This document shows, one piece after another, positions 1 through 64,000 of a stretch of 64,000 nucleotides of DNA. Source of the DNA: Limisphaerales bacterium (GTDB lineage Bacteria; Verrucomicrobiota; Verrucomicrobiia; Limisphaerales; JBBRWD01); assembly GCA_038249465.1 (NCBI GenBank), contig JBBRWD010000011.1, forward strand, positions 38,458 through 102,457, written 5' to 3'. Position 1 is the first letter of the stretch; the number at the start of each line of letters is the position of its first letter. Below the pieces are notes generated by a model. It worked only from the letters and a program-made list of their open reading frames with translations, did not search any database and was not told the DNA's origin. Position numbers and translations under genes: made by a program.

Positions 1-1
1 T

Positions 2-508
2 GTGGATGTTTTCCCGACGCTCGCCGAAATCGCCGGAGCCCGCATGCCCAGTGACGTCGCCGCGAAGCTGGACGGGCGCAGCCTCGTGCCGCTCTTGCAG
101 AACACCAACTCAGCGTGGCCGGATCGCTTCCTGATCACGCACGTGGGGCGGTGGGCGGCGGGAGAGGTCGCCGCCGGGAAATATCGCAACTGCAGCGTGC
201 GCAGCCCGCAGTATCATCTGGTCAGCGCGGGGCAGGGTGGAGGGAAACAGTGGCAGCTTTTTGACGTGCGCCATGATCCTGGCGAGAAGCGCGACGTGGC
301 CGCAGAGCTTCCGGGCGTGGTGCGCGAAATGGAACAGGTGTTCGACCGCTGGTGGCTGGAGATTCTGCCGTGCCTCGACAACGAAGATGCCGTTGGCCCG
401 AAGGCGAATCCCTTCAAGGAACTTTACTGGAAGCAATTCGGCGGCGGACCGGACGAAGCGTTGCTGAAAGCAATGGATCCTGCCGCCAAACGCTCCAGGA
501 AGTGGTGA
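2..508 (+). CDS. sulfatase family protein, C-terminal fragment (5' end lies outside the window)
   Basis: The frame is open from the window edge to a stop at 506-508. The translation 'FPTLAEIAGARMP..LDGRSLVPLL..WPDRFL..WQLFDVRHDPGEKRDVA' looks like the C-terminal subdomain of arylsulfatase-type sulfatases. The catalytic N-terminus is not in the window. Confidence 0.75.
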   Translation: MDVFPTLAEIAGARMPSDVAAKLDGRSLVPLLQNTNSAWPDRFLITHVGRWAAGEVAAGKYRNCSVRSPQYHLVSAGQGGGKQWQLFDVRHDPGEKRDVAAELPGVVREMEQVFDRWWLEILPCLDNEDAVGPKANPFKELYWKQFGGGPDEALLKAMDPAAKRSRKW

Positions 509-803
509 TCGATTGGGTCTGAGCGGCGGCATCTGCGACTGTGTCGGCGCTGGCACTGGGGGCGTGGGTCATCGTGAAAGTGAGACAGGCCAAGTGGACG
601 ATTCATCGGGCTGGTGGGGCTTGCGCCTGGCACTGAACGAAAGAGCGAAGCGAGGCGGTGCCGCCGCGAGGAAGAGGGCGCAGGCGAGCGCGGAGATTCG
701 CGCCCTCGCCGTCCGACAAATTTCGGGAAGCGATTCCCTCCCCCAAATCACTGGCGGCTGATGCCGGTCGTTGCTTCCTTCGCACGCCCGGCTCGCCCCG
801 GCT

Positions 804-1337
804 TTACTGGTTGTTGGTCACAATCGAACTCGGCAGGGAGGCGATGGCCTTTCCGTCCAGCGAACGAAAGCGCGCCAGCACCGTGATGCGGTCGGCGGTG
901 GGTTTTGCCTCACCCCAGGGCAGGGCGAACTGGTAACCGACACCAATTGAAGTGGTATACTGGTGGTCGCGCAGCGCGTCGGCCGCGAAAGTCCAGGTGC
1001 GCAGCGGGCGCGCCGTTGCGAGGTCGGACAGGCGGATCACCCCGTCATACATCACGATCTCCACGCTGCCGCGCGAAATGGCCACCGGCTTTGGTTCACT
1101 CGCGCGGCTGGCATATACCTTGATGGCAAAACCGTCCGCACCCGGTGCGTTGTCGAAGTTGACCGCGAGCGGGATGGTGAGCAGATGCAACTGGTCCACG
1201 GCGCTGCGCCCGCCGCCCGGCGAGGCGCAACCCGACACGAGCAACAAGGTCGCGGCCGCCAGGCACAGCCACACCCGCCTTGTCGCGGTCTGGTGGCCAC
1301 GGTTCCGCCAGTCAGCCAGGATGATGGGCGTTGTCAT
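804..1337 (-). CDS. secretin-coupled lipoprotein of unknown family (candidate pilotin or accessory protein)
   Basis: ATG at 1337 was verified (cat at 1335-1337). It lies 3 nt after the secretin TGA (1341-1343). There is a lipobox 'LLLVSGC' after a hydrophobic stretch. The mature part is about 140 aa and beta-rich, with no motif I recognise. Confidence 0.6.
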   Translation of the reverse strand: MTTPIILADWRNRGHQTATRRVWLCLAAATLLLVSGCASPGGGRSAVDQLHLLTIPLAVNFDNAPGADGFAIKVYASRASEPKPVAISRGSVEIVMYDGVIRLSDLATARPLRTWTFAADALRDHQYTTSIGVGYQFALPWGEAKPTADRITVLARFRSLDGKAIASLPSSIVTNNQ

Positions 1338-1340
1338 TCT

Positions 1341-4300
1341 TCAGGACGCTTTGTCCTTCTTCGATGGCTGGTCCGGCGGCGTCGCCGGATCAGGATTCAT
1401 CTCCTCCGGCGTCAGCTTGCGTTCCGGAAAGAACGGTTCGAGCAACTTCTTCTGCACGTCATCGCGGCGGATTTGATCCTTGATGCCCGATTGCCGCATC
1501 TCCTGCTGGCTGAACGCTTCCATCGTCATCTCCTCGGGCACGCGCTTGCCATGCACCAGCACCTGCGGGGTGAGCATGATGAGCAGTTCCTTGCGGTCCT
1601 TCTGCGTTTTGCGGGCGCGGAAGAGGAAGCCGAGTCCCGGCACGTCGCCGAGAATGGGCACCTTCTTGGTGCGCGTGTCGTCCACCGTGGCGATGAGGCC
1701 GCCGATGACGACTGTCTGGCCGCTCTGCACGTTGACGGTGGTGTTGGCGCGGCGCGAGTTGATGATGGGCACGGTGGCGTTCTTGTTGATCTCAACCGTC
1801 GAACTGCTCAAGGCGCTGTTGGTGGTGCCCACTTCGATGGAGACAAATCCGTCGCTGGAGATGCGCGGAGTGACGGTCAGGTTCACCCCCACGTCCTCGT
1901 ATCGGAAGGAGTTGATGGTGTCGTTCTGCGGGGTGGTGCGGCTGTCGGTGATGAGCGGGATGCGCTGGCCGATGTTGATCGAGGCCGACTTGTTATCGGC
2001 GGTCAGAATCTGCGGGCGCGTGAGCACCTCGAGCCGCCCGTCGTTTTGCAGCGCTCGCAGCAGGAACTGGAGGTCGCCGCCGGCCATCACCGCCGAGTAG
2101 CCGTTGGCGAAGTTGTTCAACGCACTGCCCATGTCGGGATTCCCATTGTCCCGCATGCTGAACATGGTGCCCATGCCGAGCGTGCGCCCGTCGCCGATGT
2201 CCTTCTTATAGGTCCATTCAAGGCCCAGCTCCCCGATCGAATCCAGGGTCACCTCGGCCAGCAACACCTGGATGAGCACCTGCGGCTGCTGCTCGTCAAG
2301 CTGGTCGATGAGCTTGCGGATCTCTTCGAAGAAACGCGGGCTGGCCGAGAGCAGGAGGGTGTTGCTGACCTGGTCGGCCACGATGGCGACTTCGCGTTCG
2401 AGCATGCGCTGCGCGGTGCCGACCGCTTCCTGGCCGAGCACCTGCACCACGCGCTGCCGTTCCTGCGCGAGGAAGGTGCTGATGGCGGTGGCCACATCGG
2501 GCGCCTGGGCGTTGCGCAGGCGGATGATCTCGGTGCGCCGCTCCTGCGCCGTGCTCGAATCGAGCGCGTTGATGATCTCCTCGACCAGCGCCACATAATG
2601 ATCCGTGCCACCCACCAGCAGGCTGTTGGTGCGGGGGTCCACCGTCACGGTCAGCGCGCTTTGCTCCTCGCTGCCAATCACGGCGCTGGCGAGCGATTCC
2701 TCCGAACCCGGTCGCGTCTCCGAAGCCGGTTTGACCAGCGTGTACTGAATCGAACGCTGGCTCCCCGTCGGGCCGCCGCCGACTTGTTGCAGGCGGAACA
2801 GGCTCAGCAGCAGTTCCGAGGTCTGCCGCGCGTCCGCGTTCTGCAGGGCGAACACTTTGATTTTGGCCTGGCGCGGCGAACTGGTGTCGAGCTTGGCGAT
2901 GACCTGTTCCAGCAGGTCGATGTAATCCACCGGCGCGGAGACGATGAGCGAATTCATGCGCGCATCGGGCGTGATCAGGACGCCTTCCTTGAGCGCCGAG
3001 GTCACGAGTTGATGGCCGTCCTCGTTGCGCGTGATGAATTGCAGCAGCGATTGCGTGTTCGGGCTTTCTTCGGCAAGCGCAGCCGCCCGGGTGTTGAGCG
3101 CGGTGTTGAGGATGCCCGAGAGCGTCTCGGCCCGCGCATACTTCAGAGCCACCACGCGGATCTCGGAAACGCGCGCCACCTGATCGGTGTCGAGTTTCGC
3201 CACCAGTTCCTTGATGCGCGTGAGATCCGCCTCGCCGGCGGAGACGATGAGGGCGTTCATGCGCTCATCGGGATTCACCATCACCGGCAACGCGACGCCC
3301 GGTGTGCCATCGCGGTAGAGCGCTTGAATCGTCTGCGCCACACGCCGCGCGTCCGCCTTGGCCAGCGGTAACACCTGGATCGCCAGCCCGGGATCGGTCA
3401 TCTCCGAATCAAGCTTGTCAATCATGCCGGCGACCATTCCCATGTCTTCGATGGAAGCGCCGACGAGCAGCGCGTTGACCCACGCGTCAGCGACGAGCGT
3501 GATCGGATCGAGTGGCTCGCCCCGCACGCGCGGCGGGCGATTCACAAACAGTCGTTGCAGCGTCGGCTGCAAGGTGGTCGCCGTCGCCCGCTTCAGCGGA
3601 AACACGCGGAAGTTCATCCGCGACACCGTGTCCTCGGCATCGAGTTGCTTCACCAGCCGGTCCATCACATCGAAGCCCTCTTTCGTGCCCGTGACCAGGA
3701 GCGTGTTGCTGCGATCATCGGGAATGACGGACACCGGAATCGAGCGCTCGGCGGCGTTGGGCGCCTGCGCTTCACCCTGGCGTTTGGCCTGGAAGAACTG
3801 GCTCAGCACGGTGGAGAGGGAACTCGCCCGCGCGTGTTTCAATTCGTAGATCTTCACGTTGCCGTCGGCGGCGAAATCCTTCGTGTCCACCTTCTTCACA
3901 ATCTCCTTCACCACCGCGAGATTCTCCGGGCTGGCCGAAACGATGAGCGTGTTGCTGCGCGGATCGACTGCAACCGCCAGCGCCTCGCGGCGGTTGGCGG
4001 CCGCGTTGGCCCCGCGAGCGACACCCGTTGGCGCTCCCGGCCGATACAATCCCTGCTGCACCAGCGAACGCAGCATCGCCGACACGCGCTGCGCATCGGC
4101 GTATTCCAGCGTGAACATCTCGATGACTCCGTCCGCCGCGACTGGCTCGACGTCGATTCTCTCAAGCAGGCTCTGGATGATTTCGAGGTTCTCCTTGCTC
4201 GCATAAACCACCAGCGAGTTGTTCAGACTTTCCGGCTGAATCTCGACCGTGTCCGTCGGCTGCGGGCCGACGCCTTGCACCGTGCGGTTGCGCTGGCGCG

Positions 4301-7300
4301 CGGCGAACACGCCTTCAAGCATCGTCGAGATGCGCGTCGCGTCATTGTGCTTCAACGCGATGACCGTGACCGCCATCGCCGGGTCTTCGAGTTTGCGGTC
4401 GAGCTTGCTGAGCAGGTCATCAATCGCCGAGTTGTCATCCACTCCCGCTGAGATGAGCAGGGCGTTGGCGCGCGGGTCGGCCACGATCACCGGCCGCTTG
4501 CGCTGCATCTCGGGCGTGCGGGCCGCGGTGTAGCGCTGCGCGAAAAGCTGCGTCAATGAAACCACCATCGCCCGCGCGTCAGCGTATTGCAGCGGGACGA
4601 GACGAATCTTCCCACTCAGCGCGGTCTCGGCGCGGTCCAGTTCGCGCGCCAGCGATTGGACCAATTCGAAGCTGTCCTTGCCGCCGCCGATGAGCAGCGC
4701 ATTGCTGCGCTGGTCGGCCACGATGAGCACGCGCAACGAATCCGCCTGTCCCTTGCCCAGGGTCGAGCGCTGGGTGACGCGCGCATCCATCAGCTTCTGC
4801 AACGAGCCGGCCAGTTCGCTGGCGTCGGCGTGCTCCAGCGGCACGATGTGGATGTCGCGGAACTCCAGCGGCAGCGCCACGTCGAGCTTGGCCAGCAGGC
4901 TGTCAATGATGGCGAACGACTTCTCGTTGCCCGCAACGATCATCGTGTTGCTGCGCTCGTCGAGGGTGATGTTCGGCTTGTCCTCGTTGCGAATCGTCGC
5001 CGCCTTTGGTCCGGCGAAGAGGTCGGTGACGATCTTCTGGATGACCGCCGCGTCGGCGTGTTGCAGCGGATAGACGCGCAATGTCGCCATGCCCGACGCC
5101 GTCGGGATGTCGAGTTGGTTGATGACCTGCTCGATGAGAGGGAGCGCGTCAGCGCGCGCCGCCACGATGAGGATGTTCGAGAGCTCATCGGCCTGCATCG
5201 ACAGGGCGGCGCGGGTCTTGGACTGGGTGGTCGTCTTGGGTGCGCCATTGCCGTTTCCGTTTTCGAGTGCAAGGCGAAGGCGGGTGACGTAGGTCGTCAC
5301 TCCCTCAATGCCCGGGATCGGCGGCCCTTCGGCGAAAACAGCCTGCAAGATTGGCAGCAGCCGCGTGGCGGAGGCGTGCTTCAGCCGGAACAACTTGACC
5401 TCGGTGACGAACCGCTCCTCCTTCTTATCCAGGTCGGTCACCACCTTCATCGCGAGCTCGACTGACGCCGGGTCGCCGCTGAGGATGAGCGTGTTCGAGC
5501 GCGGGTCGGTGGCGGTGTTGAGCGGGTTGACCAGCGCGCGGCCGACTTCGTTGGTCGGTTCGCCACGTCCCGCCGGGCCGGTGATGAAACGCTGCGCCTG
5601 CTGGAAAATCGTGTTCAACGTCTGCGACACGGTCGCGGCGTCGGCGTACTCGAGTTGGACGAGCTTCACCTGCACGCCGTCGGTGATGGCCACGGTGTCC
5701 ATCATCGCCACCACGGCGGAGAGAGCCTTCAGGTTGTCGGGCGTCGAAGTGAGGATCAGCCGGTTCGCGCCGGGGGCGCCGTTCCACATTGGGTCGGCCT
5801 GCACCTTGATGGGCTTGGTCAGATCAAGCGTCACCGCATCGCCCTGATCATTCTGAATTCTCAGCCGGCGCACCTGCTCCTGCAATTCCCGCGCCTCGGG
5901 CGTAACCTGACCAATCCCCTGCCCCGGCGCCACCGGCGCGAGCATGCCCTGCAACACCAGCGCCAGTTGCGGCGCGCTGGCTTTCTTCAAGGTAAGGACC
6001 AGCACCTCGGCTTCCACGTAGGCGGACGGCGTGTCGAGCGAGCGAATCAGTTTTTCCAACTGCTCGAAGATGTTGGTGCGCGCCACGACGAGCAGACCGC
6101 GCGTGCGCTGGTCGGGCGAGACGGTGAGCGGCTCTCCCGGCCGGAGCACGTTGAGCTGCGTGACCATCTGCTGCACCAGCGGGGCGATCTTTTCCGGCGG
6201 CGCGTTGGACAGGGTGACAAGGCGAAATTCGAGCTGACCGGTGACGCCGGCGGTGTCGAGCTGCTTGATGAGATTTTCCAGCAGTGCGAAATCCGTCGGC
6301 TTGGCGCGGACGATGACGCTGCGGGTGCGCGGTTCGGCGACCGCCGACATCTTGGGCGGCGGCACCATCGTCCGCACCTCCCCGGGTCGCACCGGCGCGC
6401 CGAACGGCTGCTCGATGCGCACCTGCTCGGAGCGGAATAAATCGGTGATGGTCCGCGCCACAATCACCGGGTCGGCTTCCTTCAACATGAAGACGCGCAA
6501 CTCCGCCTCGCCGCTGATCGCCGAGAACGACAAATCATTCACGATGCGATCAATCTGATCCAGCTCGTGCGCCGGGCCGGAGAGGATGAGGGCGTTGGCG
6601 TCCTTGTCGATGGCGATCACCACTTCAGGCGAGCCCGTCTCCGCGTCTTTGTTCTCCTCCTGGGGAGGCGTCGGCGGGTCGGGTTTCTCGTCCTGGTTCC
6701 CGTTCACCGGCACGGTCACCGGAGCGGGCTTTTCCTGCTTCGGCGGCGCCACCTTCTCGGCCACCCGGATGCGGCCGTTGGCCATCTGCGGATAAATGTT
6801 CTGCAACATGCGCGCCATCTGCTCGACCGGAATGTTCTCGATGGGCCGGAAGCGCACCACCACACTCGAATCCTTCACCGCATCGTCGAGCTTGGTGATG
6901 AGATCCTGGATTTGCACCACGTCGGATTTCCGGCCGATGACGGTGATGGAATTGGCGAACAGATCGGCCTCGATGACCGGCTTCTCGCCCACCGCGCGAC
7001 CCTCAAAAACGGTCTGCAACCGGGGGACGACTTCCTCGGCCTTGGCATTCTTGAGCCAGACGAAATGCACGTCGCGGTCCGAGCGATCCGGCGCCTTGTC
7101 GAGCGTCGGCAGGAGCTGCTCCACGATTTTGAAGTGGGACCGCGAGGCGGAAATCACCAGCGCGTTGTTGCGGTCGTCCACCGTCACGCTGGCCGGGACG
7201 AAGCGCGCATTGCGCCCGCGCATCTGCGCGCGCGAGACGTTTTGCAGGAGCTGCTGGAGCACCGACGACACCTCCTTGGCGGAGCCGTTCTCGAGCTTGT

Positions 7301-10300
7301 AGATATGCACCTCGATCTCGTCGCTCTCGCCTTCGGTGTCGAGATCCTTGATGATTTTCATCACCTCGGTCACCGCATCCTCCGGGCCGTTGATGAGCAG
7401 ACTGTTGGCGCTTTCCACCGCGGTCACGCTCACGCGCTGCAATCGTCCCTGGGCCTGCCCCTGCCGGGCCGCGATGCTTTGGGTGACCGCCTCGGCGACC
7501 GTCTCGGCGCGGCCTTTCTTGAGATGCACCGTCTGGATGCTCGTCCGGCTTTCGAGGTCCGACTTGTCGAGGTTCTCGATGAGTTTCTCCGCGAGGCTGA
7601 GCTTCTCCGGCGGGCCCTGCACCACGACCGCGTTCATGGCCGGCGCCGGGGCGACGCGCACGCTCTTGTTGTCGGTGACCGGCATCAGGCCGACGCCCGG
7701 GCGGAAGCGCTGCCGCTGCTGGCGCTGGCGCTGAAGGTTGCCCTGGCCTTGACCGAAGCCTGGCGTGGCATCGCCCTCGGCCAGCATCGCTTCCAGCACC
7801 TGAGCGACCTGCACCGCGTCACCGTTCTTGAGGGTAAACGTGCGGATTTCATTGGAAACTTCCGCGGTCTTCTTCAATTCGATCACGAGCTTGTCGATCT
7901 GCTCGAACTGCTCCTTGGTCGCCGCGACCATCAGGATGTTGACGTTGGCATCCGCCTCAAATCGCGGCGCAAGTCCCACGGTCGTGGCCCCGACGCGTTC
8001 CTCGAACAACCGTGTCAAGGTGGGCGCCAACTCAGCCGCATTGCCCTCGGGAATCTGGTAGGTGCGCACTTCCATGGCTCCGGGTGCGTTGGTGCCATCG
8101 AGGTTCCTCACCAATTGCTCGACCTTCTCCAGCGTCGCACCGGCGGCTTCGAGCACGATGGTCCGATCATCGGCCGACGGCGTCACCACCAGCCGTTCGG
8201 CCGGGTCCTGGCTCGACGTCTGCCGCGAGAACAACTGGCTGACCATCGTAGAAATAGAGGCGGCCGAATTGCGCTGCAACGGCAGAATCCGCATCTGCCG
8301 CGACGGAGATTCGCCCGTCTCCTGCAGTTGCTTCACGATGTCTTCGATCAGCTTCAGGTGCGTCTCGCTGGCCGTGATGATCAGCCGGCTGGTGACGTCG
8401 TCGCCGAGGACGAGTGCGTCGGGCGGGCCGCCTTCGGTGTGGCCCTTCAACTGATCCTGGTAAAGTTCCTTCACGCGACTGGCGACCTCGGTGGCCACGC
8501 CGGTCTTCAGCGTCACGATGCGCATCTGCCGGCTTTCCTTGCTCGCCGTCTGTTCCATCTGATCGAGGATGAGCGAGGCGGACTGGAGATCCTGCGGCTT
8601 GCCGGAGACGATCAGCAGGCTGTTCTGCGTGTCGGTGCCGACGGTGATGCGCGGAATGGAACGGCCGAACCGATCGATTTCCTTCAAGGCCGTCGAAAGC
8701 ACCAACGAAGCCTGCGCCGGATCGACATTCTTCAGCTTGAACACGCGCGTCCGTCCGCCGAGGGCATCCGCGCTGTCGAGCTTCTTCACGATGGCCTCGA
8801 CCGCGACGAGTTCGTTGCTGAGGCCGGACACCACCAAGCGGTTCGCGGCGATGTCGGGGACAATCAGCGCGGCGACCACGCCGGCAACCGGCCGGGTCTT
8901 CAACTGTTCCTGATAAAGCTGGTTCACCGTCTGCGCGAGTTCGGGCGCGCTGGACGAGTTCAGTTCGTAAACCCGTGTCTCTCGTGCCTCGGCGGATTGG
9001 GGACTGCGGAGTTGCTGCACGAAGGCTTCGATCTCCACGAGGTGATTGGTGCGGCCGGTGAGGATCAACTTCCCGTTCTGGGCATCGGCCAGAACTTGCG
9101 CGTCCGCCGGGTCATTGGCCTCCTTGTTCTTCCACCGATCCTGATAAAGCTGCGTCACGAGCGGTTGCAGGCGCAGCACCTCGTCGGCGGGACCGATCTC
9201 GAGCACCTTTGTCTCCCGTGACCCTTGCGCGACGGCGGCGGCCTGAAGGTCGGTGATGATTTTGTCGAGCAACTCCAGTTGGGTGTCGCTGCCCGCGAGG
9301 ATGAGTTGATTGCTCGGGGCGTCATCCAGAATCAGCACGTCGGTCGTGCCGAGGTCGGGTTTGCTGGAGAGCTGATCGTTGTAAAGCTGGCGAACCTTGG
9401 CCGACATCTCGGCGACCTTCGCCTGCTTGAGCGTGACCACCTTGATCTTGCGCTCCGCCTGGGTGCCGAGCGCGCTGTCCAACTGCTCGATGATCAACGC
9501 CGCATTCTGCAGCGACTGCAATTCCTTCGGGTCGCCCGCCACGATGATCGTCCGCGTCTTGGCATCCAGCGTCAAACCCACGCGTCGGCGCGGCCGGTTG
9601 TAGGCATCGTAGCTGGTCAACGCATTGCCCAGAATTTCGACGACCTTCGTTGGATCGGCCGACTTGAGCTTGAACACGCGCACCGTCCCGCTCTGGGCGG
9701 TGACCTTGTCGAGCTTCTTGATGATCTCCTCGACGACCGCAAGTTCGTTGGACGAGCCCGTGACGATCAGCCGGTTCGCCGTGACATCCGGGAGGATGGA
9801 GGTGTCCAGCGTCTGCGCGCCTGGCCGGTTCTTGGACTGGTCCAGGTAAAGCGAGCGCACCGTGCTGGAGAACTCCACCGCGTTGGCCGTGGTCAGATCG
9901 AAAATCCGCGTGTCGCGCGGCTGATTCAATTCGGCCGTGCGCAGTTCACCGACGATCTTTTCGATCTCGGCGAGATGGTTGGTGCGCCCCGTGACAATGA
10001 ACCGGGCGCTGCGCGTGTCGGAAACGATCTGTGCGTCGGCCGGATCGCCGATCTCCTTGTCGCGCCAGCGCTCGGTGTAAAGCTGCTGCACGAGCGGCAG
10101 CAAACGGGCCATCTCGTCCACCTGGCCAATCTCGATCATCTTCGTCTCGCGCGGACCATGGGCGGTCTGCGCCGCCTGGAGGTCGCTGATGATCTTCTCC
10201 AGCAGCGTCAATTGCGCTTCGCTGCCGGCGAGGATGAGCTGGTTGCTGGTTGCGTCGTCCAGTATCAGGAATTCGGTCGTGCCCAGTTCCGGCTGCGCGG

Positions 10301-13300
10301 TGAGTTGGTCAGTATAAAGCTGGCGGACCTTCGGGAGGAGTTCGGAGACTTTGCCTTTCTGGAGGGTCACGACCTTCATCTTGCGCTCGGGCTGGGTGCC
10401 GAGCGACGCATCCAGTTGCTCGATGATCACCGACACGCCCTGCAACTCCTTCGGGTCGCCGGTGACGATCAGCGTGCGGCTCTTGGGATCGACGGAAACC
10501 GTCGCCCGCCGCACCGAACGGCCGTAGGCGTCGTAACGCACCATCGCGGTGGTGAGAATTTCGGCGACCTTCGCCGGATCGGCGGACTTGAGCTTGAACA
10601 CCCGCGCGCTGGCGCTCTGCACGCCGACCTTGTCGAGCTTCTTCACGATCTCCTCGATCGAGTCGAGTTCGTTGGTTTCGCCGGTGACGATCAAACGGTT
10701 GCCGCCCACGTCCGGGACGATGAGCGTGTCCGGCGTCATCGCGCCCCAGCGAGCCTTGGCTTCGTCTAGGTAAAGCGTGCGGACGGTGGTGGACAACTCG
10801 ACCGCGTTCGCCGTGGTGAGATCGAAGATGCGCGTGTCGCGCGCGGCGCTCTTCACCTTGATCGTCTCCGGATTCGTCTCTGCGCCCAACTGTTTCAAGA
10901 TGCCCTCGATGGCCTTCACATGCTCCGGCTTGCCCGTGATGATCAGGCGGCCCGTGCGGCCGTCGCCCATCACCTGCGCGTCGGCGGGATCGGTTTCGTT
11001 CCTGTCCTTCCATTGATCGGTATAGAGCTGCTGCACCAGGGGCAACAAACGCTGCACATCCGCGGCGTTGCCGACTTCGAAGGAGCGCGTCTCTCGCGGC
11101 GCCGGATTCGTCACCGTGCCGACTTGGAGGCGGGCGAAGATGTCTTCGATCGGTTTCATCTGCGTCTGGCGCGCCGAGACGATGAGTCGCCCGGTCCGCC
11201 CGTCGCTGACGAACTGCGCGTCCGCCAAACCGAGCGCCGGATCGCTGGCCACCTGATCCTTGTAGAGCTGCTGCATCAGCGGCATCAGTCGCTGCGCGTC
11301 GGCGAGTTTGCCCACCTCGAACACCTTCGATTCGCGGGGCGCGCGGGCCTCACCTTGGGCGGTTTCGACGATCTGCTTCACCGCGGTGACCTGATCCTTC
11401 GTGCCATACACCATCAACCGCGTGCCGGCGGCGTCGGCGTAGATCGTCGCCGAGCGTGTGGTCCGGCCGACGTTCTGTTCGGAGTAAATCCGGTTCACCA
11501 CCGGCAGCAGCTCGGCGGCGTTGGCCGACTTGAGTTCGACCGTCTGTAATTCGCGCGCGCTCTGCTCCGGCTTGGCGTCGAGCGTGGCGATGGCCGACTC
11601 GACCTGCGGCAGCATGCTCGCCGGCGCCAGCACGATGAGCCGCTTGCCGGAAGGCTCGGGCGTGATGCTGAGGAGGTTCGTGATGTTGCGCGAACCGCTC
11701 TGCGCGGCGAAGACCTTCATCGTCAGCCCCGCCAGCGCGTCAGGATCCTCGGTGCGCACCTCGATGATCTTCATCTCACGATTTCGTCCCGGCGCCGTCC
11801 CCGCCGTCGCACCCGGTTCGAGTCCTTCGTTGTCGAGGCGCTGGATGATGCCTTCCGCGTCCTTCAAATCGTTGCGCGGCCCGGAGACGATGATGCTGTT
11901 CGACTCGCGCTCGGCGGTGACGGAGACGCGCCGGATGGGCTGGTTGCGCGTGTCAAACTTGAGCATGGCGTTGGACACCACGCCCACGACCTGCATCGCG
12001 TCGGCGTTGAGCAACTTGAAGACGCGCGCCCCGCCAGCCGCCTCGGGCGCCTGATCGAGCTTCTCGATGACCGCCGCCACGGTCTTCAATTCCTCGCTGG
12101 GTCCGGTGACAATGAGCCGGTTGCCCGCGGCGTCAGGAACGATCTTGGTCTGCACTGTGTAAGTCGGTCCGAACTGATCCCGCACCATCTCGCTAAACAG
12201 CGTGGTCACCATCGGAGCCGTGGTGGTGGCATCGCCCTGTTTCAGTTCGAAGATGCGCATCTCGCGCGGCTGCAGATCCGATTTGGTGTCGAGCTGCTCG
12301 ATGATCTTCGCCGCCGCCTCGACGCCCGCTGTCTCGCCGCTGACCACGAGCGCGTTGCTGCGCGCATCCACCTGCACCTTCACCTGCTGCGACTGCGCGT
12401 TGAGGCTCTTCTCGACAAGGCTGGCCATATCGGCGGCCAGACCGGAGCGGAGCCGGATGACGCGCGTCTCCTCCTTCGCGCCCACGCGACCGGCCGGATC
12501 CAGTTGGCGGATGATCGCCTCGACGCGGGCAATCTCCCTCTCGGAGCCGCTGACCATGATGCGGTTGTTCTTCGTCTCGGCGAGCAGCGTGGCCGCTCCG
12601 CCTTGCGGCTCGGGGAATCCGCGCATTTGCTCGGTGTAGAGTTGTTGCACCAATGGCGTGAGGTCGGTGGCGTTGCGACTGAAAAGCTCGACTCCCTTGA
12701 ACTGTCGCGCGGTCCCAGCGGAGGAAGCGGCGTCGAGTTGCTGAATGAGATTCGTCAGGCGCTCCATGTCCTTCGCCGTGGCGAGGACGATGATCTGCTT
12801 GCCCGAGGTGTCGGGCATCATCTTCGGCGCGAGCTGCGCGCTCGCCGGTTCATCCACCACGGTCGGCATCAACTGGGTCGTCAGCGCGATGAGTTCCAGC
12901 GCCGGTTTGCCATGCACGGGCACCACCGCCATCTCGCGCTTCACCCGCTCCGTCGTGACGTCGAGCATCTTCACCACCTGGTCGATTTCCTTGAACTGCT
13001 CGTCGCTCGCCGTGATGAGCAGGCGATTGTTCGGCGCGTCCGCCACGATCATCGGCTTGGCCTGCTCGGCAAACTGCTTGTCGCTCATCCGCTCGGTGAT
13101 GAGGCTCTGCATGTTCGCGAGCGCCGTCTCCACCTGGAGATGCTTGAGCGGAATGATCTGCAACCGGCGCTCCAGCGGACGCGTCGTCTGCAGGCGCAAC
13201 TGCTTCACAATCTCCTCGACGCGCTCGAGATGCTCCGCGCTCGCCGTGACGATGATCCGGCCGCTCTCCATGTCGGGCATGATCTTCGCGTGCGCGGTCT

Positions 13301-14834
13301 GCCCACCGAGACTGTCGGCCACCTGGCTGCGGTAGATCTCCTCGATGAGCGGCACCAATCGTTTCGCATCTGCCGACGAGCCGATCTCGATGTACTTCGT
13401 CTGCTGCGGCAGCGGGAAGTTGGACCCCGTCTCCAGTTGCGTGACGATATCGACCGCCGTCTGCACGTCGCCCGGCGAGCCGGTGACGACGATGCTGCGG
13501 CTGTTCGGATCCACCGTCACGTTCGCGATCGGCACGGCGATGCCGCCGGGCATGCGGCGCGAGAGTGCGTCGGTCAGAATCTTCGCCACGTTCGTCGCCT
13601 CGGCGGTGCGCACGCGGAACACCTTCGTCACCTGCACGGTCTGCGAGCGCAGCGCCGGCGTCGTGCCGCCGGTGCCGTGAACCGGCTTGTCGAGGCGGTT
13701 GATCAACTGCTCGATCTGATCGAGTTGCGCGCCGACGGGTGCGGCGACGATGAGGCGGTTCAATATTGCGTCGGGGATGACGCGCGCCTTGGTCGCCGCG
13801 GTGGCCGCAGTCTCGCCTGGCATGGCGATGCCCGGGATGGCCTGGCGGATCATGGTGGCGAGTTCCTCGGCCTTGGTGATCTGCGGAAAATAAATGCGCA
13901 CATCTCCACCGCCGCCTTCCTTGTCCTCGAATTTCGAGATCAATTCCTCCGCCAGCCCGAGCCGATCCCGCGGCCCGAAAAGCACCAGCGTGCGCGACGC
14001 GTCATCAAACACTGCCGTCACGTAATCATTCGGGTCCGGCGGCAACACTTCGAGCTGCTTGTTGTTGGGATTGTATTGCGTGCGCTTCGGCGCGGTGGCG
14101 ATGCCGAAGGTTCGGTTGAGCAGATCGGACACGACGGCGCCCGAGGCATGGAGCAGCGTGAAGGCTTTCATCTGGCGATCCGCCACGGCCTCGTTGTCGA
14201 TGGCGGCCAGCAGGCTCTTGACCCGTTGGATGTTCGCCAGCCGGTCGGTGATGATCAGTCCGCGGCCCTTCGAGAGCGGCGCCAGCGATCCGGCGTTGGA
14301 GAGCATGCTGAGGATGGCTTCGGCCACATCTTTGCTGTCGAGGTTCTTCACCTCGAGCACCACGGTGACGACCTCGCTGCCGCGCACATCGCCGGTCTGG
14401 TCGATGCCGCGCATGATGCGCAACGGCATTTGCGGAAGCTGTTTGAGCCCGACGAGCCGGAGGTAATGCCCGTCCTCCACCAGCATCACGCCCTTCATGG
14501 AGAGCATGAGGTTCAAGGTCTCCAGCGCCTCGGAGTAGTTGTAGGGACGCGGATCGTTGAAGGTGAGCGCGCCGACGACGTTGGTGTCCGAGACCAGCGG
14601 CTTGTTGACCATCTGCGCGAAACGATCGACGACGTCGCTATAGGGAATGCCGTCGAACTGGAAGCGGATGTTGCGGGCAGGTTCGTTGGTGGCCGCGGCG
14701 GCTGCGGCCGGGGCGGCGGTGGGCTTGGGTGCCGGCGCGGGCTGCGGCTTCGCGTCCTGGGCGAACATTCCTGCGCAGGTGAACAAGGCGATCACCAGCG
14801 CCACCCAATAAGCTTTCAGGTTCTTCATACGCAT
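1341..14834 (-). CDS. giant secretin (GspD/PilQ superfamily) with an N0-like domain plus about 49 tandem Secretin_N-like modules
   Basis: One uninterrupted ORF (track 1341..14927, 4528 aa). I place the start at ATG 14834 or 14828, where 'MRMKNLKAYWVALVIALFTCAGMFAQD' reads as a signal peptide. This gives about 4,497 aa. The C-terminal ~300 aa (about nt 1480-2290) is a canonical secretin domain: 'GGDLQFLLRALQNDGRLEVLTRPQILTADNKSASINIGQRIP', 'VPILGDVPGLGFLFR', 'ELLIMLTPQVL'. The N-terminal segment 'IRFQFDGIPYSDVVDRFAQMVNKPLV' is N0-like. The middle is a hand-parsed array of modules with the pattern 'RVFxLK..A..V...L....V..D.R.N.LIV.G......I..LI..LD'. Confidence 0.9.
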   Translation of the reverse strand: MRMKNLKAYWVALVIALFTCAGMFAQDAKPQPAPAPKPTAAPAAAAAATNEPARNIRFQFDGIPYSDVVDRFAQMVNKPLVSDTNVVGALTFNDPRPYNYSEALETLNLMLSMKGVMLVEDGHYLRLVGLKQLPQMPLRIMRGIDQTGDVRGSEVVTVVLEVKNLDSKDVAEAILSMLSNAGSLAPLSKGRGLIITDRLANIQRVKSLLAAIDNEAVADRQMKAFTLLHASGAVVSDLLNRTFGIATAPKRTQYNPNNKQLEVLPPDPNDYVTAVFDDASRTLVLFGPRDRLGLAEELISKFEDKEGGGGDVRIYFPQITKAEELATMIRQAIPGIAMPGETAATAATKARVIPDAILNRLIVAAPVGAQLDQIEQLINRLDKPVHGTGGTTPALRSQTVQVTKVFRVRTAEATNVAKILTDALSRRMPGGIAVPIANVTVDPNSRSIVVTGSPGDVQTAVDIVTQLETGSNFPLPQQTKYIEIGSSADAKRLVPLIEEIYRSQVADSLGGQTAHAKIMPDMESGRIIVTASAEHLERVEEIVKQLRLQTTRPLERRLQIIPLKHLQVETALANMQSLITERMSDKQFAEQAKPMIVADAPNNRLLITASDEQFKEIDQVVKMLDVTTERVKREMAVVPVHGKPALELIALTTQLMPTVVDEPASAQLAPKMMPDTSGKQIIVLATAKDMERLTNLIQQLDAASSAGTARQFKGVELFSRNATDLTPLVQQLYTEQMRGFPEPQGGAATLLAETKNNRIMVSGSEREIARVEAIIRQLDPAGRVGAKEETRVIRLRSGLAADMASLVEKSLNAQSQQVKVQVDARSNALVVSGETAGVEAAAKIIEQLDTKSDLQPREMRIFELKQGDATTTAPMVTTLFSEMVRDQFGPTYTVQTKIVPDAAGNRLIVTGPSEELKTVAAVIEKLDQAPEAAGGARVFKLLNADAMQVVGVVSNAMLKFDTRNQPIRRVSVTAERESNSIIVSGPRNDLKDAEGIIQRLDNEGLEPGATAGTAPGRNREMKIIEVRTEDPDALAGLTMKVFAAQSGSRNITNLLSITPEPSGKRLIVLAPASMLPQVESAIATLDAKPEQSARELQTVELKSANAAELLPVVNRIYSEQNVGRTTRSATIYADAAGTRLMVYGTKDQVTAVKQIVETAQGEARAPRESKVFEVGKLADAQRLMPLMQQLYKDQVASDPALGLADAQFVSDGRTGRLIVSARQTQMKPIEDIFARLQVGTVTNPAPRETRSFEVGNAADVQRLLPLVQQLYTDQWKDRNETDPADAQVMGDGRTGRLIITGKPEHVKAIEGILKQLGAETNPETIKVKSAARDTRIFDLTTANAVELSTTVRTLYLDEAKARWGAMTPDTLIVPDVGGNRLIVTGETNELDSIEEIVKKLDKVGVQSASARVFKLKSADPAKVAEILTTAMVRYDAYGRSVRRATVSVDPKSRTLIVTGDPKELQGVSVIIEQLDASLGTQPERKMKVVTLQKGKVSELLPKVRQLYTDQLTAQPELGTTEFLILDDATSNQLILAGSEAQLTLLEKIISDLQAAQTAHGPRETKMIEIGQVDEMARLLPLVQQLYTERWRDKEIGDPADAQIVSDTRSARFIVTGRTNHLAEIEKIVGELRTAELNQPRDTRIFDLTTANAVEFSSTVRSLYLDQSKNRPGAQTLDTSILPDVTANRLIVTGSSNELAVVEEIIKKLDKVTAQSGTVRVFKLKSADPTKVVEILGNALTSYDAYNRPRRRVGLTLDAKTRTIIVAGDPKELQSLQNAALIIEQLDSALGTQAERKIKVVTLKQAKVAEMSAKVRQLYNDQLSSKPDLGTTDVLILDDAPSNQLILAGSDTQLELLDKIITDLQAAAVAQGSRETKVLEIGPADEVLRLQPLVTQLYQDRWKNKEANDPADAQVLADAQNGKLILTGRTNHLVEIEAFVQQLRSPQSAEARETRVYELNSSSAPELAQTVNQLYQEQLKTRPVAGVVAALIVPDIAANRLVVSGLSNELVAVEAIVKKLDSADALGGRTRVFKLKNVDPAQASLVLSTALKEIDRFGRSIPRITVGTDTQNSLLIVSGKPQDLQSASLILDQMEQTASKESRQMRIVTLKTGVATEVASRVKELYQDQLKGHTEGGPPDALVLGDDVTSRLIITASETHLKLIEDIVKQLQETGESPSRQMRILPLQRNSAASISTMVSQLFSRQTSSQDPAERLVVTPSADDRTIVLEAAGATLEKVEQLVRNLDGTNAPGAMEVRTYQIPEGNAAELAPTLTRLFEERVGATTVGLAPRFEADANVNILMVAATKEQFEQIDKLVIELKKTAEVSNEIRTFTLKNGDAVQVAQVLEAMLAEGDATPGFGQGQGNLQRQRQQRQRFRPGVGLMPVTDNKSVRVAPAPAMNAVVVQGPPEKLSLAEKLIENLDKSDLESRTSIQTVHLKKGRAETVAEAVTQSIAARQGQAQGRLQRVSVTAVESANSLLINGPEDAVTEVMKIIKDLDTEGESDEIEVHIYKLENGSAKEVSSVLQQLLQNVSRAQMRGRNARFVPASVTVDDRNNALVISASRSHFKIVEQLLPTLDKAPDRSDRDVHFVWLKNAKAEEVVPRLQTVFEGRAVGEKPVIEADLFANSITVIGRKSDVVQIQDLITKLDDAVKDSSVVVRFRPIENIPVEQMARMLQNIYPQMANGRIRVAEKVAPPKQEKPAPVTVPVNGNQDEKPDPPTPPQEENKDAETGSPEVVIAIDKDANALILSGPAHELDQIDRIVNDLSFSAISGEAELRVFMLKEADPVIVARTITDLFRSEQVRIEQPFGAPVRPGEVRTMVPPPKMSAVAEPRTRSVIVRAKPTDFALLENLIKQLDTAGVTGQLEFRLVTLSNAPPEKIAPLVQQMVTQLNVLRPGEPLTVSPDQRTRGLLVVARTNIFEQLEKLIRSLDTPSAYVEAEVLVLTLKKASAPQLALVLQGMLAPVAPGQGIGQVTPEARELQEQVRRLRIQNDQGDAVTLDLTKPIKVQADPMWNGAPGANRLILTSTPDNLKALSAVVAMMDTVAITDGVQVKLVQLEYADAATVSQTLNTIFQQAQRFITGPAGRGEPTNEVGRALVNPLNTATDPRSNTLILSGDPASVELAMKVVTDLDKKEERFVTEVKLFRLKHASATRLLPILQAVFAEGPPIPGIEGVTTYVTRLRLALENGNGNGAPKTTTQSKTRAALSMQADELSNILIVAARADALPLIEQVINQLDIPTASGMATLRVYPLQHADAAVIQKIVTDLFAGPKAATIRNEDKPNITLDERSNTMIVAGNEKSFAIIDSLLAKLDVALPLEFRDIHIVPLEHADASELAGSLQKLMDARVTQRSTLGKGQADSLRVLIVADQRSNALLIGGGKDSFELVQSLARELDRAETALSGKIRLVPLQYADARAMVVSLTQLFAQRYTAARTPEMQRKRPVIVADPRANALLISAGVDDNSAIDDLLSKLDRKLEDPAMAVTVIALKHNDATRISTMLEGVFAARQRNRTVQGVGPQPTDTVEIQPESLNNSLVVYASKENLEIIQSLLERIDVEPVAADGVIEMFTLEYADAQRVSAMLRSLVQQGLYRPGAPTGVARGANAAANRREALAVAVDPRSNTLIVSASPENLAVVKEIVKKVDTKDFAADGNVKIYELKHARASSLSTVLSQFFQAKRQGEAQAPNAAERSIPVSVIPDDRSNTLLVTGTKEGFDVMDRLVKQLDAEDTVSRMNFRVFPLKRATATTLQPTLQRLFVNRPPRVRGEPLDPITLVADAWVNALLVGASIEDMGMVAGMIDKLDSEMTDPGLAIQVLPLAKADARRVAQTIQALYRDGTPGVALPVMVNPDERMNALIVSAGEADLTRIKELVAKLDTDQVARVSEIRVVALKYARAETLSGILNTALNTRAAALAEESPNTQSLLQFITRNEDGHQLVTSALKEGVLITPDARMNSLIVSAPVDYIDLLEQVIAKLDTSSPRQAKIKVFALQNADARQTSELLLSLFRLQQVGGGPTGSQRSIQYTLVKPASETRPGSEESLASAVIGSEEQSALTVTVDPRTNSLLVGGTDHYVALVEEIINALDSSTAQERRTEIIRLRNAQAPDVATAISTFLAQERQRVVQVLGQEAVGTAQRMLEREVAIVADQVSNTLLLSASPRFFEEIRKLIDQLDEQQPQVLIQVLLAEVTLDSIGELGLEWTYKKDIGDGRTLGMGTMFSMRDNGNPDMGSALNNFANGYSAVMAGGDLQFLLRALQNDGRLEVLTRPQILTADNKSASINIGQRIPLITDSRTTPQNDTINSFRYEDVGVNLTVTPRISSDGFVSIEVGTTNSALSSSTVEINKNATVPIINSRRANTTVNVQSGQTVVIGGLIATVDDTRTKKVPILGDVPGLGFLFRARKTQKDRKELLIMLTPQVLVHGKRVPEEMTMEAFSQQEMRQSGIKDQIRRDDVQKKLLEPFFPERKLTPEEMNPDPATPPDQPSKKDKAS
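8301..11096 (-). repeat. in-frame tandem triplication of a 4-module block inside the secretin gene (units about 945, 933 and 918 nt)
   Basis: Unit starts are anchored on the codons for 'RETRSFEV' (11096), 'RETKMIEI' (10151) and 'RETKVLEI' (9218). The array ends before 'RQMRILPL' (about 8300). Units 1 and 2 share long identical runs ('RDTRIFDLTTANAVE', 'RVFKLKSADP', 'SNQLILAGS'). Unit 3 is more diverged. The periodicity is also visible in the antisense ORF 9225..10769. Confidence 0.85.
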
Positions 14835-15062
14835 AATTCGATGAGCCTGGTCGGGGACTGATTCAATGTCATTGGTATTTGTTTGGGGGAGATGGTTCGC
14901 TGGGAACAGCACAACGCCCGAGGGCATTCGCCAGCCGCGACAGCACTCGCAAAGACATTTTCACCTCGCATCCTTTGCAGCTTCCACCTGCTGCGACACA
15001 AATGTGGCGACAGGTCGAGACGAGCAACAACTCGCGTTCTGGCGACTGCGCGATCAATCGCC

Positions 15063-15305
15063 TCAAACGTCGCGGATGAGATCCCGCGCTCGCACGCCCA
15101 GTGCCTTGGAGATTTTGATCAGCGAGCCGACAGAGATGTCCAGATTACCGCGTTCGACTTCGCCAATGAAGTTGTGGTGGAGGTCCGCCTTCTCGGCCAG
15201 TTTCTCCTGGGTCAAACCCGCCCGCCTCCGGTGTATCCGGATTGTCTCACCCACCACGCGGCGGTATTCGGGCTTGGCTGGCACAACCAACCATGAGAAG
15301 GACAA
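15063..15305 (-). CDS. XRE (Cro/C1-type) helix-turn-helix transcriptional regulator
   Basis: 'ETIRIHRRRAGLTQEKLAEKADLHHNFIGEVERGNLDISVGSLIKISKALGV' is a textbook HTH_3 layout. The track start at 15305 is TTG. GTG codons at 15257 and 15254 are alternative starts. The gene lies about 230 nt upstream of the secretin on the same strand. Confidence 0.75.
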   Translation of the reverse strand: MSFSWLVVPAKPEYRRVVGETIRIHRRRAGLTQEKLAEKADLHHNFIGEVERGNLDISVGSLIKISKALGVRARDLIRDV

Positions 15306-15403
15306 GCATCAGATCGCTCCACCCATCAAACTGTGTATTTAATTTCTTGCTCTGCGCTACGCCTGCGTAGTAGTGCTTTCGCCCAGGCACCCGAAAAGGT
15401 CGG

Positions 15404-18400
15404 ATGATGAAAAATCAAAAGGAAAACCTCTGGAGCGTTTCTGTTCTTGTTCTGTGTCTTCTTGTGGCCTCGGCCCGCGCCGGCGCGCAGACACTGCCGC
15501 TCTCAAACATCTTCACCAACACCGGAGCCACGACCGGCACCAACCTCTGGCAGTACGCCGCCAGCAATCATCCCACGTACTACACCAGCGCGACCTCTGG
15601 CGACTCCCGGTTCTTTCGCGGTGTGTTCACGCCCGCCAGCAGCAGCGCCAAGCTGGCCATTCACTCGGACGATGGTTCGACGGTGCTCATCAACGGCCAG
15701 CTTTATCTCAGCAAGGCAGGCGTTCCGACCAGCCTGCAAGACATGGCCGGTTCGTTCAATTTCCTGAACTACACCTTCAGCAACGGCGTCGAGTATTGCG
15801 TCGAAGTCACCTACCAGAATGGCCAATACACCCCCGGCGATCAGGATGGCGTGACCCTCTACGCCTACGACGGCGGCGGTTCGGCCCGTGGCGGGCTGCG
15901 CATCACCGGCAACGACGCGGTGTGCGTCGGCAACACGCTTTCGCTGACGGCCGATTGTGGCACGCCCTCGTTCAATTGGTCCAGCGGCAACACGAGCATC
16001 GCCACCGTGAACAGCAGCGGCGTCGTGACGGGCGTCAGTTCCGGTTCGACGAGCATCACCGTGACGGACGCGGAAAGCGTGAGCGGCTCGAAAACTATTT
16101 ACGTGGTGAAGCCGGGCATCTCGCCGAGCAACGTGGTGACCGGCGTTGGCGTGACCAATACGTTTGTCCTGACCAACTCGGCAGGCAGCGGCACGGTGAC
16201 CTGGAATCCGCAGGGCACGCTCAGCCCGAACACGCGCACAAACAAAATCGCGTTTGCCTCGCCTGGCACCACGAGCATGACCGCCAGCTACGCCGGTTGT
16301 TCCGCCAATGCGAACATCACCGCCGTGGCCGTGGCCAGCCTCACGGCGAACGTGGGCGATATTTGCGGCAGCGCCCAGGTGATTTACACCGCGCAATCCT
16401 CGCCAGCCGGCTACGAATCCGTGCTGACGTGGAGCGGCGAAGGATTGAGCGGCACCGGCGCCAAGCGGACCAATTTCTATTCGACCCTCGGCCCGCATGT
16501 GGTGAGCGTTTCGAGCGGAACTTCCGTCAAATCCATCACGAACACGGTCTATAAAATCGACATCGCCGAGACGACGCAAACGGCGCTGGCGGACAGCACG
16601 GCGCCGGTCACGTTTTCGTTGACCAACAGCTACGGGCCGGCCACCTGGCAGATTGGCGGCTCCGGCCCCTCGTTCGCCAGCCAGAACACCGGGAACAGTG
16701 TCTCGATCAATCCCGGTTCAAATGCGGGCAATTTCACTATCACGGCCTACGCCACGGCCTTGCCCGGCTGCACCGACACGGCCACGTTACAGGTCGTGAA
16801 AGTGGCGTTCTCCACGAATCTGGTGGCGCTGTGCGAAGGGAGCACGAGCAGTCTGACCGTCACCGTCACCCCCTCTTCCGCCGTGTCGCTGCTGTCCTTC
16901 GACACCGTGACCAACACGGCGACCGGCCCGTCCAACACGCACGCGAGCGTGACCGTGAACAACGGCACGAACCTGACCATCACCGGCTCGGCCGCGGGGA
17001 CCGCCTACCTGCGCGCCAAATTGGGCAACACCGTTCTCATCGGCCCGATCATTCAAATCGTGCGCGTCACCTTCCCGCCGGAGGCGTGGTATGTCGGCGT
17101 CGGGAATTCGCGGGACTTTACAGCCACGGTGCTCCCGGCGAATGCCGCGGTCATTTTCGACACGGCCTCCAGCGCCATTGCCACCGCCACTCCCATCACC
17201 GGCGGCTTGCGCGTCACGGGTGTTGGCCCCGGCACCACTCAGGTGCGGGCCAAGGTGGGTGGCGGCGCGGCTTGCGCGACCAAGGATGTGACCGCGGTGC
17301 GGGTGAAATTCGCCACAAATATGGTGGCCCTTTGCAACGGGAATAGCGCCACTGTGGGCGTTGCCATCGACCCTCCCGGCTCCCCGGTGAGTTTTGCTCC
17401 GAGCAGCGCAAGTCTCCTCCAGGTGGCCGTCCAGGGTACTAACGTGACAATAACGTCCTTGAACAACGGCAGTGGCCTTGTCAACGCCAGCGTTGGGAAC
17501 GTAATTACCGACTGGCTGGTTGCCTGGAGCTTGACGGTGCGTTTTCCTGCCAGTGAATGGTTTGTCCCTTTGGGTGGCAGTCAGTTCTTCACGGTGCTGG
17601 TCGATCCCCCGTTCTTTTCACCACAGGTTGATTTCACGTCTTCGGATACCAACATCGGTACCGTGACGGCGGCAGGCTACCCGCTTCGTGCGGCAGTCTT
17701 CGGAAAGACGAATGCCAGCGCGCAAATCCTTGCGTCGGTCGGTATGGGGCAACCATGCGGTGCAAAAAACTTCACGGTGTTTCATTTTGACAACTTGCGG
17801 TTTCAAAAGGCGACCATGACGGGTGCCTGGAAGAACATCGATCAGTCTTACAAGTTCCTCGGTGTCTTCACCGGCCAGACCGCCACATTCGGCATAGTGA
17901 CGACTCCTGCGGGACTGGCATTGCCGAGTGACGCTGTGCGCTGGTCTGGTGCGGCATCTGGCAGCAGCACTCAGGTAAACGTCACGTTTCCCAAAGCGGG
18001 ATCTGCGCAAATCATCGCCACTATCGGCACAGTGGCCAAGAGCACTTCCGCCGAAGTGTTCGACCAGCCTGCAGGCACCGGTGAGAACGCTTATGCTCTT
18101 GGACATCCGTTTCAAACAGCAACAGCCATTTACAGGAATCTGGCTGGACTTAATCCTTTGACGCTCGAGCCATTTGTCTGGGCGAGCACGAACTATCCAG
18201 GCTTACAGCCGCAAAACACTATTGCTGATGCCGCGCGGCACGCCTATTGGACATGTCTGTTGACACGGTACACCGATGCTAGTTACGCCAAAGGAATAAC
18301 GACGGCACACGAAGTTTCCATGCTCGGCCCTTCCACCGAGACCGTCATGGATTTGCACAACAACTCGATAGGGATTGTGATCTCGTCCAACCACACGCAT

Positions 18401-18532
18401 GGCGTGGACAACGCGTGCTGTCAGGCGGCTGTGGTTATCGCAGTCAACACAGGACTTCTCTGGTATCTCGACGGTTCATATGGAGCGACTGACACGAACG
18501 AGGGAACACTTTTGCAACCCACCAACAAGTAA
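15404..18532 (+). CDS. secreted multi-Big_2 (bacterial Ig-like) surface protein with a PA14-like N-domain and a distinct C-terminal HxxW..HE..DxxNN module
   Basis: ATG at 15404 was verified. The signal peptide is 'LWSVSVLVLCLLVASARAGAQ'. 'KLAIHSDDGSTVLINGQLYL' is PA14-like. There are repeated Big_2 signatures ('VCVGNTLSLTA..SSGNTSIATVNSSGVVTGVSSGSTSITVTD' and several degenerate copies). The last ~160 aa contain 'ADAARHAYWTCLLTRY..TTAHEVS..MDLHNNSIG'. Confidence 0.8.
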   Translation: MMKNQKENLWSVSVLVLCLLVASARAGAQTLPLSNIFTNTGATTGTNLWQYAASNHPTYYTSATSGDSRFFRGVFTPASSSAKLAIHSDDGSTVLINGQLYLSKAGVPTSLQDMAGSFNFLNYTFSNGVEYCVEVTYQNGQYTPGDQDGVTLYAYDGGGSARGGLRITGNDAVCVGNTLSLTADCGTPSFNWSSGNTSIATVNSSGVVTGVSSGSTSITVTDAESVSGSKTIYVVKPGISPSNVVTGVGVTNTFVLTNSAGSGTVTWNPQGTLSPNTRTNKIAFASPGTTSMTASYAGCSANANITAVAVASLTANVGDICGSAQVIYTAQSSPAGYESVLTWSGEGLSGTGAKRTNFYSTLGPHVVSVSSGTSVKSITNTVYKIDIAETTQTALADSTAPVTFSLTNSYGPATWQIGGSGPSFASQNTGNSVSINPGSNAGNFTITAYATALPGCTDTATLQVVKVAFSTNLVALCEGSTSSLTVTVTPSSAVSLLSFDTVTNTATGPSNTHASVTVNNGTNLTITGSAAGTAYLRAKLGNTVLIGPIIQIVRVTFPPEAWYVGVGNSRDFTATVLPANAAVIFDTASSAIATATPITGGLRVTGVGPGTTQVRAKVGGGAACATKDVTAVRVKFATNMVALCNGNSATVGVAIDPPGSPVSFAPSSASLLQVAVQGTNVTITSLNNGSGLVNASVGNVITDWLVAWSLTVRFPASEWFVPLGGSQFFTVLVDPPFFSPQVDFTSSDTNIGTVTAAGYPLRAAVFGKTNASAQILASVGMGQPCGAKNFTVFHFDNLRFQKATMTGAWKNIDQSYKFLGVFTGQTATFGIVTTPAGLALPSDAVRWSGAASGSSTQVNVTFPKAGSAQIIATIGTVAKSTSAEVFDQPAGTGENAYALGHPFQTATAIYRNLAGLNPLTLEPFVWASTNYPGLQPQNTIADAARHAYWTCLLTRYTDASYAKGITTAHEVSMLGPSTETVMDLHNNSIGIVISSNHTHGVDNACCQAAVVIAVNTGLLWYLDGSYGATDTNEGTLLQPTNK

Positions 18533-18538
18533 ATCTTT

Positions 18539-19171
18539 ATGAAAACTATGAAAATCGCACTAGCTCTGAGCGTCGTCTCACTCCATCTCAGCATGGCTGC
18601 GGCTCAAGAATTATTCCCACTGAAAACCTTGAACCTTGATACGACTTCGCAGCAGTTCATTTCTCAGTTTCCAGATGCAAGAATCGCGTTTGAAAAGAAA
18701 TCCAATGGAATACTAGTCGAGTGCAACGCTTTAGTCTTAATCCAAAGCAACTCATTTTGGAACGGAAGTATGGTTGGGATTGCCAATGGACGCGTCATCT
18801 CAATCGCGTATGTGCAAATCGAGGATTTCGAACGAGGGTTTAGCAACGCTCCGGTTATCCTTCGACACTTGATCCGAGTCGAAGGGACGAACTACACGCG
18901 AGTTGTTGCACACCACCTTGGCAAGACTGGCAAAATAGAATCACCGGTTCTGCTCTGGCAAAAATCGGACCGTGTCATTGCCTACACTTTCATGCCGCCA
19001 GAAGCGTACAAGCAGGGGGAGCCGTACGTTTGCCATCTCACCGTGTTTTCGCGAAGCAAGAAACGAGAGGAGTTCTTCGAGTTGACGACATTACCCGAAG
19101 CGGAAACAGCGAGAATCTTCAAATCCGTTGATGAAATCCTCCAAAATGAAGGCGCTCCCGGTCCACGATGA
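18539..19171 (+). CDS. hypothetical secreted protein (low-GC cassette)
   Basis: ATG at 18539 lies 6 nt after the upstream stop. The signal peptide is 'MKTMKIALALSVVSLHLSMAAAQE'. A hand count gives 79/180 G+C at 18541-18720, against 36/60 at 16201-16260. I recognise no motif. Confidence 0.6.
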   Translation: MKTMKIALALSVVSLHLSMAAAQELFPLKTLNLDTTSQQFISQFPDARIAFEKKSNGILVECNALVLIQSNSFWNGSMVGIANGRVISIAYVQIEDFERGFSNAPVILRHLIRVEGTNYTRVVAHHLGKTGKIESPVLLWQKSDRVIAYTFMPPEAYKQGEPYVCHLTVFSRSKKREEFFELTTLPEAETARIFKSVDEILQNEGAPGPR

Positions 19172-19178
19172 TGCCGCC

Positions 19179-19595
19179 ATGAAAACCGACGAATGCTTGC
19201 GAAGTAAAGAGAATGGATCGGGAAGTCGATGGCGTGGACGCGTGGTCGCACTGGCGATATTGGCAGCGGGACTGGTTGCTTGCCGGCCTGATAGACACAC
19301 AATGACTGTCAATAACAAGTCCTCCCAAACAGTTGTCTGGGTGATCGTCCAGGTTTGCGGCCAGAATCTTGCGTTCACCAACGTACCGCCCGGAGCCTCC
19401 AGAACAACGAACTTTGCCATCACAAATGACAGTGGCTATGTGGTCACAGGCGCGCTCGCAAACGGCACTCCCGTGCAAGGCGGCTTTGGCTACACGACCA
19501 AGCAATTGGGGCGTGAGAAGGTTCTGGTGGATTTACTCCCCGATGGAAAAGTAGCAGGCATCCAATCAGCCGCCCCATTATGGAGGAGCCGATGA
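19179..19595 (+). CDS. small putative lipoprotein, unknown function
   Basis: I prefer the ATG at 19179 (verified), 7 nt after the previous stop, over the track start at 19128. 'RVVALAILAAGLVACRPD' is lipobox-like. The stop overlaps the next gene's ATG (ATGA at 19592-19595). Confidence 0.5.
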   Translation: MKTDECLRSKENGSGSRWRGRVVALAILAAGLVACRPDRHTMTVNNKSSQTVVWVIVQVCGQNLAFTNVPPGASRTTNFAITNDSGYVVTGALANGTPVQGGFGYTTKQLGREKVLVDLLPDGKVAGIQSAAPLWRSR

Positions 19596-22192
19596 AGAGC
19601 ACCCTTCGATTTATTTATTTCGTGGCAATATCAGCGATTCCAGCCACTTCTTGTCTGGCGCAACCCGCCATTCCCGTCGCCTCGATTGGCATCATGGTTT
19701 CGCCCATGACGGTCAACATCGGGCAAACTTTCACCGTGACATGCCGACTCGACTCATACCGCGGCACGGCCGAAATCGACGGATACGCTTTCTCGGTCCC
19801 TTATGATGAAACAGCTTTTGCGCCGGTTCCCGGTTCGTTCTACCTTGGAGCAGCATCGGGGCCAGACATGCAGTTCCTGGCGAAAGCCAACCAAGAAACT
19901 GCCGTTGAAGGCTACATGTTGACGAATCAATGTGACGCCTCTCAGCCGGGCTTCGTTTATGTCACGGTTTCCGACCTTGGCCCGAGCAATCCTGAGCGGG
20001 GATCAACGGCTCAGAACGGGTTTCTCGTCTCCTTCCAGATGACTGCGCTTGCCCACGGAACACGGCAACTCTCGCCAACTCCCTACATTGACAATTCTGT
20101 ACTCTACAACACGTCGCTTCAGCCGGTGGGCACTGTCACCTTCGGCAGCGCCACTGTCATCGTTCCCAATCCCACCGCCGTAGTAGTTCAGGCGGCTGAT
20201 GCGAATGCAAGCGAGCCGGGCACAGACACGGGCATGTTCCTTTTCACCCGTACGGGTCCAACCAATGCGCCGCTCATTCTCCAATTCAGTATAGCGGGTA
20301 GCAGCGTCAACGGTTCGGACTATGCGCAGTTCAGTAATTCGGTATGGCTAGCGGCTGGCAGTGCAAGTGCTGCGCTTGTGGTTGCTCCGGTTGACGACGC
20401 GGAGATCGAGGGCGACGAAACGGTTACGCTTACCCTGCAATCGAGCAGGGACTATGACATCTCCGGCACGGGCACAGCGGCCGTCGTCATTCACGATGAC
20501 GAGAACCCGGCGCCGACGGTGGTCCTCACCAGTCCGCCCAATGGCACCATTTTCCCGCGGCAGACCAACATCACGCTGACGGCCACGGCAAGCGACGCCA
20601 ACGGATCCGTCACCAACGTCGAGTTCTTCAAGGACGGCACGATCAAACTCGGAGAAGATTCTTCGGCACCGTATAGCTTCACCTGGACCAATGCTCCAAC
20701 CGGCGTGCATGTGCTGAGCGCGCGGGCCACCGATAATCTCAACGCGACCGGCGACTCCGTGCCCATTGCCGTCATCGTGCGCGGTCCGCCCACGGTCGCC
20801 ATTACCAGCCCGACCAATGGGGCCAGCTTCGGTTCGACGGCGGGTATCTCTATCAATGCCACGGCCACAGACGCGGATGGAGTCATCACCTTTCTCGAAC
20901 TCGATCGGGATGGCGCGGTGTTTGCCGCGACCAATGGCGGGAATCTTTCCACGGTCTGGAGTAACGCGCCGGTCGGCAACTACACGCTGACGGCCCGCGC
21001 GAGTGATGACAACGGGCTGCTCGCCACTTCCGGGCCCGTCGCGATCACGGTGACGGCATCCGGACTGGCCGATATGTATGCCAGCCGGCCACGACTCAAT
21101 GGCTGCACCAACTCCGCCACGGGCAACAATTCAAGCTTCAGCAAGGAGGTCGGGGAACCCAATCACGCCGGCAGAGTGGGCGGTCATTCAGCCTGGGTTG
21201 CCTGGACGGCGCCGGTCAGCGGCACCTGCACGATGGATACGGAGGGGAGCGACTTCGACACGGTGCTGGCTGTTTATACGAACGCCCCTGGAACAGACAC
21301 GGTAAGCAATCTGCTCGTCGTGGCCTCCAATGACGATGCGGACACCGATGTCTGGTGGAGCCGCGTCGTGTTCAACGCCACCGCCGGCCGGACTTACGCC
21401 ATCGCTGTGGACGGCTACAACGCCTTGGCCATCGGAACCATCAACCTGCATATCGCTCTCCCCAACACCGCGCCGGTCATCACCGCCTCGCCGCAGAGCT
21501 TGGTGAGGGCTGTGGGGCAAACGGCGGCGTTTAGTGTCAGCGCGAGCGGCCCGCCGGTGTTGAACTACCAGTGGCGCCGCAACGGCACGAACCTGTCCGG
21601 CGCGACCGCGTCCACCCTCACGATCACCAATCTCCAAGAATCGCTCGCCGGCTATTACTCCGCAGTGGTCAGCAACAGCGGCGGCTCAGCGACCAGCGCC
21701 CCGGCCGTGCTGATGGTGCTGGCCGGGCCTGTGTTCACCGTTGTCCCGACAACGCAAGTCGTGGAACCGGGCGGCACCGCCACGTTTGCGGCCGGGGCGA
21801 CGGGCAGTGCTCCGCTGACCTATCAATGGAGCTTCAATGGCACCTTGATGCCCGGTGAGTACACCAGTTCCTTCACCCGCTACAATGCCCAGCATGCCGA
21901 CGGCGGAATCTACTCCGTGATGGTGGCCAACGCCGCCGGCAGCACGAACGCCGGCGCGGAACTCATCGTGTGCCCCGTCTTCACGAGCCTGACGTCATCC
22001 AACAACACGCTGCTGCTGAACTGGCATGGCACCACCGGCAAGGTCTATGTCATTGAAGGCACGACCAACCTGACTCCATCCTCGACCTCATGGACCACGC
22101 TTGGCACCGTGACGAACACCGCCTTGACCGGACAATTTCCGCTAGGTTTGACCAACGCGGCCCGGGTCATCCGGCTGCGGGTGGCGCCGTAA
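19592..22192 (+). CDS. secreted mosaic surface protein (cohesin-like, Calx-beta-like, two Ig-like, EPxH/FDT.LAVY/NDD beta-sandwich, two I-set Ig domains)
   Basis: The signal peptide 'MKSTLRFIYFVAISAIPATSCLAQP' starts at ATG 19592 (alternative start 19580). 'EPGTDTGMFLFTRTG...GSDY...VVAPVDDAEIEGDETVTLTL' is Calx-beta-like. 'PTVVLTSPPNGTIF..TATASDANGSVTNVEFF' and its repeat are Ig-like. 'PVITASPQSLVRAVGQTAAFSVSASGPPVLNYQWRRNGTNL' is I-set-like. Confidence 0.8.
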   Translation: MKSTLRFIYFVAISAIPATSCLAQPAIPVASIGIMVSPMTVNIGQTFTVTCRLDSYRGTAEIDGYAFSVPYDETAFAPVPGSFYLGAASGPDMQFLAKANQETAVEGYMLTNQCDASQPGFVYVTVSDLGPSNPERGSTAQNGFLVSFQMTALAHGTRQLSPTPYIDNSVLYNTSLQPVGTVTFGSATVIVPNPTAVVVQAADANASEPGTDTGMFLFTRTGPTNAPLILQFSIAGSSVNGSDYAQFSNSVWLAAGSASAALVVAPVDDAEIEGDETVTLTLQSSRDYDISGTGTAAVVIHDDENPAPTVVLTSPPNGTIFPRQTNITLTATASDANGSVTNVEFFKDGTIKLGEDSSAPYSFTWTNAPTGVHVLSARATDNLNATGDSVPIAVIVRGPPTVAITSPTNGASFGSTAGISINATATDADGVITFLELDRDGAVFAATNGGNLSTVWSNAPVGNYTLTARASDDNGLLATSGPVAITVTASGLADMYASRPRLNGCTNSATGNNSSFSKEVGEPNHAGRVGGHSAWVAWTAPVSGTCTMDTEGSDFDTVLAVYTNAPGTDTVSNLLVVASNDDADTDVWWSRVVFNATAGRTYAIAVDGYNALAIGTINLHIALPNTAPVITASPQSLVRAVGQTAAFSVSASGPPVLNYQWRRNGTNLSGATASTLTITNLQESLAGYYSAVVSNSGGSATSAPAVLMVLAGPVFTVVPTTQVVEPGGTATFAAGATGSAPLTYQWSFNGTLMPGEYTSSFTRYNAQHADGGIYSVMVANAAGSTNAGAELIVCPVFTSLTSSNNTLLLNWHGTTGKVYVIEGTTNLTPSSTSWTTLGTVTNTALTGQFPLGLTNAARVIRLRVAP

Positions 22193-22202
22193 GATGTCCT
22201 CG

Positions 22203-23228
22203 CTACTTGGCTGGCGTGTTCGCCACTGAATCGGGCAACTGCTCCGGCGCGAGCCGATACTTGTCCGCGAGCGTCTTGCCGAGTTCCAAGGCCCAGTATT
22301 CCTGGCCGATTTTGATGATGACGCGGCTGAACGATTTCATGGTGGGATCGCCCGCCCGAGGCAGGGGCCGGTCATCCACCATGGCAACCACGCCGCCCGC
22401 CAGGGAATCACCCGGAACAAAGCGGAGTGTTTTCTGATTCACCAGATCACGCACATGAACCTCGGCCTGACCGCCCCACTCGGAGAGCGAGACGATGCGG
22501 AAGCTTTCCGGCCCGGGCGGCGTCGTTCCATCCGGGGACGAGCCGGGAGCCGCCGGCGTGCTGCCGGGAGGCGGCGGGGGCGGCGGACGCTTGATGTACG
22601 GGCGCAACAGATCGCGCGTCACGAGTTCGTCGTAAGCCTTCCGCTGCGGGCTGTAGAGGGAGAACTGATGTTCGAGTTCCGCAAAATCCACCGTGGGCGC
22701 CGGGTCCACCACCAGCGTGAGATAGCGGAAACGCACCCGCACCATGCCGGGTGCATCGCCGGGCATGAGATTGATGCCTTCGACGCGATGCAGATACGGC
22801 GATTCCTGCGCGAGGAACAACAGGTCCACCACATCCGAAAGCCGCCCGTCGCCCTGCACGCTCCAGCCGATCTCGAAGGTCTTGAGCGCCGAGTGCAGGC
22901 GCCGCGGTCCGAACGGGGAGCGGCTGAAATCCGTCTCGCGCAGGCCGCTTTGCAGCACGAGGCGCGTCAGCATCTCGCCGGATTTCGCCAGCGCCTGGTC
23001 GGTGTTGGTCGAATAAGTCGCCTGCGTAAAGCCGCGCACCACGTCCTCGGCCGTGAAATATTCCCGGCGCTCGCCGCGAATCTTTTCGAGGACGCCGCGC
23101 GCCGCCGCGATCCGCTTGTCCTTTTCGCGCAGCGGCATGACCACCACCGAGCGGACCACGAAGCCAAGCAGGACCAGGCCGACGATGCCGCCGACAATCG
23201 CTGCGAGAATTTTTTCGCGCGCCTTCAC
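22203..23228 (-). CDS. PilO/GspM-like membrane protein fused through a poly-proline linker to a PilP/GspC-HR-like beta-domain
   Basis: The GTG start at 23228 overlaps the upstream stop (GTGA, 23225-23228). There is an N-terminal TM 'ILAAIVGGIVGLVLLGFVV' followed by a helical segment and 'LHRVEGINLMPGDAPGMVRVRFRYLTLVV'. The linker is 'KRPPPPPPPGSTPAAPGSSPDGTTPPGP'. The C-terminal segment 'FRIVSLSEWGGQAEVHVRDLVNQKTLRFVPGDSLAGGVVAMVDD' resembles PilP. Confidence 0.55.
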   Translation of the reverse strand: MKAREKILAAIVGGIVGLVLLGFVVRSVVVMPLREKDKRIAAARGVLEKIRGERREYFTAEDVVRGFTQATYSTNTDQALAKSGEMLTRLVLQSGLRETDFSRSPFGPRRLHSALKTFEIGWSVQGDGRLSDVVDLLFLAQESPYLHRVEGINLMPGDAPGMVRVRFRYLTLVVDPAPTVDFAELEHQFSLYSPQRKAYDELVTRDLLRPYIKRPPPPPPPGSTPAAPGSSPDGTTPPGPESFRIVSLSEWGGQAEVHVRDLVNQKTLRFVPGDSLAGGVVAMVDDRPLPRAGDPTMKSFSRVIIKIGQEYWALELGKTLADKYRLAPEQLPDSVANTPAK

Positions 23229-25108
23229 GAGCCGCCTCCCCTGCGCGCGGGCGGCGCGCCTTCGAGTGAAACATCATCGGCCGGGCGCGCGGGTGGATGG
23301 ACCTTGGCCAGATCCATCTTGAACTTTGCCGGAACGCTCAGTTCGACCGTGGACTTGAAATTGTACCCGTGCCGGTCGGCACCCGGCGTGACGGCCAGCG
23401 GCTTCACTTCATAGCCCGCGGCACGAAGTTGCTTGTCGAGCTTGGCGAGGATGGCGCCGCTCCTTGCCTGCACCGCGAGCGTGATGGTGCCCGAGTTGTT
23501 CACCGAGAATGAATCCAGATAAACCTCCTCGCTCGGCGGCAGGATCGCGCTCAGGTAGGCGCAGTGATCCAGCCAGTGACGTCCGTCGCCCACCCAATCG
23601 CGCAGCGTCGCCGCCTGCCGCACCATCATCCGGTAAAGCGGGCGCATCTTCTCCTCCTTGCGCACGTCCGCATTGATGGCGGCGATCTCGACATCTTTGC
23701 GCTTGAGCAACTGGGAGCGCACCGCCAGCAGAAAGATGATGGCCGCCGCCGCCGCCGCCGCGCCCATGAACAGGCGGATGCGCTTCATGTCGCGCTGCAC
23801 CGCCGGGCGCTTCGGTTTCAGGAAATCAAAGGGCAGCCCGTCGCGATCGAGCACGCCCAAGGCGAGTCCGAGCGCGGAGATGGCCCCCGCCGCCGGAGCC
23901 TCCATGAATGCCGGCAGGCTCAACGCGCGCATCGGATTGAGCCGCTGCACCGGCAGGTTCATTCTCTTCTCCAACGCCTCGACCACCGCATCCTCCATCC
24001 CCGTGTCGCCGGCCACCACGATTCGCGCCACCGTGTTCGCCGGATCCATGCCGCCAAAGCCGGTGAGGCTGCGCACGACCTCGATGGTGATGCGCTCGAC
24101 CGGAGTGGCGGGCACGGCGGGCGCGACGGGGGCCGCCGTGGACGCATCCGCTGCAACGGCTGCCGCCGTAGTCACCGCCTCTTCCGGAACCGGTGCGGTC
24201 GCTGGCGCTTCCACAGGCGGCGCCTCGGGCGCAGCCGTAACCGGCACAGGTTCCTCGTGAACCTGGATGGCGGCGTCGCGGCTGAAGAGCAGTGCGTCGC
24301 CGGCGATCACGTCGATGCTGACCTCGTTGGCGCGCAGCAGCACCAGGGCGAGCGCGCGCGATCCCTCCGCCAGGCGGCATGCTTCCACGCAGCGAACATT
24401 GGCGTAGGGGATCAAGCCGAGAGCCGCCACCTTGATTCCGGCAGCCTCCGCCATCGCGAGGTGAAAATCGACCACGTCGCGTTTGACCGCGGCGGCGAGC
24501 ACTTCAAGCTTTTTGCCGGCGGGAGCGGGCGCGGAACTGGCGGATTCCCCGGCGGCGGCGTGGTCCGCGTTCTCGACCGCCGGAGCGCTCGCGGCAATTT
24601 CGCGGTGAACCTTGAAATCAATCACCGCGTCGTCGGCCGGGAATGGCAGGTCGCGCCCGATCTGGAAGTGAACCAGCGAGGCCATTTCGCGCGCATCGCC
24701 GACGGCCGGGAGCATGAGCGCGCGCAGGACGACCGAGCCGCGCGGCACGCCCATGACCACCGAGGCGGGCTTGAGCCGGAGGCGATCGAGCGCGCGGGCC
24801 ATGGCGGCGCCGAGCACCGCAGGATCCGAGGCGTCCGCGTTGGGGGACAGGTCCAGCGCCTCGGTGACGACGCGCGTAATGGCGGGACCGGTCAGGCGCG
24901 GCGAGGCCTGCACGAGACGCAGCACGCCGCCGCTGACGTGCAGGGCGGTCACCGGCCCCTGCGGACGGACGCGGAATCGCTTGCGCCATTCCTTCCAGTC
25001 CAAACCGGCCATGGACAGAGTTTTTTTTGCGGGCTGGTCAACCATCTGGTTTTCTGGGATTCGACCGGGCATTTTGTCGGGAGCGCGGGTCGATGTCCAT
25101 GTTTCCAT
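23225..25108 (-). CDS. PilM-like (actin-fold) / PilN-like fusion protein (GspL-like architecture)
   Basis: 'VVMGVPRGSVVLRALMLP', 'EVSIDVIAGDALLFSRDAAI' and 'RIVVAGDTGMEDAVVEALEKRMNLPVQRLNP' follow the PilM layout. Next come 'PFDFLKPKR..' and the TM 'LFMGAAAAAAAIIFLLAV', a coiled segment, and 'VYLDSFSVNNSGTITLAVQARSGAILAKLDKQLRAAGYEV', which is PilN-like. In-frame ATGs at 25108, 25072, 25045 and 25012 are all verified, so the true start is uncertain. Confidence 0.7.
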   Translation of the reverse strand: METWTSTRAPDKMPGRIPENQMVDQPAKKTLSMAGLDWKEWRKRFRVRPQGPVTALHVSGGVLRLVQASPRLTGPAITRVVTEALDLSPNADASDPAVLGAAMARALDRLRLKPASVVMGVPRGSVVLRALMLPAVGDAREMASLVHFQIGRDLPFPADDAVIDFKVHREIAASAPAVENADHAAAGESASSAPAPAGKKLEVLAAAVKRDVVDFHLAMAEAAGIKVAALGLIPYANVRCVEACRLAEGSRALALVLLRANEVSIDVIAGDALLFSRDAAIQVHEEPVPVTAAPEAPPVEAPATAPVPEEAVTTAAAVAADASTAAPVAPAVPATPVERITIEVVRSLTGFGGMDPANTVARIVVAGDTGMEDAVVEALEKRMNLPVQRLNPMRALSLPAFMEAPAAGAISALGLALGVLDRDGLPFDFLKPKRPAVQRDMKRIRLFMGAAAAAAAIIFLLAVRSQLLKRKDVEIAAINADVRKEEKMRPLYRMMVRQAATLRDWVGDGRHWLDHCAYLSAILPPSEEVYLDSFSVNNSGTITLAVQARSGAILAKLDKQLRAAGYEVKPLAVTPGADRHGYNFKSTVELSVPAKFKMDLAKVHPPARPADDVSLEGAPPARRGGGS

Positions 25109-25203
25109 GCGGGTGGCACGGAGGATTCACCCCGGCGCGCACCCCGGACGAACAGCTTGGTGGACGAAGAAAATCAGCGGGAAATTCGATGCGTCGCCGC
25201 GCA

Positions 25204-25506
25204 TCACTCACCGCCAGCCAATGCGATCAAGACGAACGTGAGGGCTCCGGCTATCGCGCCGTAAGCGCCCCAACTCGGGCCGCCAAACGAGACGCCCGCA
25301 ACCATCGAGAGGAAGCGGGAAACTTGCGCGGCCATGAAACCCAACAGCAGACCGATGAATCCGCCGAGGACGGCCATGAGGATCACCTCGATCGGGCCAT
25401 CGTTGCTGGCAGCCATGCCGGAACCGCCAGACGGCATCAATCCCGTCCAGCCGCGCGACCAGGGCGGGTGCGCCTCGACGCTCTGTTTATCGGAGCTGGG
25501 TTTCAT
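25204..25506 (-). CDS. small hypothetical membrane protein
   Basis: This is a 100-aa ORF with two Gly/Ala-rich hydrophobic segments ('VILMAVLGGFIGLLLGFMAAQV', 'AYGAIAGALTFVLIALAGG'). I recognise no homology. It could be a chance ORF. Confidence 0.4.
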   Translation of the reverse strand: MKPSSDKQSVEAHPPWSRGWTGLMPSGGSGMAASNDGPIEVILMAVLGGFIGLLLGFMAAQVSRFLSMVAGVSFGGPSWGAYGAIAGALTFVLIALAGGE

Positions 25507-25548
25507 GGCGGTTGAAGCTACCCTTCAGAATTTATTTGGCAAGAGTTG

Positions 25549-25748
25549 GGCTGGGGGTGAGGTGGATGGGGCGCATCTCAACACTGCCCCCGAAGGCACG
25601 CGGGTTGGAGCGCTACGTTTACGTCGCTTCCTCGATCGAGAGACCGTCCGGCAATGCTTCGCCAACACGCATCGAACGCTGAAGCGGCCTCAAGGCCGCG
25701 CGCCGGGGGCAGGGCGCGGATGCGCCCGGCTGGGGGTGAGGTGGATGG
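25549..25748. mobile_element. MITE-like element, copy A (158-bp core at 25570-25727, flanked by a perfect 21-bp direct repeat)
   Basis: The core ends are 'GGCGCATCTCAACACTGCCCCCG' and 'CGGGGGCAGGGCGCGGATGCGCCC', which are imperfect terminal inverted repeats. 'GGCTGGGGGTGAGGTGGATGG' occurs at 25549-25569 and again at 25728-25748. The element is intergenic, between divergent genes. Confidence 0.7.
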
Positions 25749-25840
25749 CATGGCAGATTTCGGACTCGTCAGACTTTGCGGAGCATGGCAGGATTCGTTC
25801 GTGCCCTGCACGACCGAGGGGTCTGCCGGGTGAATGACCG

Positions 25841-27220
25841 ATGACACCGCGGCGAATCATCTTGATACTGGCGTCGCTGAACGCCGGGCTGCTCGCGACG
25901 ATTTTCGCGATGCTCCTGCTGTTCAAGGAACCGACCGTGCAAACCCACTTCGGCCCGCGCGTGCGCACCGCCACCAACACGGTCACCCAGGTGACCGTGC
26001 GCAAAATCAATGCGACCAATCTCCTTGCCGTCCTCGCGGGATTGCAGCAGCAGTTCAACTGGCGCAGCCTCGAATCCACCAATTACGTCGAATACATTGA
26101 CAAGCTCCGCGCCGTGGGCTGCCCCGAGGAAACCATCCGCGACATCATCATCGCCGATGTGGGGCGGCTCTTCGGCGAGCGGCGTGCGGTCTGGCGCGCC
26201 CAGGTGCCGCCGTTCAAATTCTGGGAGACGAGATCCCAGATCGACGCGCGCATCGGCCCCGGCTCCACGTATCAGCTACAAGTGGCGGCGCTCGACCGTG
26301 AAGAGCGGACGTTGATTCGTGAGTTGCTCGACGTCGATCTCGATACTGAACTGGCCCATTACACCGGCGGGGGCGAAATAGATTTCGAGGAAGCCTCCTT
26401 CGCCCCGGAGACCTCGGCAAAAGTCCGGCCGGTGCTCGACAAATACCGGCAACTCGAACAACAGGTGCTGGACAAAACCCGCGGGGTGATGATGGCCGGG
26501 GATGAGGCGCGTTTGCGGGAATTGCAGCGCCAGCGCGACGCCGAACTGGCGGGCATCCTCAGCCCGGAGGAACTGGAGGAATACCAGCTCCGCCACTCCG
26601 ACACCGCACAGACAATGCGCGCGCAGCTCGGCGGCTTCGAGCCGTCTGAGGATGAGTTTCGCAGAGTCTTCCGCCTGCAAAAAACCTTTGATGATGACAT
26701 CAAACAGGCCTTTGAGGGGCTGGATGGGGATAAGGTGGCCGAGATTCGAGCGCAGGTCATGTTCGACGGCCAGGCGGCTCTCGATGAGGAAATGAAGGAG
26801 ACTCTCGGCGAGAAGCGTTTCGCCGAATATCAGCGCGCCCAGGACAATGATTACCAGGCGTTGCTCCAGCTTTCCGACCGGCTCCCGGGCGGGCCGAAAC
26901 TGGCCAACCAGGTTTATGAATGGAAGGTCACGGCGCAACGGCAACGCGAGAAAGTCATGAGCAATCCCGCGCTGACCCATGAACAGCGGCGCGCGGCGCT
27001 CGCCGCCATCGCCACGGCCACGGCCAGCACGGTGGCCACGGCCATGGGTCAGGAGAACTTCCAATCCTACCGCGGCACCTACGGTTTGTGGCTGGAGGAT
27101 CTGGCGCAGGTGCCGCCGCCCCCGGAGCCAGAACCCGAACCGCCAACAATGCCTCCGGGCATCTTCCTGCCGCTGCCGCCATTCCCGCCGCCGGATGTGA
27201 ACCGGGTCATCCGCCAGTAA
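25841..27220 (+). CDS. hypothetical membrane-anchored protein, Glu/Arg-rich helical, with a Pro-rich C-terminus
   Basis: ATG at 25841 was verified. The N-terminal TM is 'IILILASLNAGLLATIFAMLLLF'. The coding-like composition is coherent throughout. The C-terminus reads 'PPPPEPEPEPPTMPPGIFLPLPPFPPP'. I recognise no family. Confidence 0.6.
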   Translation: MTPRRIILILASLNAGLLATIFAMLLLFKEPTVQTHFGPRVRTATNTVTQVTVRKINATNLLAVLAGLQQQFNWRSLESTNYVEYIDKLRAVGCPEETIRDIIIADVGRLFGERRAVWRAQVPPFKFWETRSQIDARIGPGSTYQLQVAALDREERTLIRELLDVDLDTELAHYTGGGEIDFEEASFAPETSAKVRPVLDKYRQLEQQVLDKTRGVMMAGDEARLRELQRQRDAELAGILSPEELEEYQLRHSDTAQTMRAQLGGFEPSEDEFRRVFRLQKTFDDDIKQAFEGLDGDKVAEIRAQVMFDGQAALDEEMKETLGEKRFAEYQRAQDNDYQALLQLSDRLPGGPKLANQVYEWKVTAQRQREKVMSNPALTHEQRRAALAAIATATASTVATAMGQENFQSYRGTYGLWLEDLAQVPPPPEPEPEPPTMPPGIFLPLPPFPPPDVNRVIRQ

Positions 27221-27281
27221 CGGAGAGTCCCGGCGCCGGCGTAAACCATCGGCGTTGCGAGGCTGAATCATTCTGACACCC

Positions 27282-28709
27282 ATGCAAACCTGGCCGCTTT
27301 ACCTCAACGGCGCGCGCGTCGAGACCACGGACACCACCGACGTGCTCAATCCCGCCACCGGCGATGTCTTCGCCCGCATGTCGAACCTACCGCGCTCCGG
27401 CGTCGCGCAGGCGATCGCCGATGCCCACGCCGCCTTTGCGGGCTGGCGCGCACTGACGGTCCGGGCGCGCGCGGAATTTCTTTTCAAGACGGCCGCGGAA
27501 CTGGAGCGCCGCCGGGATGAGGTTGCGCGCGTCATCACCACCGAAAACGGCAAGCCGCTGGCGCAAAGCGTCGCGGAGACAAATTTCGCGATCGATCATT
27601 TGCGCTGGTTTGCCGAGGAGGCCAAACGCAGTGCCGGCCGCACGATCCCGAACTGGATCGAAGGCAAACGGCATCTCATCGTCCAGACTCCGCTGGGCGT
27701 CGTCGGCGCCATCAGCCCGTGGAACTTCCCTCTCATGCTGGCGGTGCGCAAAGTCGCGCCCGCGCTCGCCGCCGGTTGCACGGTGGTGCTCAAGCCCGCG
27801 CGCCAGTCGCCGCTCTGCGCCGTGCTTTTTGCGGAATGCGTCCACGCGGCCGGATTGCCCCGGGGCGTCTTTCAACTCGTGCAGGGCAAGGCGGGCGACG
27901 TGGGCGCGGAGTTCCTCGAGAATCCGCTCGTCCGCAAAATCACCTTCACCGGTTCCACCGAGGTCGGGAAACTGCTGATTCGCGGCGCCGCTGATCAGGT
28001 GAAACCGCTCTCGCTCGAACTCGGCGGCCAGGCGGCGTGTCTCGTGTTCAGCGACGCCGATTTCGAGCAGGCAGTGGAGGGCGTGCTCGCTGCGAAGTTT
28101 CGCAACACCGGACAATCCTGCATCGCGGCGAATCGCATCTACGTGCAGCGCGCCATTTATCCCGGATTTCTCGAAGCGTTCACGGCGCGGGTGCAAGCAA
28201 TGAAGGTGGGCGACGGCTTCGAGGAGGGCGTGCAGATTGGGCCGCTCATTGACGCGGACGGTGTGCGGAAAGCGGCGGAACACGTCGCGGATGCCGTCCG
28301 GCGCGGCGCGCGCCTGCTGTGTGGCGGCGAACCCATGCGCGAACGGCCCGGGTTCTTCTTCGCACCCACCGTGCTCGCCGATGTGCCGGAGGACAGCCTC
28401 TGCCAGTGCGAGGAAACTTTCGCCCCGGTGGCGCCGGTAAGTGTGTTCGATACGGAAGCGGAGGCGATCGCGCTCGCCAATGGAACGGTCTATGGCTTGA
28501 GCGCCTATGCGTTCACGCGCGATCTCGGCCGCGCGTTTCGCCTGATGGACTCGCTCGAAGCCGGAACCATCGGACTGAATGACGGCGTGCCGACCGCCAC
28601 GCAGGCGCCTTTCGGCGGCGCCAAGCAGAGCGGTTGGGGCCGCGAACTCGGGCGCGAAGGACTGGACGCGTTCCTCGAAACCAAACACATCTCGATCCGC
28701 GTGGGGTGA
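27282..28709 (+). CDS. gabD: NAD(P)+-dependent aldehyde dehydrogenase, succinate-semialdehyde dehydrogenase-like
   Basis: ALDH motifs are present: 'FTGSTEVGK', 'LELGGQAA' (catalytic Glu) and 'FRNTGQSCIAANRIYV' (catalytic Cys). The overall alignment by eye to E. coli GabD is strong ('VEGVLAAKFRN', 'IGPLID', 'EETFAPVAP', 'PFGGAKQSGWGRE'). The substrate is inferred. Confidence 0.8.
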   Translation: MQTWPLYLNGARVETTDTTDVLNPATGDVFARMSNLPRSGVAQAIADAHAAFAGWRALTVRARAEFLFKTAAELERRRDEVARVITTENGKPLAQSVAETNFAIDHLRWFAEEAKRSAGRTIPNWIEGKRHLIVQTPLGVVGAISPWNFPLMLAVRKVAPALAAGCTVVLKPARQSPLCAVLFAECVHAAGLPRGVFQLVQGKAGDVGAEFLENPLVRKITFTGSTEVGKLLIRGAADQVKPLSLELGGQAACLVFSDADFEQAVEGVLAAKFRNTGQSCIAANRIYVQRAIYPGFLEAFTARVQAMKVGDGFEEGVQIGPLIDADGVRKAAEHVADAVRRGARLLCGGEPMRERPGFFFAPTVLADVPEDSLCQCEETFAPVAPVSVFDTEAEAIALANGTVYGLSAYAFTRDLGRAFRLMDSLEAGTIGLNDGVPTATQAPFGGAKQSGWGRELGREGLDAFLETKHISIRVG

Positions 28710-28800
28710 CGCAGCGCGATGAATCCCTGTCTGCGCGCGCGGCGACCGTGTGCGCAGGGCGCTTAGGTGTGGAAATGATTTCGTCGCGGCCCGAGCGCTG

Positions 28801-29235
28801 TCAGAGGCGCTTCTCGTCCGCGTCGATCAGGTCCACAAAGCACCGGACGTCCTCACGGTGCGCGAGGCCAAACTCCTGCTTGCGCTGCTGAAAGCGTTCC
28901 TGCGCCGCCGCATCACCGGCTCTTGGATAGGTGAGCATCTCCTCGCCGTGCGCGTGTTTTTCGGCGGCGGTTTTCTTCACGTTCTGCCGGACCCAATTGC
29001 ACACCTCGCCATCGGTGATGCTGGACTGAACCACGGCGACCATCTGTTCATGAGTGACACCCGCCGCCCGGGCCCACATGCCGTCGAAACCCTTGCCAAG
29101 GTTGGCTTGATAATCAACGGGCAGCTTGCCGGCGGGATGCAGGCGAAGCTTGTCGATATATCGCGGCAGGTGCATCCAGCCGTCCATCATTTCACGGGGA
29201 CTTCGCGGATAAATGGGATCGCTCATGGGCGACAT
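28801..29235 (-). CDS. DUF5069-like protein
   Basis: 'YPRSPREMMDGWMHLPRYIDKLRL...LPVDYQANLGKGFD' resembles the DUF5069 N-terminal signature as I remember it. The track start at 29262 is TTG. ATGs at 29235 and 29226 were verified and are more plausible starts. Confidence 0.55.
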   Translation of the reverse strand: MSPMSDPIYPRSPREMMDGWMHLPRYIDKLRLHPAGKLPVDYQANLGKGFDGMWARAAGVTHEQMVAVVQSSITDGEVCNWVRQNVKKTAAEKHAHGEEMLTYPRAGDAAAQERFQQRKQEFGLAHREDVRCFVDLIDADEKRL

Positions 29236-29311
29236 TATTTTTGCCGCCGGCGGGACTGTCAATCACCAGCGTGCTTGCGGTCATCATTGGCGTGCGCTAA
29301 ACAACCCTGCA

Positions 29312-29706
29312 TGTTCACGGCACCCAGACGAGGTCTGACACTCGATCACCTCTGGCTCTGGCTCATCGCCAGCGTCGTGCCCATGTTTTTGTCGGTCATC
29401 CAGTGCGCCGACTACAACGACCTGGCCAGCGAGAGCAAGGCGTGGTGGGAAATCATTTTGATCGCGCTGTCCACGCAGGGCGGCCCCTTTGTTGGTCTGG
29501 TGGCGGATCCGGACATGAAGCGGGATTTGATCGTCCGTTACGCGGGTCTTGGCGGGGGAATGCTCGTCATCGGCCTCACGAGTTTCTTTCTGATCAAGCC
29601 GTCGCCGTTTCTCTTCTGGAAGATTCTTGCCTGGGTGTTCTACGGGCTGGCGGTCATCACCTGGTTTGTGCTCGGGCAGGTGGCGCTCCGGGGGGCCTTG
29701 AGTTGA
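29312..29706 (+). CDS. hypothetical integral membrane protein (about 131 aa)
   Basis: Only the 3' part of track ORF 28750..29706 does not overlap the opposite-strand gene. From ATG 29312 it encodes 4 hydrophobic segments ('LWLWLIASVVPMFLSVI', 'WWEIILIALS', 'GGGMLVIGLTSFFLI', 'ILAWVFYGLAVITWFVLG'). Confidence 0.4.
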
Positions 29707-29708
29707 AC

Positions 29709-31292
29709 TCAGAGCTTGCGGCGAAAGATGGATTTGCCGGCGGGCCGGGCTGACGCGCGATCCGGCCCGGCCGTCGCGGCGGCGGAAAGGGAGGTCTCAC
29801 CCACCACCAGTAAATCGTTTGTTGACATGGCCGGCACGTTGGCTGCGGGACTGTGCGCCGCCGCCTGCGCCCCGGTTGATTTTTGCCACTGTTTGACGGC
29901 CTTAAACCAGGATTCCGCGGCCAGTTCGCTGATTTGTTCCAATTCGAGGGCCGTCATGGAGGACGGATCGGCCTTGAATTGGAGGAGCATCCGGATGCCC
30001 TGATCGAACTCGAAAACATGATCCGGTTGAGACTCGGCGGTGTCAGTTGTTTGGGATTGCCACACCCAATGACCCTCGGGCAGCACCAACTTGACGCGGG
30101 AGAATCCGAGCTTGCGGGATACGGCGCAAAATTCCTGCCAGAGTTCGGGCAGGGTCCATCCCTGTTCCGCCTCCAGTTCCAGGCAGTTGCTCAGCGCCAG
30201 CGCATAACGGACACGATCACGCATCTGGGCCGAGTCGCCCACCGCGCGACCGACGGCCATGAGATCAAGTCCAAGCCGCGAGCCGCGCACCGCCAGCAGT
30301 AACACGAGGAAGCCGCCGCCGACCAGCACCGGCAACCAGCGCCCCTGCGTCCAAAGCAGGCCAAACGCCGACAGCGCCAGCACCAGGGAGACGCCGTACA
30401 AGACCAGCACGGTCTTCTGCCGGGAAAATCCGTGCTTCAGCAACCGGTGGTGAATATGACGGCGGTCAGCGCGGAATACGGGCAGCCCTTTGAGTCCGCG
30501 CCGGAAAATGGCGAGGGCGGTGTCCATGATGGGCAGCCCCAGCGCGATGAGGGGAGCGAACAACGCCCCCGCCACCGTCCCTTTTTGCGCATTGGCGATC
30601 GACAGCACCCCGATCAGGAATCCTAGGAAGTAAGCCCCGCCGTCGCCGAGGTAGATGCGCGCGGGCGGAAAATTGAAGCGTAAAAACGCCACCAGCGCGC
30701 CCGAAACCGCCGCAGCCACCAGACAGTGCGCGATGTCCCCGCCAAGGCTGAGGTAGGCCAGCAGCGCCATGACCATCAGTCCGATGCCGCCTGCCAGGCC
30801 ATCGATGCCGTCGATGAGGTTGATCAGGTTGGTGGTGGCCACGACCCAGAGGGCCGTCACGCCCAGACTCAGGGCGCCCAGTTCGATGAAGTTACCGGTG
30901 ACCGGATTTTTGAAGCCGGTGATCTGGATTCCTCCGAACCAGACGATGTGCGCGATGATGAATTGCAGCAGCAGCTTCTTCTTCGCGCCCAGCGGCTTGA
31001 AATCGTCCCAGAGTCCCACGCCTAACATGGCGAGGCTCCCGCAGAGGATCGTGAGGTGCTGCGGCGTATCCAGCATTTTGATGCCCAGGGCAAAATGACT
31101 GAACAGGATAATGGCCACGAAGCCCGCCCCCAGCGCGAGACCGCCGAGTCGGGGCACGACCTCGCCCGATTGATGATGAAAATCGCCGCGCAATGTTCCG
31201 GGGCGAACCCGCGCCGCAAGGAACAAGGTCACGGTCAAGACCCCCCATCCGACAACAAAACCCACCAGGGCTCCCAGAACGAGGTCATTCAT
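29709..31292 (-). CDS. polyprenyl-phosphate N-acetylhexosamine-1-phosphate transferase (MraY/WecA family, GT4) with a ~190-aa C-terminal extension
   Basis: ATG at 31292 was verified. There are multiple TM segments. Signature motifs are 'NLINLIDGIDGLAGG', 'YLGDGGAYFLGF' and 'DRRHIHHRLL'. The extension after about aa 335 has no motif I recognise. Confidence 0.85.
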   Translation of the reverse strand: MNDLVLGALVGFVVGWGVLTVTLFLAARVRPGTLRGDFHHQSGEVVPRLGGLALGAGFVAIILFSHFALGIKMLDTPQHLTILCGSLAMLGVGLWDDFKPLGAKKKLLLQFIIAHIVWFGGIQITGFKNPVTGNFIELGALSLGVTALWVVATTNLINLIDGIDGLAGGIGLMVMALLAYLSLGGDIAHCLVAAAVSGALVAFLRFNFPPARIYLGDGGAYFLGFLIGVLSIANAQKGTVAGALFAPLIALGLPIMDTALAIFRRGLKGLPVFRADRRHIHHRLLKHGFSRQKTVLVLYGVSLVLALSAFGLLWTQGRWLPVLVGGGFLVLLLAVRGSRLGLDLMAVGRAVGDSAQMRDRVRYALALSNCLELEAEQGWTLPELWQEFCAVSRKLGFSRVKLVLPEGHWVWQSQTTDTAESQPDHVFEFDQGIRMLLQFKADPSSMTALELEQISELAAESWFKAVKQWQKSTGAQAAAHSPAANVPAMSTNDLLVVGETSLSAAATAGPDRASARPAGKSIFRRKL

Positions 31293-31749
31293 GCGCGAAC
31301 CCCCGCATCCCTGCTAGGTTGGAAATGGTCATGGCATTCATATCGGCAGAAGACGCGCGAGCCCGGCACTTTCCAAGCGGGCATCCCCGCGCAGACTTTC
31401 TTTCAACAACGCTCATCGGCTCCTCTGCTTATAGTTTAAGGAAAATCCCAGTCAATCTGGTTTTGGAGTCAATTAGGTTTCGGATTTCTCTCCTCAGACT
31501 CTTCTCGTTTGCTCTTCAGCCGTGCTCAGGCCGCGCTGTTCCTTGGACGAATCGTTCCCTTCGGGCGTCACAACTCGTTCGCGGACTTGCCAAAAACCGC
31601 CTGTCGAATCGAATCAAGATCCCCCACACAGGAAACTTCGCCACGTTCCGACCGGGCTCTACCCGGTGTTCTCAGCCTGGGAAAATGCCCGCCGATTGCC
31701 TTTGTGGGCGGGTGCCGAACAGGTGGTGTCTCGTCAGAATGTGCCGAAG

Positions 31750-32802
31750 TCACGGCACCGGAACACTTCCGGCCGGGCTTGGCTCCCGGCGAAAGTTCAC
31801 CACGCGAACCAGACCCGCGTGGCGTTTGCCATCCACCTCGACCCACCCGCGGATCACCAGATCGGGACGCACACCGGACCTTGGCTCCAGATTGAAATCC
31901 CGGCCTTCCGCCCATTCGATCCGGCGATCGTCGAGACCGCCAAACCAGTCTCCCGCCTTGTCCCCGACGGTGTCGGCCGAGGAAATGTCGAGCGGCACCC
32001 AGCCCAGGCCGGGGGCGAAGAAGTTCGGCCAGCAGCGATAGCCTGGATCGTGATCCTTGCCCTCGTTCTCCAAGCGGAGGCGGCTGCCAAACAACAGGCG
32101 GCAGGGAATGCCCCGCGCGCGGCAGAGCGCGATGAACAGCGCGTGCTGGTCGGTGCAGCAATCACCCTTGCCCACGAGGCACTCCTGCGCATCGCCCAGA
32201 CACTGGCCCTTGGGCATTGGCCCGAAGTTCGAGTAGTGGTCGCTCTTTTCGATCACATAATTGAAAAATCGGCGGGCCTGCACCACGGGATTGAGTTCGG
32301 TGCCGGCGAGGCGGTCGGCAATCTTCCGGATGGCCGGCGTGACCTCCATGTGGATCTCATCCGGCCGCAGATCGGCGGCGAAGGCGCGGCGGTGTTCCTC
32401 GGTGATCGGGCCGGTCTTGGTCCGATCCGCCAATCCGCTGACCGCGCGGCGCCGGATCGTGAACCCGGTCACAATCTCCAGCGGTTTGCCCGGGTCGGCC
32501 GCCACTTCGGCGTAAAGCCAGGAACGGCCGTAAACTGGATCGCGCGTGATGCGGAATGTCTCCGGCGCCCGCACGATCCGGAAGTCGAGCAACTCCTGCT
32601 CGGGCCGGTCCTCCGGCATCCAGAACCATGCCCGCACCTGCTTCGCGTCGGCGGGCAGATTGGTCACGGTGAAGGTCTGGCGGATCGCGTAAACCGTCTG
32701 GGCGGACACTTGCCCCAGACTGCCGGCGGCGCACAGGACCGCGAGACAGAGGAGTTGTCGCGCCTGAGATGGTGCTCCAGTGGATGTTCTGATGAATTGC
32801 AT
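31750..32802 (-). CDS. secreted transglutaminase-like cysteine protease-fold protein
   Basis: ATG at 32802 was verified. The signal peptide is 'LLCLAVLCAAGSLGQVSAQ'. The transglutaminase-core motif is 'GKGDCCTDQHALFIALCRARGIPCRLLFG', with downstream 'DHDPGYRCW' and 'WVPLDIS'. Confidence 0.8.
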   Translation of the reverse strand: MQFIRTSTGAPSQARQLLCLAVLCAAGSLGQVSAQTVYAIRQTFTVTNLPADAKQVRAWFWMPEDRPEQELLDFRIVRAPETFRITRDPVYGRSWLYAEVAADPGKPLEIVTGFTIRRRAVSGLADRTKTGPITEEHRRAFAADLRPDEIHMEVTPAIRKIADRLAGTELNPVVQARRFFNYVIEKSDHYSNFGPMPKGQCLGDAQECLVGKGDCCTDQHALFIALCRARGIPCRLLFGSRLRLENEGKDHDPGYRCWPNFFAPGLGWVPLDISSADTVGDKAGDWFGGLDDRRIEWAEGRDFNLEPRSGVRPDLVIRGWVEVDGKRHAGLVRVVNFRREPSPAGSVPVP

Positions 32803-33065
32803 AAAAGAATCTGGGATTCAATTACCGGGAGATGCGAGCCGCACCAAGCCGGCTGGGGCGAAGTGCTGGAAGGCAGTGGCGGATTGGAGAGGCGCGGCGA
32901 AGGCGGAGGCGGTTCAGGCTGGTTTCAAGGTGAACTCCGAATCGTGAAGCCCGAAATCAGCCGCCTCGATCAGTGAAGTAGCTTCCATTCGCGCCGAACC
33001 GATGCTGGGTTTGAAACTGCTCGCGCCTTCCGAAGCTTCGTCCGCCAGACTCCGCACGGGAGCAT

Positions 33066-33223
33066 GGGCACATCCACGCACTGCCCCGCATGCAACCGGG
33101 TTGGAGTGCGACGTTGACGTCGCTGCCCCGTGCGCCCGGCCGCCGGCCAATGATGGCACCCTGTCCCGCGGCCTACCGAACCGGCCGGAAGGCCGCGCGC
33201 GGGGGCAGTGCGCGGATGCGCCC
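33066..33223. mobile_element. MITE-like element, copy C (same termini as copies A and B, divergent interior)
   Basis: The ends are 'GGGCACATCCACGCACTGCCCCG' and 'CGGGGGCAGTGCGCGGATGCGCCC'. The left ~60 nt ('..CCGGGTTGGAGTGCGACGTTGACGTCGC') parallels copy A. 'CGGGAG' occurs on both sides, but offset by 3 nt on the left, so the flanking duplication is unclear. Confidence 0.6.
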
Positions 33224-33231
33224 CGGGAGAA

Positions 33232-35850
33232 CTATTCGGCCAGATCGGTCTTGATGCGCTCCAATTCCGCCACCGCCGACTCGAAGCGCTCGCCGGCGAT
33301 TTCGCGGGCCAGGGCAGCAAACCGGGCCTCGAATGCGGTGCCTTTCACCTGCGGATGCAGCGCCGCCAGTTCCGCTGGCGCATCCATGTCGGCATTGCGC
33401 AGCAGCGATTCCAGAGTCCAAAGGCTGAGCCGCAGCGCCTTCACATCGAACGATGGCGGGGCCGGAACCGCGCTGACTTTCCTGGGAGCGGGCGGGGACG
33501 AAGGCGCAGAGGGCGCCCCGGCGGGCGGCTCGCCCCGGGGTGAATCCATGACGAAAAGCTCCTGCTGCCGCGAGGGCGCGGCGCTCTTCCGGACGCGCGA
33601 CGCCTTCTTTGCCGCGGGCTTCGCTGGTGGTTCCTCCGGCCCGGGCGAATCTGTTGGTTTCGGCTCCTCGTTTTCCGGCAACTCTGGGGCGCCCTCCATG
33701 ACGTCCGAGTCGGTGGAATCCATTGGCGGCAATTCGTCGGCCGGCAAGTCATCGGCGATCGGCGTCTCGATTTCATCCGGTGTCGGCGCGCGACGAATCC
33801 GGCCGCGTCGCTTGCTGGCCAGCTCGGGTTGGAGAGGCTCGGACTCCGGTTCGGTGGCTGGTTCAACGACCGCTTCCTCCACTTCGCTCTCCGGCACGAT
33901 GGGTGGCTCCGCGAATTCAGCGTCCGAAACGACGAGCGTTTCCTCAACGAGCGCAGGCGTCGCCGGAGGTTCGGCCTCAAGGCGTGTTGGTTCCGACGGC
34001 GTCTCCGCGCTTTGGGACATGCTCGACAGAAGATCGTTCTTCTCCCGGACGGCGTCCTCAATGGCCTGCCTGGCGGCGGCGAGTTCCTGCTCGGCGCGTT
34101 TGTGGCCGGTGATATCGACCAGCAGGCCGATCAATCCGCCGGGCCGGCAGTCGTCCTGGCGGAAGCCATTCACCGAATAGAGCGCGGGGTGTTCCTCTTC
34201 GTCGGCGAAGGCAATCGTCAATTCGTAGCTCCGCTGGTCGGCGTCCCGAATCACCGCCACATCTTCGTCGTGGAACCGGATTCGCTCCTCCTCGGGCAGG
34301 CAGTCGAGATCGAGCGAAGTCTGGCCCTTGAGGCTTTCGCTCTCGACCCCGAAGGCGTGCTCGTAAGCGTGGTTGCAGATCAGGAAACGCGCCCCGGCGT
34401 CCTTGACGAAAATCGGGTACGGGATGGCGTTGAGGATCGCGGCCACGAGCGCGTGTTGGTCCGCCAGCGCCTGCTGGGTCTTGAGGCGTTCCTCGCTTTC
34501 CGCCGTCAGTTGCCCGGTGCGCTGCGCCAGATCGGCGGTGCATTCGCGCAAGCGCTTATCGAGTTCCGCATGGAACTGGCGAATCTCCGCCTCGGCGGCT
34601 TGGTGCCCCTCGATCTCGACCTTAAATTCGTCGCGCGAGGCGGTCACGGATTTGATCCGGTCGAGCATCTGATCGAAGGAGCGCCCGAGCCGGCCGATTT
34701 CACCTTGGCCCTCCTGTCCGACGCGATGCTCCCAATCGCCGCCGGCGATGCGCCGGACACCCTGATCCAGCGCCTGCACTGGACGCGCGCTGCGGCGCGC
34801 CGCGAGCCACGCCACCGCGAGCGCGAACACGGCCGACACCAGCGCCGTCCACCACGCCATCTCGCGCCGGACGGCCAGCGCCGCCAGCGCCTCGGATCGC
34901 TCCATGCGCACCACCAGTCCGCACTTGAGCTGCGGCAGATGAGTCCACCAGGCGAGGCCTGGCACGCCGCGCAGATCCGTCATCACGCCGCTGCCGCTTT
35001 TGCCCTGGGAAGCCAGCACAATGGGGGCATCCTTGGCGCCGTTCCACGGCATGGATTGGAAGGCCGGCAGTTTGTTATCGCGCGGTGGCGTCAGCATCAT
35101 GAACTGACCGCCGCGCATCTCCCCTAACTCGATGTCGCCGGTCGCGCCCAGACCCGCATAGTCCCGGGTCAACGAGGTGATCGCCTCGCGGCTGATCTCC
35201 AGCACCGCAAAACCCGCCAGAGAACGGCCCTGCATCATCGGCGCCGCGACGAAGATTGCCGCGCGTCCCGTCGGCGGATGAATGCGGAAACTCGAGATCG
35301 CCGGTCGCAGCGTGACGCGCGCCGCCTCGATCACCCGCGTCAATTCCGTGTCGCGATGGCGTCCCGTGCGCAGGTTGGTGCCCAGCTCCGGACGCGCGGT
35401 CGTGGCCAGCAACACATCGCCCGCCGGCGACACGAGCAGCGCGTCGGCATAGCCGGTGGTGGTCACCACCATCCGCAAATGCTCGAAGGGCGGTTGCGAG
35501 GCCGCACGGTAGCGCTCAGAGGAGAATCCCCCCCGCTGGAGCACGGCCGCCGAGAGTTCAGGTGCGGCGCGGACCAGAACCGGTGTGCGACTCAGCATCA
35601 GGACGTCGCCCTGGCAATCGTCAAAGAACAGATTAAGCAGCCGCAGCTTCTGTTCGCCGACGAGGTTGATGCGCGCCTGCGCGTCGCGCCTCAGGGTGCT
35701 CGCCTGGTAAACGTAGCTGACGATCTGGACGAGCAGCAGCGGCACCAGCGCCGCCAGCAGGCACCACAGAAGGGTGCGGCCGAGGATGCTTTCGCGGAGT
35801 TTCAAGCGCGCCCCGTCGGCGGCTTCGCGGGAGAAGGGATGGTTTTTCAT
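33232..35850 (-). CDS. membrane sensor protein: Cache-like periplasmic domain, HAMP, coiled coil, PAS, a long acidic/Pro-rich disordered region and a small helical C-terminal domain; no kinase, GGDEF or MCP output seen
   Basis: The start is placed at ATG 35850 (verified; 'MKNHPFS..'). TM1 is 'TLLWCLLAALVPLLLVQIV'. TM2 plus HAMP reads 'WWTALVSAVFALAVAWLAARRSARPVQALDQGVRRIAGGDWEHRV..IGRLGRSFDQMLDRI'. The PAS domain is 'LVAAILNAIPYPIFVKDAGARFLICNHAYEHAFG...GLIGLLVDITGHKRAE'. About 290 aa rich in E/P/A/S follow, then 'LHPQVKGTAFEARFAALAREI'. Confidence 0.8.
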   Translation of the reverse strand: MKNHPFSREAADGARLKLRESILGRTLLWCLLAALVPLLLVQIVSYVYQASTLRRDAQARINLVGEQKLRLLNLFFDDCQGDVLMLSRTPVLVRAAPELSAAVLQRGGFSSERYRAASQPPFEHLRMVVTTTGYADALLVSPAGDVLLATTARPELGTNLRTGRHRDTELTRVIEAARVTLRPAISSFRIHPPTGRAAIFVAAPMMQGRSLAGFAVLEISREAITSLTRDYAGLGATGDIELGEMRGGQFMMLTPPRDNKLPAFQSMPWNGAKDAPIVLASQGKSGSGVMTDLRGVPGLAWWTHLPQLKCGLVVRMERSEALAALAVRREMAWWTALVSAVFALAVAWLAARRSARPVQALDQGVRRIAGGDWEHRVGQEGQGEIGRLGRSFDQMLDRIKSVTASRDEFKVEIEGHQAAEAEIRQFHAELDKRLRECTADLAQRTGQLTAESEERLKTQQALADQHALVAAILNAIPYPIFVKDAGARFLICNHAYEHAFGVESESLKGQTSLDLDCLPEEERIRFHDEDVAVIRDADQRSYELTIAFADEEEHPALYSVNGFRQDDCRPGGLIGLLVDITGHKRAEQELAAARQAIEDAVREKNDLLSSMSQSAETPSEPTRLEAEPPATPALVEETLVVSDAEFAEPPIVPESEVEEAVVEPATEPESEPLQPELASKRRGRIRRAPTPDEIETPIADDLPADELPPMDSTDSDVMEGAPELPENEEPKPTDSPGPEEPPAKPAAKKASRVRKSAAPSRQQELFVMDSPRGEPPAGAPSAPSSPPAPRKVSAVPAPPSFDVKALRLSLWTLESLLRNADMDAPAELAALHPQVKGTAFEARFAALAREIAGERFESAVAELERIKTDLAE

Positions 35851-35867
35851 CCTAGATTCGGCATTTG

Positions 35868-36011
35868 AACCGCAGATAAACGCGGATGAACGCAGATTCC
35901 GGCGACAGGCGAAATGGATGCCCGGCGCCCGCAAGGTGAGACGACCCCACTCTTCCGCATCCGGTTTTGCATCTTAAATTCATTTGCGTCCATCTGAGTT
36001 CATCTGCGGTT
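35868..36011. repeat. inverted pair of 31-nt arms, each built from three ~10-nt 'YCATCTGCGK' units
   Basis: The arms are at 35868-35898 and 35981-36011. The reverse complement of the first arm matches the second at 25/31 positions (hand alignment). The first arm begins 18 nt upstream of the sensor ATG (35850). A related single copy is at 63291-63314. Confidence 0.75.
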
Positions 36012-36250
36012 TTGAGAATCATCATCTGCCCAATGTTGTTCTGCGATGACGGCCAGACAGGCCATCGTTCTCCGGCGTGTCGTTCACGATCAGAATCGGT
36101 GGCGTGTCGGCGATGTTCGGCATAGTCGATGGTTGGAACGGACCGCAGCATAGGGGCCGGTCCGCCCGACGGCAATGCGGGAACGCGGTCCGACTTTGAC
36201 CCGTGCGGCAGTCGTCATTTCGCCAGGGTGACACGATGGCCGACGAACGG

Positions 36251-36327
36251 GGGTAGGGCGCGCCACTCCGTGCGCGCCGCAGACCGTTCCAACGCGCTGA
36301 GTGGCGCGCTACGGACAGACGCGTCCC
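36251..36327. repeat. REP-like GC-rich palindromic element, copy D
   Basis: 'GGGTAGGGCGCG', 'GCGCGCCG' and 'GCGCGCTACGGACAGACGCGTCC' are shared with the reverse complement of the element at 63383-63454. An internal perfect 11-bp stem pairs GCGCGCCACTC (36259-36269) with GAGTGGCGCGC (36299-36309). Confidence 0.65.
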
Positions 36328-36413
36328 ACTTGGGGGTTTTCGTGATTAATACGATTTGAGTCACCTTGCCGCGCCGCTGAAGTTCGTTTTGCCGCCGCGC
36401 GTCGAAGTTGCCC

Positions 36414-37466
36414 ATGACTCTTCTTGAGAGATTCAGGAACGTCTGCGTGCTGGCCAGCCTGCTAGCCATTGCTTCATTCGTTCTTCCGGCCCACGGAGCC
36501 ACGCGGGAGAAGAGCGGTCCGGCCACGGCGGATTGGGTGCGCGCCGGATTCAATACCAATCGCCCGGTGTGGGGCGTGCGCGGCGGTCTTTTGTGGGGAC
36601 TTCCCGCTGGACGCAATCCCTCGGACGGCCCGCGCGGGTTGATCCGGCTTTGGTCGCCGGTGCTGACGAACGGAGGCTACGACCTGATCAACTTCATCGC
36701 CGTCGAACCGATCGTGCGGGGACGCCGCGGCTTCAGCGAACTGGAACGCAGCGCGCTGGACACTGTGCCCGGTCGGAGAATGTGGGTGGTGAATCCGCAA
36801 GCCGCGACCGGCCCCGCCACAAATTTGCATCCAGGACAGCTCTCGCGTCTCGCATCGGGCGCGCAACAACTGAGCGTCCAGGTGGGCGTCGAGCGATTCG
36901 ACAATGGCGCCGAAGTCAGCCTCACCGTTTGCCAACGCAGCGATGCGCCGGACGAGATCGAACTGCTCATTCACGCCGTGCCCGGCAGCGCGCCGCTGGA
37001 ATACTGCATCCTCACTGCGACCATGGGCAACAAGGCACGCGCCCGGCAGCTCTGGCTGAAGGACGCCATCGTCAGTAGCCTTCAGCTTTACCCGGACTAT
37101 CGCGGAACCGACTTCGCGCCGCATCGAATCTTTCCGCTTGAACGATTGCCGCGCAACGCCGCGGGCGCCGTGTTCGCCGCCATCACCACCGACGAGGCGC
37201 ACCCGTCGGCTGTCGAGCCGTTTCCGGGCAAACGACACTGGCGGTATAACGGCGTTCCGGTGACACAATACTGGAAGAAGCCAGCCGGTGCGTGGCGTGA
37301 CGATCTGCATGTGGCAGTCAACGGGCGCTTCACCTACTGGCTCTCGCGGCAACCCATCCCCGGCGGCATCGCGTTTGAAAACTTCGAGATGCGTGAGCGC
37401 TTCCACGATGGTCAACGCTTCGTCTTCGGCGTCACCCGGAAGCCGCCGTTTGAAAAAGCTCCGTGA
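36414..37466 (+). CDS. hypothetical secreted protein
   Basis: ATG at 36414 (the track start at 36408 is TTG). The signal peptide is 'MTLLERFRNVCVLASLLAIASFVLPAHGA'. The composition is coherent. I recognise no family. The gene is convergent with the GH12 gene. Confidence 0.55.
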   Translation: MTLLERFRNVCVLASLLAIASFVLPAHGATREKSGPATADWVRAGFNTNRPVWGVRGGLLWGLPAGRNPSDGPRGLIRLWSPVLTNGGYDLINFIAVEPIVRGRRGFSELERSALDTVPGRRMWVVNPQAATGPATNLHPGQLSRLASGAQQLSVQVGVERFDNGAEVSLTVCQRSDAPDEIELLIHAVPGSAPLEYCILTATMGNKARARQLWLKDAIVSSLQLYPDYRGTDFAPHRIFPLERLPRNAAGAVFAAITTDEAHPSAVEPFPGKRHWRYNGVPVTQYWKKPAGAWRDDLHVAVNGRFTYWLSRQPIPGGIAFENFEMRERFHDGQRFVFGVTRKPPFEKAP

Positions 37467-37517
37467 AGAAGCGCGGCGGCCGGGAGCCTGCGGGTGAGGT
37501 ATGCTACCGACGCCGTG

Positions 37518-38294
37518 TCAGCGGACGCGGCTGCTCGACGGCGTCGAGTTTGTCGCGTCGCTGGCGGGCGACGTGGGGTCGAGCCTCGGTTTTGACTTGG
37601 CGTCGATCGAAAAGGCGGTGACCCGGAACGTGGCGTCGGCATCGTCCGTGGACACCACCTCCACGCCGAAGCAGATTTGATTCAAGGTGGACTGGCTCGG
37701 GAGCCAGCCTTTGGCGATGGACCATTTCATGATGTCGAGGAGATCCACCGTTCCCGAGGTGAAGTTGGTCTTCGCCACGAAAGCGATGTAGCCGCTGCCG
37801 GGACTCCGGTAGGCCAGGTAGGTTTGGCTGCCGAAGGTCACCTCCTGCACGAATTTGCCGCCGGGCACCTGTTTGAAGTTCCCGGTCCAGATCATGATCT
37901 CCGTGCAACCCGGCTTGGCGATGCCATTGAGCCAGATGTCATAGGCGACGTTGTAGATGCCGACGTGCGGGCTGGTCTCGGCGAAGCGGCTGGTGATTGA
38001 GTCAAACGAATCGAACGGCACGCTGCGATAATCTTTGTGGACGTTCGGGTAGGTCTTGACGGCACCGTCGCCCGTCTTGTTGTTCATCCTCGTGACGACC
38101 TGCCAGTTGTCAGGGGACCACGCAGAGAGAGTCGAGTTGCACCGGCGATACTTGGCGCTGTTCCACATGTTGTTGTGGACATAGTAGCCGCCGCTGGACC
38201 AGCCCCCGTTCGGATCGGACGTCACGAACACGGGATTGGCGGCGCCAGTTGCGAGCAACGCGGCCGCGGTGAGTGCAATGGTGGCCAGTTTCAT
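37518..38294 (-). CDS. glycoside hydrolase family 12 endo-beta-1,4-glucanase-like enzyme
   Basis: ATG at 38294 was verified ('MKLATIALTAAALLATGAA' is a signal peptide). GH12 hallmarks are present: 'YYVHNNMWN', 'VKTYPNV', 'YNVAYDIWL', 'TEIMIWTG' (nucleophile Glu) and 'ICFGVEVVS' (acid/base Glu). Confidence 0.85.
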   Translation of the reverse strand: MKLATIALTAAALLATGAANPVFVTSDPNGGWSSGGYYVHNNMWNSAKYRRCNSTLSAWSPDNWQVVTRMNNKTGDGAVKTYPNVHKDYRSVPFDSFDSITSRFAETSPHVGIYNVAYDIWLNGIAKPGCTEIMIWTGNFKQVPGGKFVQEVTFGSQTYLAYRSPGSGYIAFVAKTNFTSGTVDLLDIMKWSIAKGWLPSQSTLNQICFGVEVVSTDDADATFRVTAFSIDAKSKPRLDPTSPASDATNSTPSSSRVR

Positions 38295-38560
38295 TGAGTT
38301 CACCAAGAGTGTGCTTAACCGAAGAGTGTGCGGCGTTCTTTGTTCGATGCGATTCTATGGGACGGCTGACCCGCCGTCGAGCCGTGAATGGCCCGGCCAT
38401 TCCCATCCACCTGCGCTTCTTCTCAAGCCGCAGGACTGAAGACAGTGCTGGACAAAATTTTAAATCTCAGCCATTTACGTGCCGCACGGCAATGAAAGTG
38501 GCCTTCAACTCAGATTCCCGCAGACCTCGACTTCCGGCAACCTAGCCCAGAACGCATGTG

Positions 38561-38998
38561 ATGAAACTTCCCGTATGGATTGAGGCAAGTAACAGACTTG
38601 TGCCAGCGGTCGAAAAATTGCCGGTGTCCATTCCGCGGCCTGATTCGTTAGTCTCCCCGCGCAATGAGTCTCAATTGGAGGCTTGGAAAAAACAAGAAAG
38701 TGAACGTCGCGGAAGGTTAGACAGAGCCGTACGCGAATGGTTGGTCCACGATTGTTGGTCATCCGATCTCGATGCCACTGACGGATACCTTTTGTTGCTG
38801 CGAGTCGATGCTGCAATAAAGTGGCTCGATCTTGGAAGGTGTGGCGTCGTGGCTGAAGCGGAACCGACCGCGCTTTTGGAATCACTTCTGATCGATGGAT
38901 GGTCTGAACATTTCCTTGAGGAGCATTGCCGGTTTCTCTCATTCTGTGCCGCGTCATATTTTTGTGGTCGCGAGGATGCCGGAGCATTTGCCGAGTAA
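38561..38998 (+). CDS. hypothetical protein in the lower-GC islet (uncertain; a 160-aa ORF on the opposite strand overlaps it)
   Basis: ATG at 38561. The sequence has no recognisable motif. The alternative ORF 38505..38987 (-) cannot be excluded from sequence alone. Confidence 0.3.
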   Translation: MKLPVWIEASNRLVPAVEKLPVSIPRPDSLVSPRNESQLEAWKKQESERRGRLDRAVREWLVHDCWSSDLDATDGYLLLLRVDAAIKWLDLGRCGVVAEAEPTALLESLLIDGWSEHFLEEHCRFLSFCAASYFCGREDAGAFAE

Positions 38999-39212
38999 AC
39001 TATCGTTCAATAAGCGCTACAGAGTCCGAACACAATCTGGACTCAAATGGGGTTAACCGCGGTGAGGTGGAACTCGCCAGCGCCTGAACCGGGCCCAATA
39101 ATTCGGCAAGATTGGAAGAGCCAAAATGAGAACCAAAGAGTGATTTGGCAGGTGACTCCTGCCGCTGTCAGCTTCGACGCTCTGGACTCGATTCGATTAA
39201 ATTAGTCGCCGG

Positions 39213-40004
39213 TTAGCTGACCGTTGCGTCCGCATTCTTTGCGATTTCTGGTGGAAGTATATCCCAAGCGTTTCTTGCGGGTGCGGAGTAATCAGTTGGG
39301 CGGCACTGTACCGTGATCTTGCCATTAGCGTCGAAGCCAAAACTCAATGAAACGCCTATCCCGCCGCCCATGTCGAGGCACCATCGGCAGAATCGATTAC
39401 GTTCCGGTGTTGGTTGACCATACAGGCAAGAAGTGAAACGTCCGCATTGCGGACACTCAAGTAATCCCAAATCGTGTCCCGCCTGTCGTAGTGATTTGCG
39501 AAGCGAATTGATGGCGTCAAGCGTCCGGCCCGACGCCCAATCAGGAAGCCGGCACAGAACTGCCCATAGCACTAACCCAACCTCGTAAAGTAAAATCGCA
39601 ATTTGAACTGATCCCGCGTGCTGCCAATCGGTGAAATACCGGTTAATACTGCGAGTGCCGGACGGATGTAAGCAAAACGGACAGTGGCAGACAGCCTCAA
39701 AGACCCGATCATCAATTCTGCGAAGCGGTGAGAGGTTGGCAATCGGTTGGAGGTTCGGTATCTGCGCAATGGCGTCAAGGATTCTGTCGCACGCTTTAGG
39801 AAACTCTTTGATTGGCCAAGGGTGTTGCCCTCCTCGAATTTCGGTAACCGCACCAGCGAGCAGAGCGATCATTGAAGAAACTCGATATGCCGGCGCATTT
39901 GCCCAAGTAGCTAGATAATCTCGCAGCAACACCCGCTCGGGATCAGCGCCACACAGCGGGCACCGGAAGTGAAACATGTAGATCTGGAATTCCTCGGAAC
40001 TCAT
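39213..40004 (-). CDS. hypothetical CxxC-rich (putative multi-zinc-ribbon) protein in the lower-GC islet
   Basis: ATG at 40004 was verified. There are four Cys pairs: 'CPLCG', 'CHCPFC', 'CPQCG' and 'CRWC'. Hand counts give 31/60 and 30/60 G+C at 39241-39300 and 39541-39600, against 39/60 at 40081-40140 in the neighbouring gene. Confidence 0.55.
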   Translation of the reverse strand: MSSEEFQIYMFHFRCPLCGADPERVLLRDYLATWANAPAYRVSSMIALLAGAVTEIRGGQHPWPIKEFPKACDRILDAIAQIPNLQPIANLSPLRRIDDRVFEAVCHCPFCLHPSGTRSINRYFTDWQHAGSVQIAILLYEVGLVLWAVLCRLPDWASGRTLDAINSLRKSLRQAGHDLGLLECPQCGRFTSCLYGQPTPERNRFCRWCLDMGGGIGVSLSFGFDANGKITVQCRPTDYSAPARNAWDILPPEIAKNADATVS

Positions 40005-40041
40005 CTAGCGTCATCCTAAAATCAACCATTCCTCACGAGAC

Positions 40042-41037
40042 TCACTCCGGCCGCAGCACGATCTTCCCCGCGAGCGTGCCAGCCTGACGCAGCGTGTTGT
40101 CTTCCTGCAAACGATGCGCGGCGGCGGCTTCGCTCAACGGCAGCACGCGGTCGATGCGCGGCTTGAATTGTCCGCCGGCGAGCCAGCGGTTGATCTGCTC
40201 CGCGCTGGCGCGTTGCTCGTCGGGCGTGGCGTTGAACATCGCGAAGCCGAGCAAAGAACAGTCGCGCGTGTAAAACGGACCGACCGGGAACGCCGGCTTC
40301 GCCTCGCGTCCGGCCATGAGGATGAAACGCCCGCGCTTCGCCAGCAGCGGAATGGCGCGCTCGAAGTCCGGTTCGCGCCGCGTCTCCCACCACACATTCA
40401 CGCCGTCGGGCGCGGCCTTCTTCACCTCGGCGGCCACGTCCTGGGTCCGATAGTTGATGACGTGCGCGGCGCCAAGCTGCCGGCAGATCGCGGCCTTCTC
40501 CTCGCTGCCCGCCGTGGTGATGACGCGCGCGCCGAGCGCCCGGGCCAACTGCACCACCGTCGAGCCGACGCCTCCTGCGCCGCCGCTGACGAAAAGTGTT
40601 TCACCGTCGCGCAGCCGTGCATGCGGCACGAGTCCAAGGTGCGCCGTGATCCCCACCAGCGCGCCTGCGGCGGCCGAATCATCGCTGACGTTTGCAGGCG
40701 TCGGATACAGCCAGCATTCCTCGACGGCGGCCAACTCGGCGAATGTTCCCTGCCGCCCGAAGAGACCCTGATTGCTGCCCCACACGCGGTCGCCAACGTG
40801 GAAGCGCGTCACCTGCGGGCCGACGGATTCCACCACGCCCGCGAGATCACAGCCCACGATGAACGGGCGCGGCAGCGTCATCGCGACTGCGCCGCTGCGG
40901 ACGTAAGTGTCGATGGGATTGACGCTGACGGCCCGCACGCGCACGAGCACTTGCGCGCCGGTGGGCGCGGGGTCGGGCAAATCGCCGAAGACGAGATTCT
41001 CGGGCGGGCCGGGTTGTTGGATGAAGGCGGCTTTCAT
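40042..41037 (-). CDS. NADPH:quinone oxidoreductase / zeta-crystallin-type medium-chain dehydrogenase
   Basis: ATG at 41037 ('MKAAFIQQPGPPENL'; the track start at 41058 is TTG). The nucleotide-binding motif is 'VSGGAGGVGSTVVQLARALGARVITTAGSEEK'. No zinc-ligand Cys cluster is present. Confidence 0.85.
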   Translation of the reverse strand: MKAAFIQQPGPPENLVFGDLPDPAPTGAQVLVRVRAVSVNPIDTYVRSGAVAMTLPRPFIVGCDLAGVVESVGPQVTRFHVGDRVWGSNQGLFGRQGTFAELAAVEECWLYPTPANVSDDSAAAGALVGITAHLGLVPHARLRDGETLFVSGGAGGVGSTVVQLARALGARVITTAGSEEKAAICRQLGAAHVINYRTQDVAAEVKKAAPDGVNVWWETRREPDFERAIPLLAKRGRFILMAGREAKPAFPVGPFYTRDCSLLGFAMFNATPDEQRASAEQINRWLAGGQFKPRIDRVLPLSEAAAAHRLQEDNTLRQAGTLAGKIVLRPE

Positions 41038-41056
41038 GGCGTCGTTGGGGAACTGC

Positions 41057-41083
41057 AAATTTTCAATTGTAAATTCTCAATTG
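41057..41083 (-). promoter_or_regulatory. AT-rich tandem 13-mer containing CAATTG palindromes, immediately upstream of the oxidoreductase gene (candidate operator or promoter)
   Basis: 'AAATTTTCAATTG' (41057-41069) and 'AAATTCTCAATTG' (41071-41083) match at 12/13 positions with a 14-nt period. A partial third copy, 'AAATTGA', follows. The site lies 20-46 nt upstream of ATG 41037. It is strikingly AT-rich for this genome. Confidence 0.4.
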
Positions 41084-41202
41084 AAATTGACGGCAAGCCC
41101 GGGCTTCGGCGGTTCAAAGCGCGGATTCAGCCGAGCGTCCTGACAAGGGCTCCTCTCCCCTCAACGGGGAGAGGGAGAACAATTGCGTGACGTCCTTCAC
41201 GC

Positions 41203-43149
41203 TCACGGATTCGCCGCCAGCCAGTAACGAATGCGCGCCGCCTCGGGGTGACGCGGTTCGAGTTCGAGCACGCGCACGTAATGGTCGCGCGCGAAGCTCG
41301 GCTGGTTGAGCAGTTGCGAGTAGATGTTGCCGAGCAACAGATGGACCCGCACATCGTTCGGCGTCTGCTTCAACAAGATGATCAATTGATCGGCGGCGTC
41401 CATCGGGTATTCGGCCTGCTTGAGCGCGAGGCCGAAGTTGTAGCGCGCGTCGGCCGAGTCGGACTGGATCGTCAGCGCGTACTCATAAGCCTGGAGGGCG
41501 CGCTTGAAATCGCGGTTCTCCTGCGCGGCAAGGCCAATGTTGTAGTAAGCCTCGAAGCATCCCGGGTCCGCTTTGACCGCCTGTTGATATTCGGTGATGG
41601 CCAGCTTGTACTTGCCGGCCTGGTGCGCCGCGTAACCCCGTTGCAGCGACCGGTCGGCCGTCACGCGATTGCCCGTGCCGGGTTTGATCGGTGACAGGAA
41701 CGCGTAACGATCGAAGGTGCGGACGGGCACCGGCGTGGCGCGCGCTGCTTCGGCTTCACGCGCCGCGTAAACCATCCCCGTCACCGTGCCTCCGATGGGG
41801 GTGGATGTGGACTTCGCGGTCCTGGTCTTGCTTTTGAACGGATTCAGTTTCGCGAGGAAACTTTTCTTTTCCCGGGCGGCGGCGTCGGCCGGACTTTCGG
41901 GCGGCAGATTGGTGAAATCCGCCCGGGATGAATAAACGCGAGGCTGGCCGGGCAAGGCTGGCGTCACCGTGGGTGCTGGATCCCGAGTCATTTCTTGAGC
42001 CGGACGGATGACGAGATCGCCGGCGACCTGGGTCACCAGCAGGTCCGGAGGCGGATGGGGGTTGAGCACCACAACGGGCGCTGGCACCACCGGTTTGACC
42101 GTCGTCGCGGTGACGGTCGGCGTCACTGGGGGGGGCGGTTTGATCCCAGGCGCGGTCGTGGGCGGCTTCGCGCGAACGGCCGTGGTCGTCGGTGCGGCGG
42201 TCGTGGTGGCGTTGCCCGCCGCCGACAGCGAGGCCACGGCGACATTGGTGCGCACGACCGGACGAAGACCGGCCACGATGCCCGGGTTGGTTTCCGGCGC
42301 GACCACCGGTTTGGCTTCAACGCTTCGCGCCGGTGCGGGTTCGCTGCTTCGCGCTGCGCTCGGCGTGACCACCGCGATCGGTGTGGCCGCGGCCCCTGGA
42401 TCAAGGGAGCGGACGATTTGCTCGACGGCTACGGCGTCGGCCGGGCGGGGCTGCAGGGCGAGGTACTGCCGGTATAGCTGGAGCGCCTTGGACTTGTTGT
42501 TGAGCGATTGCTGATTGAGCACCGCAAGATTGAGCAGGGCCGGGCCGTAGCCCGGATCCTGGGCAAGCGCCTTCTGGAATGACATCGCCGCATCCTGCGG
42601 GCGGCGGCGTTGCTGGGCGACGAGGCCGAGGCCGTTCAACGCCTCGGCGCTCCTGGGCTGCTGTTCGAGGGCGAGGTTGAAGCACCGCTCCGCCTCCTCG
42701 AGATGCCGGGCGCGCATCCGGGCCGTGCCCAGCTTGAGCCAGCCGCCCAGCGCAGTGGGATTGGCGATGGTGAAGGCGGACAACTCTTCGAGGGCCGGCG
42801 CGAGCTGGTTTTGATCGAGCAACAGGCAGCCGAGATTGAAGCGGACGGCGATGAGTTTGTGATCGAGGGAGAGAGCGGTGCGATAGGCACGCAAGGCCTC
42901 CTCGGGTTGGTGGCTGCCGTGGTAGGCGAGGCCGAGGAAATTCCACGCCACCGCATCCCGGGGCATCAATTCGGTGGCCGTGCGCAATTTTTCCACCGCT
43001 TCTGAATATCGCCCTTCCTGAATCAGTCTTTCGCCCGTGAGCAGCGCGCGGGGGCCGGGCGGGCCGCATCCGCTCACCAGCCAGGAACCGAGCATGAGCG
43101 TGAGGAAAAGAGCCCGGACACCGCGAGAATTTCTGTTTGTCGGCACCAT
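41203..43149 (-). CDS. TPR-repeat lipoprotein with a central Pro/Thr/Ala/Val-rich low-complexity region
   Basis: ATG at 43149 was verified. The lipobox is 'LMLGSWLVSGC'. TPR-like repeats occur at both ends ('AWNFLGLAYHGSHQPEEALRAYRTALSLDH', 'AYYNIGLAAQENRDFKRALQAYEYALTIQ'). Confidence 0.8.
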   Translation of the reverse strand: MVPTNRNSRGVRALFLTLMLGSWLVSGCGPPGPRALLTGERLIQEGRYSEAVEKLRTATELMPRDAVAWNFLGLAYHGSHQPEEALRAYRTALSLDHKLIAVRFNLGCLLLDQNQLAPALEELSAFTIANPTALGGWLKLGTARMRARHLEEAERCFNLALEQQPRSAEALNGLGLVAQQRRRPQDAAMSFQKALAQDPGYGPALLNLAVLNQQSLNNKSKALQLYRQYLALQPRPADAVAVEQIVRSLDPGAAATPIAVVTPSAARSSEPAPARSVEAKPVVAPETNPGIVAGLRPVVRTNVAVASLSAAGNATTTAAPTTTAVRAKPPTTAPGIKPPPPVTPTVTATTVKPVVPAPVVVLNPHPPPDLLVTQVAGDLVIRPAQEMTRDPAPTVTPALPGQPRVYSSRADFTNLPPESPADAAAREKKSFLAKLNPFKSKTRTAKSTSTPIGGTVTGMVYAAREAEAARATPVPVRTFDRYAFLSPIKPGTGNRVTADRSLQRGYAAHQAGKYKLAITEYQQAVKADPGCFEAYYNIGLAAQENRDFKRALQAYEYALTIQSDSADARYNFGLALKQAEYPMDAADQLIILLKQTPNDVRVHLLLGNIYSQLLNQPSFARDHYVRVLELEPRHPEAARIRYWLAANP

Positions 43150-43219
43150 GTCAGGTGATAATTTGCGACCCGTTTAAGTGTCACGAATCAAACCAACTTG
43201 CAACAAAATCATCGGCGCG

Positions 43220-44251
43220 ATGAGCGCCGCGCTCTTCCTGCTGGCCGCGAGTGCCGGGGTGTCGGGCGAAGGCTATCACTCGTTCGGCCTGGGCAGCGGC
43301 ATACCCGCCCTGCAAGCCCGCGTGGTGATTGTCGAAGACCCGCAGGCCGTCCGCACCTTCGTGCCCGACGCTGGCATCGTGGCAGGCATGTTCGACCGCG
43401 CACTGCTCTATTTTACCCGCAAGCCAAACGTGCATGAGGCCTGGCTCAGTCTGGTTTCCACGAAGGACACCATCGGCCTCAAGGTCTATTCCGCGCCCGG
43501 CCCGCTGGCCGGCACGCGCCCGGCGGCGGTCGAGGCCGTGGTGCGCAGCCTGCTCGCCGCGCAGATTCCGGCGACGAACATCATCATCTGGGATAAGAAC
43601 CTCTCGGATCTCAAGTCGGCCGGCTTCGTGGATCTGGCCCGGCGTTTCGGCGTCGGCGTGCAGGGGGCGGCCGAGGCGGGCTACGACCCGAAAGTCTATT
43701 CCGAAAAGCCCTTCATCGGTTTCCTGGTGTATGGCGACCTCGAATTCAACAAGACGCCCGAAGGCAAGGGTCGCAAATCGTTCGTCTCGCGGCTGGTCAC
43801 GAAGCGCCTGACAAAGATCGTCAACATCTCCCCGATGCTCAGCCACAACACCGCCGGCGTTTCGGGCAATATCTTCAGCCTCGCCACCGGCGCCGCGGAC
43901 AACGTGCTGCGCTTCGAGTCCAAGCCGGCCCTCATGGCCGAGGCGGTGCCGGATCTTTATCTCCTCCCCGAAGTCGGTGACCGCGTGGTGCTCAGCGTGG
44001 TGGACGCGCTCCTCTGCCAGTATCAGGGCGAAAGCCAGAGCCTGCTGCAATACTCCACGGTGTTGAATGAACTGCGCCTGAGCAAGGATCCGGTCGCGCT
44101 CGATGTGCTGTCCTTGCGCGAGATCAACCGGCAGCGAGTGACCGCCGGCATGGCCGCGCGCACGAATGCGAACGAGATTTATTTCAACGCCTCGATCGCG
44201 GAACTGGGCACCTACGACGATTCGGACATCAGCATTGAGAAGGTGCCGTAG
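43220..44251 (+). CDS. DUF362-like protein with an N-terminal signal sequence
   Basis: ATG at 43220 ('MSAALFLLAASAGVSGEG'; the track start at 43178 is GTG). 'RVVIVEDPQAV...IGLKVYSAPGPLAGTRPAAVEAVVRSLLAAQIPATNIIIWD' follows the DUF362 pattern as I recall it. Confidence 0.5.
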   Translation: MSAALFLLAASAGVSGEGYHSFGLGSGIPALQARVVIVEDPQAVRTFVPDAGIVAGMFDRALLYFTRKPNVHEAWLSLVSTKDTIGLKVYSAPGPLAGTRPAAVEAVVRSLLAAQIPATNIIIWDKNLSDLKSAGFVDLARRFGVGVQGAAEAGYDPKVYSEKPFIGFLVYGDLEFNKTPEGKGRKSFVSRLVTKRLTKIVNISPMLSHNTAGVSGNIFSLATGAADNVLRFESKPALMAEAVPDLYLLPEVGDRVVLSVVDALLCQYQGESQSLLQYSTVLNELRLSKDPVALDVLSLREINRQRVTAGMAARTNANEIYFNASIAELGTYDDSDISIEKVP

Positions 44252-44323
44252 CGGCGTCTCGGCAGAGCGCCGATCTCTTCTCGCGTTCGTACAGATGGCG
44301 GCGCTCTGCCGAGGCGCCGCTAC
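44248..44323. repeat. 25-bp-stem palindromic hairpin (REP-like) overlapping the stop codon of the upstream gene
   Basis: The left arm is GTAGCGGCGTCTCGGCAGAGCGCCG (44248-44272). The reverse complement of the right arm (44299-44323) is GTAGCGGCGCCTCGGCAGAGCGCCG, giving 24/25 complementarity. The loop is 26 nt. No T-tract follows, so this is not a canonical intrinsic terminator. Confidence 0.8.
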
Positions 44324-44415
44324 GCCGCCGTTCCTGGCGTAATATTCTCCTCACGCCGCAAGCGCCTTCCATTTTTCCCGTAACAAAATCTCGGATTCGC
44401 TTCTGAGGAGGGTGT

Positions 44416-47400
44416 ATGAACGAAGCCAGCCCCAACGGAACCATGTCCGACCCCAAGAAATGTCCGCAGTGCGGTGCCACCCTGCCCACCGGCGCGCTGG
44501 ACGGCCTCTGCCCGGCGTGCCTGCTCCAGCAGGGCGCGATCAAGGATTCCGCGACGCAGCCGGCCATGCCTCCATTTGAACCGCCGCTGCTGACCGAACT
44601 CGCGCGCCTGTTCCCGCAACTGGAAGTGCTGGAACTCATCGGCAAAGGCGGCATGGGCGCCGTTTACAAGGCGCGCCAGCCATCGCTCGACCGCTTCGTG
44701 GCGCTCAAGATTCTTCCGCCGGAAACCGTCGCCGGTCAGGGCTTCGGCGAGCGCTTCAATCGCGAAGCCCGCGCGTTGGCCCGGCTCGGACATCCGAACA
44801 TCGTGGCGGTTTACGACTTCGGACAGGCCGGCGGCTTGCACTACTTCCTCATGGAATTCGTGGATGGCGTGAACCTGCGGCAACTCCAGCGCGCCGGTCG
44901 CCTGTCGCCGCGCGAGGCGCTGCAAATCATTCCGCAAATCTGCGATGCGCTCCAATACGCGCACGACGAAGGTGTGGTCCACCGCGATATCAAACCCGAG
45001 AACGTGCTCGTGGACCGCAAAGGCCGCGTGAAGATCGCCGACTTCGGCCTCGCGAAAATCCTCGGACGCGACCCGGCCGACCTGCGCCTGACCGGCGAAG
45101 GGCAGGTGATGGGCACACCGCACTACATGGCCCCGGAACAGATCGAGCATCCGCTCGAAGTCGATCATCGCGCCGACATCTATTCGCTGGGCGTGGTCTT
45201 CTACGAAATGCTCACCGGCGAACTGCCGCTCGGCCGGTTCGCGCCGCCCTCGCGCAAAGTGCGGGTGGACGTGCGCCTCGACGAAGTGGTCTTGCACGCG
45301 CTGGAGAAGGAACCGGAGCTACGCTACCAGCACGCCAGCGAGGTGAAGACGGACGTGCAATCCATCGCGATGCCAAGACTGGGTCCAGCACGTAGCACGT
45401 TAACCAAGCGTCCTTCTGTGATTGCTGGCGTTTTGGGACTCTTGGTTGGATTGTTGGCGCTGGTCGGCTCGATGGGATTCACTCTCATGCAACCCGACGA
45501 GTACGTCAGCACCGCACGCGTTACAGTAGAGAGGCCGGCATCGGAAAGAACCGGAACCCCGCCTGAACAGGATAGACATTGGCTCGATCGCGAACTTGAT
45601 TTTGCACGGTCGGATCTTGTGTTCAATGCCGTCGTGACTCGTCTGAATCTGAAGCAGACGTGGAGCGGACTCTACGAAACGCACCGCCGGCTTAGTCCCG
45701 CAGAAATTTCCGCGGAATTGATGCGACGAACCGAAGTTCGCCGGGCTCCGCACACTGATGTCGTCGAGATCAGCGTCTTCAGCCGAAACGCCCGTGAAGC
45801 AGCCGACATCGCCAATGCTATTGCCGAAACCTATCGTTCCTTGAACAAGACAAGGAAGATGGAGATCATTGATGCCGCAGAACCCGGACTCCGCCCTGTT
45901 CGTCCAAACCGGACGTTGAATCTGGCCGTCGCGATTCTTCTCGGTCTCCTCACCGGTGGCATCACGACTGGTGGAATCCTCTTGCTGGCGAACCGACGGT
46001 CAAGAACCGGGAACGCAGAAGAAATCATCCCGGAAACCGGCGTGCCCCTGTTCGCCCACTCGTTTGGACCCACCTTTCGATCGCCGATGGCGCTGAAGCT
46101 GGCGCGCATCGGATGGGTTGTTGGATGCCTGGCAGCGCTCGGGTTTCTGCCGGTGCCAATCCCGGGATGGAAAGGCATCTTCGGCTTGAGCGGCTTCTTC
46201 GGACTCATCGGGGTTGCGGTGTTGATTGAACAATTTCACCGCCGCCGGATTGATCACAGCCGGCGTCAATCGTGGTGGCCACAGGTGTTGGGTGCGGCCG
46301 TCTTGTTGATGATTGGGATGATGGTCATCGTATTGGTAGTGTCGCGCCACAACTCGCCAGACAGCCAAACCTCACTGTCGCCCGCTGCCGAGCTAGGCCC
46401 AGTCATGGAGCGAACAATCCACGCCATCGACGCCGGCTTTGGCAGCGAGGCTTTGCATCTGCGAACGGGCGTCGTCTCCTCATCGCCCGCTGACGCAGCT
46501 CAAAGCCCGTTGGAGAATCGCCGCCGGGTGACGGCTTGGTTCAAGACAAACGAAATGAACCTTCTGGTAAACGACTTCCAGAATCGCCCAATGCTCCTGG
46601 CCTTGAAGATGCAGCTTTCAGACTTTCCGCAAACCGATTGGGAAACTGCAACCGTTCGGGATGTTGCAGCGGCGTTGTTGGAGCCGACGAGCTTGCTGCA
46701 CCCGCAAAATGTCGAACTCGCGACGAGCTCCTACCTGCTTCCGCAAATTTCAGTTTCGCCGTTGATGCAGGCATTCAGAACCGATGCAGGCGACATTGGC
46801 GTCCTGCAAATCACAGGCATCAGCGACAAGCCGCGCGTGGTGAAGATTCGATACAAGCTGGCGCAGCCCTTATCCTCTGTCACAAACCGTGGCGTCCGAC
46901 AATCGACGGATTCTGCTCCTGCGCTGAACGCTCCCCGAGAAACCATTCCAGCGCTGACAAGCCTCTCTGGCGTCAAGTTCTCGTCCACCGGCGAGCAGGT
47001 TATTATGAATTTCCCCGACGGCAGTACGCTCGCGGCGAAGAACATCCAGTTTGGCCCGAGCAACCGCTTCACTGCCGAGGGGTCGGCGGTTCTGATCACG
47101 AGAACCAAGGTTGCCCCATTCTCGTCAACGTCCAATCTGACTGTCACCAAGGACGGAACAGGCACCTACTCTAACATCCAGGCCGCCATTGATGCTGCTC
47201 CGCCTCGCACGACAATCAGGATTGGTACGGGACACTACGAGGAATCACTTGTCATCACGAAGCCGGTCGAGCTCATTGGGGCAGGTTGGCACGACACAAT
47301 CATCGGCCCCACCAAGCCTGCCGTGGCGCCGACTTCAGAGGTGATGCGGGAGATGGAAGCCCAACTTCGCGCAGCGAGATCTGAGGCAGACCGAAAGCAG

Positions 47401-48459
47401 CTTCAGAATCAGTTCGCTGAGGGTCTCTATCGCCCGGTCGTCCGCATTCACCAAACGAAGGAGGTCCAGATCCAAGGAGTCAAAATCGCTCAGCCCGGTG
47501 CTCCACCCGATGGCAGCCTGTTCTCAGCAGCAGCCGTGGAAGTAACCGGTGCCCAAGTCGTCGTCCGCGACTGTGCCGTGCTGGGCGCGCTGGGCAACGG
47601 AATCGTCGTTGCCCAAGGATCGCGGGCACAACTCGTCAACACTCTTGTGGCTGCGGCTTGGAATACTGGCATCGTTGTCAGGGATGACGCACGTATGGGC
47701 GTCTTTAACTGTGACATTCGAAACTGCTTCTATGCCGGCATTACGATTGGTCGTGGCGTGAATCATGTGCGGATTCAGGCATGCCGCATTTCCGGCTCCG
47801 CGTGGCATGGAATTCGTTACGACGACGCGTCTCCCATCATCACGAACAACCTCATCTTCGGGAACGCGCGCGGCGGCATCTACGCCTCGGGAGCCACAAG
47901 CGCACGCGTTGAGCAAAATGTCTTCTTTGTGAATGAAATGAATGGAATGTCGTGCTGGTTCAGCAATCGAGATCTCATCGCCGGCAACACCTTTGCCGAC
48001 AACTTCCGTGAAGGTTTGGCGGTGTTGGGAGCTTCCGCTCCGATTGTTCAAAACAACATCTTCAGTGGGCAGCCGATCGCAATCCTCCAAAATAGGATCG
48101 GCGGGCAAGATGCCGCCGGCCAGACGCTCGGCGCTCCCGTCATGTTAGGAAACTTGTTTTGGAGCAACTCGACCAATTGGGCGCGTCCCGCTGATCTCCG
48201 AGGGACGAATGAACTGACTGTTGAATCGGTAGAACTGAGTGCCGAAAGCCGCAGCGTGCTGACGGATCCAGAGTTCCAGCAACCAGGAAACCGTGATTTC
48301 TCCTCCCGCTTGAGATCGCTGGCCAGACGTGAAGGCATCGGAGCGATCCAACCGTTGAGTTACGCGAGTCCTTGGAGCCTTCAACCGGAGGAGAAGGCCA
48401 TCATCCCAGATGGCGAAACACGAGACTCTCGACAATGGAAACGTCCTCGCTCCGAATGA
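44416..48459 (+). CDS. multidomain Hanks-type Ser/Thr protein kinase: zinc ribbon, kinase, TM, Wzz/PCP-like domain, TM bundle, extracytoplasmic right-handed beta-helix domain
   Basis: ATG at 44416 is preceded by GGAGG. Motifs seen are 'CPQCG..CPACLL'; 'IGKGGMGAVYKA..VALKIL', 'HRDIKPENVLV', 'DFGLAK' and 'YMAPEQ'; the TM 'VIAGVLGLLVGLLALVGSMGF'; 'YVSTARVTVE..DLVFNAVVTRLNL..VVEISVFSRNAREAADIANAIAETY' plus the TM 'LAVAILLGLLTGGITTGGILLL' (PCP-like); and 'LTVTKDGTGTYSNIQAAIDAAPPRTTIRIGTGHYEE' with repeated 'G(I/V)x(V/I)' beta-helix turns. Confidence 0.9.
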   Translation: MNEASPNGTMSDPKKCPQCGATLPTGALDGLCPACLLQQGAIKDSATQPAMPPFEPPLLTELARLFPQLEVLELIGKGGMGAVYKARQPSLDRFVALKILPPETVAGQGFGERFNREARALARLGHPNIVAVYDFGQAGGLHYFLMEFVDGVNLRQLQRAGRLSPREALQIIPQICDALQYAHDEGVVHRDIKPENVLVDRKGRVKIADFGLAKILGRDPADLRLTGEGQVMGTPHYMAPEQIEHPLEVDHRADIYSLGVVFYEMLTGELPLGRFAPPSRKVRVDVRLDEVVLHALEKEPELRYQHASEVKTDVQSIAMPRLGPARSTLTKRPSVIAGVLGLLVGLLALVGSMGFTLMQPDEYVSTARVTVERPASERTGTPPEQDRHWLDRELDFARSDLVFNAVVTRLNLKQTWSGLYETHRRLSPAEISAELMRRTEVRRAPHTDVVEISVFSRNAREAADIANAIAETYRSLNKTRKMEIIDAAEPGLRPVRPNRTLNLAVAILLGLLTGGITTGGILLLANRRSRTGNAEEIIPETGVPLFAHSFGPTFRSPMALKLARIGWVVGCLAALGFLPVPIPGWKGIFGLSGFFGLIGVAVLIEQFHRRRIDHSRRQSWWPQVLGAAVLLMIGMMVIVLVVSRHNSPDSQTSLSPAAELGPVMERTIHAIDAGFGSEALHLRTGVVSSSPADAAQSPLENRRRVTAWFKTNEMNLLVNDFQNRPMLLALKMQLSDFPQTDWETATVRDVAAALLEPTSLLHPQNVELATSSYLLPQISVSPLMQAFRTDAGDIGVLQITGISDKPRVVKIRYKLAQPLSSVTNRGVRQSTDSAPALNAPRETIPALTSLSGVKFSSTGEQVIMNFPDGSTLAAKNIQFGPSNRFTAEGSAVLITRTKVAPFSSTSNLTVTKDGTGTYSNIQAAIDAAPPRTTIRIGTGHYEESLVITKPVELIGAGWHDTIIGPTKPAVAPTSEVMREMEAQLRAARSEADRKQLQNQFAEGLYRPVVRIHQTKEVQIQGVKIAQPGAPPDGSLFSAAAVEVTGAQVVVRDCAVLGALGNGIVVAQGSRAQLVNTLVAAAWNTGIVVRDDARMGVFNCDIRNCFYAGITIGRGVNHVRIQACRISGSAWHGIRYDDASPIITNNLIFGNARGGIYASGATSARVEQNVFFVNEMNGMSCWFSNRDLIAGNTFADNFREGLAVLGASAPIVQNNIFSGQPIAILQNRIGGQDAAGQTLGAPVMLGNLFWSNSTNWARPADLRGTNELTVESVELSAESRSVLTDPEFQQPGNRDFSSRLRSLARREGIGAIQPLSYASPWSLQPEEKAIIPDGETRDSRQWKRPRSE

Positions 48460-48475
48460 GCTGAGTCGGTCCTGC

Positions 48476-49228
48476 ATGAGCGATTCCAGATCCTCCCCAC
48501 CCAGCACCAGCGCGCCCGGCGAGATCTTCGCCACCACGCGCTGGACGGTCGTGCTTTCGGCGGGGCGCAAGTCCACGCCGCAGGCCGAGATGGCGCTGGA
48601 GGAATTGTGCCGGACGTATTGGTATCCGCTCTACGCGTTTGTCCGCCGCCAGGGTCACTCGAAGGAGGACGCCGAGGATCTCACGCAATCGTTCTTCGCC
48701 CGCTTCCTGGAGAAGAATTACCTCGAAGGTCTGAGCAACGAGAAGGGCCGGTTCCGCGCCTTCCTGCTCGCGGCGCTGAAACATTTCCTCGCCAACGAAT
48801 GGGATCGCGCCCACCGCCATAAGCGCGGCGGCGGCGCGACGTTGCTCTCGCTCGACTGGCAGGATGCGGACACGCGTTATCAAATCGATCCCGCCGACAC
48901 GCTCAGCCCGGATAAACTCTATGATCGCGCGTGGGCGGTGACGTTGCTGGAGCGCGTCATCACCCGCCTGCGCGCGGAGAACGCGGCGGAGGGCAGGGCA
49001 AAGTCGTTCGATGTCCTGAAGCCGTTCCTTATGGTCGGCAAGAGCGCCATTCCCTACGACCAGGCCGCCGCGGACCTCGCCCTTACCGAAGGCGCCGTGC
49101 GCGTGACGGTGCATCGCCTGCGCCGTCGTTATCGCGAGTTGTTGCGCGAGGAGATCGCGCAGACGCTGGCGCATCCCCGGCAGGTCGAGGAAGAGATGCA
49201 GGCGCTGTTCCGGGCGTTCGCTGATTGA
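48476..49228 (+). CDS. ECF-type sigma-70 family RNA polymerase sigma factor
   Basis: 'TRWTVVL..ALEELCRTYWYPLYAFVRRQGHSKEDAEDLTQSFFARFLE' is the sigma2 region. 'ADLALTEGAVRVTVHRLRRRYRELLREEI' is the sigma4 HTH. ATG at 48476 was verified. The track start at 48410 would overlap the kinase gene by 50 nt. I see no anti-sigma gene adjacent. Confidence 0.85.
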   Translation: MSDSRSSPPSTSAPGEIFATTRWTVVLSAGRKSTPQAEMALEELCRTYWYPLYAFVRRQGHSKEDAEDLTQSFFARFLEKNYLEGLSNEKGRFRAFLLAALKHFLANEWDRAHRHKRGGGATLLSLDWQDADTRYQIDPADTLSPDKLYDRAWAVTLLERVITRLRAENAAEGRAKSFDVLKPFLMVGKSAIPYDQAAADLALTEGAVRVTVHRLRRRYRELLREEIAQTLAHPRQVEEEMQALFRAFAD

Positions 49229-49541
49229 TGAGGGATTCGGGGAGGCTCATCCTCTACCGCCATCCTCGCGAATTCCCGCGCCGCCGCGCCGCGGCCGAAG
49301 TCTTCGACTGGCACGGCGAGGCCGTCCTTTTCCGTAATACACTGCAAAACAGCCAAACAAGAGGAATGCCCCCGGTCTGGAAGACCAAAAAAAAATCTTT
49401 TCTCACCTACCCCACATGTCGGAGAGAGAATAAAGTGCCGGTCTGGGGTTCCCGCACGGGTGTTCGGGTGGGGAAATTGTTCCTGTCCGAGAGTTTCGCG
49501 CGAGCCGTCCTTTCGAGCGCCTTTGATCGCCGCGGATGCGT

Positions 49542-49715
49542 TGCCGCTGGGGGCGCATCCGCGCACTGCCCCGGCGCGCGGCCTTGAGGCCGCTTCAGCG
49601 TTCGATGGGTGTTGGCGAAACATTGCCGGACGGTCTCTCGAGATGAAGCGACCTAAACGTCGCGCTCCAACCCGGGTGCCTTCGGGGGCAGTGTCGAGAT
49701 GCGCCCTGCCGCTGG
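49542..49715. mobile_element. MITE-like element, copy B (156-bp core at 49551-49706, flanked by a 9-bp direct repeat TGCCGCTGG), inverted relative to copy A
   Basis: The reverse complement of the core aligns with copy A along its whole length with few mismatches, by eye. 'TGCCGCTGG' occurs at 49542-49550 and at 49707-49715, directly abutting both termini. Confidence 0.75.
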
Positions 49716-49787
49716 CATGCGATAATTACGGACTTGTCATTGTGGCGGCAGCCCGGTATCCAAGCGCCCCGTTCCCGAACGTTGAGC

Positions 49788-52700
49788 ATGAATAGCCTGA
49801 TTTCGCCCGCCCAGTGCGCCCTTCGCAGGGTTCTCCTCTGCCTTGTGTTTCTTGTTTCGGGAGGCCTCTGCCCCGCACAGAAACTCGTCTGGCAGCAACG
49901 CGACGGCCATCGCGTTGCCGAACTCAACGTGCCACCGGGAGGACGCACCGGATTCACGCTCCTGACGCCGGCACAGACGGGCATCACCTTCACCAATGCG
50001 ATGTCACTCACCGTGGCGCAGACGAACCAGAATCTGATCGATGGCGCGGGCGTGGCGTCGGGGGATTTTGATGGCGACGGCTGGTGCGATTTGTATTTCG
50101 CCAACATCGAAGGCGCGAACGCGCTCTATCGCAATGCCGGCGGATTCCGCTTCAACGACGTGACGGGGCCAGCGGGCGTGACCGCGACGAACCAGTCCAC
50201 CAAGGGCGTGGCCTTTGCCGACATCAATGGCGATGGGTGGATGGATCTGCTGACGGTGGCCTTGCTGGGGCCGAACGATACGTTTCTCAATGTCGGGAAC
50301 GGCACGTTCTCGAACATCACCGACACCTGTGGCCTGACCTCGAAGCCAGCCGGGGCGCATTCCCTGGCGCTGGCAGATATCGATGGCAACGGCACGCTGG
50401 ATGTGTACGTGGCCAATTACGGCGACAACTCGATTTTGCGCAGCGGCGGCCGGTTCTCCGTGCGCACGGTGGACGGAAAGCCGCAAGTCGCCGGGCGCCA
50501 CGCCAACCGGCTGAAAATCATCAATGGCGCGCTGGTGGAATACGGCGAGCCGGATTTGCTCTTCCTCAATGACGGCCGCGGACACTTCACCGCCGCGTCG
50601 TGGACTGACGGGCGCTTTCTCGGCGCCGACGGGCAACCCTTGAAACGCCTGCTGTGGGACATGGGTCTCTCGGTCATGTTCCGCGACATCAGTGGCGACA
50701 ACGCGCCCGACATTTATGTCTGCAATGATTTTCAGGGGATGGATCGCGTCTGGATCAACGACGGGGCGGGACGCTTCCGTCTGCTGAGCGATCCGGCATT
50801 GCGCAACAACTCCCACTTTTCCATGTCGGTGGATTTCGGTGACCTCGACCGAGATGGCTTTGACGACTTCATGTGCAGCGACATGCTCAGCCCCTATCAC
50901 AGCAATCGCCTCACGCAGATGACGGCGACCAACCCGCCGCTCGCGCATGTGGGCGAAACGTGGGATCGCCCGCAGGTGCGCCGCAACACCCTGCAATGGA
51001 ATCGTGGCGACCTGACCTGGGCGGAGATTGCGCAGTTTGCCGGTGTGGACGCCTCCGACTGGACCTGGGTGGTCGCCTTCCTCGATGTCGATCTCGACGG
51101 CTATGAAGACGTTTTGATCAACACCGGGCACCTCTTCGACACGCAGGACTCGGACATCTCGGAGTCCAATCCGGTCAACATGCCGGGGCGCAATGCGACG
51201 CAGAGCGGGCGGTTGCTGAAGGATTATCCCCGCCTGCTGGTGCCCAACGTCGCCTACCACAATCAGCGCAACCACACTTTCAAGGAGGTCGGCGCCGAAT
51301 GGGGGTTCAACTCGAAGCAGGTCTCCCACGGCCTCAGCTTCGCCGACCTTGACAATGATGGAGATCTCGATGTGGCCGTGAACTGCCTCTGGGATCATCC
51401 GCTCATCTACCGCAATGAATCCAGCGCGCCACGCGTCGCGGTGCGCTGCAAGGGACTCGCTCCGAACACGCAGGGCATCGGCGCAAAAATCAAAGTGCTG
51501 GGCGGTGCCGTGCCATTGCAGAGCCAGGAAATCATCGCGGGCGGACGATACCTCTCGGGTGATGATCCCATGCGCGTCTTTGCGGCGGGAAATCTCTCCA
51601 ATCGCCTGACCATCGAGGTGACCTGGCGCAGCGGCAAGAAGAGCGTCATCCAGGACGCGCGGCCGAATTGCTTCTACGAAATTGCTGAAGCAGCCGCCGG
51701 TGCCGCGCCGCCGGTGGAAACCAGGCCCGCCCCGGCGCCGGTCTTCGCCGAGGTGAGCGCGCGCATCGGCTATCAACACATGGACCCCTTCTTCATGGAC
51801 TACGATCGGCAACCGCTGCTCGCCCGCCGCTACAGCACGCTCGGGCCGGGGGTGGCTTGGGTGGATGTCGATGGTGACGGCATCGAAGACCTCGTCATCG
51901 GCGCGGGCAAAGACGGTGTCATGGGCGTTTACCGGTCCGATGGCAAAGGCAACTTCACGTCAGCGTTGCCCGCCGCCTGGAACCATCCGGCGCCGGACGA
52001 TTGGTGCGGCCTCGCTTCGTGGGTGCCGGCTCCAGGGCAGCGCGCCTTGCTCGGCGCCGTGGCGAATTACGAGAACCCCGATCCGGCGGCAGCGGCTTCT
52101 CTGATGGCGTTCAACCTCACTCCCGGTGCGCAAACCGAAGCAAAAGTGGTCGCGACCTTCCCTCATTCCATCGGCCCCATCGCCGTGGCGGATGTGGACG
52201 GCGATGGCGACCTCGATGTGTTCGTAGGCGGGCGTGTCATCGGCGGGCGCTATCCCGAGCCGGCGAAATCGGCGTTGCTGCTCAACAACGGCGGACCGTT
52301 GCTGCCTGCCCCCGGCGCGGAGGCATTGTTTGACAAGCTGGGGCTGGTCAGCGGTGCGGTGTTCACCGATCTCACGGGGGATGGGCGGCCCGAATTGGTG
52401 GTGGCCACGGAATGGGGACCGCTGCGCGTATTCGCGAATCAAGCGGGGGGATGGACGGAAGAAACCACCGCGCTCGGCCTCGACAAATTCCCTGGCTGGT
52501 GGACGAGCGTGACGGCGGGCGATTTCGATGGCGATGGCCGCCTGGACCTCATCGCCGGCAACTGGGGGTTGAACGGCGGCCAGCGCGTGGCGGCATCGCG
52601 CCCGTTCTCGATCTTCCATGGTGATTTCGACGGGAACGGCACGGTGGAATTGCTCGAAGCCTGGACCCAGCCGGAGTCGGGGCGGATGTTGCCATGGCGC

Positions 52701-53471
52701 GATTTGCGCCTCATGCAAAGCGGCTGGCCGCTCATTCGCACCCGCTTCGCGAAACACGCGGATTGGGCGCAGGCCGACGCGCAGACGGCGTTGGGCGACT
52801 CCTTCGCCAAGGCGGGCCGCCTCTCCGCCGACACGCTGGCCTCGATGGTCTTCCTGAATCGCGGCGGAAAACTCGAGCCGCGCTCACTGCCGGAGGAAGC
52901 CCAGTTCGCGCCGGTCTTCGGCATCAACGTCGCGGACTTCGATGGCGACGGTCGCGAAGATGTGTTCCTCGCGCAGAACTTTTTCGACGTGCGGCCCGAG
53001 GACTCGCGGCTCGACGCCGGGCGCGGCTTGTGGCTGCGCGGCCTGGGGGATGGCCGCTTGGTGCCGGTGCGCGGACAGGACTCGGGGGTGAAGGTGTACG
53101 GGCAGCAGCGCGGTTCGGCGGTGGCGGATTTTGATGGCGACGGCCGCGTGGATCTCGTGGTGGCGCAAAACGGCGGCGAGACGAAGCTGTTTCGCAACGC
53201 GACCGGCCGGCCGGGCTTGCGCGTCCGTCTTGCTGGACCGCCAGGAAACCCCGCTGGCATCGGCGCGGTGGTGCATCTGGTGTCGGGTGCGCTCCCGGGC
53301 CCAGCGCGCGAAATCCACGCCGGGTCCGGCTACTGGTCCCAGGATAGCACGGTGCCGGTGTTGTCCTCGGCGGGAACGCCCGCTGCGGTGCGGGTGCGCT
53401 GGCCGGATGGCCGGGAGCAGACGATGCCCGTGCCGGCTGGGGCGAAGGAAGTCACGGTGAAATGGCAGTGA
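49788..53471 (+). CDS. FG-GAP/VCBS-repeat protein with two ASPIC/UnbV domains (CRTAC1-like)
   Basis: ATG at 49788 ('MNSLISPAQCALRRVLLCLVFLVSGGLCPAQ' is a signal peptide). 'GDFDGDG', 'DIDGNG' and 'DVDGDG' repeats are numerous. The UnbV/ASPIC signatures are 'GIGAKIKVLGGAVPLQSQEIIAGGRYLSGDD' and 'GIGAVVHLVSG...REIHAGSGYWSQDS'. Confidence 0.85.
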   Translation: MNSLISPAQCALRRVLLCLVFLVSGGLCPAQKLVWQQRDGHRVAELNVPPGGRTGFTLLTPAQTGITFTNAMSLTVAQTNQNLIDGAGVASGDFDGDGWCDLYFANIEGANALYRNAGGFRFNDVTGPAGVTATNQSTKGVAFADINGDGWMDLLTVALLGPNDTFLNVGNGTFSNITDTCGLTSKPAGAHSLALADIDGNGTLDVYVANYGDNSILRSGGRFSVRTVDGKPQVAGRHANRLKIINGALVEYGEPDLLFLNDGRGHFTAASWTDGRFLGADGQPLKRLLWDMGLSVMFRDISGDNAPDIYVCNDFQGMDRVWINDGAGRFRLLSDPALRNNSHFSMSVDFGDLDRDGFDDFMCSDMLSPYHSNRLTQMTATNPPLAHVGETWDRPQVRRNTLQWNRGDLTWAEIAQFAGVDASDWTWVVAFLDVDLDGYEDVLINTGHLFDTQDSDISESNPVNMPGRNATQSGRLLKDYPRLLVPNVAYHNQRNHTFKEVGAEWGFNSKQVSHGLSFADLDNDGDLDVAVNCLWDHPLIYRNESSAPRVAVRCKGLAPNTQGIGAKIKVLGGAVPLQSQEIIAGGRYLSGDDPMRVFAAGNLSNRLTIEVTWRSGKKSVIQDARPNCFYEIAEAAAGAAPPVETRPAPAPVFAEVSARIGYQHMDPFFMDYDRQPLLARRYSTLGPGVAWVDVDGDGIEDLVIGAGKDGVMGVYRSDGKGNFTSALPAAWNHPAPDDWCGLASWVPAPGQRALLGAVANYENPDPAAAASLMAFNLTPGAQTEAKVVATFPHSIGPIAVADVDGDGDLDVFVGGRVIGGRYPEPAKSALLLNNGGPLLPAPGAEALFDKLGLVSGAVFTDLTGDGRPELVVATEWGPLRVFANQAGGWTEETTALGLDKFPGWWTSVTAGDFDGDGRLDLIAGNWGLNGGQRVAASRPFSIFHGDFDGNGTVELLEAWTQPESGRMLPWRDLRLMQSGWPLIRTRFAKHADWAQADAQTALGDSFAKAGRLSADTLASMVFLNRGGKLEPRSLPEEAQFAPVFGINVADFDGDGREDVFLAQNFFDVRPEDSRLDAGRGLWLRGLGDGRLVPVRGQDSGVKVYGQQRGSAVADFDGDGRVDLVVAQNGGETKLFRNATGRPGLRVRLAGPPGNPAGIGAVVHLVSGALPGPAREIHAGSGYWSQDSTVPVLSSAGTPAAVRVRWPDGREQTMPVPAGAKEVTVKWQ

Positions 53472-53537
53472 CTGCGGGAGTATTCACGCGGCCGACGCAA
53501 AACGCGGAACGCCGAACTCACAAACCCCGTCCTCTGC

Positions 53538-54317
53538 TCAGCGGCCCGCACCCTTGCTCTTCTCGGAATCCAGCTTGCGGAGCTGGTCCCGCACATGGGC
53601 GGCTTTTTCGTAGTCCTCGAGTTTGACCGCTTCGTTGAGCGCGTTCTCCAACTGCTCCCGCTTGCTCAGCGGGCGCTGCTCCAGAATGTCTTCGAGCCAG
53701 TCTTCGAGCGCCATGATTTCCGCGCTTTGTTCGAGGAGATCCTCGCGTTCGACCGCTTCGTAGAATTCACGGATGCTTTTGACCCCGTCCTTCACCCGCT
53801 CGACGGCGCCGGCAAAATCCTTGCGTTTGATCCGCTGCAAGGCCAGTGAACGGGTGCGCAGCAGCAGCACCTGCGGGCGGAACTGGTTCAGGCTCCACGC
53901 CATGTCGTCCGTCTCGGCGTATTCATCCACAAAATCGAGCACCTTGAGATTGCGGTTGGTGTCGCGCACCGCCGCGCCAAAATCCTCCAGTTGCAGCAGG
54001 CAGATGCAGCGGTGGTGGAATTGCAGCGCCTCCATCTGGAGCCGGGAGCAGTCCTCGGCTTTGAGCACGAAATCATCATCCTCGCCGTCATTGGCCTCAA
54101 GATGCCGGTCAAGCCGGGCGGTGAAATGTTCGAGCAGGGACGCATGGCCGTGGGGCCGCTTGCCGTCGGGCCGCCCGCGCGCATTCATCTGCAAGAGACC
54201 GAGATCGACCCGCAACTGGATCTTTTCCTCGCCATCCTTGCCGGTGAATCGCCGCACGATCACCTGGCCGGGCTGGTATTCCCAGCCGTCCAGGAGATGA
54301 GAAATGTCGAAACTCAT
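53538..54317 (-). CDS. UVR (UvrB/UvrC motif) domain-containing protein of unknown function
   Basis: ATG at 54317 was verified ('MSFDISHLLDGWEY'). The C-terminal segment 'LNEAVKLEDYEKAAHVRDQLRKL' is a UVR motif. Confidence 0.65.
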   Translation of the reverse strand: MSFDISHLLDGWEYQPGQVIVRRFTGKDGEEKIQLRVDLGLLQMNARGRPDGKRPHGHASLLEHFTARLDRHLEANDGEDDDFVLKAEDCSRLQMEALQFHHRCICLLQLEDFGAAVRDTNRNLKVLDFVDEYAETDDMAWSLNQFRPQVLLLRTRSLALQRIKRKDFAGAVERVKDGVKSIREFYEAVEREDLLEQSAEIMALEDWLEDILEQRPLSKREQLENALNEAVKLEDYEKAAHVRDQLRKLDSEKSKGAGR

Positions 54318-54391
54318 GGAGCGACTATGGACGCGGTCCCGGGTCTCGTCAACGGGGCTTCCCGGCGGTGCCGCAGCGGGGCGGGATTGCG

Positions 54392-55279
54392 TCAAAACAC
54401 GCGCATTGTCTCCAGCACGGCCTTGATCCGCGGCACTTCGTGGGTGCGGAACAGATCCGTCCTTCCCAGCGCCGCCAGCACCGCGAAAAACGGCTCGGCG
54501 CAGCGGACTTCCTCGCCGAAATACTCGAAAGCGTGCGGCAGCGCGTGGCAGACGGGAAACCCGAGCGCCCGCAGGCGGAAGGTGTTCAGAAACACCCTCA
54601 TCTGGTGCCGCACGCGCACCGCGCTGTCCTGCAGGTTCCGATAGTAAAAGCCGAGGCCGGGATCGATGAGGATTTTCCGCAGGCCACAGCGCGTCGCCTT
54701 CTCGATTTCGCGGGCGAAATAGTCACGCAACATCTGCGTGGGATCGGACTCGAGGTCGAAATCGCCCACCTCGCGGACGTTGGCACCCGGCACATGACAG
54801 ATGATCACCGCGGCATCGTGCGCCGCCACCAGGCGGTACATCTCCTCGCTGCCTTCCTGGCCGGTGAGATTGAGGACGTTGGCCCCGGCCTCCAGGCTCG
54901 CGCGGGTCACATTCGGGTGATACGTCTCGACTGACACCAGCAGGCCGGATTCGCGCAAGCCGCGAATCACCGGGAGCAGCCGGCTGGTTTGCGCGGAATC
55001 GTCCACCCGCGCCGCGTGCGCCAGCGTGGACTCAGCGCCCACATCGATGATTTCCGCGCCCTGGTCCGCGAGCAGGCGTCCGCGGCGGATTGCGCTGTCC
55101 GCATTCAGGCAAACGCTCTCGCGATACCACGAATCGGTGGAAAGATTGACCACTCCCATGATGGCCGGATGCGAGTTGAAGGCGAAGACATGCCCGTCGA
55201 GGGAGAATTCCTGCACGGTCGCACGAGCGGCGTCGCGGTGTGGTTCGAGCAATTCAGCCAGCGATTCCAAGGTCAACAT
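54392..55279 (-). CDS. dihydropteroate synthase-like pterin-binding domain protein
   Basis: ATG at 55279 was verified. 'AIMGVVNLSTDSWY', 'GAEIIDVGAESTL..', 'LVSVETYHPNV' and 'EAGANVLNLTG' parallel DHPS motifs, but with substitutions (ET for DT, NL for ND). The function may therefore differ from canonical FolP. Confidence 0.65.
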   Translation of the reverse strand: MLTLESLAELLEPHRDAARATVQEFSLDGHVFAFNSHPAIMGVVNLSTDSWYRESVCLNADSAIRRGRLLADQGAEIIDVGAESTLAHAARVDDSAQTSRLLPVIRGLRESGLLVSVETYHPNVTRASLEAGANVLNLTGQEGSEEMYRLVAAHDAAVIICHVPGANVREVGDFDLESDPTQMLRDYFAREIEKATRCGLRKILIDPGLGFYYRNLQDSAVRVRHQMRVFLNTFRLRALGFPVCHALPHAFEYFGEEVRCAEPFFAVLAALGRTDLFRTHEVPRIKAVLETMRVF

Positions 55280-55363
55280 GCCGGCCAATATTGCGGGCGG
55301 CGGCCAAAAGACAAACAAAACACGGGCAGCGGATGAACCGTTCTGAAGACGAAGAAAGGGGGG

Positions 55364-55440
55364 TGGTACGCCCGCCGCGATTCGAACGCGGGACCCTCTG
55401 CTTAGAAGGCAGATGCTCTATCCACCTGAGCTACGGGCGC
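55364..55440 (-). tRNA. tRNA-Arg (anticodon TCT), CCA encoded
   Basis: The reverse complement is GCGCCCG-TA-GCTC-AGGTGGATA-GAGC-A-TCTGC-CTTCTAA-GCAGA-GGGTC-CCGCG-TTCGAAT-CGCGG-CGGGCGT-A-CCA. It folds as a cloverleaf by hand, with a T-loop TTCGAAT and anticodon loop CT-TCT-AA. Pair 1:72 is G-U. Confidence 0.93.
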
Positions 55441-55685
55441 ACACTGAAAACAAGGCACTTACAGAGGCACTTCGGAGTTTTCGGAAATCGCACCCCGAAC
55501 TTGAACTTCCGCCTCGCACAAAATTCGGTTTTCCCGTTCGTGTAACCAGCAAAGCAAACTGCATGGCAGACAAAATTCCCAGCGTTTTGGAGCCACCCAG
55601 GTGCCAACGTCTTTTCCATTACGTGCCATCAGGCCTCATCTTTGCATGGTTCAAAATTTGGGGCAAGCAGGTTCAACGAACCACC

Positions 55686-56858
55686 ATGCGCCACCTTGCC
55701 AATCCGATTCGGGTCTGGGACGCTCCGCCGCGCATGACCCATACGTCTCTCATGCAAAGTGCGCCCGGACCGGAGACGGTCATCGACGGGGTGCGGTATC
55801 TCTACTTCGGAGGCACAAGCTATCTCGGACTGGCGGCGCACCCGGAGGTGATCGAGGCAGGCTGCGCCGCCCTGCGTGAATTCGGCCTGCACACCGCCAC
55901 GTCGAGAGCGCGCATCGGCACCAGCCCGCCGGTGCAGGAGGTCGAACGGCGCGCGGCGGAGTTTTTCGGGACGGAGGACGCCTTCTACTTCGTCAGCGGT
56001 TACTGCGCAAACCACATCCTGGTGGCCGCGCTCGCGCCAGGAATGGAGTCGGTGCTGGTGGACGAAGCCGCGCATTACTGCGTCCTCGAAGCGGCCCGGT
56101 TGGCCGGCGTGCCGGTCACCACCTTTCGGCATCGGGACGCTGCTGACCTGGCCCGGCTCGCGCGCGGTCGCCAGCGGGTGCTGGTGATGGCCGATGCGGT
56201 GGGGCCGGCGACGGGCGTGCTGGCGCAGGTGCCGGACTACCTGCGCGCGTTGGCGGGCTGCGAACAGGCGGCTCTGCAGCTCGACGATGCGCACGGCTTC
56301 GGCGTCCTCGGTGAACACGGCCGCGGGCTGCTCGACGAACTCGGTCTCTGGCCGCAAGCGAACCGCAGCGCCTCTGAACCGGGGGTCAGCCTGTTCGTGG
56401 GCGGGACGCTCTCCAAGGCACTCGGCGGATTTGGCGGAATCATTCCCGGCACGCGCGAGTTCGTGGCGCGCGCGCGGACGGCTTCGCATTACTTCGACGG
56501 CGCCAGCGCGCCAGCTTCACCCGTCGCCGGCGCCACCGCGAAGGCGCTGGAGATCGTCCTACGCGAACCATCGCTCCGACGCCAACTGCGGGATAACACG
56601 CAGCGGCTGCGCGCGGGGCTGCGGGCGTTGGGGCTCGCCGTGCCGGAGGGCGCGACCGCGAACTTCGGTGTGAGCGTGGGCGACGCGGCGAACATGCGAC
56701 GGCTCCACGAGGCGTTGAAGGACCGCGGCCTCATGCTGCCCTACGTCTCGGCCTACAGCGGGATCCCGGCGGAAGGGCTGCTGCGCTTCGCCGTCTTCGC
56801 CAATCACACCACGGCCCAACTGGATCACTTGCTGGGCGAACTCCAAAGCCTTGTATGA
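55686..56858 (+). CDS. class-II PLP-dependent alpha-oxoamine synthase (BioF/Kbl/Spt family)
   Basis: 'YLYFGGTSYLGLAAHPEVIEA', 'FVSGYCANHILVAAL', 'DDAHGFGVLGEHGRG' and 'GGTLSKALGGFGG' (PLP lysine) are present. The 5' part of the track ORF (55413-) overlaps the tRNA. ATG 55686 is preferred, and 55734 is also possible. I cannot assign the member (BioF, Kbl or Spt). Confidence 0.8.
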   Translation: MRHLANPIRVWDAPPRMTHTSLMQSAPGPETVIDGVRYLYFGGTSYLGLAAHPEVIEAGCAALREFGLHTATSRARIGTSPPVQEVERRAAEFFGTEDAFYFVSGYCANHILVAALAPGMESVLVDEAAHYCVLEAARLAGVPVTTFRHRDAADLARLARGRQRVLVMADAVGPATGVLAQVPDYLRALAGCEQAALQLDDAHGFGVLGEHGRGLLDELGLWPQANRSASEPGVSLFVGGTLSKALGGFGGIIPGTREFVARARTASHYFDGASAPASPVAGATAKALEIVLREPSLRRQLRDNTQRLRAGLRALGLAVPEGATANFGVSVGDAANMRRLHEALKDRGLMLPYVSAYSGIPAEGLLRFAVFANHTTAQLDHLLGELQSLV

Positions 56859-57008
56859 AACTTTTCCGGGAACTGGTTTTTCGTATTGCGCCGGACTCGG
56901 CCTCTCTCTCCCCGCGAGGAACGAGACTGCCTTTTCCGAGATTGGAAGTGCTTGGTCTTTGCGTTCTGTCTTCTCACCCTCGCCCTCCGTGAGTAGATTG
57001 CCCGACCT

Positions 57009-59732
57009 GTGGCCACGACACTTTACGACCTGATCCCGCGCGATGAGAATCTCGGCAACGATGTGCTGCTTGGACGCTTTCTGGAATACGCCGAGGGACG
57101 CCGGCTCACGCTCTACCCCGCGCAGGAATCGGCCATCCTGGAGTTGTTCGAGGAGAAGAACGTCATCCTGAACACGCCCACCGGCTCCGGCAAATCGCTG
57201 GTGGCCGCCGCGCTGCACTTCAAGGCCATCGCCCAGGGCAAACGCTCGATTTACACCTGCCCGATCAAGGCGCTGGTGAATGAGAAGTGGCTGGCCCTGT
57301 GCCGCGAGTTCGGCCCGGACAACGTCGGCCTCAGCACCGGCGACGCCACGGTCAATCACGATGCGCCCATCCTCTGCTGCACCGCCGAGATCCTCGCCAA
57401 CATCGCGCTGCGAGAAGGCCCGGAGGCCGACGTGCGGGAGATCGTCATGGACGAGTTCCATTACTACGCCGACCGCGAACGCGGCGTGGCCTGGCAGATC
57501 CCGCTCCTGACGCTGTCGCAGGCGCGATTCCTTTTGATGTCCGCCACGCTCGGCGACACGACGTTCTTCGAGGAGGACCTGACGCGGCTGACGGGCCGTC
57601 CGACGGCCACTGTCGCCTCCACGGATCGGCCGGTGCCGCTGGAGCATGTCTATTCCGAGATGCCGCTGGCCAAGACGCTCGAAACTCTCGTCGCCGACGG
57701 CAAGGCGCCGGTTTATGTGGTCCACTTCACGCAACTGGAGGCGGCGCAGAGCGCGCAGGATTTCACCAGCCTCAACATCTGCTCGCGCGACGAAAAGGCG
57801 GCGCTGGCCAGCGCGCTGGAAGGATTCCGCTTCACCAGCCCGTACGGCCCGGAAATCAAGAAGTGGCTGCGGCACGGCATCGGGCTGCATCACGCCGGAT
57901 TGCTGCCGAAGTACCGCGTGCTGATCGAACAACTCGCGCAGAAGGGACTGCTCAAGATCATCTGCGGCACGGACACGCTGGGCGTCGGTATCAATGTCCC
58001 AATCCGCACGGTGCTCTTCACGCGCCTGTGCAAGTATGATGGGCAGAAGACAGGCATCTTGAGCGCGCGGGACTTTCACCAGATCGGCGGGCGCGCGGGA
58101 CGAAAGGGGTTTGATGACAAAGGCTGGGTGGTGGCGCAAGCGCCCGAGCACGTCATCGAGAATCTCAAACTCGCGGAGAAGTCCGCGAGAGACGGCAAGA
58201 AAACCGTGAAGCGCCAGCCACCGGAGCGGAACTTCGTCAACTGGGACAAGAACACCTTCGCGCGCCTGATCGCCGCGCCGCCGGAGCGATTGATGTCCCG
58301 CTTTCAGGTCACCCACGGAATGTTGCTGAATGTGCTCAGCCGCGACGGTGATGGCTGCGCCGCGATGCGTGATCTGATCCAACGGTGCCACGAATCGCCC
58401 AAGGCGAAGAAGGCGCACACCAAGCGGGCGTGGCAGTTGTTTCGCTCGCTGCTGGAGAGGAAGATCGTGGAGTTCATCCCCCTCACCCCATCCCTCGCCC
58501 CCTCGGAGGGGGAGAGGGTGCCCGCAAGGGCGGGTGAGGGGCGCGCACGCGCAAAACTCCGCGTGAACGTCGAGTTGCAGGATGATTTCTCGATGGACCA
58601 GGTGTTGTCGCTGTATCTGCACGACACGATTCCGCTGATGGATCCGCTGGCACCGGATTACGCGCTGGTCCTGCTCACGCTCGTCGAGTCCATCATGGAA
58701 GACCCGGACATCATCCTCCGCAAACAACTCGACAAGGTGAAAGACCAGAAGATGGCGGAGATGAAGATGGAGGGAATCGAATACGATCAGCGGATGGAGG
58801 AGTTGGAGAAGCTCGAATACCCGAAGCCAAACCGTGAGTTCGTCTATTCGACGTTCAACGCCTTTGCCGACCGGCATCCCTGGGTGGGTCAGGAAAACAT
58901 CCGCCCCAAATCCATCGCACGGGAGATGTTTGAACAGTTCCGGTCGTTCTCGGATTACATCCGCGATTACGAACTCCAGCGCGCCGAGGGCGTCCTGTTG
59001 CGGCATCTGTCGCGCGTCCACAAAGTGCTCACCCAGACCGTTCCCGACGCGGCCAAGAACGACACCGTCCGCGAGATGGAACTCTACCTTGCCACGATGA
59101 TCCGGCAGATTGATTCCAGCCTGCTCGATGAATGGGAGAAGATGCGCGATCCGGCTTACCAGCGCGCCGAAACCAAGGAGATCCGCCCGCCGGGCGCCGA
59201 CGAGGCCGACCAGGACATCACGCGCGACACCCAGGCGTTCACCGCCGCAATTCGCCAGCGCATCTTCAGCTTCCTGCGCGGTTTGGTGATTGGAGATTAC
59301 GAGATGGCGTTGGAGGCTCTGGCTGTGGCGCAGGTTTCCAAACCTGCTGTGTCGCCGGCTTCCAAGTCGGCTGAGCTCGATAGATCTTTGATCGCTCCGG
59401 CAATCGAAGCGCCGGCGGGTTTGGGAACCCGCGATACAGCAGACTTGGAAGTCTGCGCCACGGCGCAGGCATGGGCCGTCGAAAGATTGGATCAGGCCAT
59501 GGAGGATTATCTGGCAAAGCACCAACAACTCCTCCTCACGCCCGAAGCGCGCAACATCCGCCACACCTACGTCACTCCGTCAGAAGACAAGAGAACCTGG
59601 CGCGTGCAACAGATGCTGGTGGATCCCGAGGAACACAACGACTGGGTGGCGGAGTTCGAGGTTGACTTGGCAGACTCACGGGCGGCGAATGAACCAGTGC
59701 TCCGGCTGCGCCGCGTGGGCAGTCTGGTTTGA
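57009..59732 (+). CDS. Ski2-like DEAD/DEAH-box helicase with a DUF3516-like C-terminal region
   Basis: GTG start at 57009. Motif I is 'NTPTGSGKS'. Also present are '[10 protein letters not shown]', motif II 'MDEFHYY', 'SATLG', 'HHAGLLP' and '[12 protein letters not shown]', followed by a long helical C-terminal region. Confidence 0.85.
58479..58541. repeat. nested GC-rich palindrome inserted in frame within the helicase CDS
   Basis: The outer perfect 10-bp stem pairs CCCCTCACCC (58479-58488) with GGGTGAGGGG (58532-58541). An inner imperfect palindrome, CCCTCGCCCCCTC/GAGGGGGAGAGGG, lies at 58492-58518. It encodes '[21 protein letters not shown]'. A related GGGGAGAGG hairpin is intergenic at 41152-41174. 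Confidence 0.75.
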
Positions 59733-59803
59733 GTCGCAGAAACTGAAACGCAGGTGGACCGGCGAGCGAAACAACTCCCCAAACTGAACAGGAAACCTTC
59801 CAG

Positions 59804-61240
59804 ATGAACTCGACATCCCTCGCAAATCTTTCATCCCGCAGAAGCAATGGCGCTGGCCCGGCCATTTCCCGGCGGAGATTTCTGGCCCACGGGATCGGAG
59901 CGGCGGCCCTGGGCGGTTTGGCGCCGATCATGGTTTCCCGTCATGTCCTTGGGGGCGCTGGTCAACAGGCACCCAGCGACACCCTGACCATCGCCGCGGT
60001 CGGCATTGGCGGCATGGGCCAACACTACCTCGCCGGCTGCAAAGGTGAACGGGTTGTGGCCTTGTCCGACGTGGATCACCAACTGGCCGGCCCGGTGTTT
60101 CAGAAATACCCGGGCGCCTCCCGCCACCACGACTTCCGGCAGATGTTCGACAAGGAAGCGAAGAACTTCGATGCCCTGATCATCGGCACGCCGGACCACA
60201 CCCACGCGGTCATCCTCATGGCGGCGCTGCAACTTGGCAAACACGTCTATTGCGCCAAGCCGGTCACGCACACCATCGGAGAAGCCAGGAAAGTCCGTGA
60301 GGCGGTGCTGAAGGCGGACCGTTTGGTGACGAAAACGAGCGCGCAATCATCCGGGACGGAGGAAGCGCGGAGCACGACCGAACTGCTGAACTCCGGCGTG
60401 ATCGGTCCCGTGCGCGAATTGCACATCTGGTGTGATCACCCCGTTTATCCCTGCTCCGTGGTGCGTCCCACCGAATCCCAGACGCCGGCGTCCGGGATGG
60501 ATTGGGATCTGTGGCTCGGTCCCGCACCTTTCCGGCCATATCATTCGGCATATCATCCCTGGCGATGGCGGCCCTGGTGGGATTTCGGCGGCGGCACCGT
60601 GGGCGACATGGCGTGCCATACGTTCCATGTCTATTTCAAAGAATTGCAACTGGGCGCGCCGAAGACTGTCCATGCCTCCAGTTCCTTCCGGTGCGAAGGC
60701 ATGTCCACGCGGATTGCGACTCCAGAGTGCCAGGGCCACGCCAACATGGTCACCTGGGAATTCCCGACCCGCGGAAATCTCCCACCGCTTCAGGTGCATT
60801 GGTACGACGGCGGCATGAGACCGCTGCGGCCAGTGGAACTCAATCATGCGGTGCAGATGCCGCGCACGGGACTTCTGTTCGTCGGCGAGCAGGGCAAGCT
60901 CATGGCCGGCTACAGCGGCGGCCGATTCCTGGGCAACCGGGGACTCGACGGAGGATTGCTGCTGCCGGAGGAGAAGTTCCGCGAGTTCCGGTCACCCGCA
61001 AAAACGCTGCGCCGGGTTCCTGACCATTACGGCGAATGGACCCAGGCGTGCAAGACCGGTGCCCGGACGGTTTGTCCCCTCGAATTCGGCTGCGAGATGA
61101 CCGAAATGGCCCTTCTCGGATCACTGGCGCTGCGCACCGGCCGGTTGATCGAGTGGGATGCGCAGGCGAGGCGCGTCACCAACGATCCCGAAGCCAACGA
61201 ATTGGTTGCTCCGCCCAATCGCGCGGGCTGGTCGCTGTAG
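59804..61240 (+). CDS. TAT-exported Gfo/Idh/MocA family oxidoreductase
   Basis: ATG at 59804 was verified. The twin-arginine signal is 'SRRRFLAHGIGAAALGG'. The Rossmann segment is 'IAAVGIGGMGQHYLAG..VVALSDVD', followed by 'ALIIGTPDHTHA'. Confidence 0.85.
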   Translation: MNSTSLANLSSRRSNGAGPAISRRRFLAHGIGAAALGGLAPIMVSRHVLGGAGQQAPSDTLTIAAVGIGGMGQHYLAGCKGERVVALSDVDHQLAGPVFQKYPGASRHHDFRQMFDKEAKNFDALIIGTPDHTHAVILMAALQLGKHVYCAKPVTHTIGEARKVREAVLKADRLVTKTSAQSSGTEEARSTTELLNSGVIGPVRELHIWCDHPVYPCSVVRPTESQTPASGMDWDLWLGPAPFRPYHSAYHPWRWRPWWDFGGGTVGDMACHTFHVYFKELQLGAPKTVHASSSFRCEGMSTRIATPECQGHANMVTWEFPTRGNLPPLQVHWYDGGMRPLRPVELNHAVQMPRTGLLFVGEQGKLMAGYSGGRFLGNRGLDGGLLLPEEKFREFRSPAKTLRRVPDHYGEWTQACKTGARTVCPLEFGCEMTEMALLGSLALRTGRLIEWDAQARRVTNDPEANELVAPPNRAGWSL

Positions 61241-61576
61241 CTCCGCGTGCGGCGATCCTGGAGGAACTCAGCAGTCTGCTGAGATGCCGTTGGGCCACGG
61301 CGGGAAATGCGGTTCGCGCTGGGCACGACCGTGACAGCGTTCGTTGCACCAGAGGAAGCTGCGCTTTTCCTGCGGCGTAAAGGTGTGGCAGGAGAATTGG
61401 CATGACGGCGAAAGGCCCAGTCATCCGTGATGGCAGGTGGATCGATCCGACGCAGGCGAAGCGCGGCGGAAAATTTTCCGGCATCCGCCGTCAAGCATTG
61501 ATCCTTCGTTGCCGGCGGTCGGCGCTGCCCGAACCTTGACGCCCCCTGCCCTGCCCTTCAAATTCACGCGCAGCAA

Positions 61577-63052
61577 ATGGACAAGCTGCTGCTCATCGAC
61601 GACGAGGCGGACGTGCAATATTCGTTCCGGCGGATTTTTGATTCCCCCGACATCGAAATCACCACCGCTTCGAGCGGCGAGGAGGGATTGCGTCTCATCC
61701 CCAAACTCAAGCCCGACCTCGTGCTCATGGATGTCCGCATGGGCGGCATGACCGGTCTTGAAACCCTGCGCCGCCTCCGCCAGTCCGATGCCAAGACGCC
61801 CGTCATCATGATGACCGCCTACGGCACCACGCAGACGGCCATCGAGGCGATGAAGCTCGGCGCCTACGACTATCTGCTCAAGCCGTTCGACGTGCCCAAG
61901 CTCCAGCAGCTCGTGCGCAAGGCTTTTCAGGATGCCCGCGCGATGAAGCAGGTCGTCTCCTACCAGCCGTTGCTCGAATCCGAGGACTACGATCTCGGCA
62001 TCGTTGGCCGGAGCGAGCCGATGCAGAATGTCTTCAAGCTGATCGGTCAACTGGCGGCCTCCGACGCCACCGCGCTCATCACCGGCGAAAGCGGCACCGG
62101 CAAGGAACTCGTGGCCCGCGCCATCTACAATCACGGCCAGCGCGCGGAGAAGCCGTTCCTCGCCATCAACTGCGCGGCCATTCCGGAGAATCTGCTCGAG
62201 AGCGAACTCTTCGGCCACGAGCGCGGCGCGTTCACCGGCGCGGCCACGCAGCGCATCGGCAAGTTCGAGCAATGCCATCACGGCACGATCTTCCTTGATG
62301 AAATCGGTGACATGACGCCGGCCACGCAGACCAAGATTCTGCGCGTGCTGCAATCGGGCACCTTCGAGCGCGTCGGCGGCAACACGCCCATCAAGGTCGA
62401 TGTGCGGGTCATCGCCGCGACCAACAAGCCGCTCGAACAGGCGGTGGCGCGGAAGGAATTCCGCGAGGACCTCTTCTACCGGCTCAACGTGGTGCGCATC
62501 GAACTCGCCCCGTTGCGGGATCGGCGCGAGGACGTTCCGCTGCTGGTGAATTATTTCCTCAAGAAATTCTCGCGCGAGCAGAAGCAGCCCCCCAAGCCCA
62601 TTTCGCGCGACGCCTCGGCGGCGCTGCAATCGTACGGTTGGCCCGGCAATGTACGCGAACTGGAGAACGTCATCCGCCGCGCGCTGGTGGTGGCCAAGGG
62701 CGACGCCATTCTCCCGAGCGATTTGCCGGCGGAACTCGTGGGGCGCGCGCCCGCGACGCTGACCGGAATGCCATCCACGTCCGCCGCGCCGATGGCCGCT
62801 TCGTCGGTGGCCGCAGTTGGATCGAATGTGCCCACGGGACTTCCCGAGATCGCGAAGATGCTCTTCCAGATGGCGCGGCAGGATTCGAAGTTGAAAGTGC
62901 TGCCCGCCGTGGAGCGCGAACTCATCATCCAGGCGCTCATCGAGACGCAGGGCAACCAGGTGCAGGCTTCGAAGCTCCTCGGCATCACGCGCGCCACGCT
63001 GCGCAAGCGCGTCGAGAAGTTCAACATCCGCAAGGAACTGGCGGTGACCTGA
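61577..63052 (+). CDS. sigma-54-dependent response regulator (NtrC/AtoC family: REC, AAA+, Fis-type HTH)
   Basis: The REC domain reads 'LLLIDDEADV..PDLVLMDVRMGGMTGLE'. Walker A is 'GESGTGKELVA'. 'ESELFGHERGAFTGA' is the GAFTGA loop. Also present are 'GTIFLDEIG' and the C-terminal 'GNQVQASKLLGITRATLRKRVEKFNI'. Confidence 0.9.
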   Translation: MDKLLLIDDEADVQYSFRRIFDSPDIEITTASSGEEGLRLIPKLKPDLVLMDVRMGGMTGLETLRRLRQSDAKTPVIMMTAYGTTQTAIEAMKLGAYDYLLKPFDVPKLQQLVRKAFQDARAMKQVVSYQPLLESEDYDLGIVGRSEPMQNVFKLIGQLAASDATALITGESGTGKELVARAIYNHGQRAEKPFLAINCAAIPENLLESELFGHERGAFTGAATQRIGKFEQCHHGTIFLDEIGDMTPATQTKILRVLQSGTFERVGGNTPIKVDVRVIAATNKPLEQAVARKEFREDLFYRLNVVRIELAPLRDRREDVPLLVNYFLKKFSREQKQPPKPISRDASAALQSYGWPGNVRELENVIRRALVVAKGDAILPSDLPAELVGRAPATLTGMPSTSAAPMAASSVAAVGSNVPTGLPEIAKMLFQMARQDSKLKVLPAVERELIIQALIETQGNQVQASKLLGITRATLRKRVEKFNIRKELAVT

Positions 63053-63290
63053 CCTGGTGCCGCAAGCTTCCAGCTTGCGGTTGTCCCGCCGACCCTCCGG
63101 GTTGGAGGATCAAGGGCGGAAGTATGGGCGCACACGCCAGATGGAAGCTTGCGGCACCCTCGCAAACCAGAAGCTCGCGCCACACTTCCTCTCCACTTTC
63201 AAACGCCGCGTAACATCCGAGGCCGTGCGGATTCCCGGCAGGTGAAGGCCCGTTTCCGTTCAAGAACCCGGCCCCGGAGAATCAATCGGC

Positions 63291-63314
63291 GTTCATCTGC
63301 GCTCATCTGCGGTT
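63291..63314. repeat. single copy of the 'TCATCTGCG' decamer repeat family
   Basis: 'GTTCATCTGCGCTCATCTGCGGTT' matches the arms at 35868-35898 (reverse complement) and 35981-36011. Confidence 0.6.
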
Positions 63315-63382
63315 GTCTGGTTGAACCGAAATTCCGCAACTGGAATTACTACCCAGGCAGTGGGATGGACGACACCCGGACT

Positions 63383-63454
63383 GGACGCGTCTGTCCGAGC
63401 GCGCCGCGAACCACTCCCGGCCAACCCGACGGCGCGCTGGGGACAGACGCGCCC
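63383..63454. repeat. REP-like GC-rich palindromic element, copy E
   Basis: The left arm is GGACGCGTCTGTCCGAGCGCGCCG (63383-63406). The reverse complement of the right arm (63430-63454) is GGGCGCGTCTGTCCCCAGCGCGCCG. The element shares 'GGGTAGGGCGCG' and 'GGACAGACGCG' blocks with copy D at 36251-36327. Confidence 0.7.
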
Positions 63455-63520
63455 TACCCGTGCGGGTTGGGACCAACCGGTGTTGGTATGAATATGGAAC
63501 GACCTCAGCGCAGCGCCGGT

Positions 63521-64000
63521 TCACACCGCCGCGATTTCCGGTTTCTCCATGAACACGTAGCAGAGCATGTGGAGAATCCCCATCTGCGCATCCTCGACGC
63601 GGCCATAATGAGTGTCGTCAATGGCGATGACCTGCCCGGCAATCCCGGCGACCTTGCCGCGTTTGCCGCCGACGAGCGCGACGGTCTGCATCCCATTTTT
63701 GGCGGCCCATTCGATGGCCTTGACCACGTTCGGCGAACTGCCGCTCACGCTCACGCCAATGGCCAGATCGCCCGGCCGCGCGAAGTTGACGAGCTGCCGC
63801 AGGAAGACGTCCTCGTAGCAGTAATCGTTGGCGAGGGCGGTCATCCAACTGATGTTATCGTTCAGCGCCATGACCCGGAAGCGCCGGCTCGTTTTGTCCG
63901 AGGCGCCCTTGCCGAGGTCGGTGACGAAATGTGATGAGTTCGCGGCGCTGCCGCCGTTGCCGAAGATGAAAATGTGGCGGTCCTCCTTGAGCGCGACGCG
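63521..64000 (-). CDS. gmhA: SIS-domain sedoheptulose-7-phosphate isomerase-like protein (5' end lies outside the window)
   Basis: My translation of 63872-64000 continues the frame upstream of the track's Met: '..RVALKEDRHIFIFGNGGSAANSSHFVTDLGKGAS..'. Together with 'ALANDYCYEDVFLRQL..PGDLAIGVSVSGSSPNVVKAIEWAAKNGMQTVALVG' this matches the GmhA/SIS layout. The stop is TGA at 63521-63523. Confidence 0.75.
   Translation of the reverse strand, partial: RVALKEDRHIFIFGNGGSAANSSHFVTDLGKGASDKTSRRFRVMALNDNISWMTALANDYCYEDVFLRQLVNFARPGDLAIGVSVSGSSPNVVKAIEWAAKNGMQTVALVGGKRGKVAGIAGQVIAIDDTHYGRVEDAQMGILHMLCYVFMEKPEIAAV

Follow-up and report, generated by a model that had tools for sequence, protein, structure and literature searches.

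A transmembrane Hanks-type kinase carrying a miniature PCP fold, paired with an ECF-like sigma factor in Verrucomicrobiota

What should be made of a gene pair in which one protein seems to join a eukaryote-like Ser/Thr kinase to a segment resembling the polysaccharide co-polymerase (PCP) domain and to a large ectodomain, with an ECF sigma factor encoded immediately downstream? Such a pair is found within a 64,000-nucleotide stretch of DNA from a Limisphaerales bacterium, a stretch which is referred to here, as a whole, as the window. An earlier note on this DNA suggested that the kinase protein could be a Wzc analogue, that is, one which reports envelope-polysaccharide status to the adjacent sigma factor. 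From the perspective developed here, the locus instead is fairly probably a two-gene transmembrane signalling unit, with the kinase sensing a cue and activating the sigma factor, and with the sigma factor driving its own operon. Such two-gene units are very common in Verrucomicrobiota (Limisphaerales- or Pedosphaera-like).

The gene pair and its conservation

The core of the locus, in positions of the window, consists of the following.

44242..44329, no strand: inverted repeat separating the DUF362 gene from the kinase operon, with 31-nt arms (90% complementary) and a 26-nt loop
44372..44415, + strand: bipartite ECF-promoter-like motif, with a putative -35 GTAACA at 44380-44385 and a putative -10 TCTGA at 44402-44406
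44416..48459, + strand: receptor Ser/Thr kinase gene, 1,347 aa
44461..44520, + strand: zinc ribbon (CPQCG...CPACLL), aa 16-35, C16-x2-C...C-x2-C35
44623..45375, + strand: Hanks-type kinase domain, aa 70-320, Pfam Pkinase E = 2e-52, catalytic motifs complete
48476..49228, + strand: ECF-like sigma factor gene, 250 aa

The kinase ORF is a real gene, its protein being present in identical form in NCBI, and the sigma gene starts 16 nt 3' of it. The inverted repeat preceding the operon probably forms a hairpin that serves as terminator or as insulator. As a kinase the protein is of Hanks type, scoring 178.6 bits with Pfam Pkinase versus a cutoff of 31.7 and possessing the motifs GKGGMG76, VALK95, HRDIKPEN189, DFG209 and APE239. 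Five hydrophobic segments follow (335-356, 503-525, 562-583, 587-607 and 620-647), and the charges beside them obey the positive-inside rule. The topology therefore is as first described, i.e., one transmembrane (TM) helix, a periplasmic segment, a second TM helix and then three more. The zinc ribbon and complete Hanks kinase which the earlier note read from the 1,347-aa protein similarly hold up. The ECF-like sigma gene, as the note had it, lacks an accompanying anti-sigma gene, with no anti-sigma-like domain seen in the ORFs flanking the pair.

Conservation of the pairing, which that note had proposed as a check, could be judged at 71 informative loci, these being ones with at least 2.1 kb of DNA upstream of the sigma gene. 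At 70 of the 71 a homologous kinase is found upstream on the same strand as the sigma gene, and 47 of these kinase ORFs stop no more than about 105 nt from the sigma start, with overlap frequent. Independent look-ups gave the same kinase-sigma layout. The kinases so linked range from about 500 to 1,955 aa in length and differ in their sensor domains, while an N-terminal zinc ribbon is common to essentially all of them. As judged from these gene neighborhoods, the link between kinase and sigma factor is strongly supported. Literature searches found nothing on verrucomicrobial kinase-ECF pairs, nor on a fusion of a Hanks kinase with a PCP.

The sequence just upstream of the kinase gene is conserved as well. 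The promoter-like motif there reads GTAACA-N16-TCTGA, in a block that ends at the kinase ATG, and in 53 of 65 homologous operons GTAACA is found about 36 nt before the kinase start codon. Over 973 kb of loci, all 56 regular-expression matches to the motif fell upstream of the kinase gene. In the 64-kb window there is one site, with a position-weight-matrix score of 46, all others scoring below 8; no second site was found in the window, nor within +/-6 kb of 80 loci. GTAACA-N16-TCTGA may be the sigma factor's cognate promoter, one which would give rise to a near-leaderless transcript. An alternative in which TAACAT serves as a sigma70-type -10, with a leader of about 25 nt, was rejected as the primary reading because its would-be -35 position shows no conservation. 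The downstream ASPIC/UnbV FG-GAP gene was likewise rejected, in this case as a regulon member, since it has no promoter motif and is missing from that position in the closest relative.

A GGAGG that could be a ribosome-binding site is likewise part of the conserved block upstream of the kinase gene. If it is one, conservation of the block could be in part translational rather than promoter related.

A sensor half built of modules

Beyond the kinase domain the protein is made up of a series of modules.

45397..46017, + strand: mini-PCP module (Wzz plus GNVR type), aa 328-534, recognized from profiles, relatives and a fold model
46036..46380, + strand: three-TM block, aa 541-655, which in other family members directly follows the kinase domain
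46381..46905, + strand: ectodomain 'D', aa 656-830, uncharacterised, FGPVxER...LQIxGxTxNPxGVKIRYKLVQ
46900..47100, + strand: short beta-strand segment, aa 829-895, equivalent to the kinase C-terminus at locus L091 and, similarly, at L011
47128..48450, + strand: right-handed parallel beta-helix, aa 905-1345, Pfam Beta_helix and NosD

The mini-PCP consists, in order, of TM1, a periplasmic alpha/beta domain of about 140 aa, a proline-rich motif and TM2. As is expected of PCPs, that is, there are two TM helices (335-356 and 503-525) with the proline-rich motif just before the second, and within the module AEPGLRPVRPNRTLNL aligns with the family's near-invariant P..P..P.N. The earlier note had called the periplasmic segment PCP-like and had proposed a Wzz profile search on aa 370-520. 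Taken directly, that search fell short, with Wzz (PF02706) reaching E = 0.069 (13.9 bits versus a gathering score of 25.5) and GNVR (PF13807) E = 3.8e-4 (20.8 bits versus 27.7). As both direct Pfam scores are sub-threshold, PCP identity was rested on family-level and fold evidence. Among the 150 best relatives, Wzz is matched by 105 and GNVR by 104 (E <= 0.001), and the segment itself is matched by the NCBIfam profiles EpsF (1.3e-9) and MPA1 (1.8e-6). An AlphaFold (AF2) model of the module (pLDDT 92.5) has Wzc (7nhr) as its best Foldseek match, at E = 7.6e-10 and TMq 0.69, with KpsE (8tun) also among the top hits, for which TM-scores are about 0.6 by both chains. The PCP-like description of aa ~330-530 is borne out at the family and fold levels and, by the NCBIfam profiles, at the profile level, and the segment, as modeled, has a genuine PCP fold. 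It is a small one, however: Between the TM helices the model shows short helices and a four-stranded sheet, in a periplasmic part of about 140 aa, and the extended periplasmic alpha-helical hairpin or barrel of PCPs is absent, leaving the alpha/beta base only.

Does possession of a PCP fold make this protein an analogue of Wzc? If so, then the PCP would be serving Wzx/Wzy or ABC polysaccharide export, with the Hanks kinase replacing a BY-kinase and informing the sigma factor of polymer status. In keeping with that idea, Wzc and KpsE are the best structural matches of the fold, the module possesses an N-terminal PCP motif as well as the proline-rich motif that precedes TM2, and a beta-helix is a typical fold for proteins that bind or cleave glycans. 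Among the long ORFs scanned in the 64-kb window, however, there is no gene for Wza, Wzx, Wzy, a KpsMT/ABC exporter or a BY-kinase, the sole related gene being one GT4 transferase found 13 kb off. The modeled mini-PCP is without the long periplasmic helices that reach an outer-membrane partner, and the kinase precedes the PCP module, whereas that of Wzc is C-terminal to it. Nor does the mini-PCP keep to one kind of company: It is carried by just 7 of 70 sigma-linked kinases, the carriers not being closest relatives by kinase domain; it is also fused to BlaR1/M56-type proteins and found in membrane proteins adjoining PadR genes; and no polysaccharide locus, export partner or BY-kinase was seen around three stand-alone homologues that were examined. 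The mini-PCP, that is, is a shuffled cassette. The kinase of the closest relative (L091), furthermore, lacks the beta-helix. Nothing found ties the locus to polysaccharide export. The claim that the protein reports envelope-polysaccharide status is not supported, and we would assign the Wzc analogy only a slight probability.

Domain D is present in 27 of 70 sigma-linked kinases, often as tandem repeats, and its model has no significant PDB match. A HmuY-like assignment was considered and rejected, the best PDB match (E = 0.012, TM about 0.35-0.45) not being significant. The beta-helix described by the earlier note is readily confirmed by profile search, with both Beta_helix (PF13229; E = 7.7e-28, 97.6 bits versus a cutoff of 25.9) and NosD (PF05048; E = 1.1e-13, 51.6 bits versus 23.6) above threshold, although no close solved relative of the region was found. 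None of 70 other sigma-linked kinases has this beta-helix. In the closest relative, L091, whose sigma gene is 93% identical at the nucleotide level, the kinase stops before it. At another locus, L002, a separate beta-helix/S41-peptidase protein which is 43% identical to it precedes the sigma gene. On these sequence comparisons, the beta-helix is a lineage-specific C-terminal addition. The kinase domain and the sigma gene, in addition, have a G+C content of 0.64-0.66, versus 0.56-0.59 across the sensor region. As a mosaic, the sensor half is unusual and of recent assembly, and a miniature PCP fold is one of its pieces.

Control of the sigma factor

The sigma protein belongs to a very large and highly conserved family, with more than 8,000 relatives, the best 120 of which are 73-95% identical. 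Species-representative genomes hold no fewer than 588 confirmed copies, which come almost entirely from Verrucomicrobiota. Region 2.2 is the canonical and near-invariant EDAEDLTQ (DAED in 33 of 33 aligned relatives). The N-terminus, outside of the canonical sigma2 region, has an invariant FATT(R/H)WT motif. The earlier note had suggested looking for a conserved Ser/Thr in the linker between sigma2 and sigma4, and two such serines are present: across 202 sequences, S125 is conserved in 94% and S144 is conserved in 96%.

Sigma profiles match this protein weakly: Sigma70_r2 scores 22.4 bits (cutoff 24), r4_2 15.6 (cutoff 25.7) and TIGR02937 36.4 (cutoff 42.9), and PF07638, at 21.2, barely passes its cutoff of 21.1. 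There is no match to a sigma3 domain, and the family profile finds no sigma structure in the PDB at E <= 0.01. As scores with the generic sigma2 and sigma4 profiles are sub-threshold, ECF classification pipelines may have missed this sigma factor. That sigma-profile matches are mostly below curated thresholds counts against the main model, as do the lack of a PDB match and the lack of a second promoter site in the window and around the 80 loci.

The model has a constant cytoplasmic core, consisting of zinc ribbon, Hanks kinase and co-transcribed ECF-like sigma factor, which would be wired to a variable sensor half. In the present copy the sensor modules, i.e., the two-TM mini-PCP, the three-TM block, domain D and the beta-helix, would have come together by shuffling. 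What the ectodomains would sense is an extracytoplasmic cue, and the beta-helix makes a glycan plausible. The membrane modules would then pass the signal on by altering the oligomeric state of the kinase. PCPs form rings, and the mini-PCP therefore is the obvious candidate for an oligomerizing scaffold. The kinase would next activate the sigma factor directly, likeliest via phosphorylation, if PknT/EcfP and PknS/EcfK are a guide. The phosphosite cannot be the sigma2.2 threonine of ECF43, because this sigma factor retains DAED; candidates instead are the invariant T20, T21 and T24 along with the linker serines S125 and S144. The activated sigma factor would then transcribe its own operon from GTAACA-N16-TCTGA, 36 nt before the kinase ATG, with the rest of its regulon outside of the 64-kb window.

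Phosphorylation is a point at which this model may be questioned, as the sigma factor keeps an acidic DxxDxxQ surface (EDAEDLTQ) and a phospho-switch is not obviously required. Two alternatives build on that surface. If DAED is functional, as it looks to be, then the sigma factor would need restraining, and the kinase itself might be what restrains it, that is, as a tethering anti-sigma. Its zinc ribbon would keep the sigma factor at the membrane in the manner of a ZAS-type anti-sigma domain, with sensing then releasing the sigma factor and with phosphorylation being either the trigger or dispensable. The near-universal zinc ribbon is consistent with this, as are the equal invariance of the sigma factor, including its FATT(R/H)WT, and the absence of any other anti-sigma gene. 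Profile searches, however, reveal no resemblance in sequence to any known anti-sigma domain, and every catalytic residue of the kinase is conserved, which argues that catalysis matters; tethering we thus view as rather unlikely. Alternatively, the sigma factor may not be a substrate of the kinase at all, with the kinase having other targets and the sigma factor controlled solely by transcription of the operon. A canonical region 2.2 fits with that, and co-transcription alone could explain adjacency. It would leave, though, a gene order and tight coupling that are near-universal over hundreds of species despite complete turnover of sensor domains, as well as a positive autoregulation which, with no partner to restrain it, would run away or become bistable. 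Co-transcription as the sole connection consequently seems improbable.

The model of kinase-dependent activation may be extended, albeit tentatively and with the balance of probability against the extension as a whole. The mini-PCP would, in Verrucomicrobiota, have left polysaccharide export to become a general two-TM cassette for signalling or oligomerization, one which Hanks kinases, BlaR1/M56 proteases and PadR-coupled membrane proteins would each have taken up independently. The sigma factor would represent an unclassified, kinase-dependent ECF-like group, which keeps the acidic core-binding motif, is switched via FATT(R/H)WT or the linker serines, and is expressed from a near-leaderless promoter that it itself recognizes.

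Comparison with known systems

As in Wzc (PCP-2a, E. coli K30; PDB 7nhr), a PCP here is fused to a cytoplasmic protein kinase. In Wzc, however, the kinase is a P-loop BY-kinase at the C-terminus, a long helical domain in the periplasm makes contact with Wza, and the gene belongs to a polysaccharide locus, whereas the present protein has an N-terminal Hanks kinase, a periplasmic base only of about 140 aa, and no export genes among the long ORFs scanned around it. CapA/CpsC (PCP-2b) and KpsE (PCP-3, PDB 8tun) resemble the mini-PCP in being about 200 aa long, with two TM helices and a proline-rich motif before TM2. CapA/CpsC nevertheless work with a BY-kinase (CapB/CpsD), and KpsE with an ABC exporter (KpsMT), and the mini-PCP locus is without either partner. 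A PCP fold inside signalling proteins would widen the functions ascribed to that fold.

To our knowledge, only two systems with a kinase-activated ECF sigma factor have been characterised, both of them proteobacterial and both ECF43. A family with thousands of members, in which a constant kinase-sigma-promoter core is combined with dozens of ectodomains, is a natural domain-swap series, from which one could learn how receptor kinases are coupled to sigma factors and on which orthogonal sensors could be built.

In PknT/EcfP of Vibrio parahaemolyticus and PknS/EcfK of Xanthomonas citri, as here, the gene of a transmembrane Hanks kinase adjoins that of an ECF sigma factor and an anti-sigma gene is absent. 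In those two pairs the sigma factor becomes active when its kinase phosphorylates it directly (PMC13147305, PMC7826278). For ECF43, experiments have established that adjacent Hanks kinases directly phosphorylate ECF sigma factors which have no anti-sigma (PMC13147305). Such phosphorylation has been proposed for ECF59-62, ECF217, ECF267 and ECF283 (PMC7826278), groups which likewise are Ser/Thr-kinase linked and without an anti-sigma, some of them from the PVC superphylum, and of which ECF59-62 are equivalent to ECFSTK1-4 (PMC7826278, PMC4937300). The verrucomicrobial pairs differ from those of ECF43 in phylum and in sensor domains, and in having an N-terminal zinc ribbon on the kinase versus the helical N-domain of PknS. 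Their sigma factors, in addition, are set apart by the invariant N-terminal FATT(R/H)WT. A further difference is found in sigma2.2, where ECF43 has replaced DxxD with an uncharged QTTA bearing the phospho-threonine (PMC13147305), whereas the verrucomicrobial sigma factor keeps EDAEDLTQ and so lacks the ECF43 motif. In retaining DAED it does not use the ECF43 phospho-switch, and a family which keeps the very motif that ECF43 has lost should instead be using a different one.

Kinase and sigma factor as a conserved pair

The locus consists of two genes, the first encoding a membrane-spanning kinase:

44416-48459 (+): kinase gene, product of 1,347 aa
aa 16-35 of the kinase protein: zinc ribbon CxxC...CxxC, N-terminal
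48476-49228 (+): gene of a 250-aa ECF-like sigma factor, most plausibly starting at 48476, 16 nt past the kinase stop

The kinase ORF is genuine, and its product is identical to an NCBI protein (P0001) from a 110-kb metagenome-assembled contig. Confirmed within this one protein, as had been described earlier, are the zinc ribbon, a complete Hanks kinase following it (GKGGMG, VALK, HRDIKPEN, DFG and APE each found; Pfam Pkinase, E = 2e-52), membrane segments, and a beta-helix, the C-terminal 450 aa matching Beta_helix (7.7e-28) and NosD (1.1e-13), both over Pfam thresholds. A hydropathy scan places five membrane segments, at aa 335-356, 503-525, 562-583, 587-607 and 620-647, with predicted cytoplasmic flanks that are rich in Lys/Arg. 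Given these segments and that Lys/Arg placement, aa 357-502 along with all beyond aa 648 should be extracytoplasmic, i.e., the topology already proposed is borne out. Within 44416-49228, the conserved kinase domain and sigma gene have a GC content of 0.64-0.66, and the variable sensor region in between is lower throughout, at 0.56-0.59.

Relatives of the sigma factor number more than 8,000, the best 120 at 73-95% identity, and scanning a single genome for each species confirmed at least 588 copies, nearly all from Verrucomicrobiota (Limisphaerales, Pedosphaera, subdivision 3). A homologous zinc-ribbon/Hanks kinase lies upstream, on the same strand, in 70 of the 80 best sigma loci. For nine of the other ten, the available sequence reaches less than 2.1 kb upstream, with only one locus (L060) possessing sufficient upstream DNA yet truly lacking the kinase. 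Kinase-sigma adjacency, that is, is conserved. Among the 70 kinase-bearing loci, 47 have no more than about 105 nt between kinase stop and sigma start, the two codons often overlapping, and independent gene-call look-ups repeat the kinase-then-sigma order with kinase C-termini that are different every time. No anti-sigma-like domain is seen in small ORFs around the sigma gene or in neighbouring genes, in keeping with the earlier note's claim that no anti-sigma gene stands beside it. Signalling from kinase to sigma factor may be viewed as well supported, on the basis of comparative genomics.

Some genomes have more than one such pair: Loci L033 and L043 come from the same MAG, and locus L023 has two sigma matches and a second kinase at 7616-8608, i.e., pairs in tandem. 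As the sigma factors are almost identical, and the promoter motifs likewise, paralogous pairs might cross-activate.

A mosaic sensor region

As delimited by BLAST against the first homologues, the kinase protein is made up of independently distributed blocks:

aa 1-318: zinc ribbon and kinase, ~60% identity to many verrucomicrobial kinases
aa 330-530: polysaccharide-co-polymerase (PCP) module, common to P0003 and the BlaR1/M56 protein P0007
aa 541-653: three-TM block, directly behind the kinase in P0004-P0006
aa 656-830 (window 46381-46905): domain D, common to many kinases, in tandem repeats
aa 905-1345: beta-helix, the C-terminal block

The PCP-like segment is genuine, though miniature. Its direct Pfam matches are sub-threshold (Wzz, E = 0.069; GNVR, E = 3.8e-4), with NCBIfam chain-length-determinant models scoring better (EpsF, 1.3e-9; MPA1, 1.8e-6). 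Used as query in an exhaustive phmmer search, aa 325-540 gave 1,538 relatives, and among the best 150 of these Wzz is matched by 105 and GNVR by 104; the Wzz resemblance previously claimed is thus upheld by way of relatives. Landmarks of PCPs are found in the family alignment, LPExYxSTAR behind TM1 and PxxRPVRPNxxLN ahead of TM2, and an AlphaFold model from that alignment (pLDDT 92.5) has Wzc (7nhr; E = 7.6e-10, TMq 0.69) and KpsE (8tun) as its closest PDB folds. As modelled, the periplasmic part is a ~140-aa alpha/beta 'base' only, with the long helical hairpin of Wzz/Wzc missing.

Just 7 of the 70 sigma-linked kinases carry this mini-PCP, and their kinase-domain identity to the window kinase is among the lowest. 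Two relatives are BlaR1/M56 fusions. An 85-aa cytoplasmic N-domain, matched by no Pfam or NCBIfam model, is conserved in 74 of about 206 module-bearing proteins (consensus LFxRLLAAYPKxHRxEYGxAMAQLFRDQCRDAW...LWLRVLPDLVKTS). Membrane proteins combining mini-PCP and N-domain include:

L008, 7645-9047
L089, 438-1819
L090, 550-1985

In all three cases examined, these same loci, a PadR regulator gene lies ahead of the mini-PCP gene, its 3' end overlapping the latter by 4 nt; the three loci are probably orthologous, hence not independent cases. Since the module occurs in BlaR1/M56 fusions, PadR-adjacent proteins and a few kinases, it behaves like a portable two-TM cassette of several signal-transduction families.

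Domain D (~170 aa; signature FGPVxER...LQIxGxTxNPxGVKIRYKLVQ) is present in 27 of the 70 sigma-linked kinases and is repeated in P0002, P0005, P0008-P0010, L014 and L064. Many ectodomains of verrucomicrobial kinases contain it, as one copy or as tandem copies, and so does a TPR protein. Its model is reasonable (core pLDDT ~90), with no significant match in the PDB (top, HmuY-like, E = 0.012).

The beta-helix, found in none of the 70 sigma-linked kinases, is a recent addition to the sensor region. The closest relative, L091, has a sigma gene 93% identical in nucleotides and a kinase that stops at the equivalent of aa ~895, without beta-helix. In locus L002, whose sigma gene is 80% identical, a separate 1,125-aa protein (2627-6004) is encoded directly upstream of the sigma gene, overlapping it, with a kinase gene two genes further upstream. 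The first 440 aa of that protein are 43% identical to the window kinase's beta-helix, beyond which it continues into Tricorn_C1/Peptidase_S41 domains. Kinase-fused in the window and S41-peptidase-fused in L002, the beta-helix displays a fusion/fission pattern, and the L002 arrangement suggests a functional link between beta-helix and kinase-sigma signalling unit.

The polysaccharide reading and the gene neighbourhood

The earlier note had suggested that the protein could be a Wzc analogue, a Hanks kinase in place of the BY-kinase, reporting envelope polysaccharide status to the sigma factor. That tie to polysaccharide is not supported, given the rarity of the module among the kinases, the lack of beta-helix in L091, and the absence of Wza, Wzx, Wzy, KpsMT and BY-kinase from the long ORFs that were scanned over the 64-kb window. 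Three mini-PCP homologues that stand alone, on long contigs, do not lie in polysaccharide loci either. Neighbours are instead genes for TPR, DUF362, ASPIC/UnbV FG-GAP, UVR-motif and pterin-binding proteins, with one GT4 transferase 13 kb away.

A ~4.2-kb segment, 49231-53421, holding the ASPIC/UnbV FG-GAP gene, is in the window and not in L091, which is missing that gene and where UVR-motif and pterin-binding genes directly follow the sigma gene; this is either an insertion in the window or a deletion in L091. Elsewhere in the window are a PilM-like gene (23225-25108, -) and a 4,528-aa giant secretin (1341-14927, -), having about 25 Secretin_N repeats (1,223 bits) and then one C-terminal Secretin domain (aa 4292-4457). 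Ordinary secretins have 2-4 N-domains.

A putative promoter, sigma switching and known systems

A search of the 300 nt 5' of 65 kinase genes gave a common motif, ttTtCCnGTAACAttT...GGaTTtGCTTCTGAGGaGGGTGTATG, which in the window is:

44372-44415 (core 44380-44406): bipartite motif GTAACA-N16-TCTGA, upstream of the kinase gene

Of the 65 genes, 53 have GTAACA about 36 nt ahead of the start codon, and the motif is upstream of the kinase gene also in L003, L005 and L009-L088. The core pattern matches 56 times in the 973 kb of retrieved loci, each time ahead of a kinase gene and never elsewhere; the window has a single site, 44380-44406 (PWM score 46; all other positions <8). Between the DUF362 gene and this motif sits an inverted repeat unique in the window (44242-44272/44299-44329; 31 nt, 90% complementary, 26-nt loop).

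A sigma70 reading, with TAACAT as -10, was not preferred, as it would be without a conserved -35, the conserved stretch beginning just 8 nt 5' of GTAACA. In its two blocks and the distance between them, the motif is similar to ECF promoters. E. coli rpoH P3 is GAACTT-N16-TCTGA, a likeness that is a lead, not a test. GTAACA-N16-TCTGA may be viewed as the sigma factor's own putative promoter, on which it would act in positive autoregulation, with transcripts starting at or just ahead of the kinase ATG, i.e., as near-leaderless mRNA. This candidate autoregulated promoter extends the kinase-to-sigma inference.

Hydroxyl residues conserved over 202 sigma family members would be candidate phosphosites only:

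T20, T21: FATT(R/H)WT motif, 100%
T24: FATT(R/H)WT motif, 100% Ser or Thr
S/T62: directly ahead of DAED, 92%
S125: sigma2-sigma4 linker, 94%
S144: sigma2-sigma4 linker, 96%
T230: C-terminal region (QTL motif), past sigma4, 100%

The conserved linker Ser/Thr that the earlier note had suggested looking for is present, as S125 and S144. Alternatively, the kinase's invariant zinc ribbon may tether the sigma factor.

In ECF43 sigma factors, region 2.2 is without the acidic DxxD, threonine phosphorylation supplying the negative charge, with EcfK needing a linker phospho-threonine besides (PMC13147305). The window sigma factor, by contrast, retains EDAEDLTQ, invariant in the alignment, and so departs from ECF43 on that point. 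ECF sigma factors that are linked to kinases and have no anti-sigma gene are an established kind (PMC7826278). The present pair differs in its distinct sigma subfamily, its zinc-ribbon kinase, and a sensor that holds a mini-PCP and has recently gained a beta-helix.
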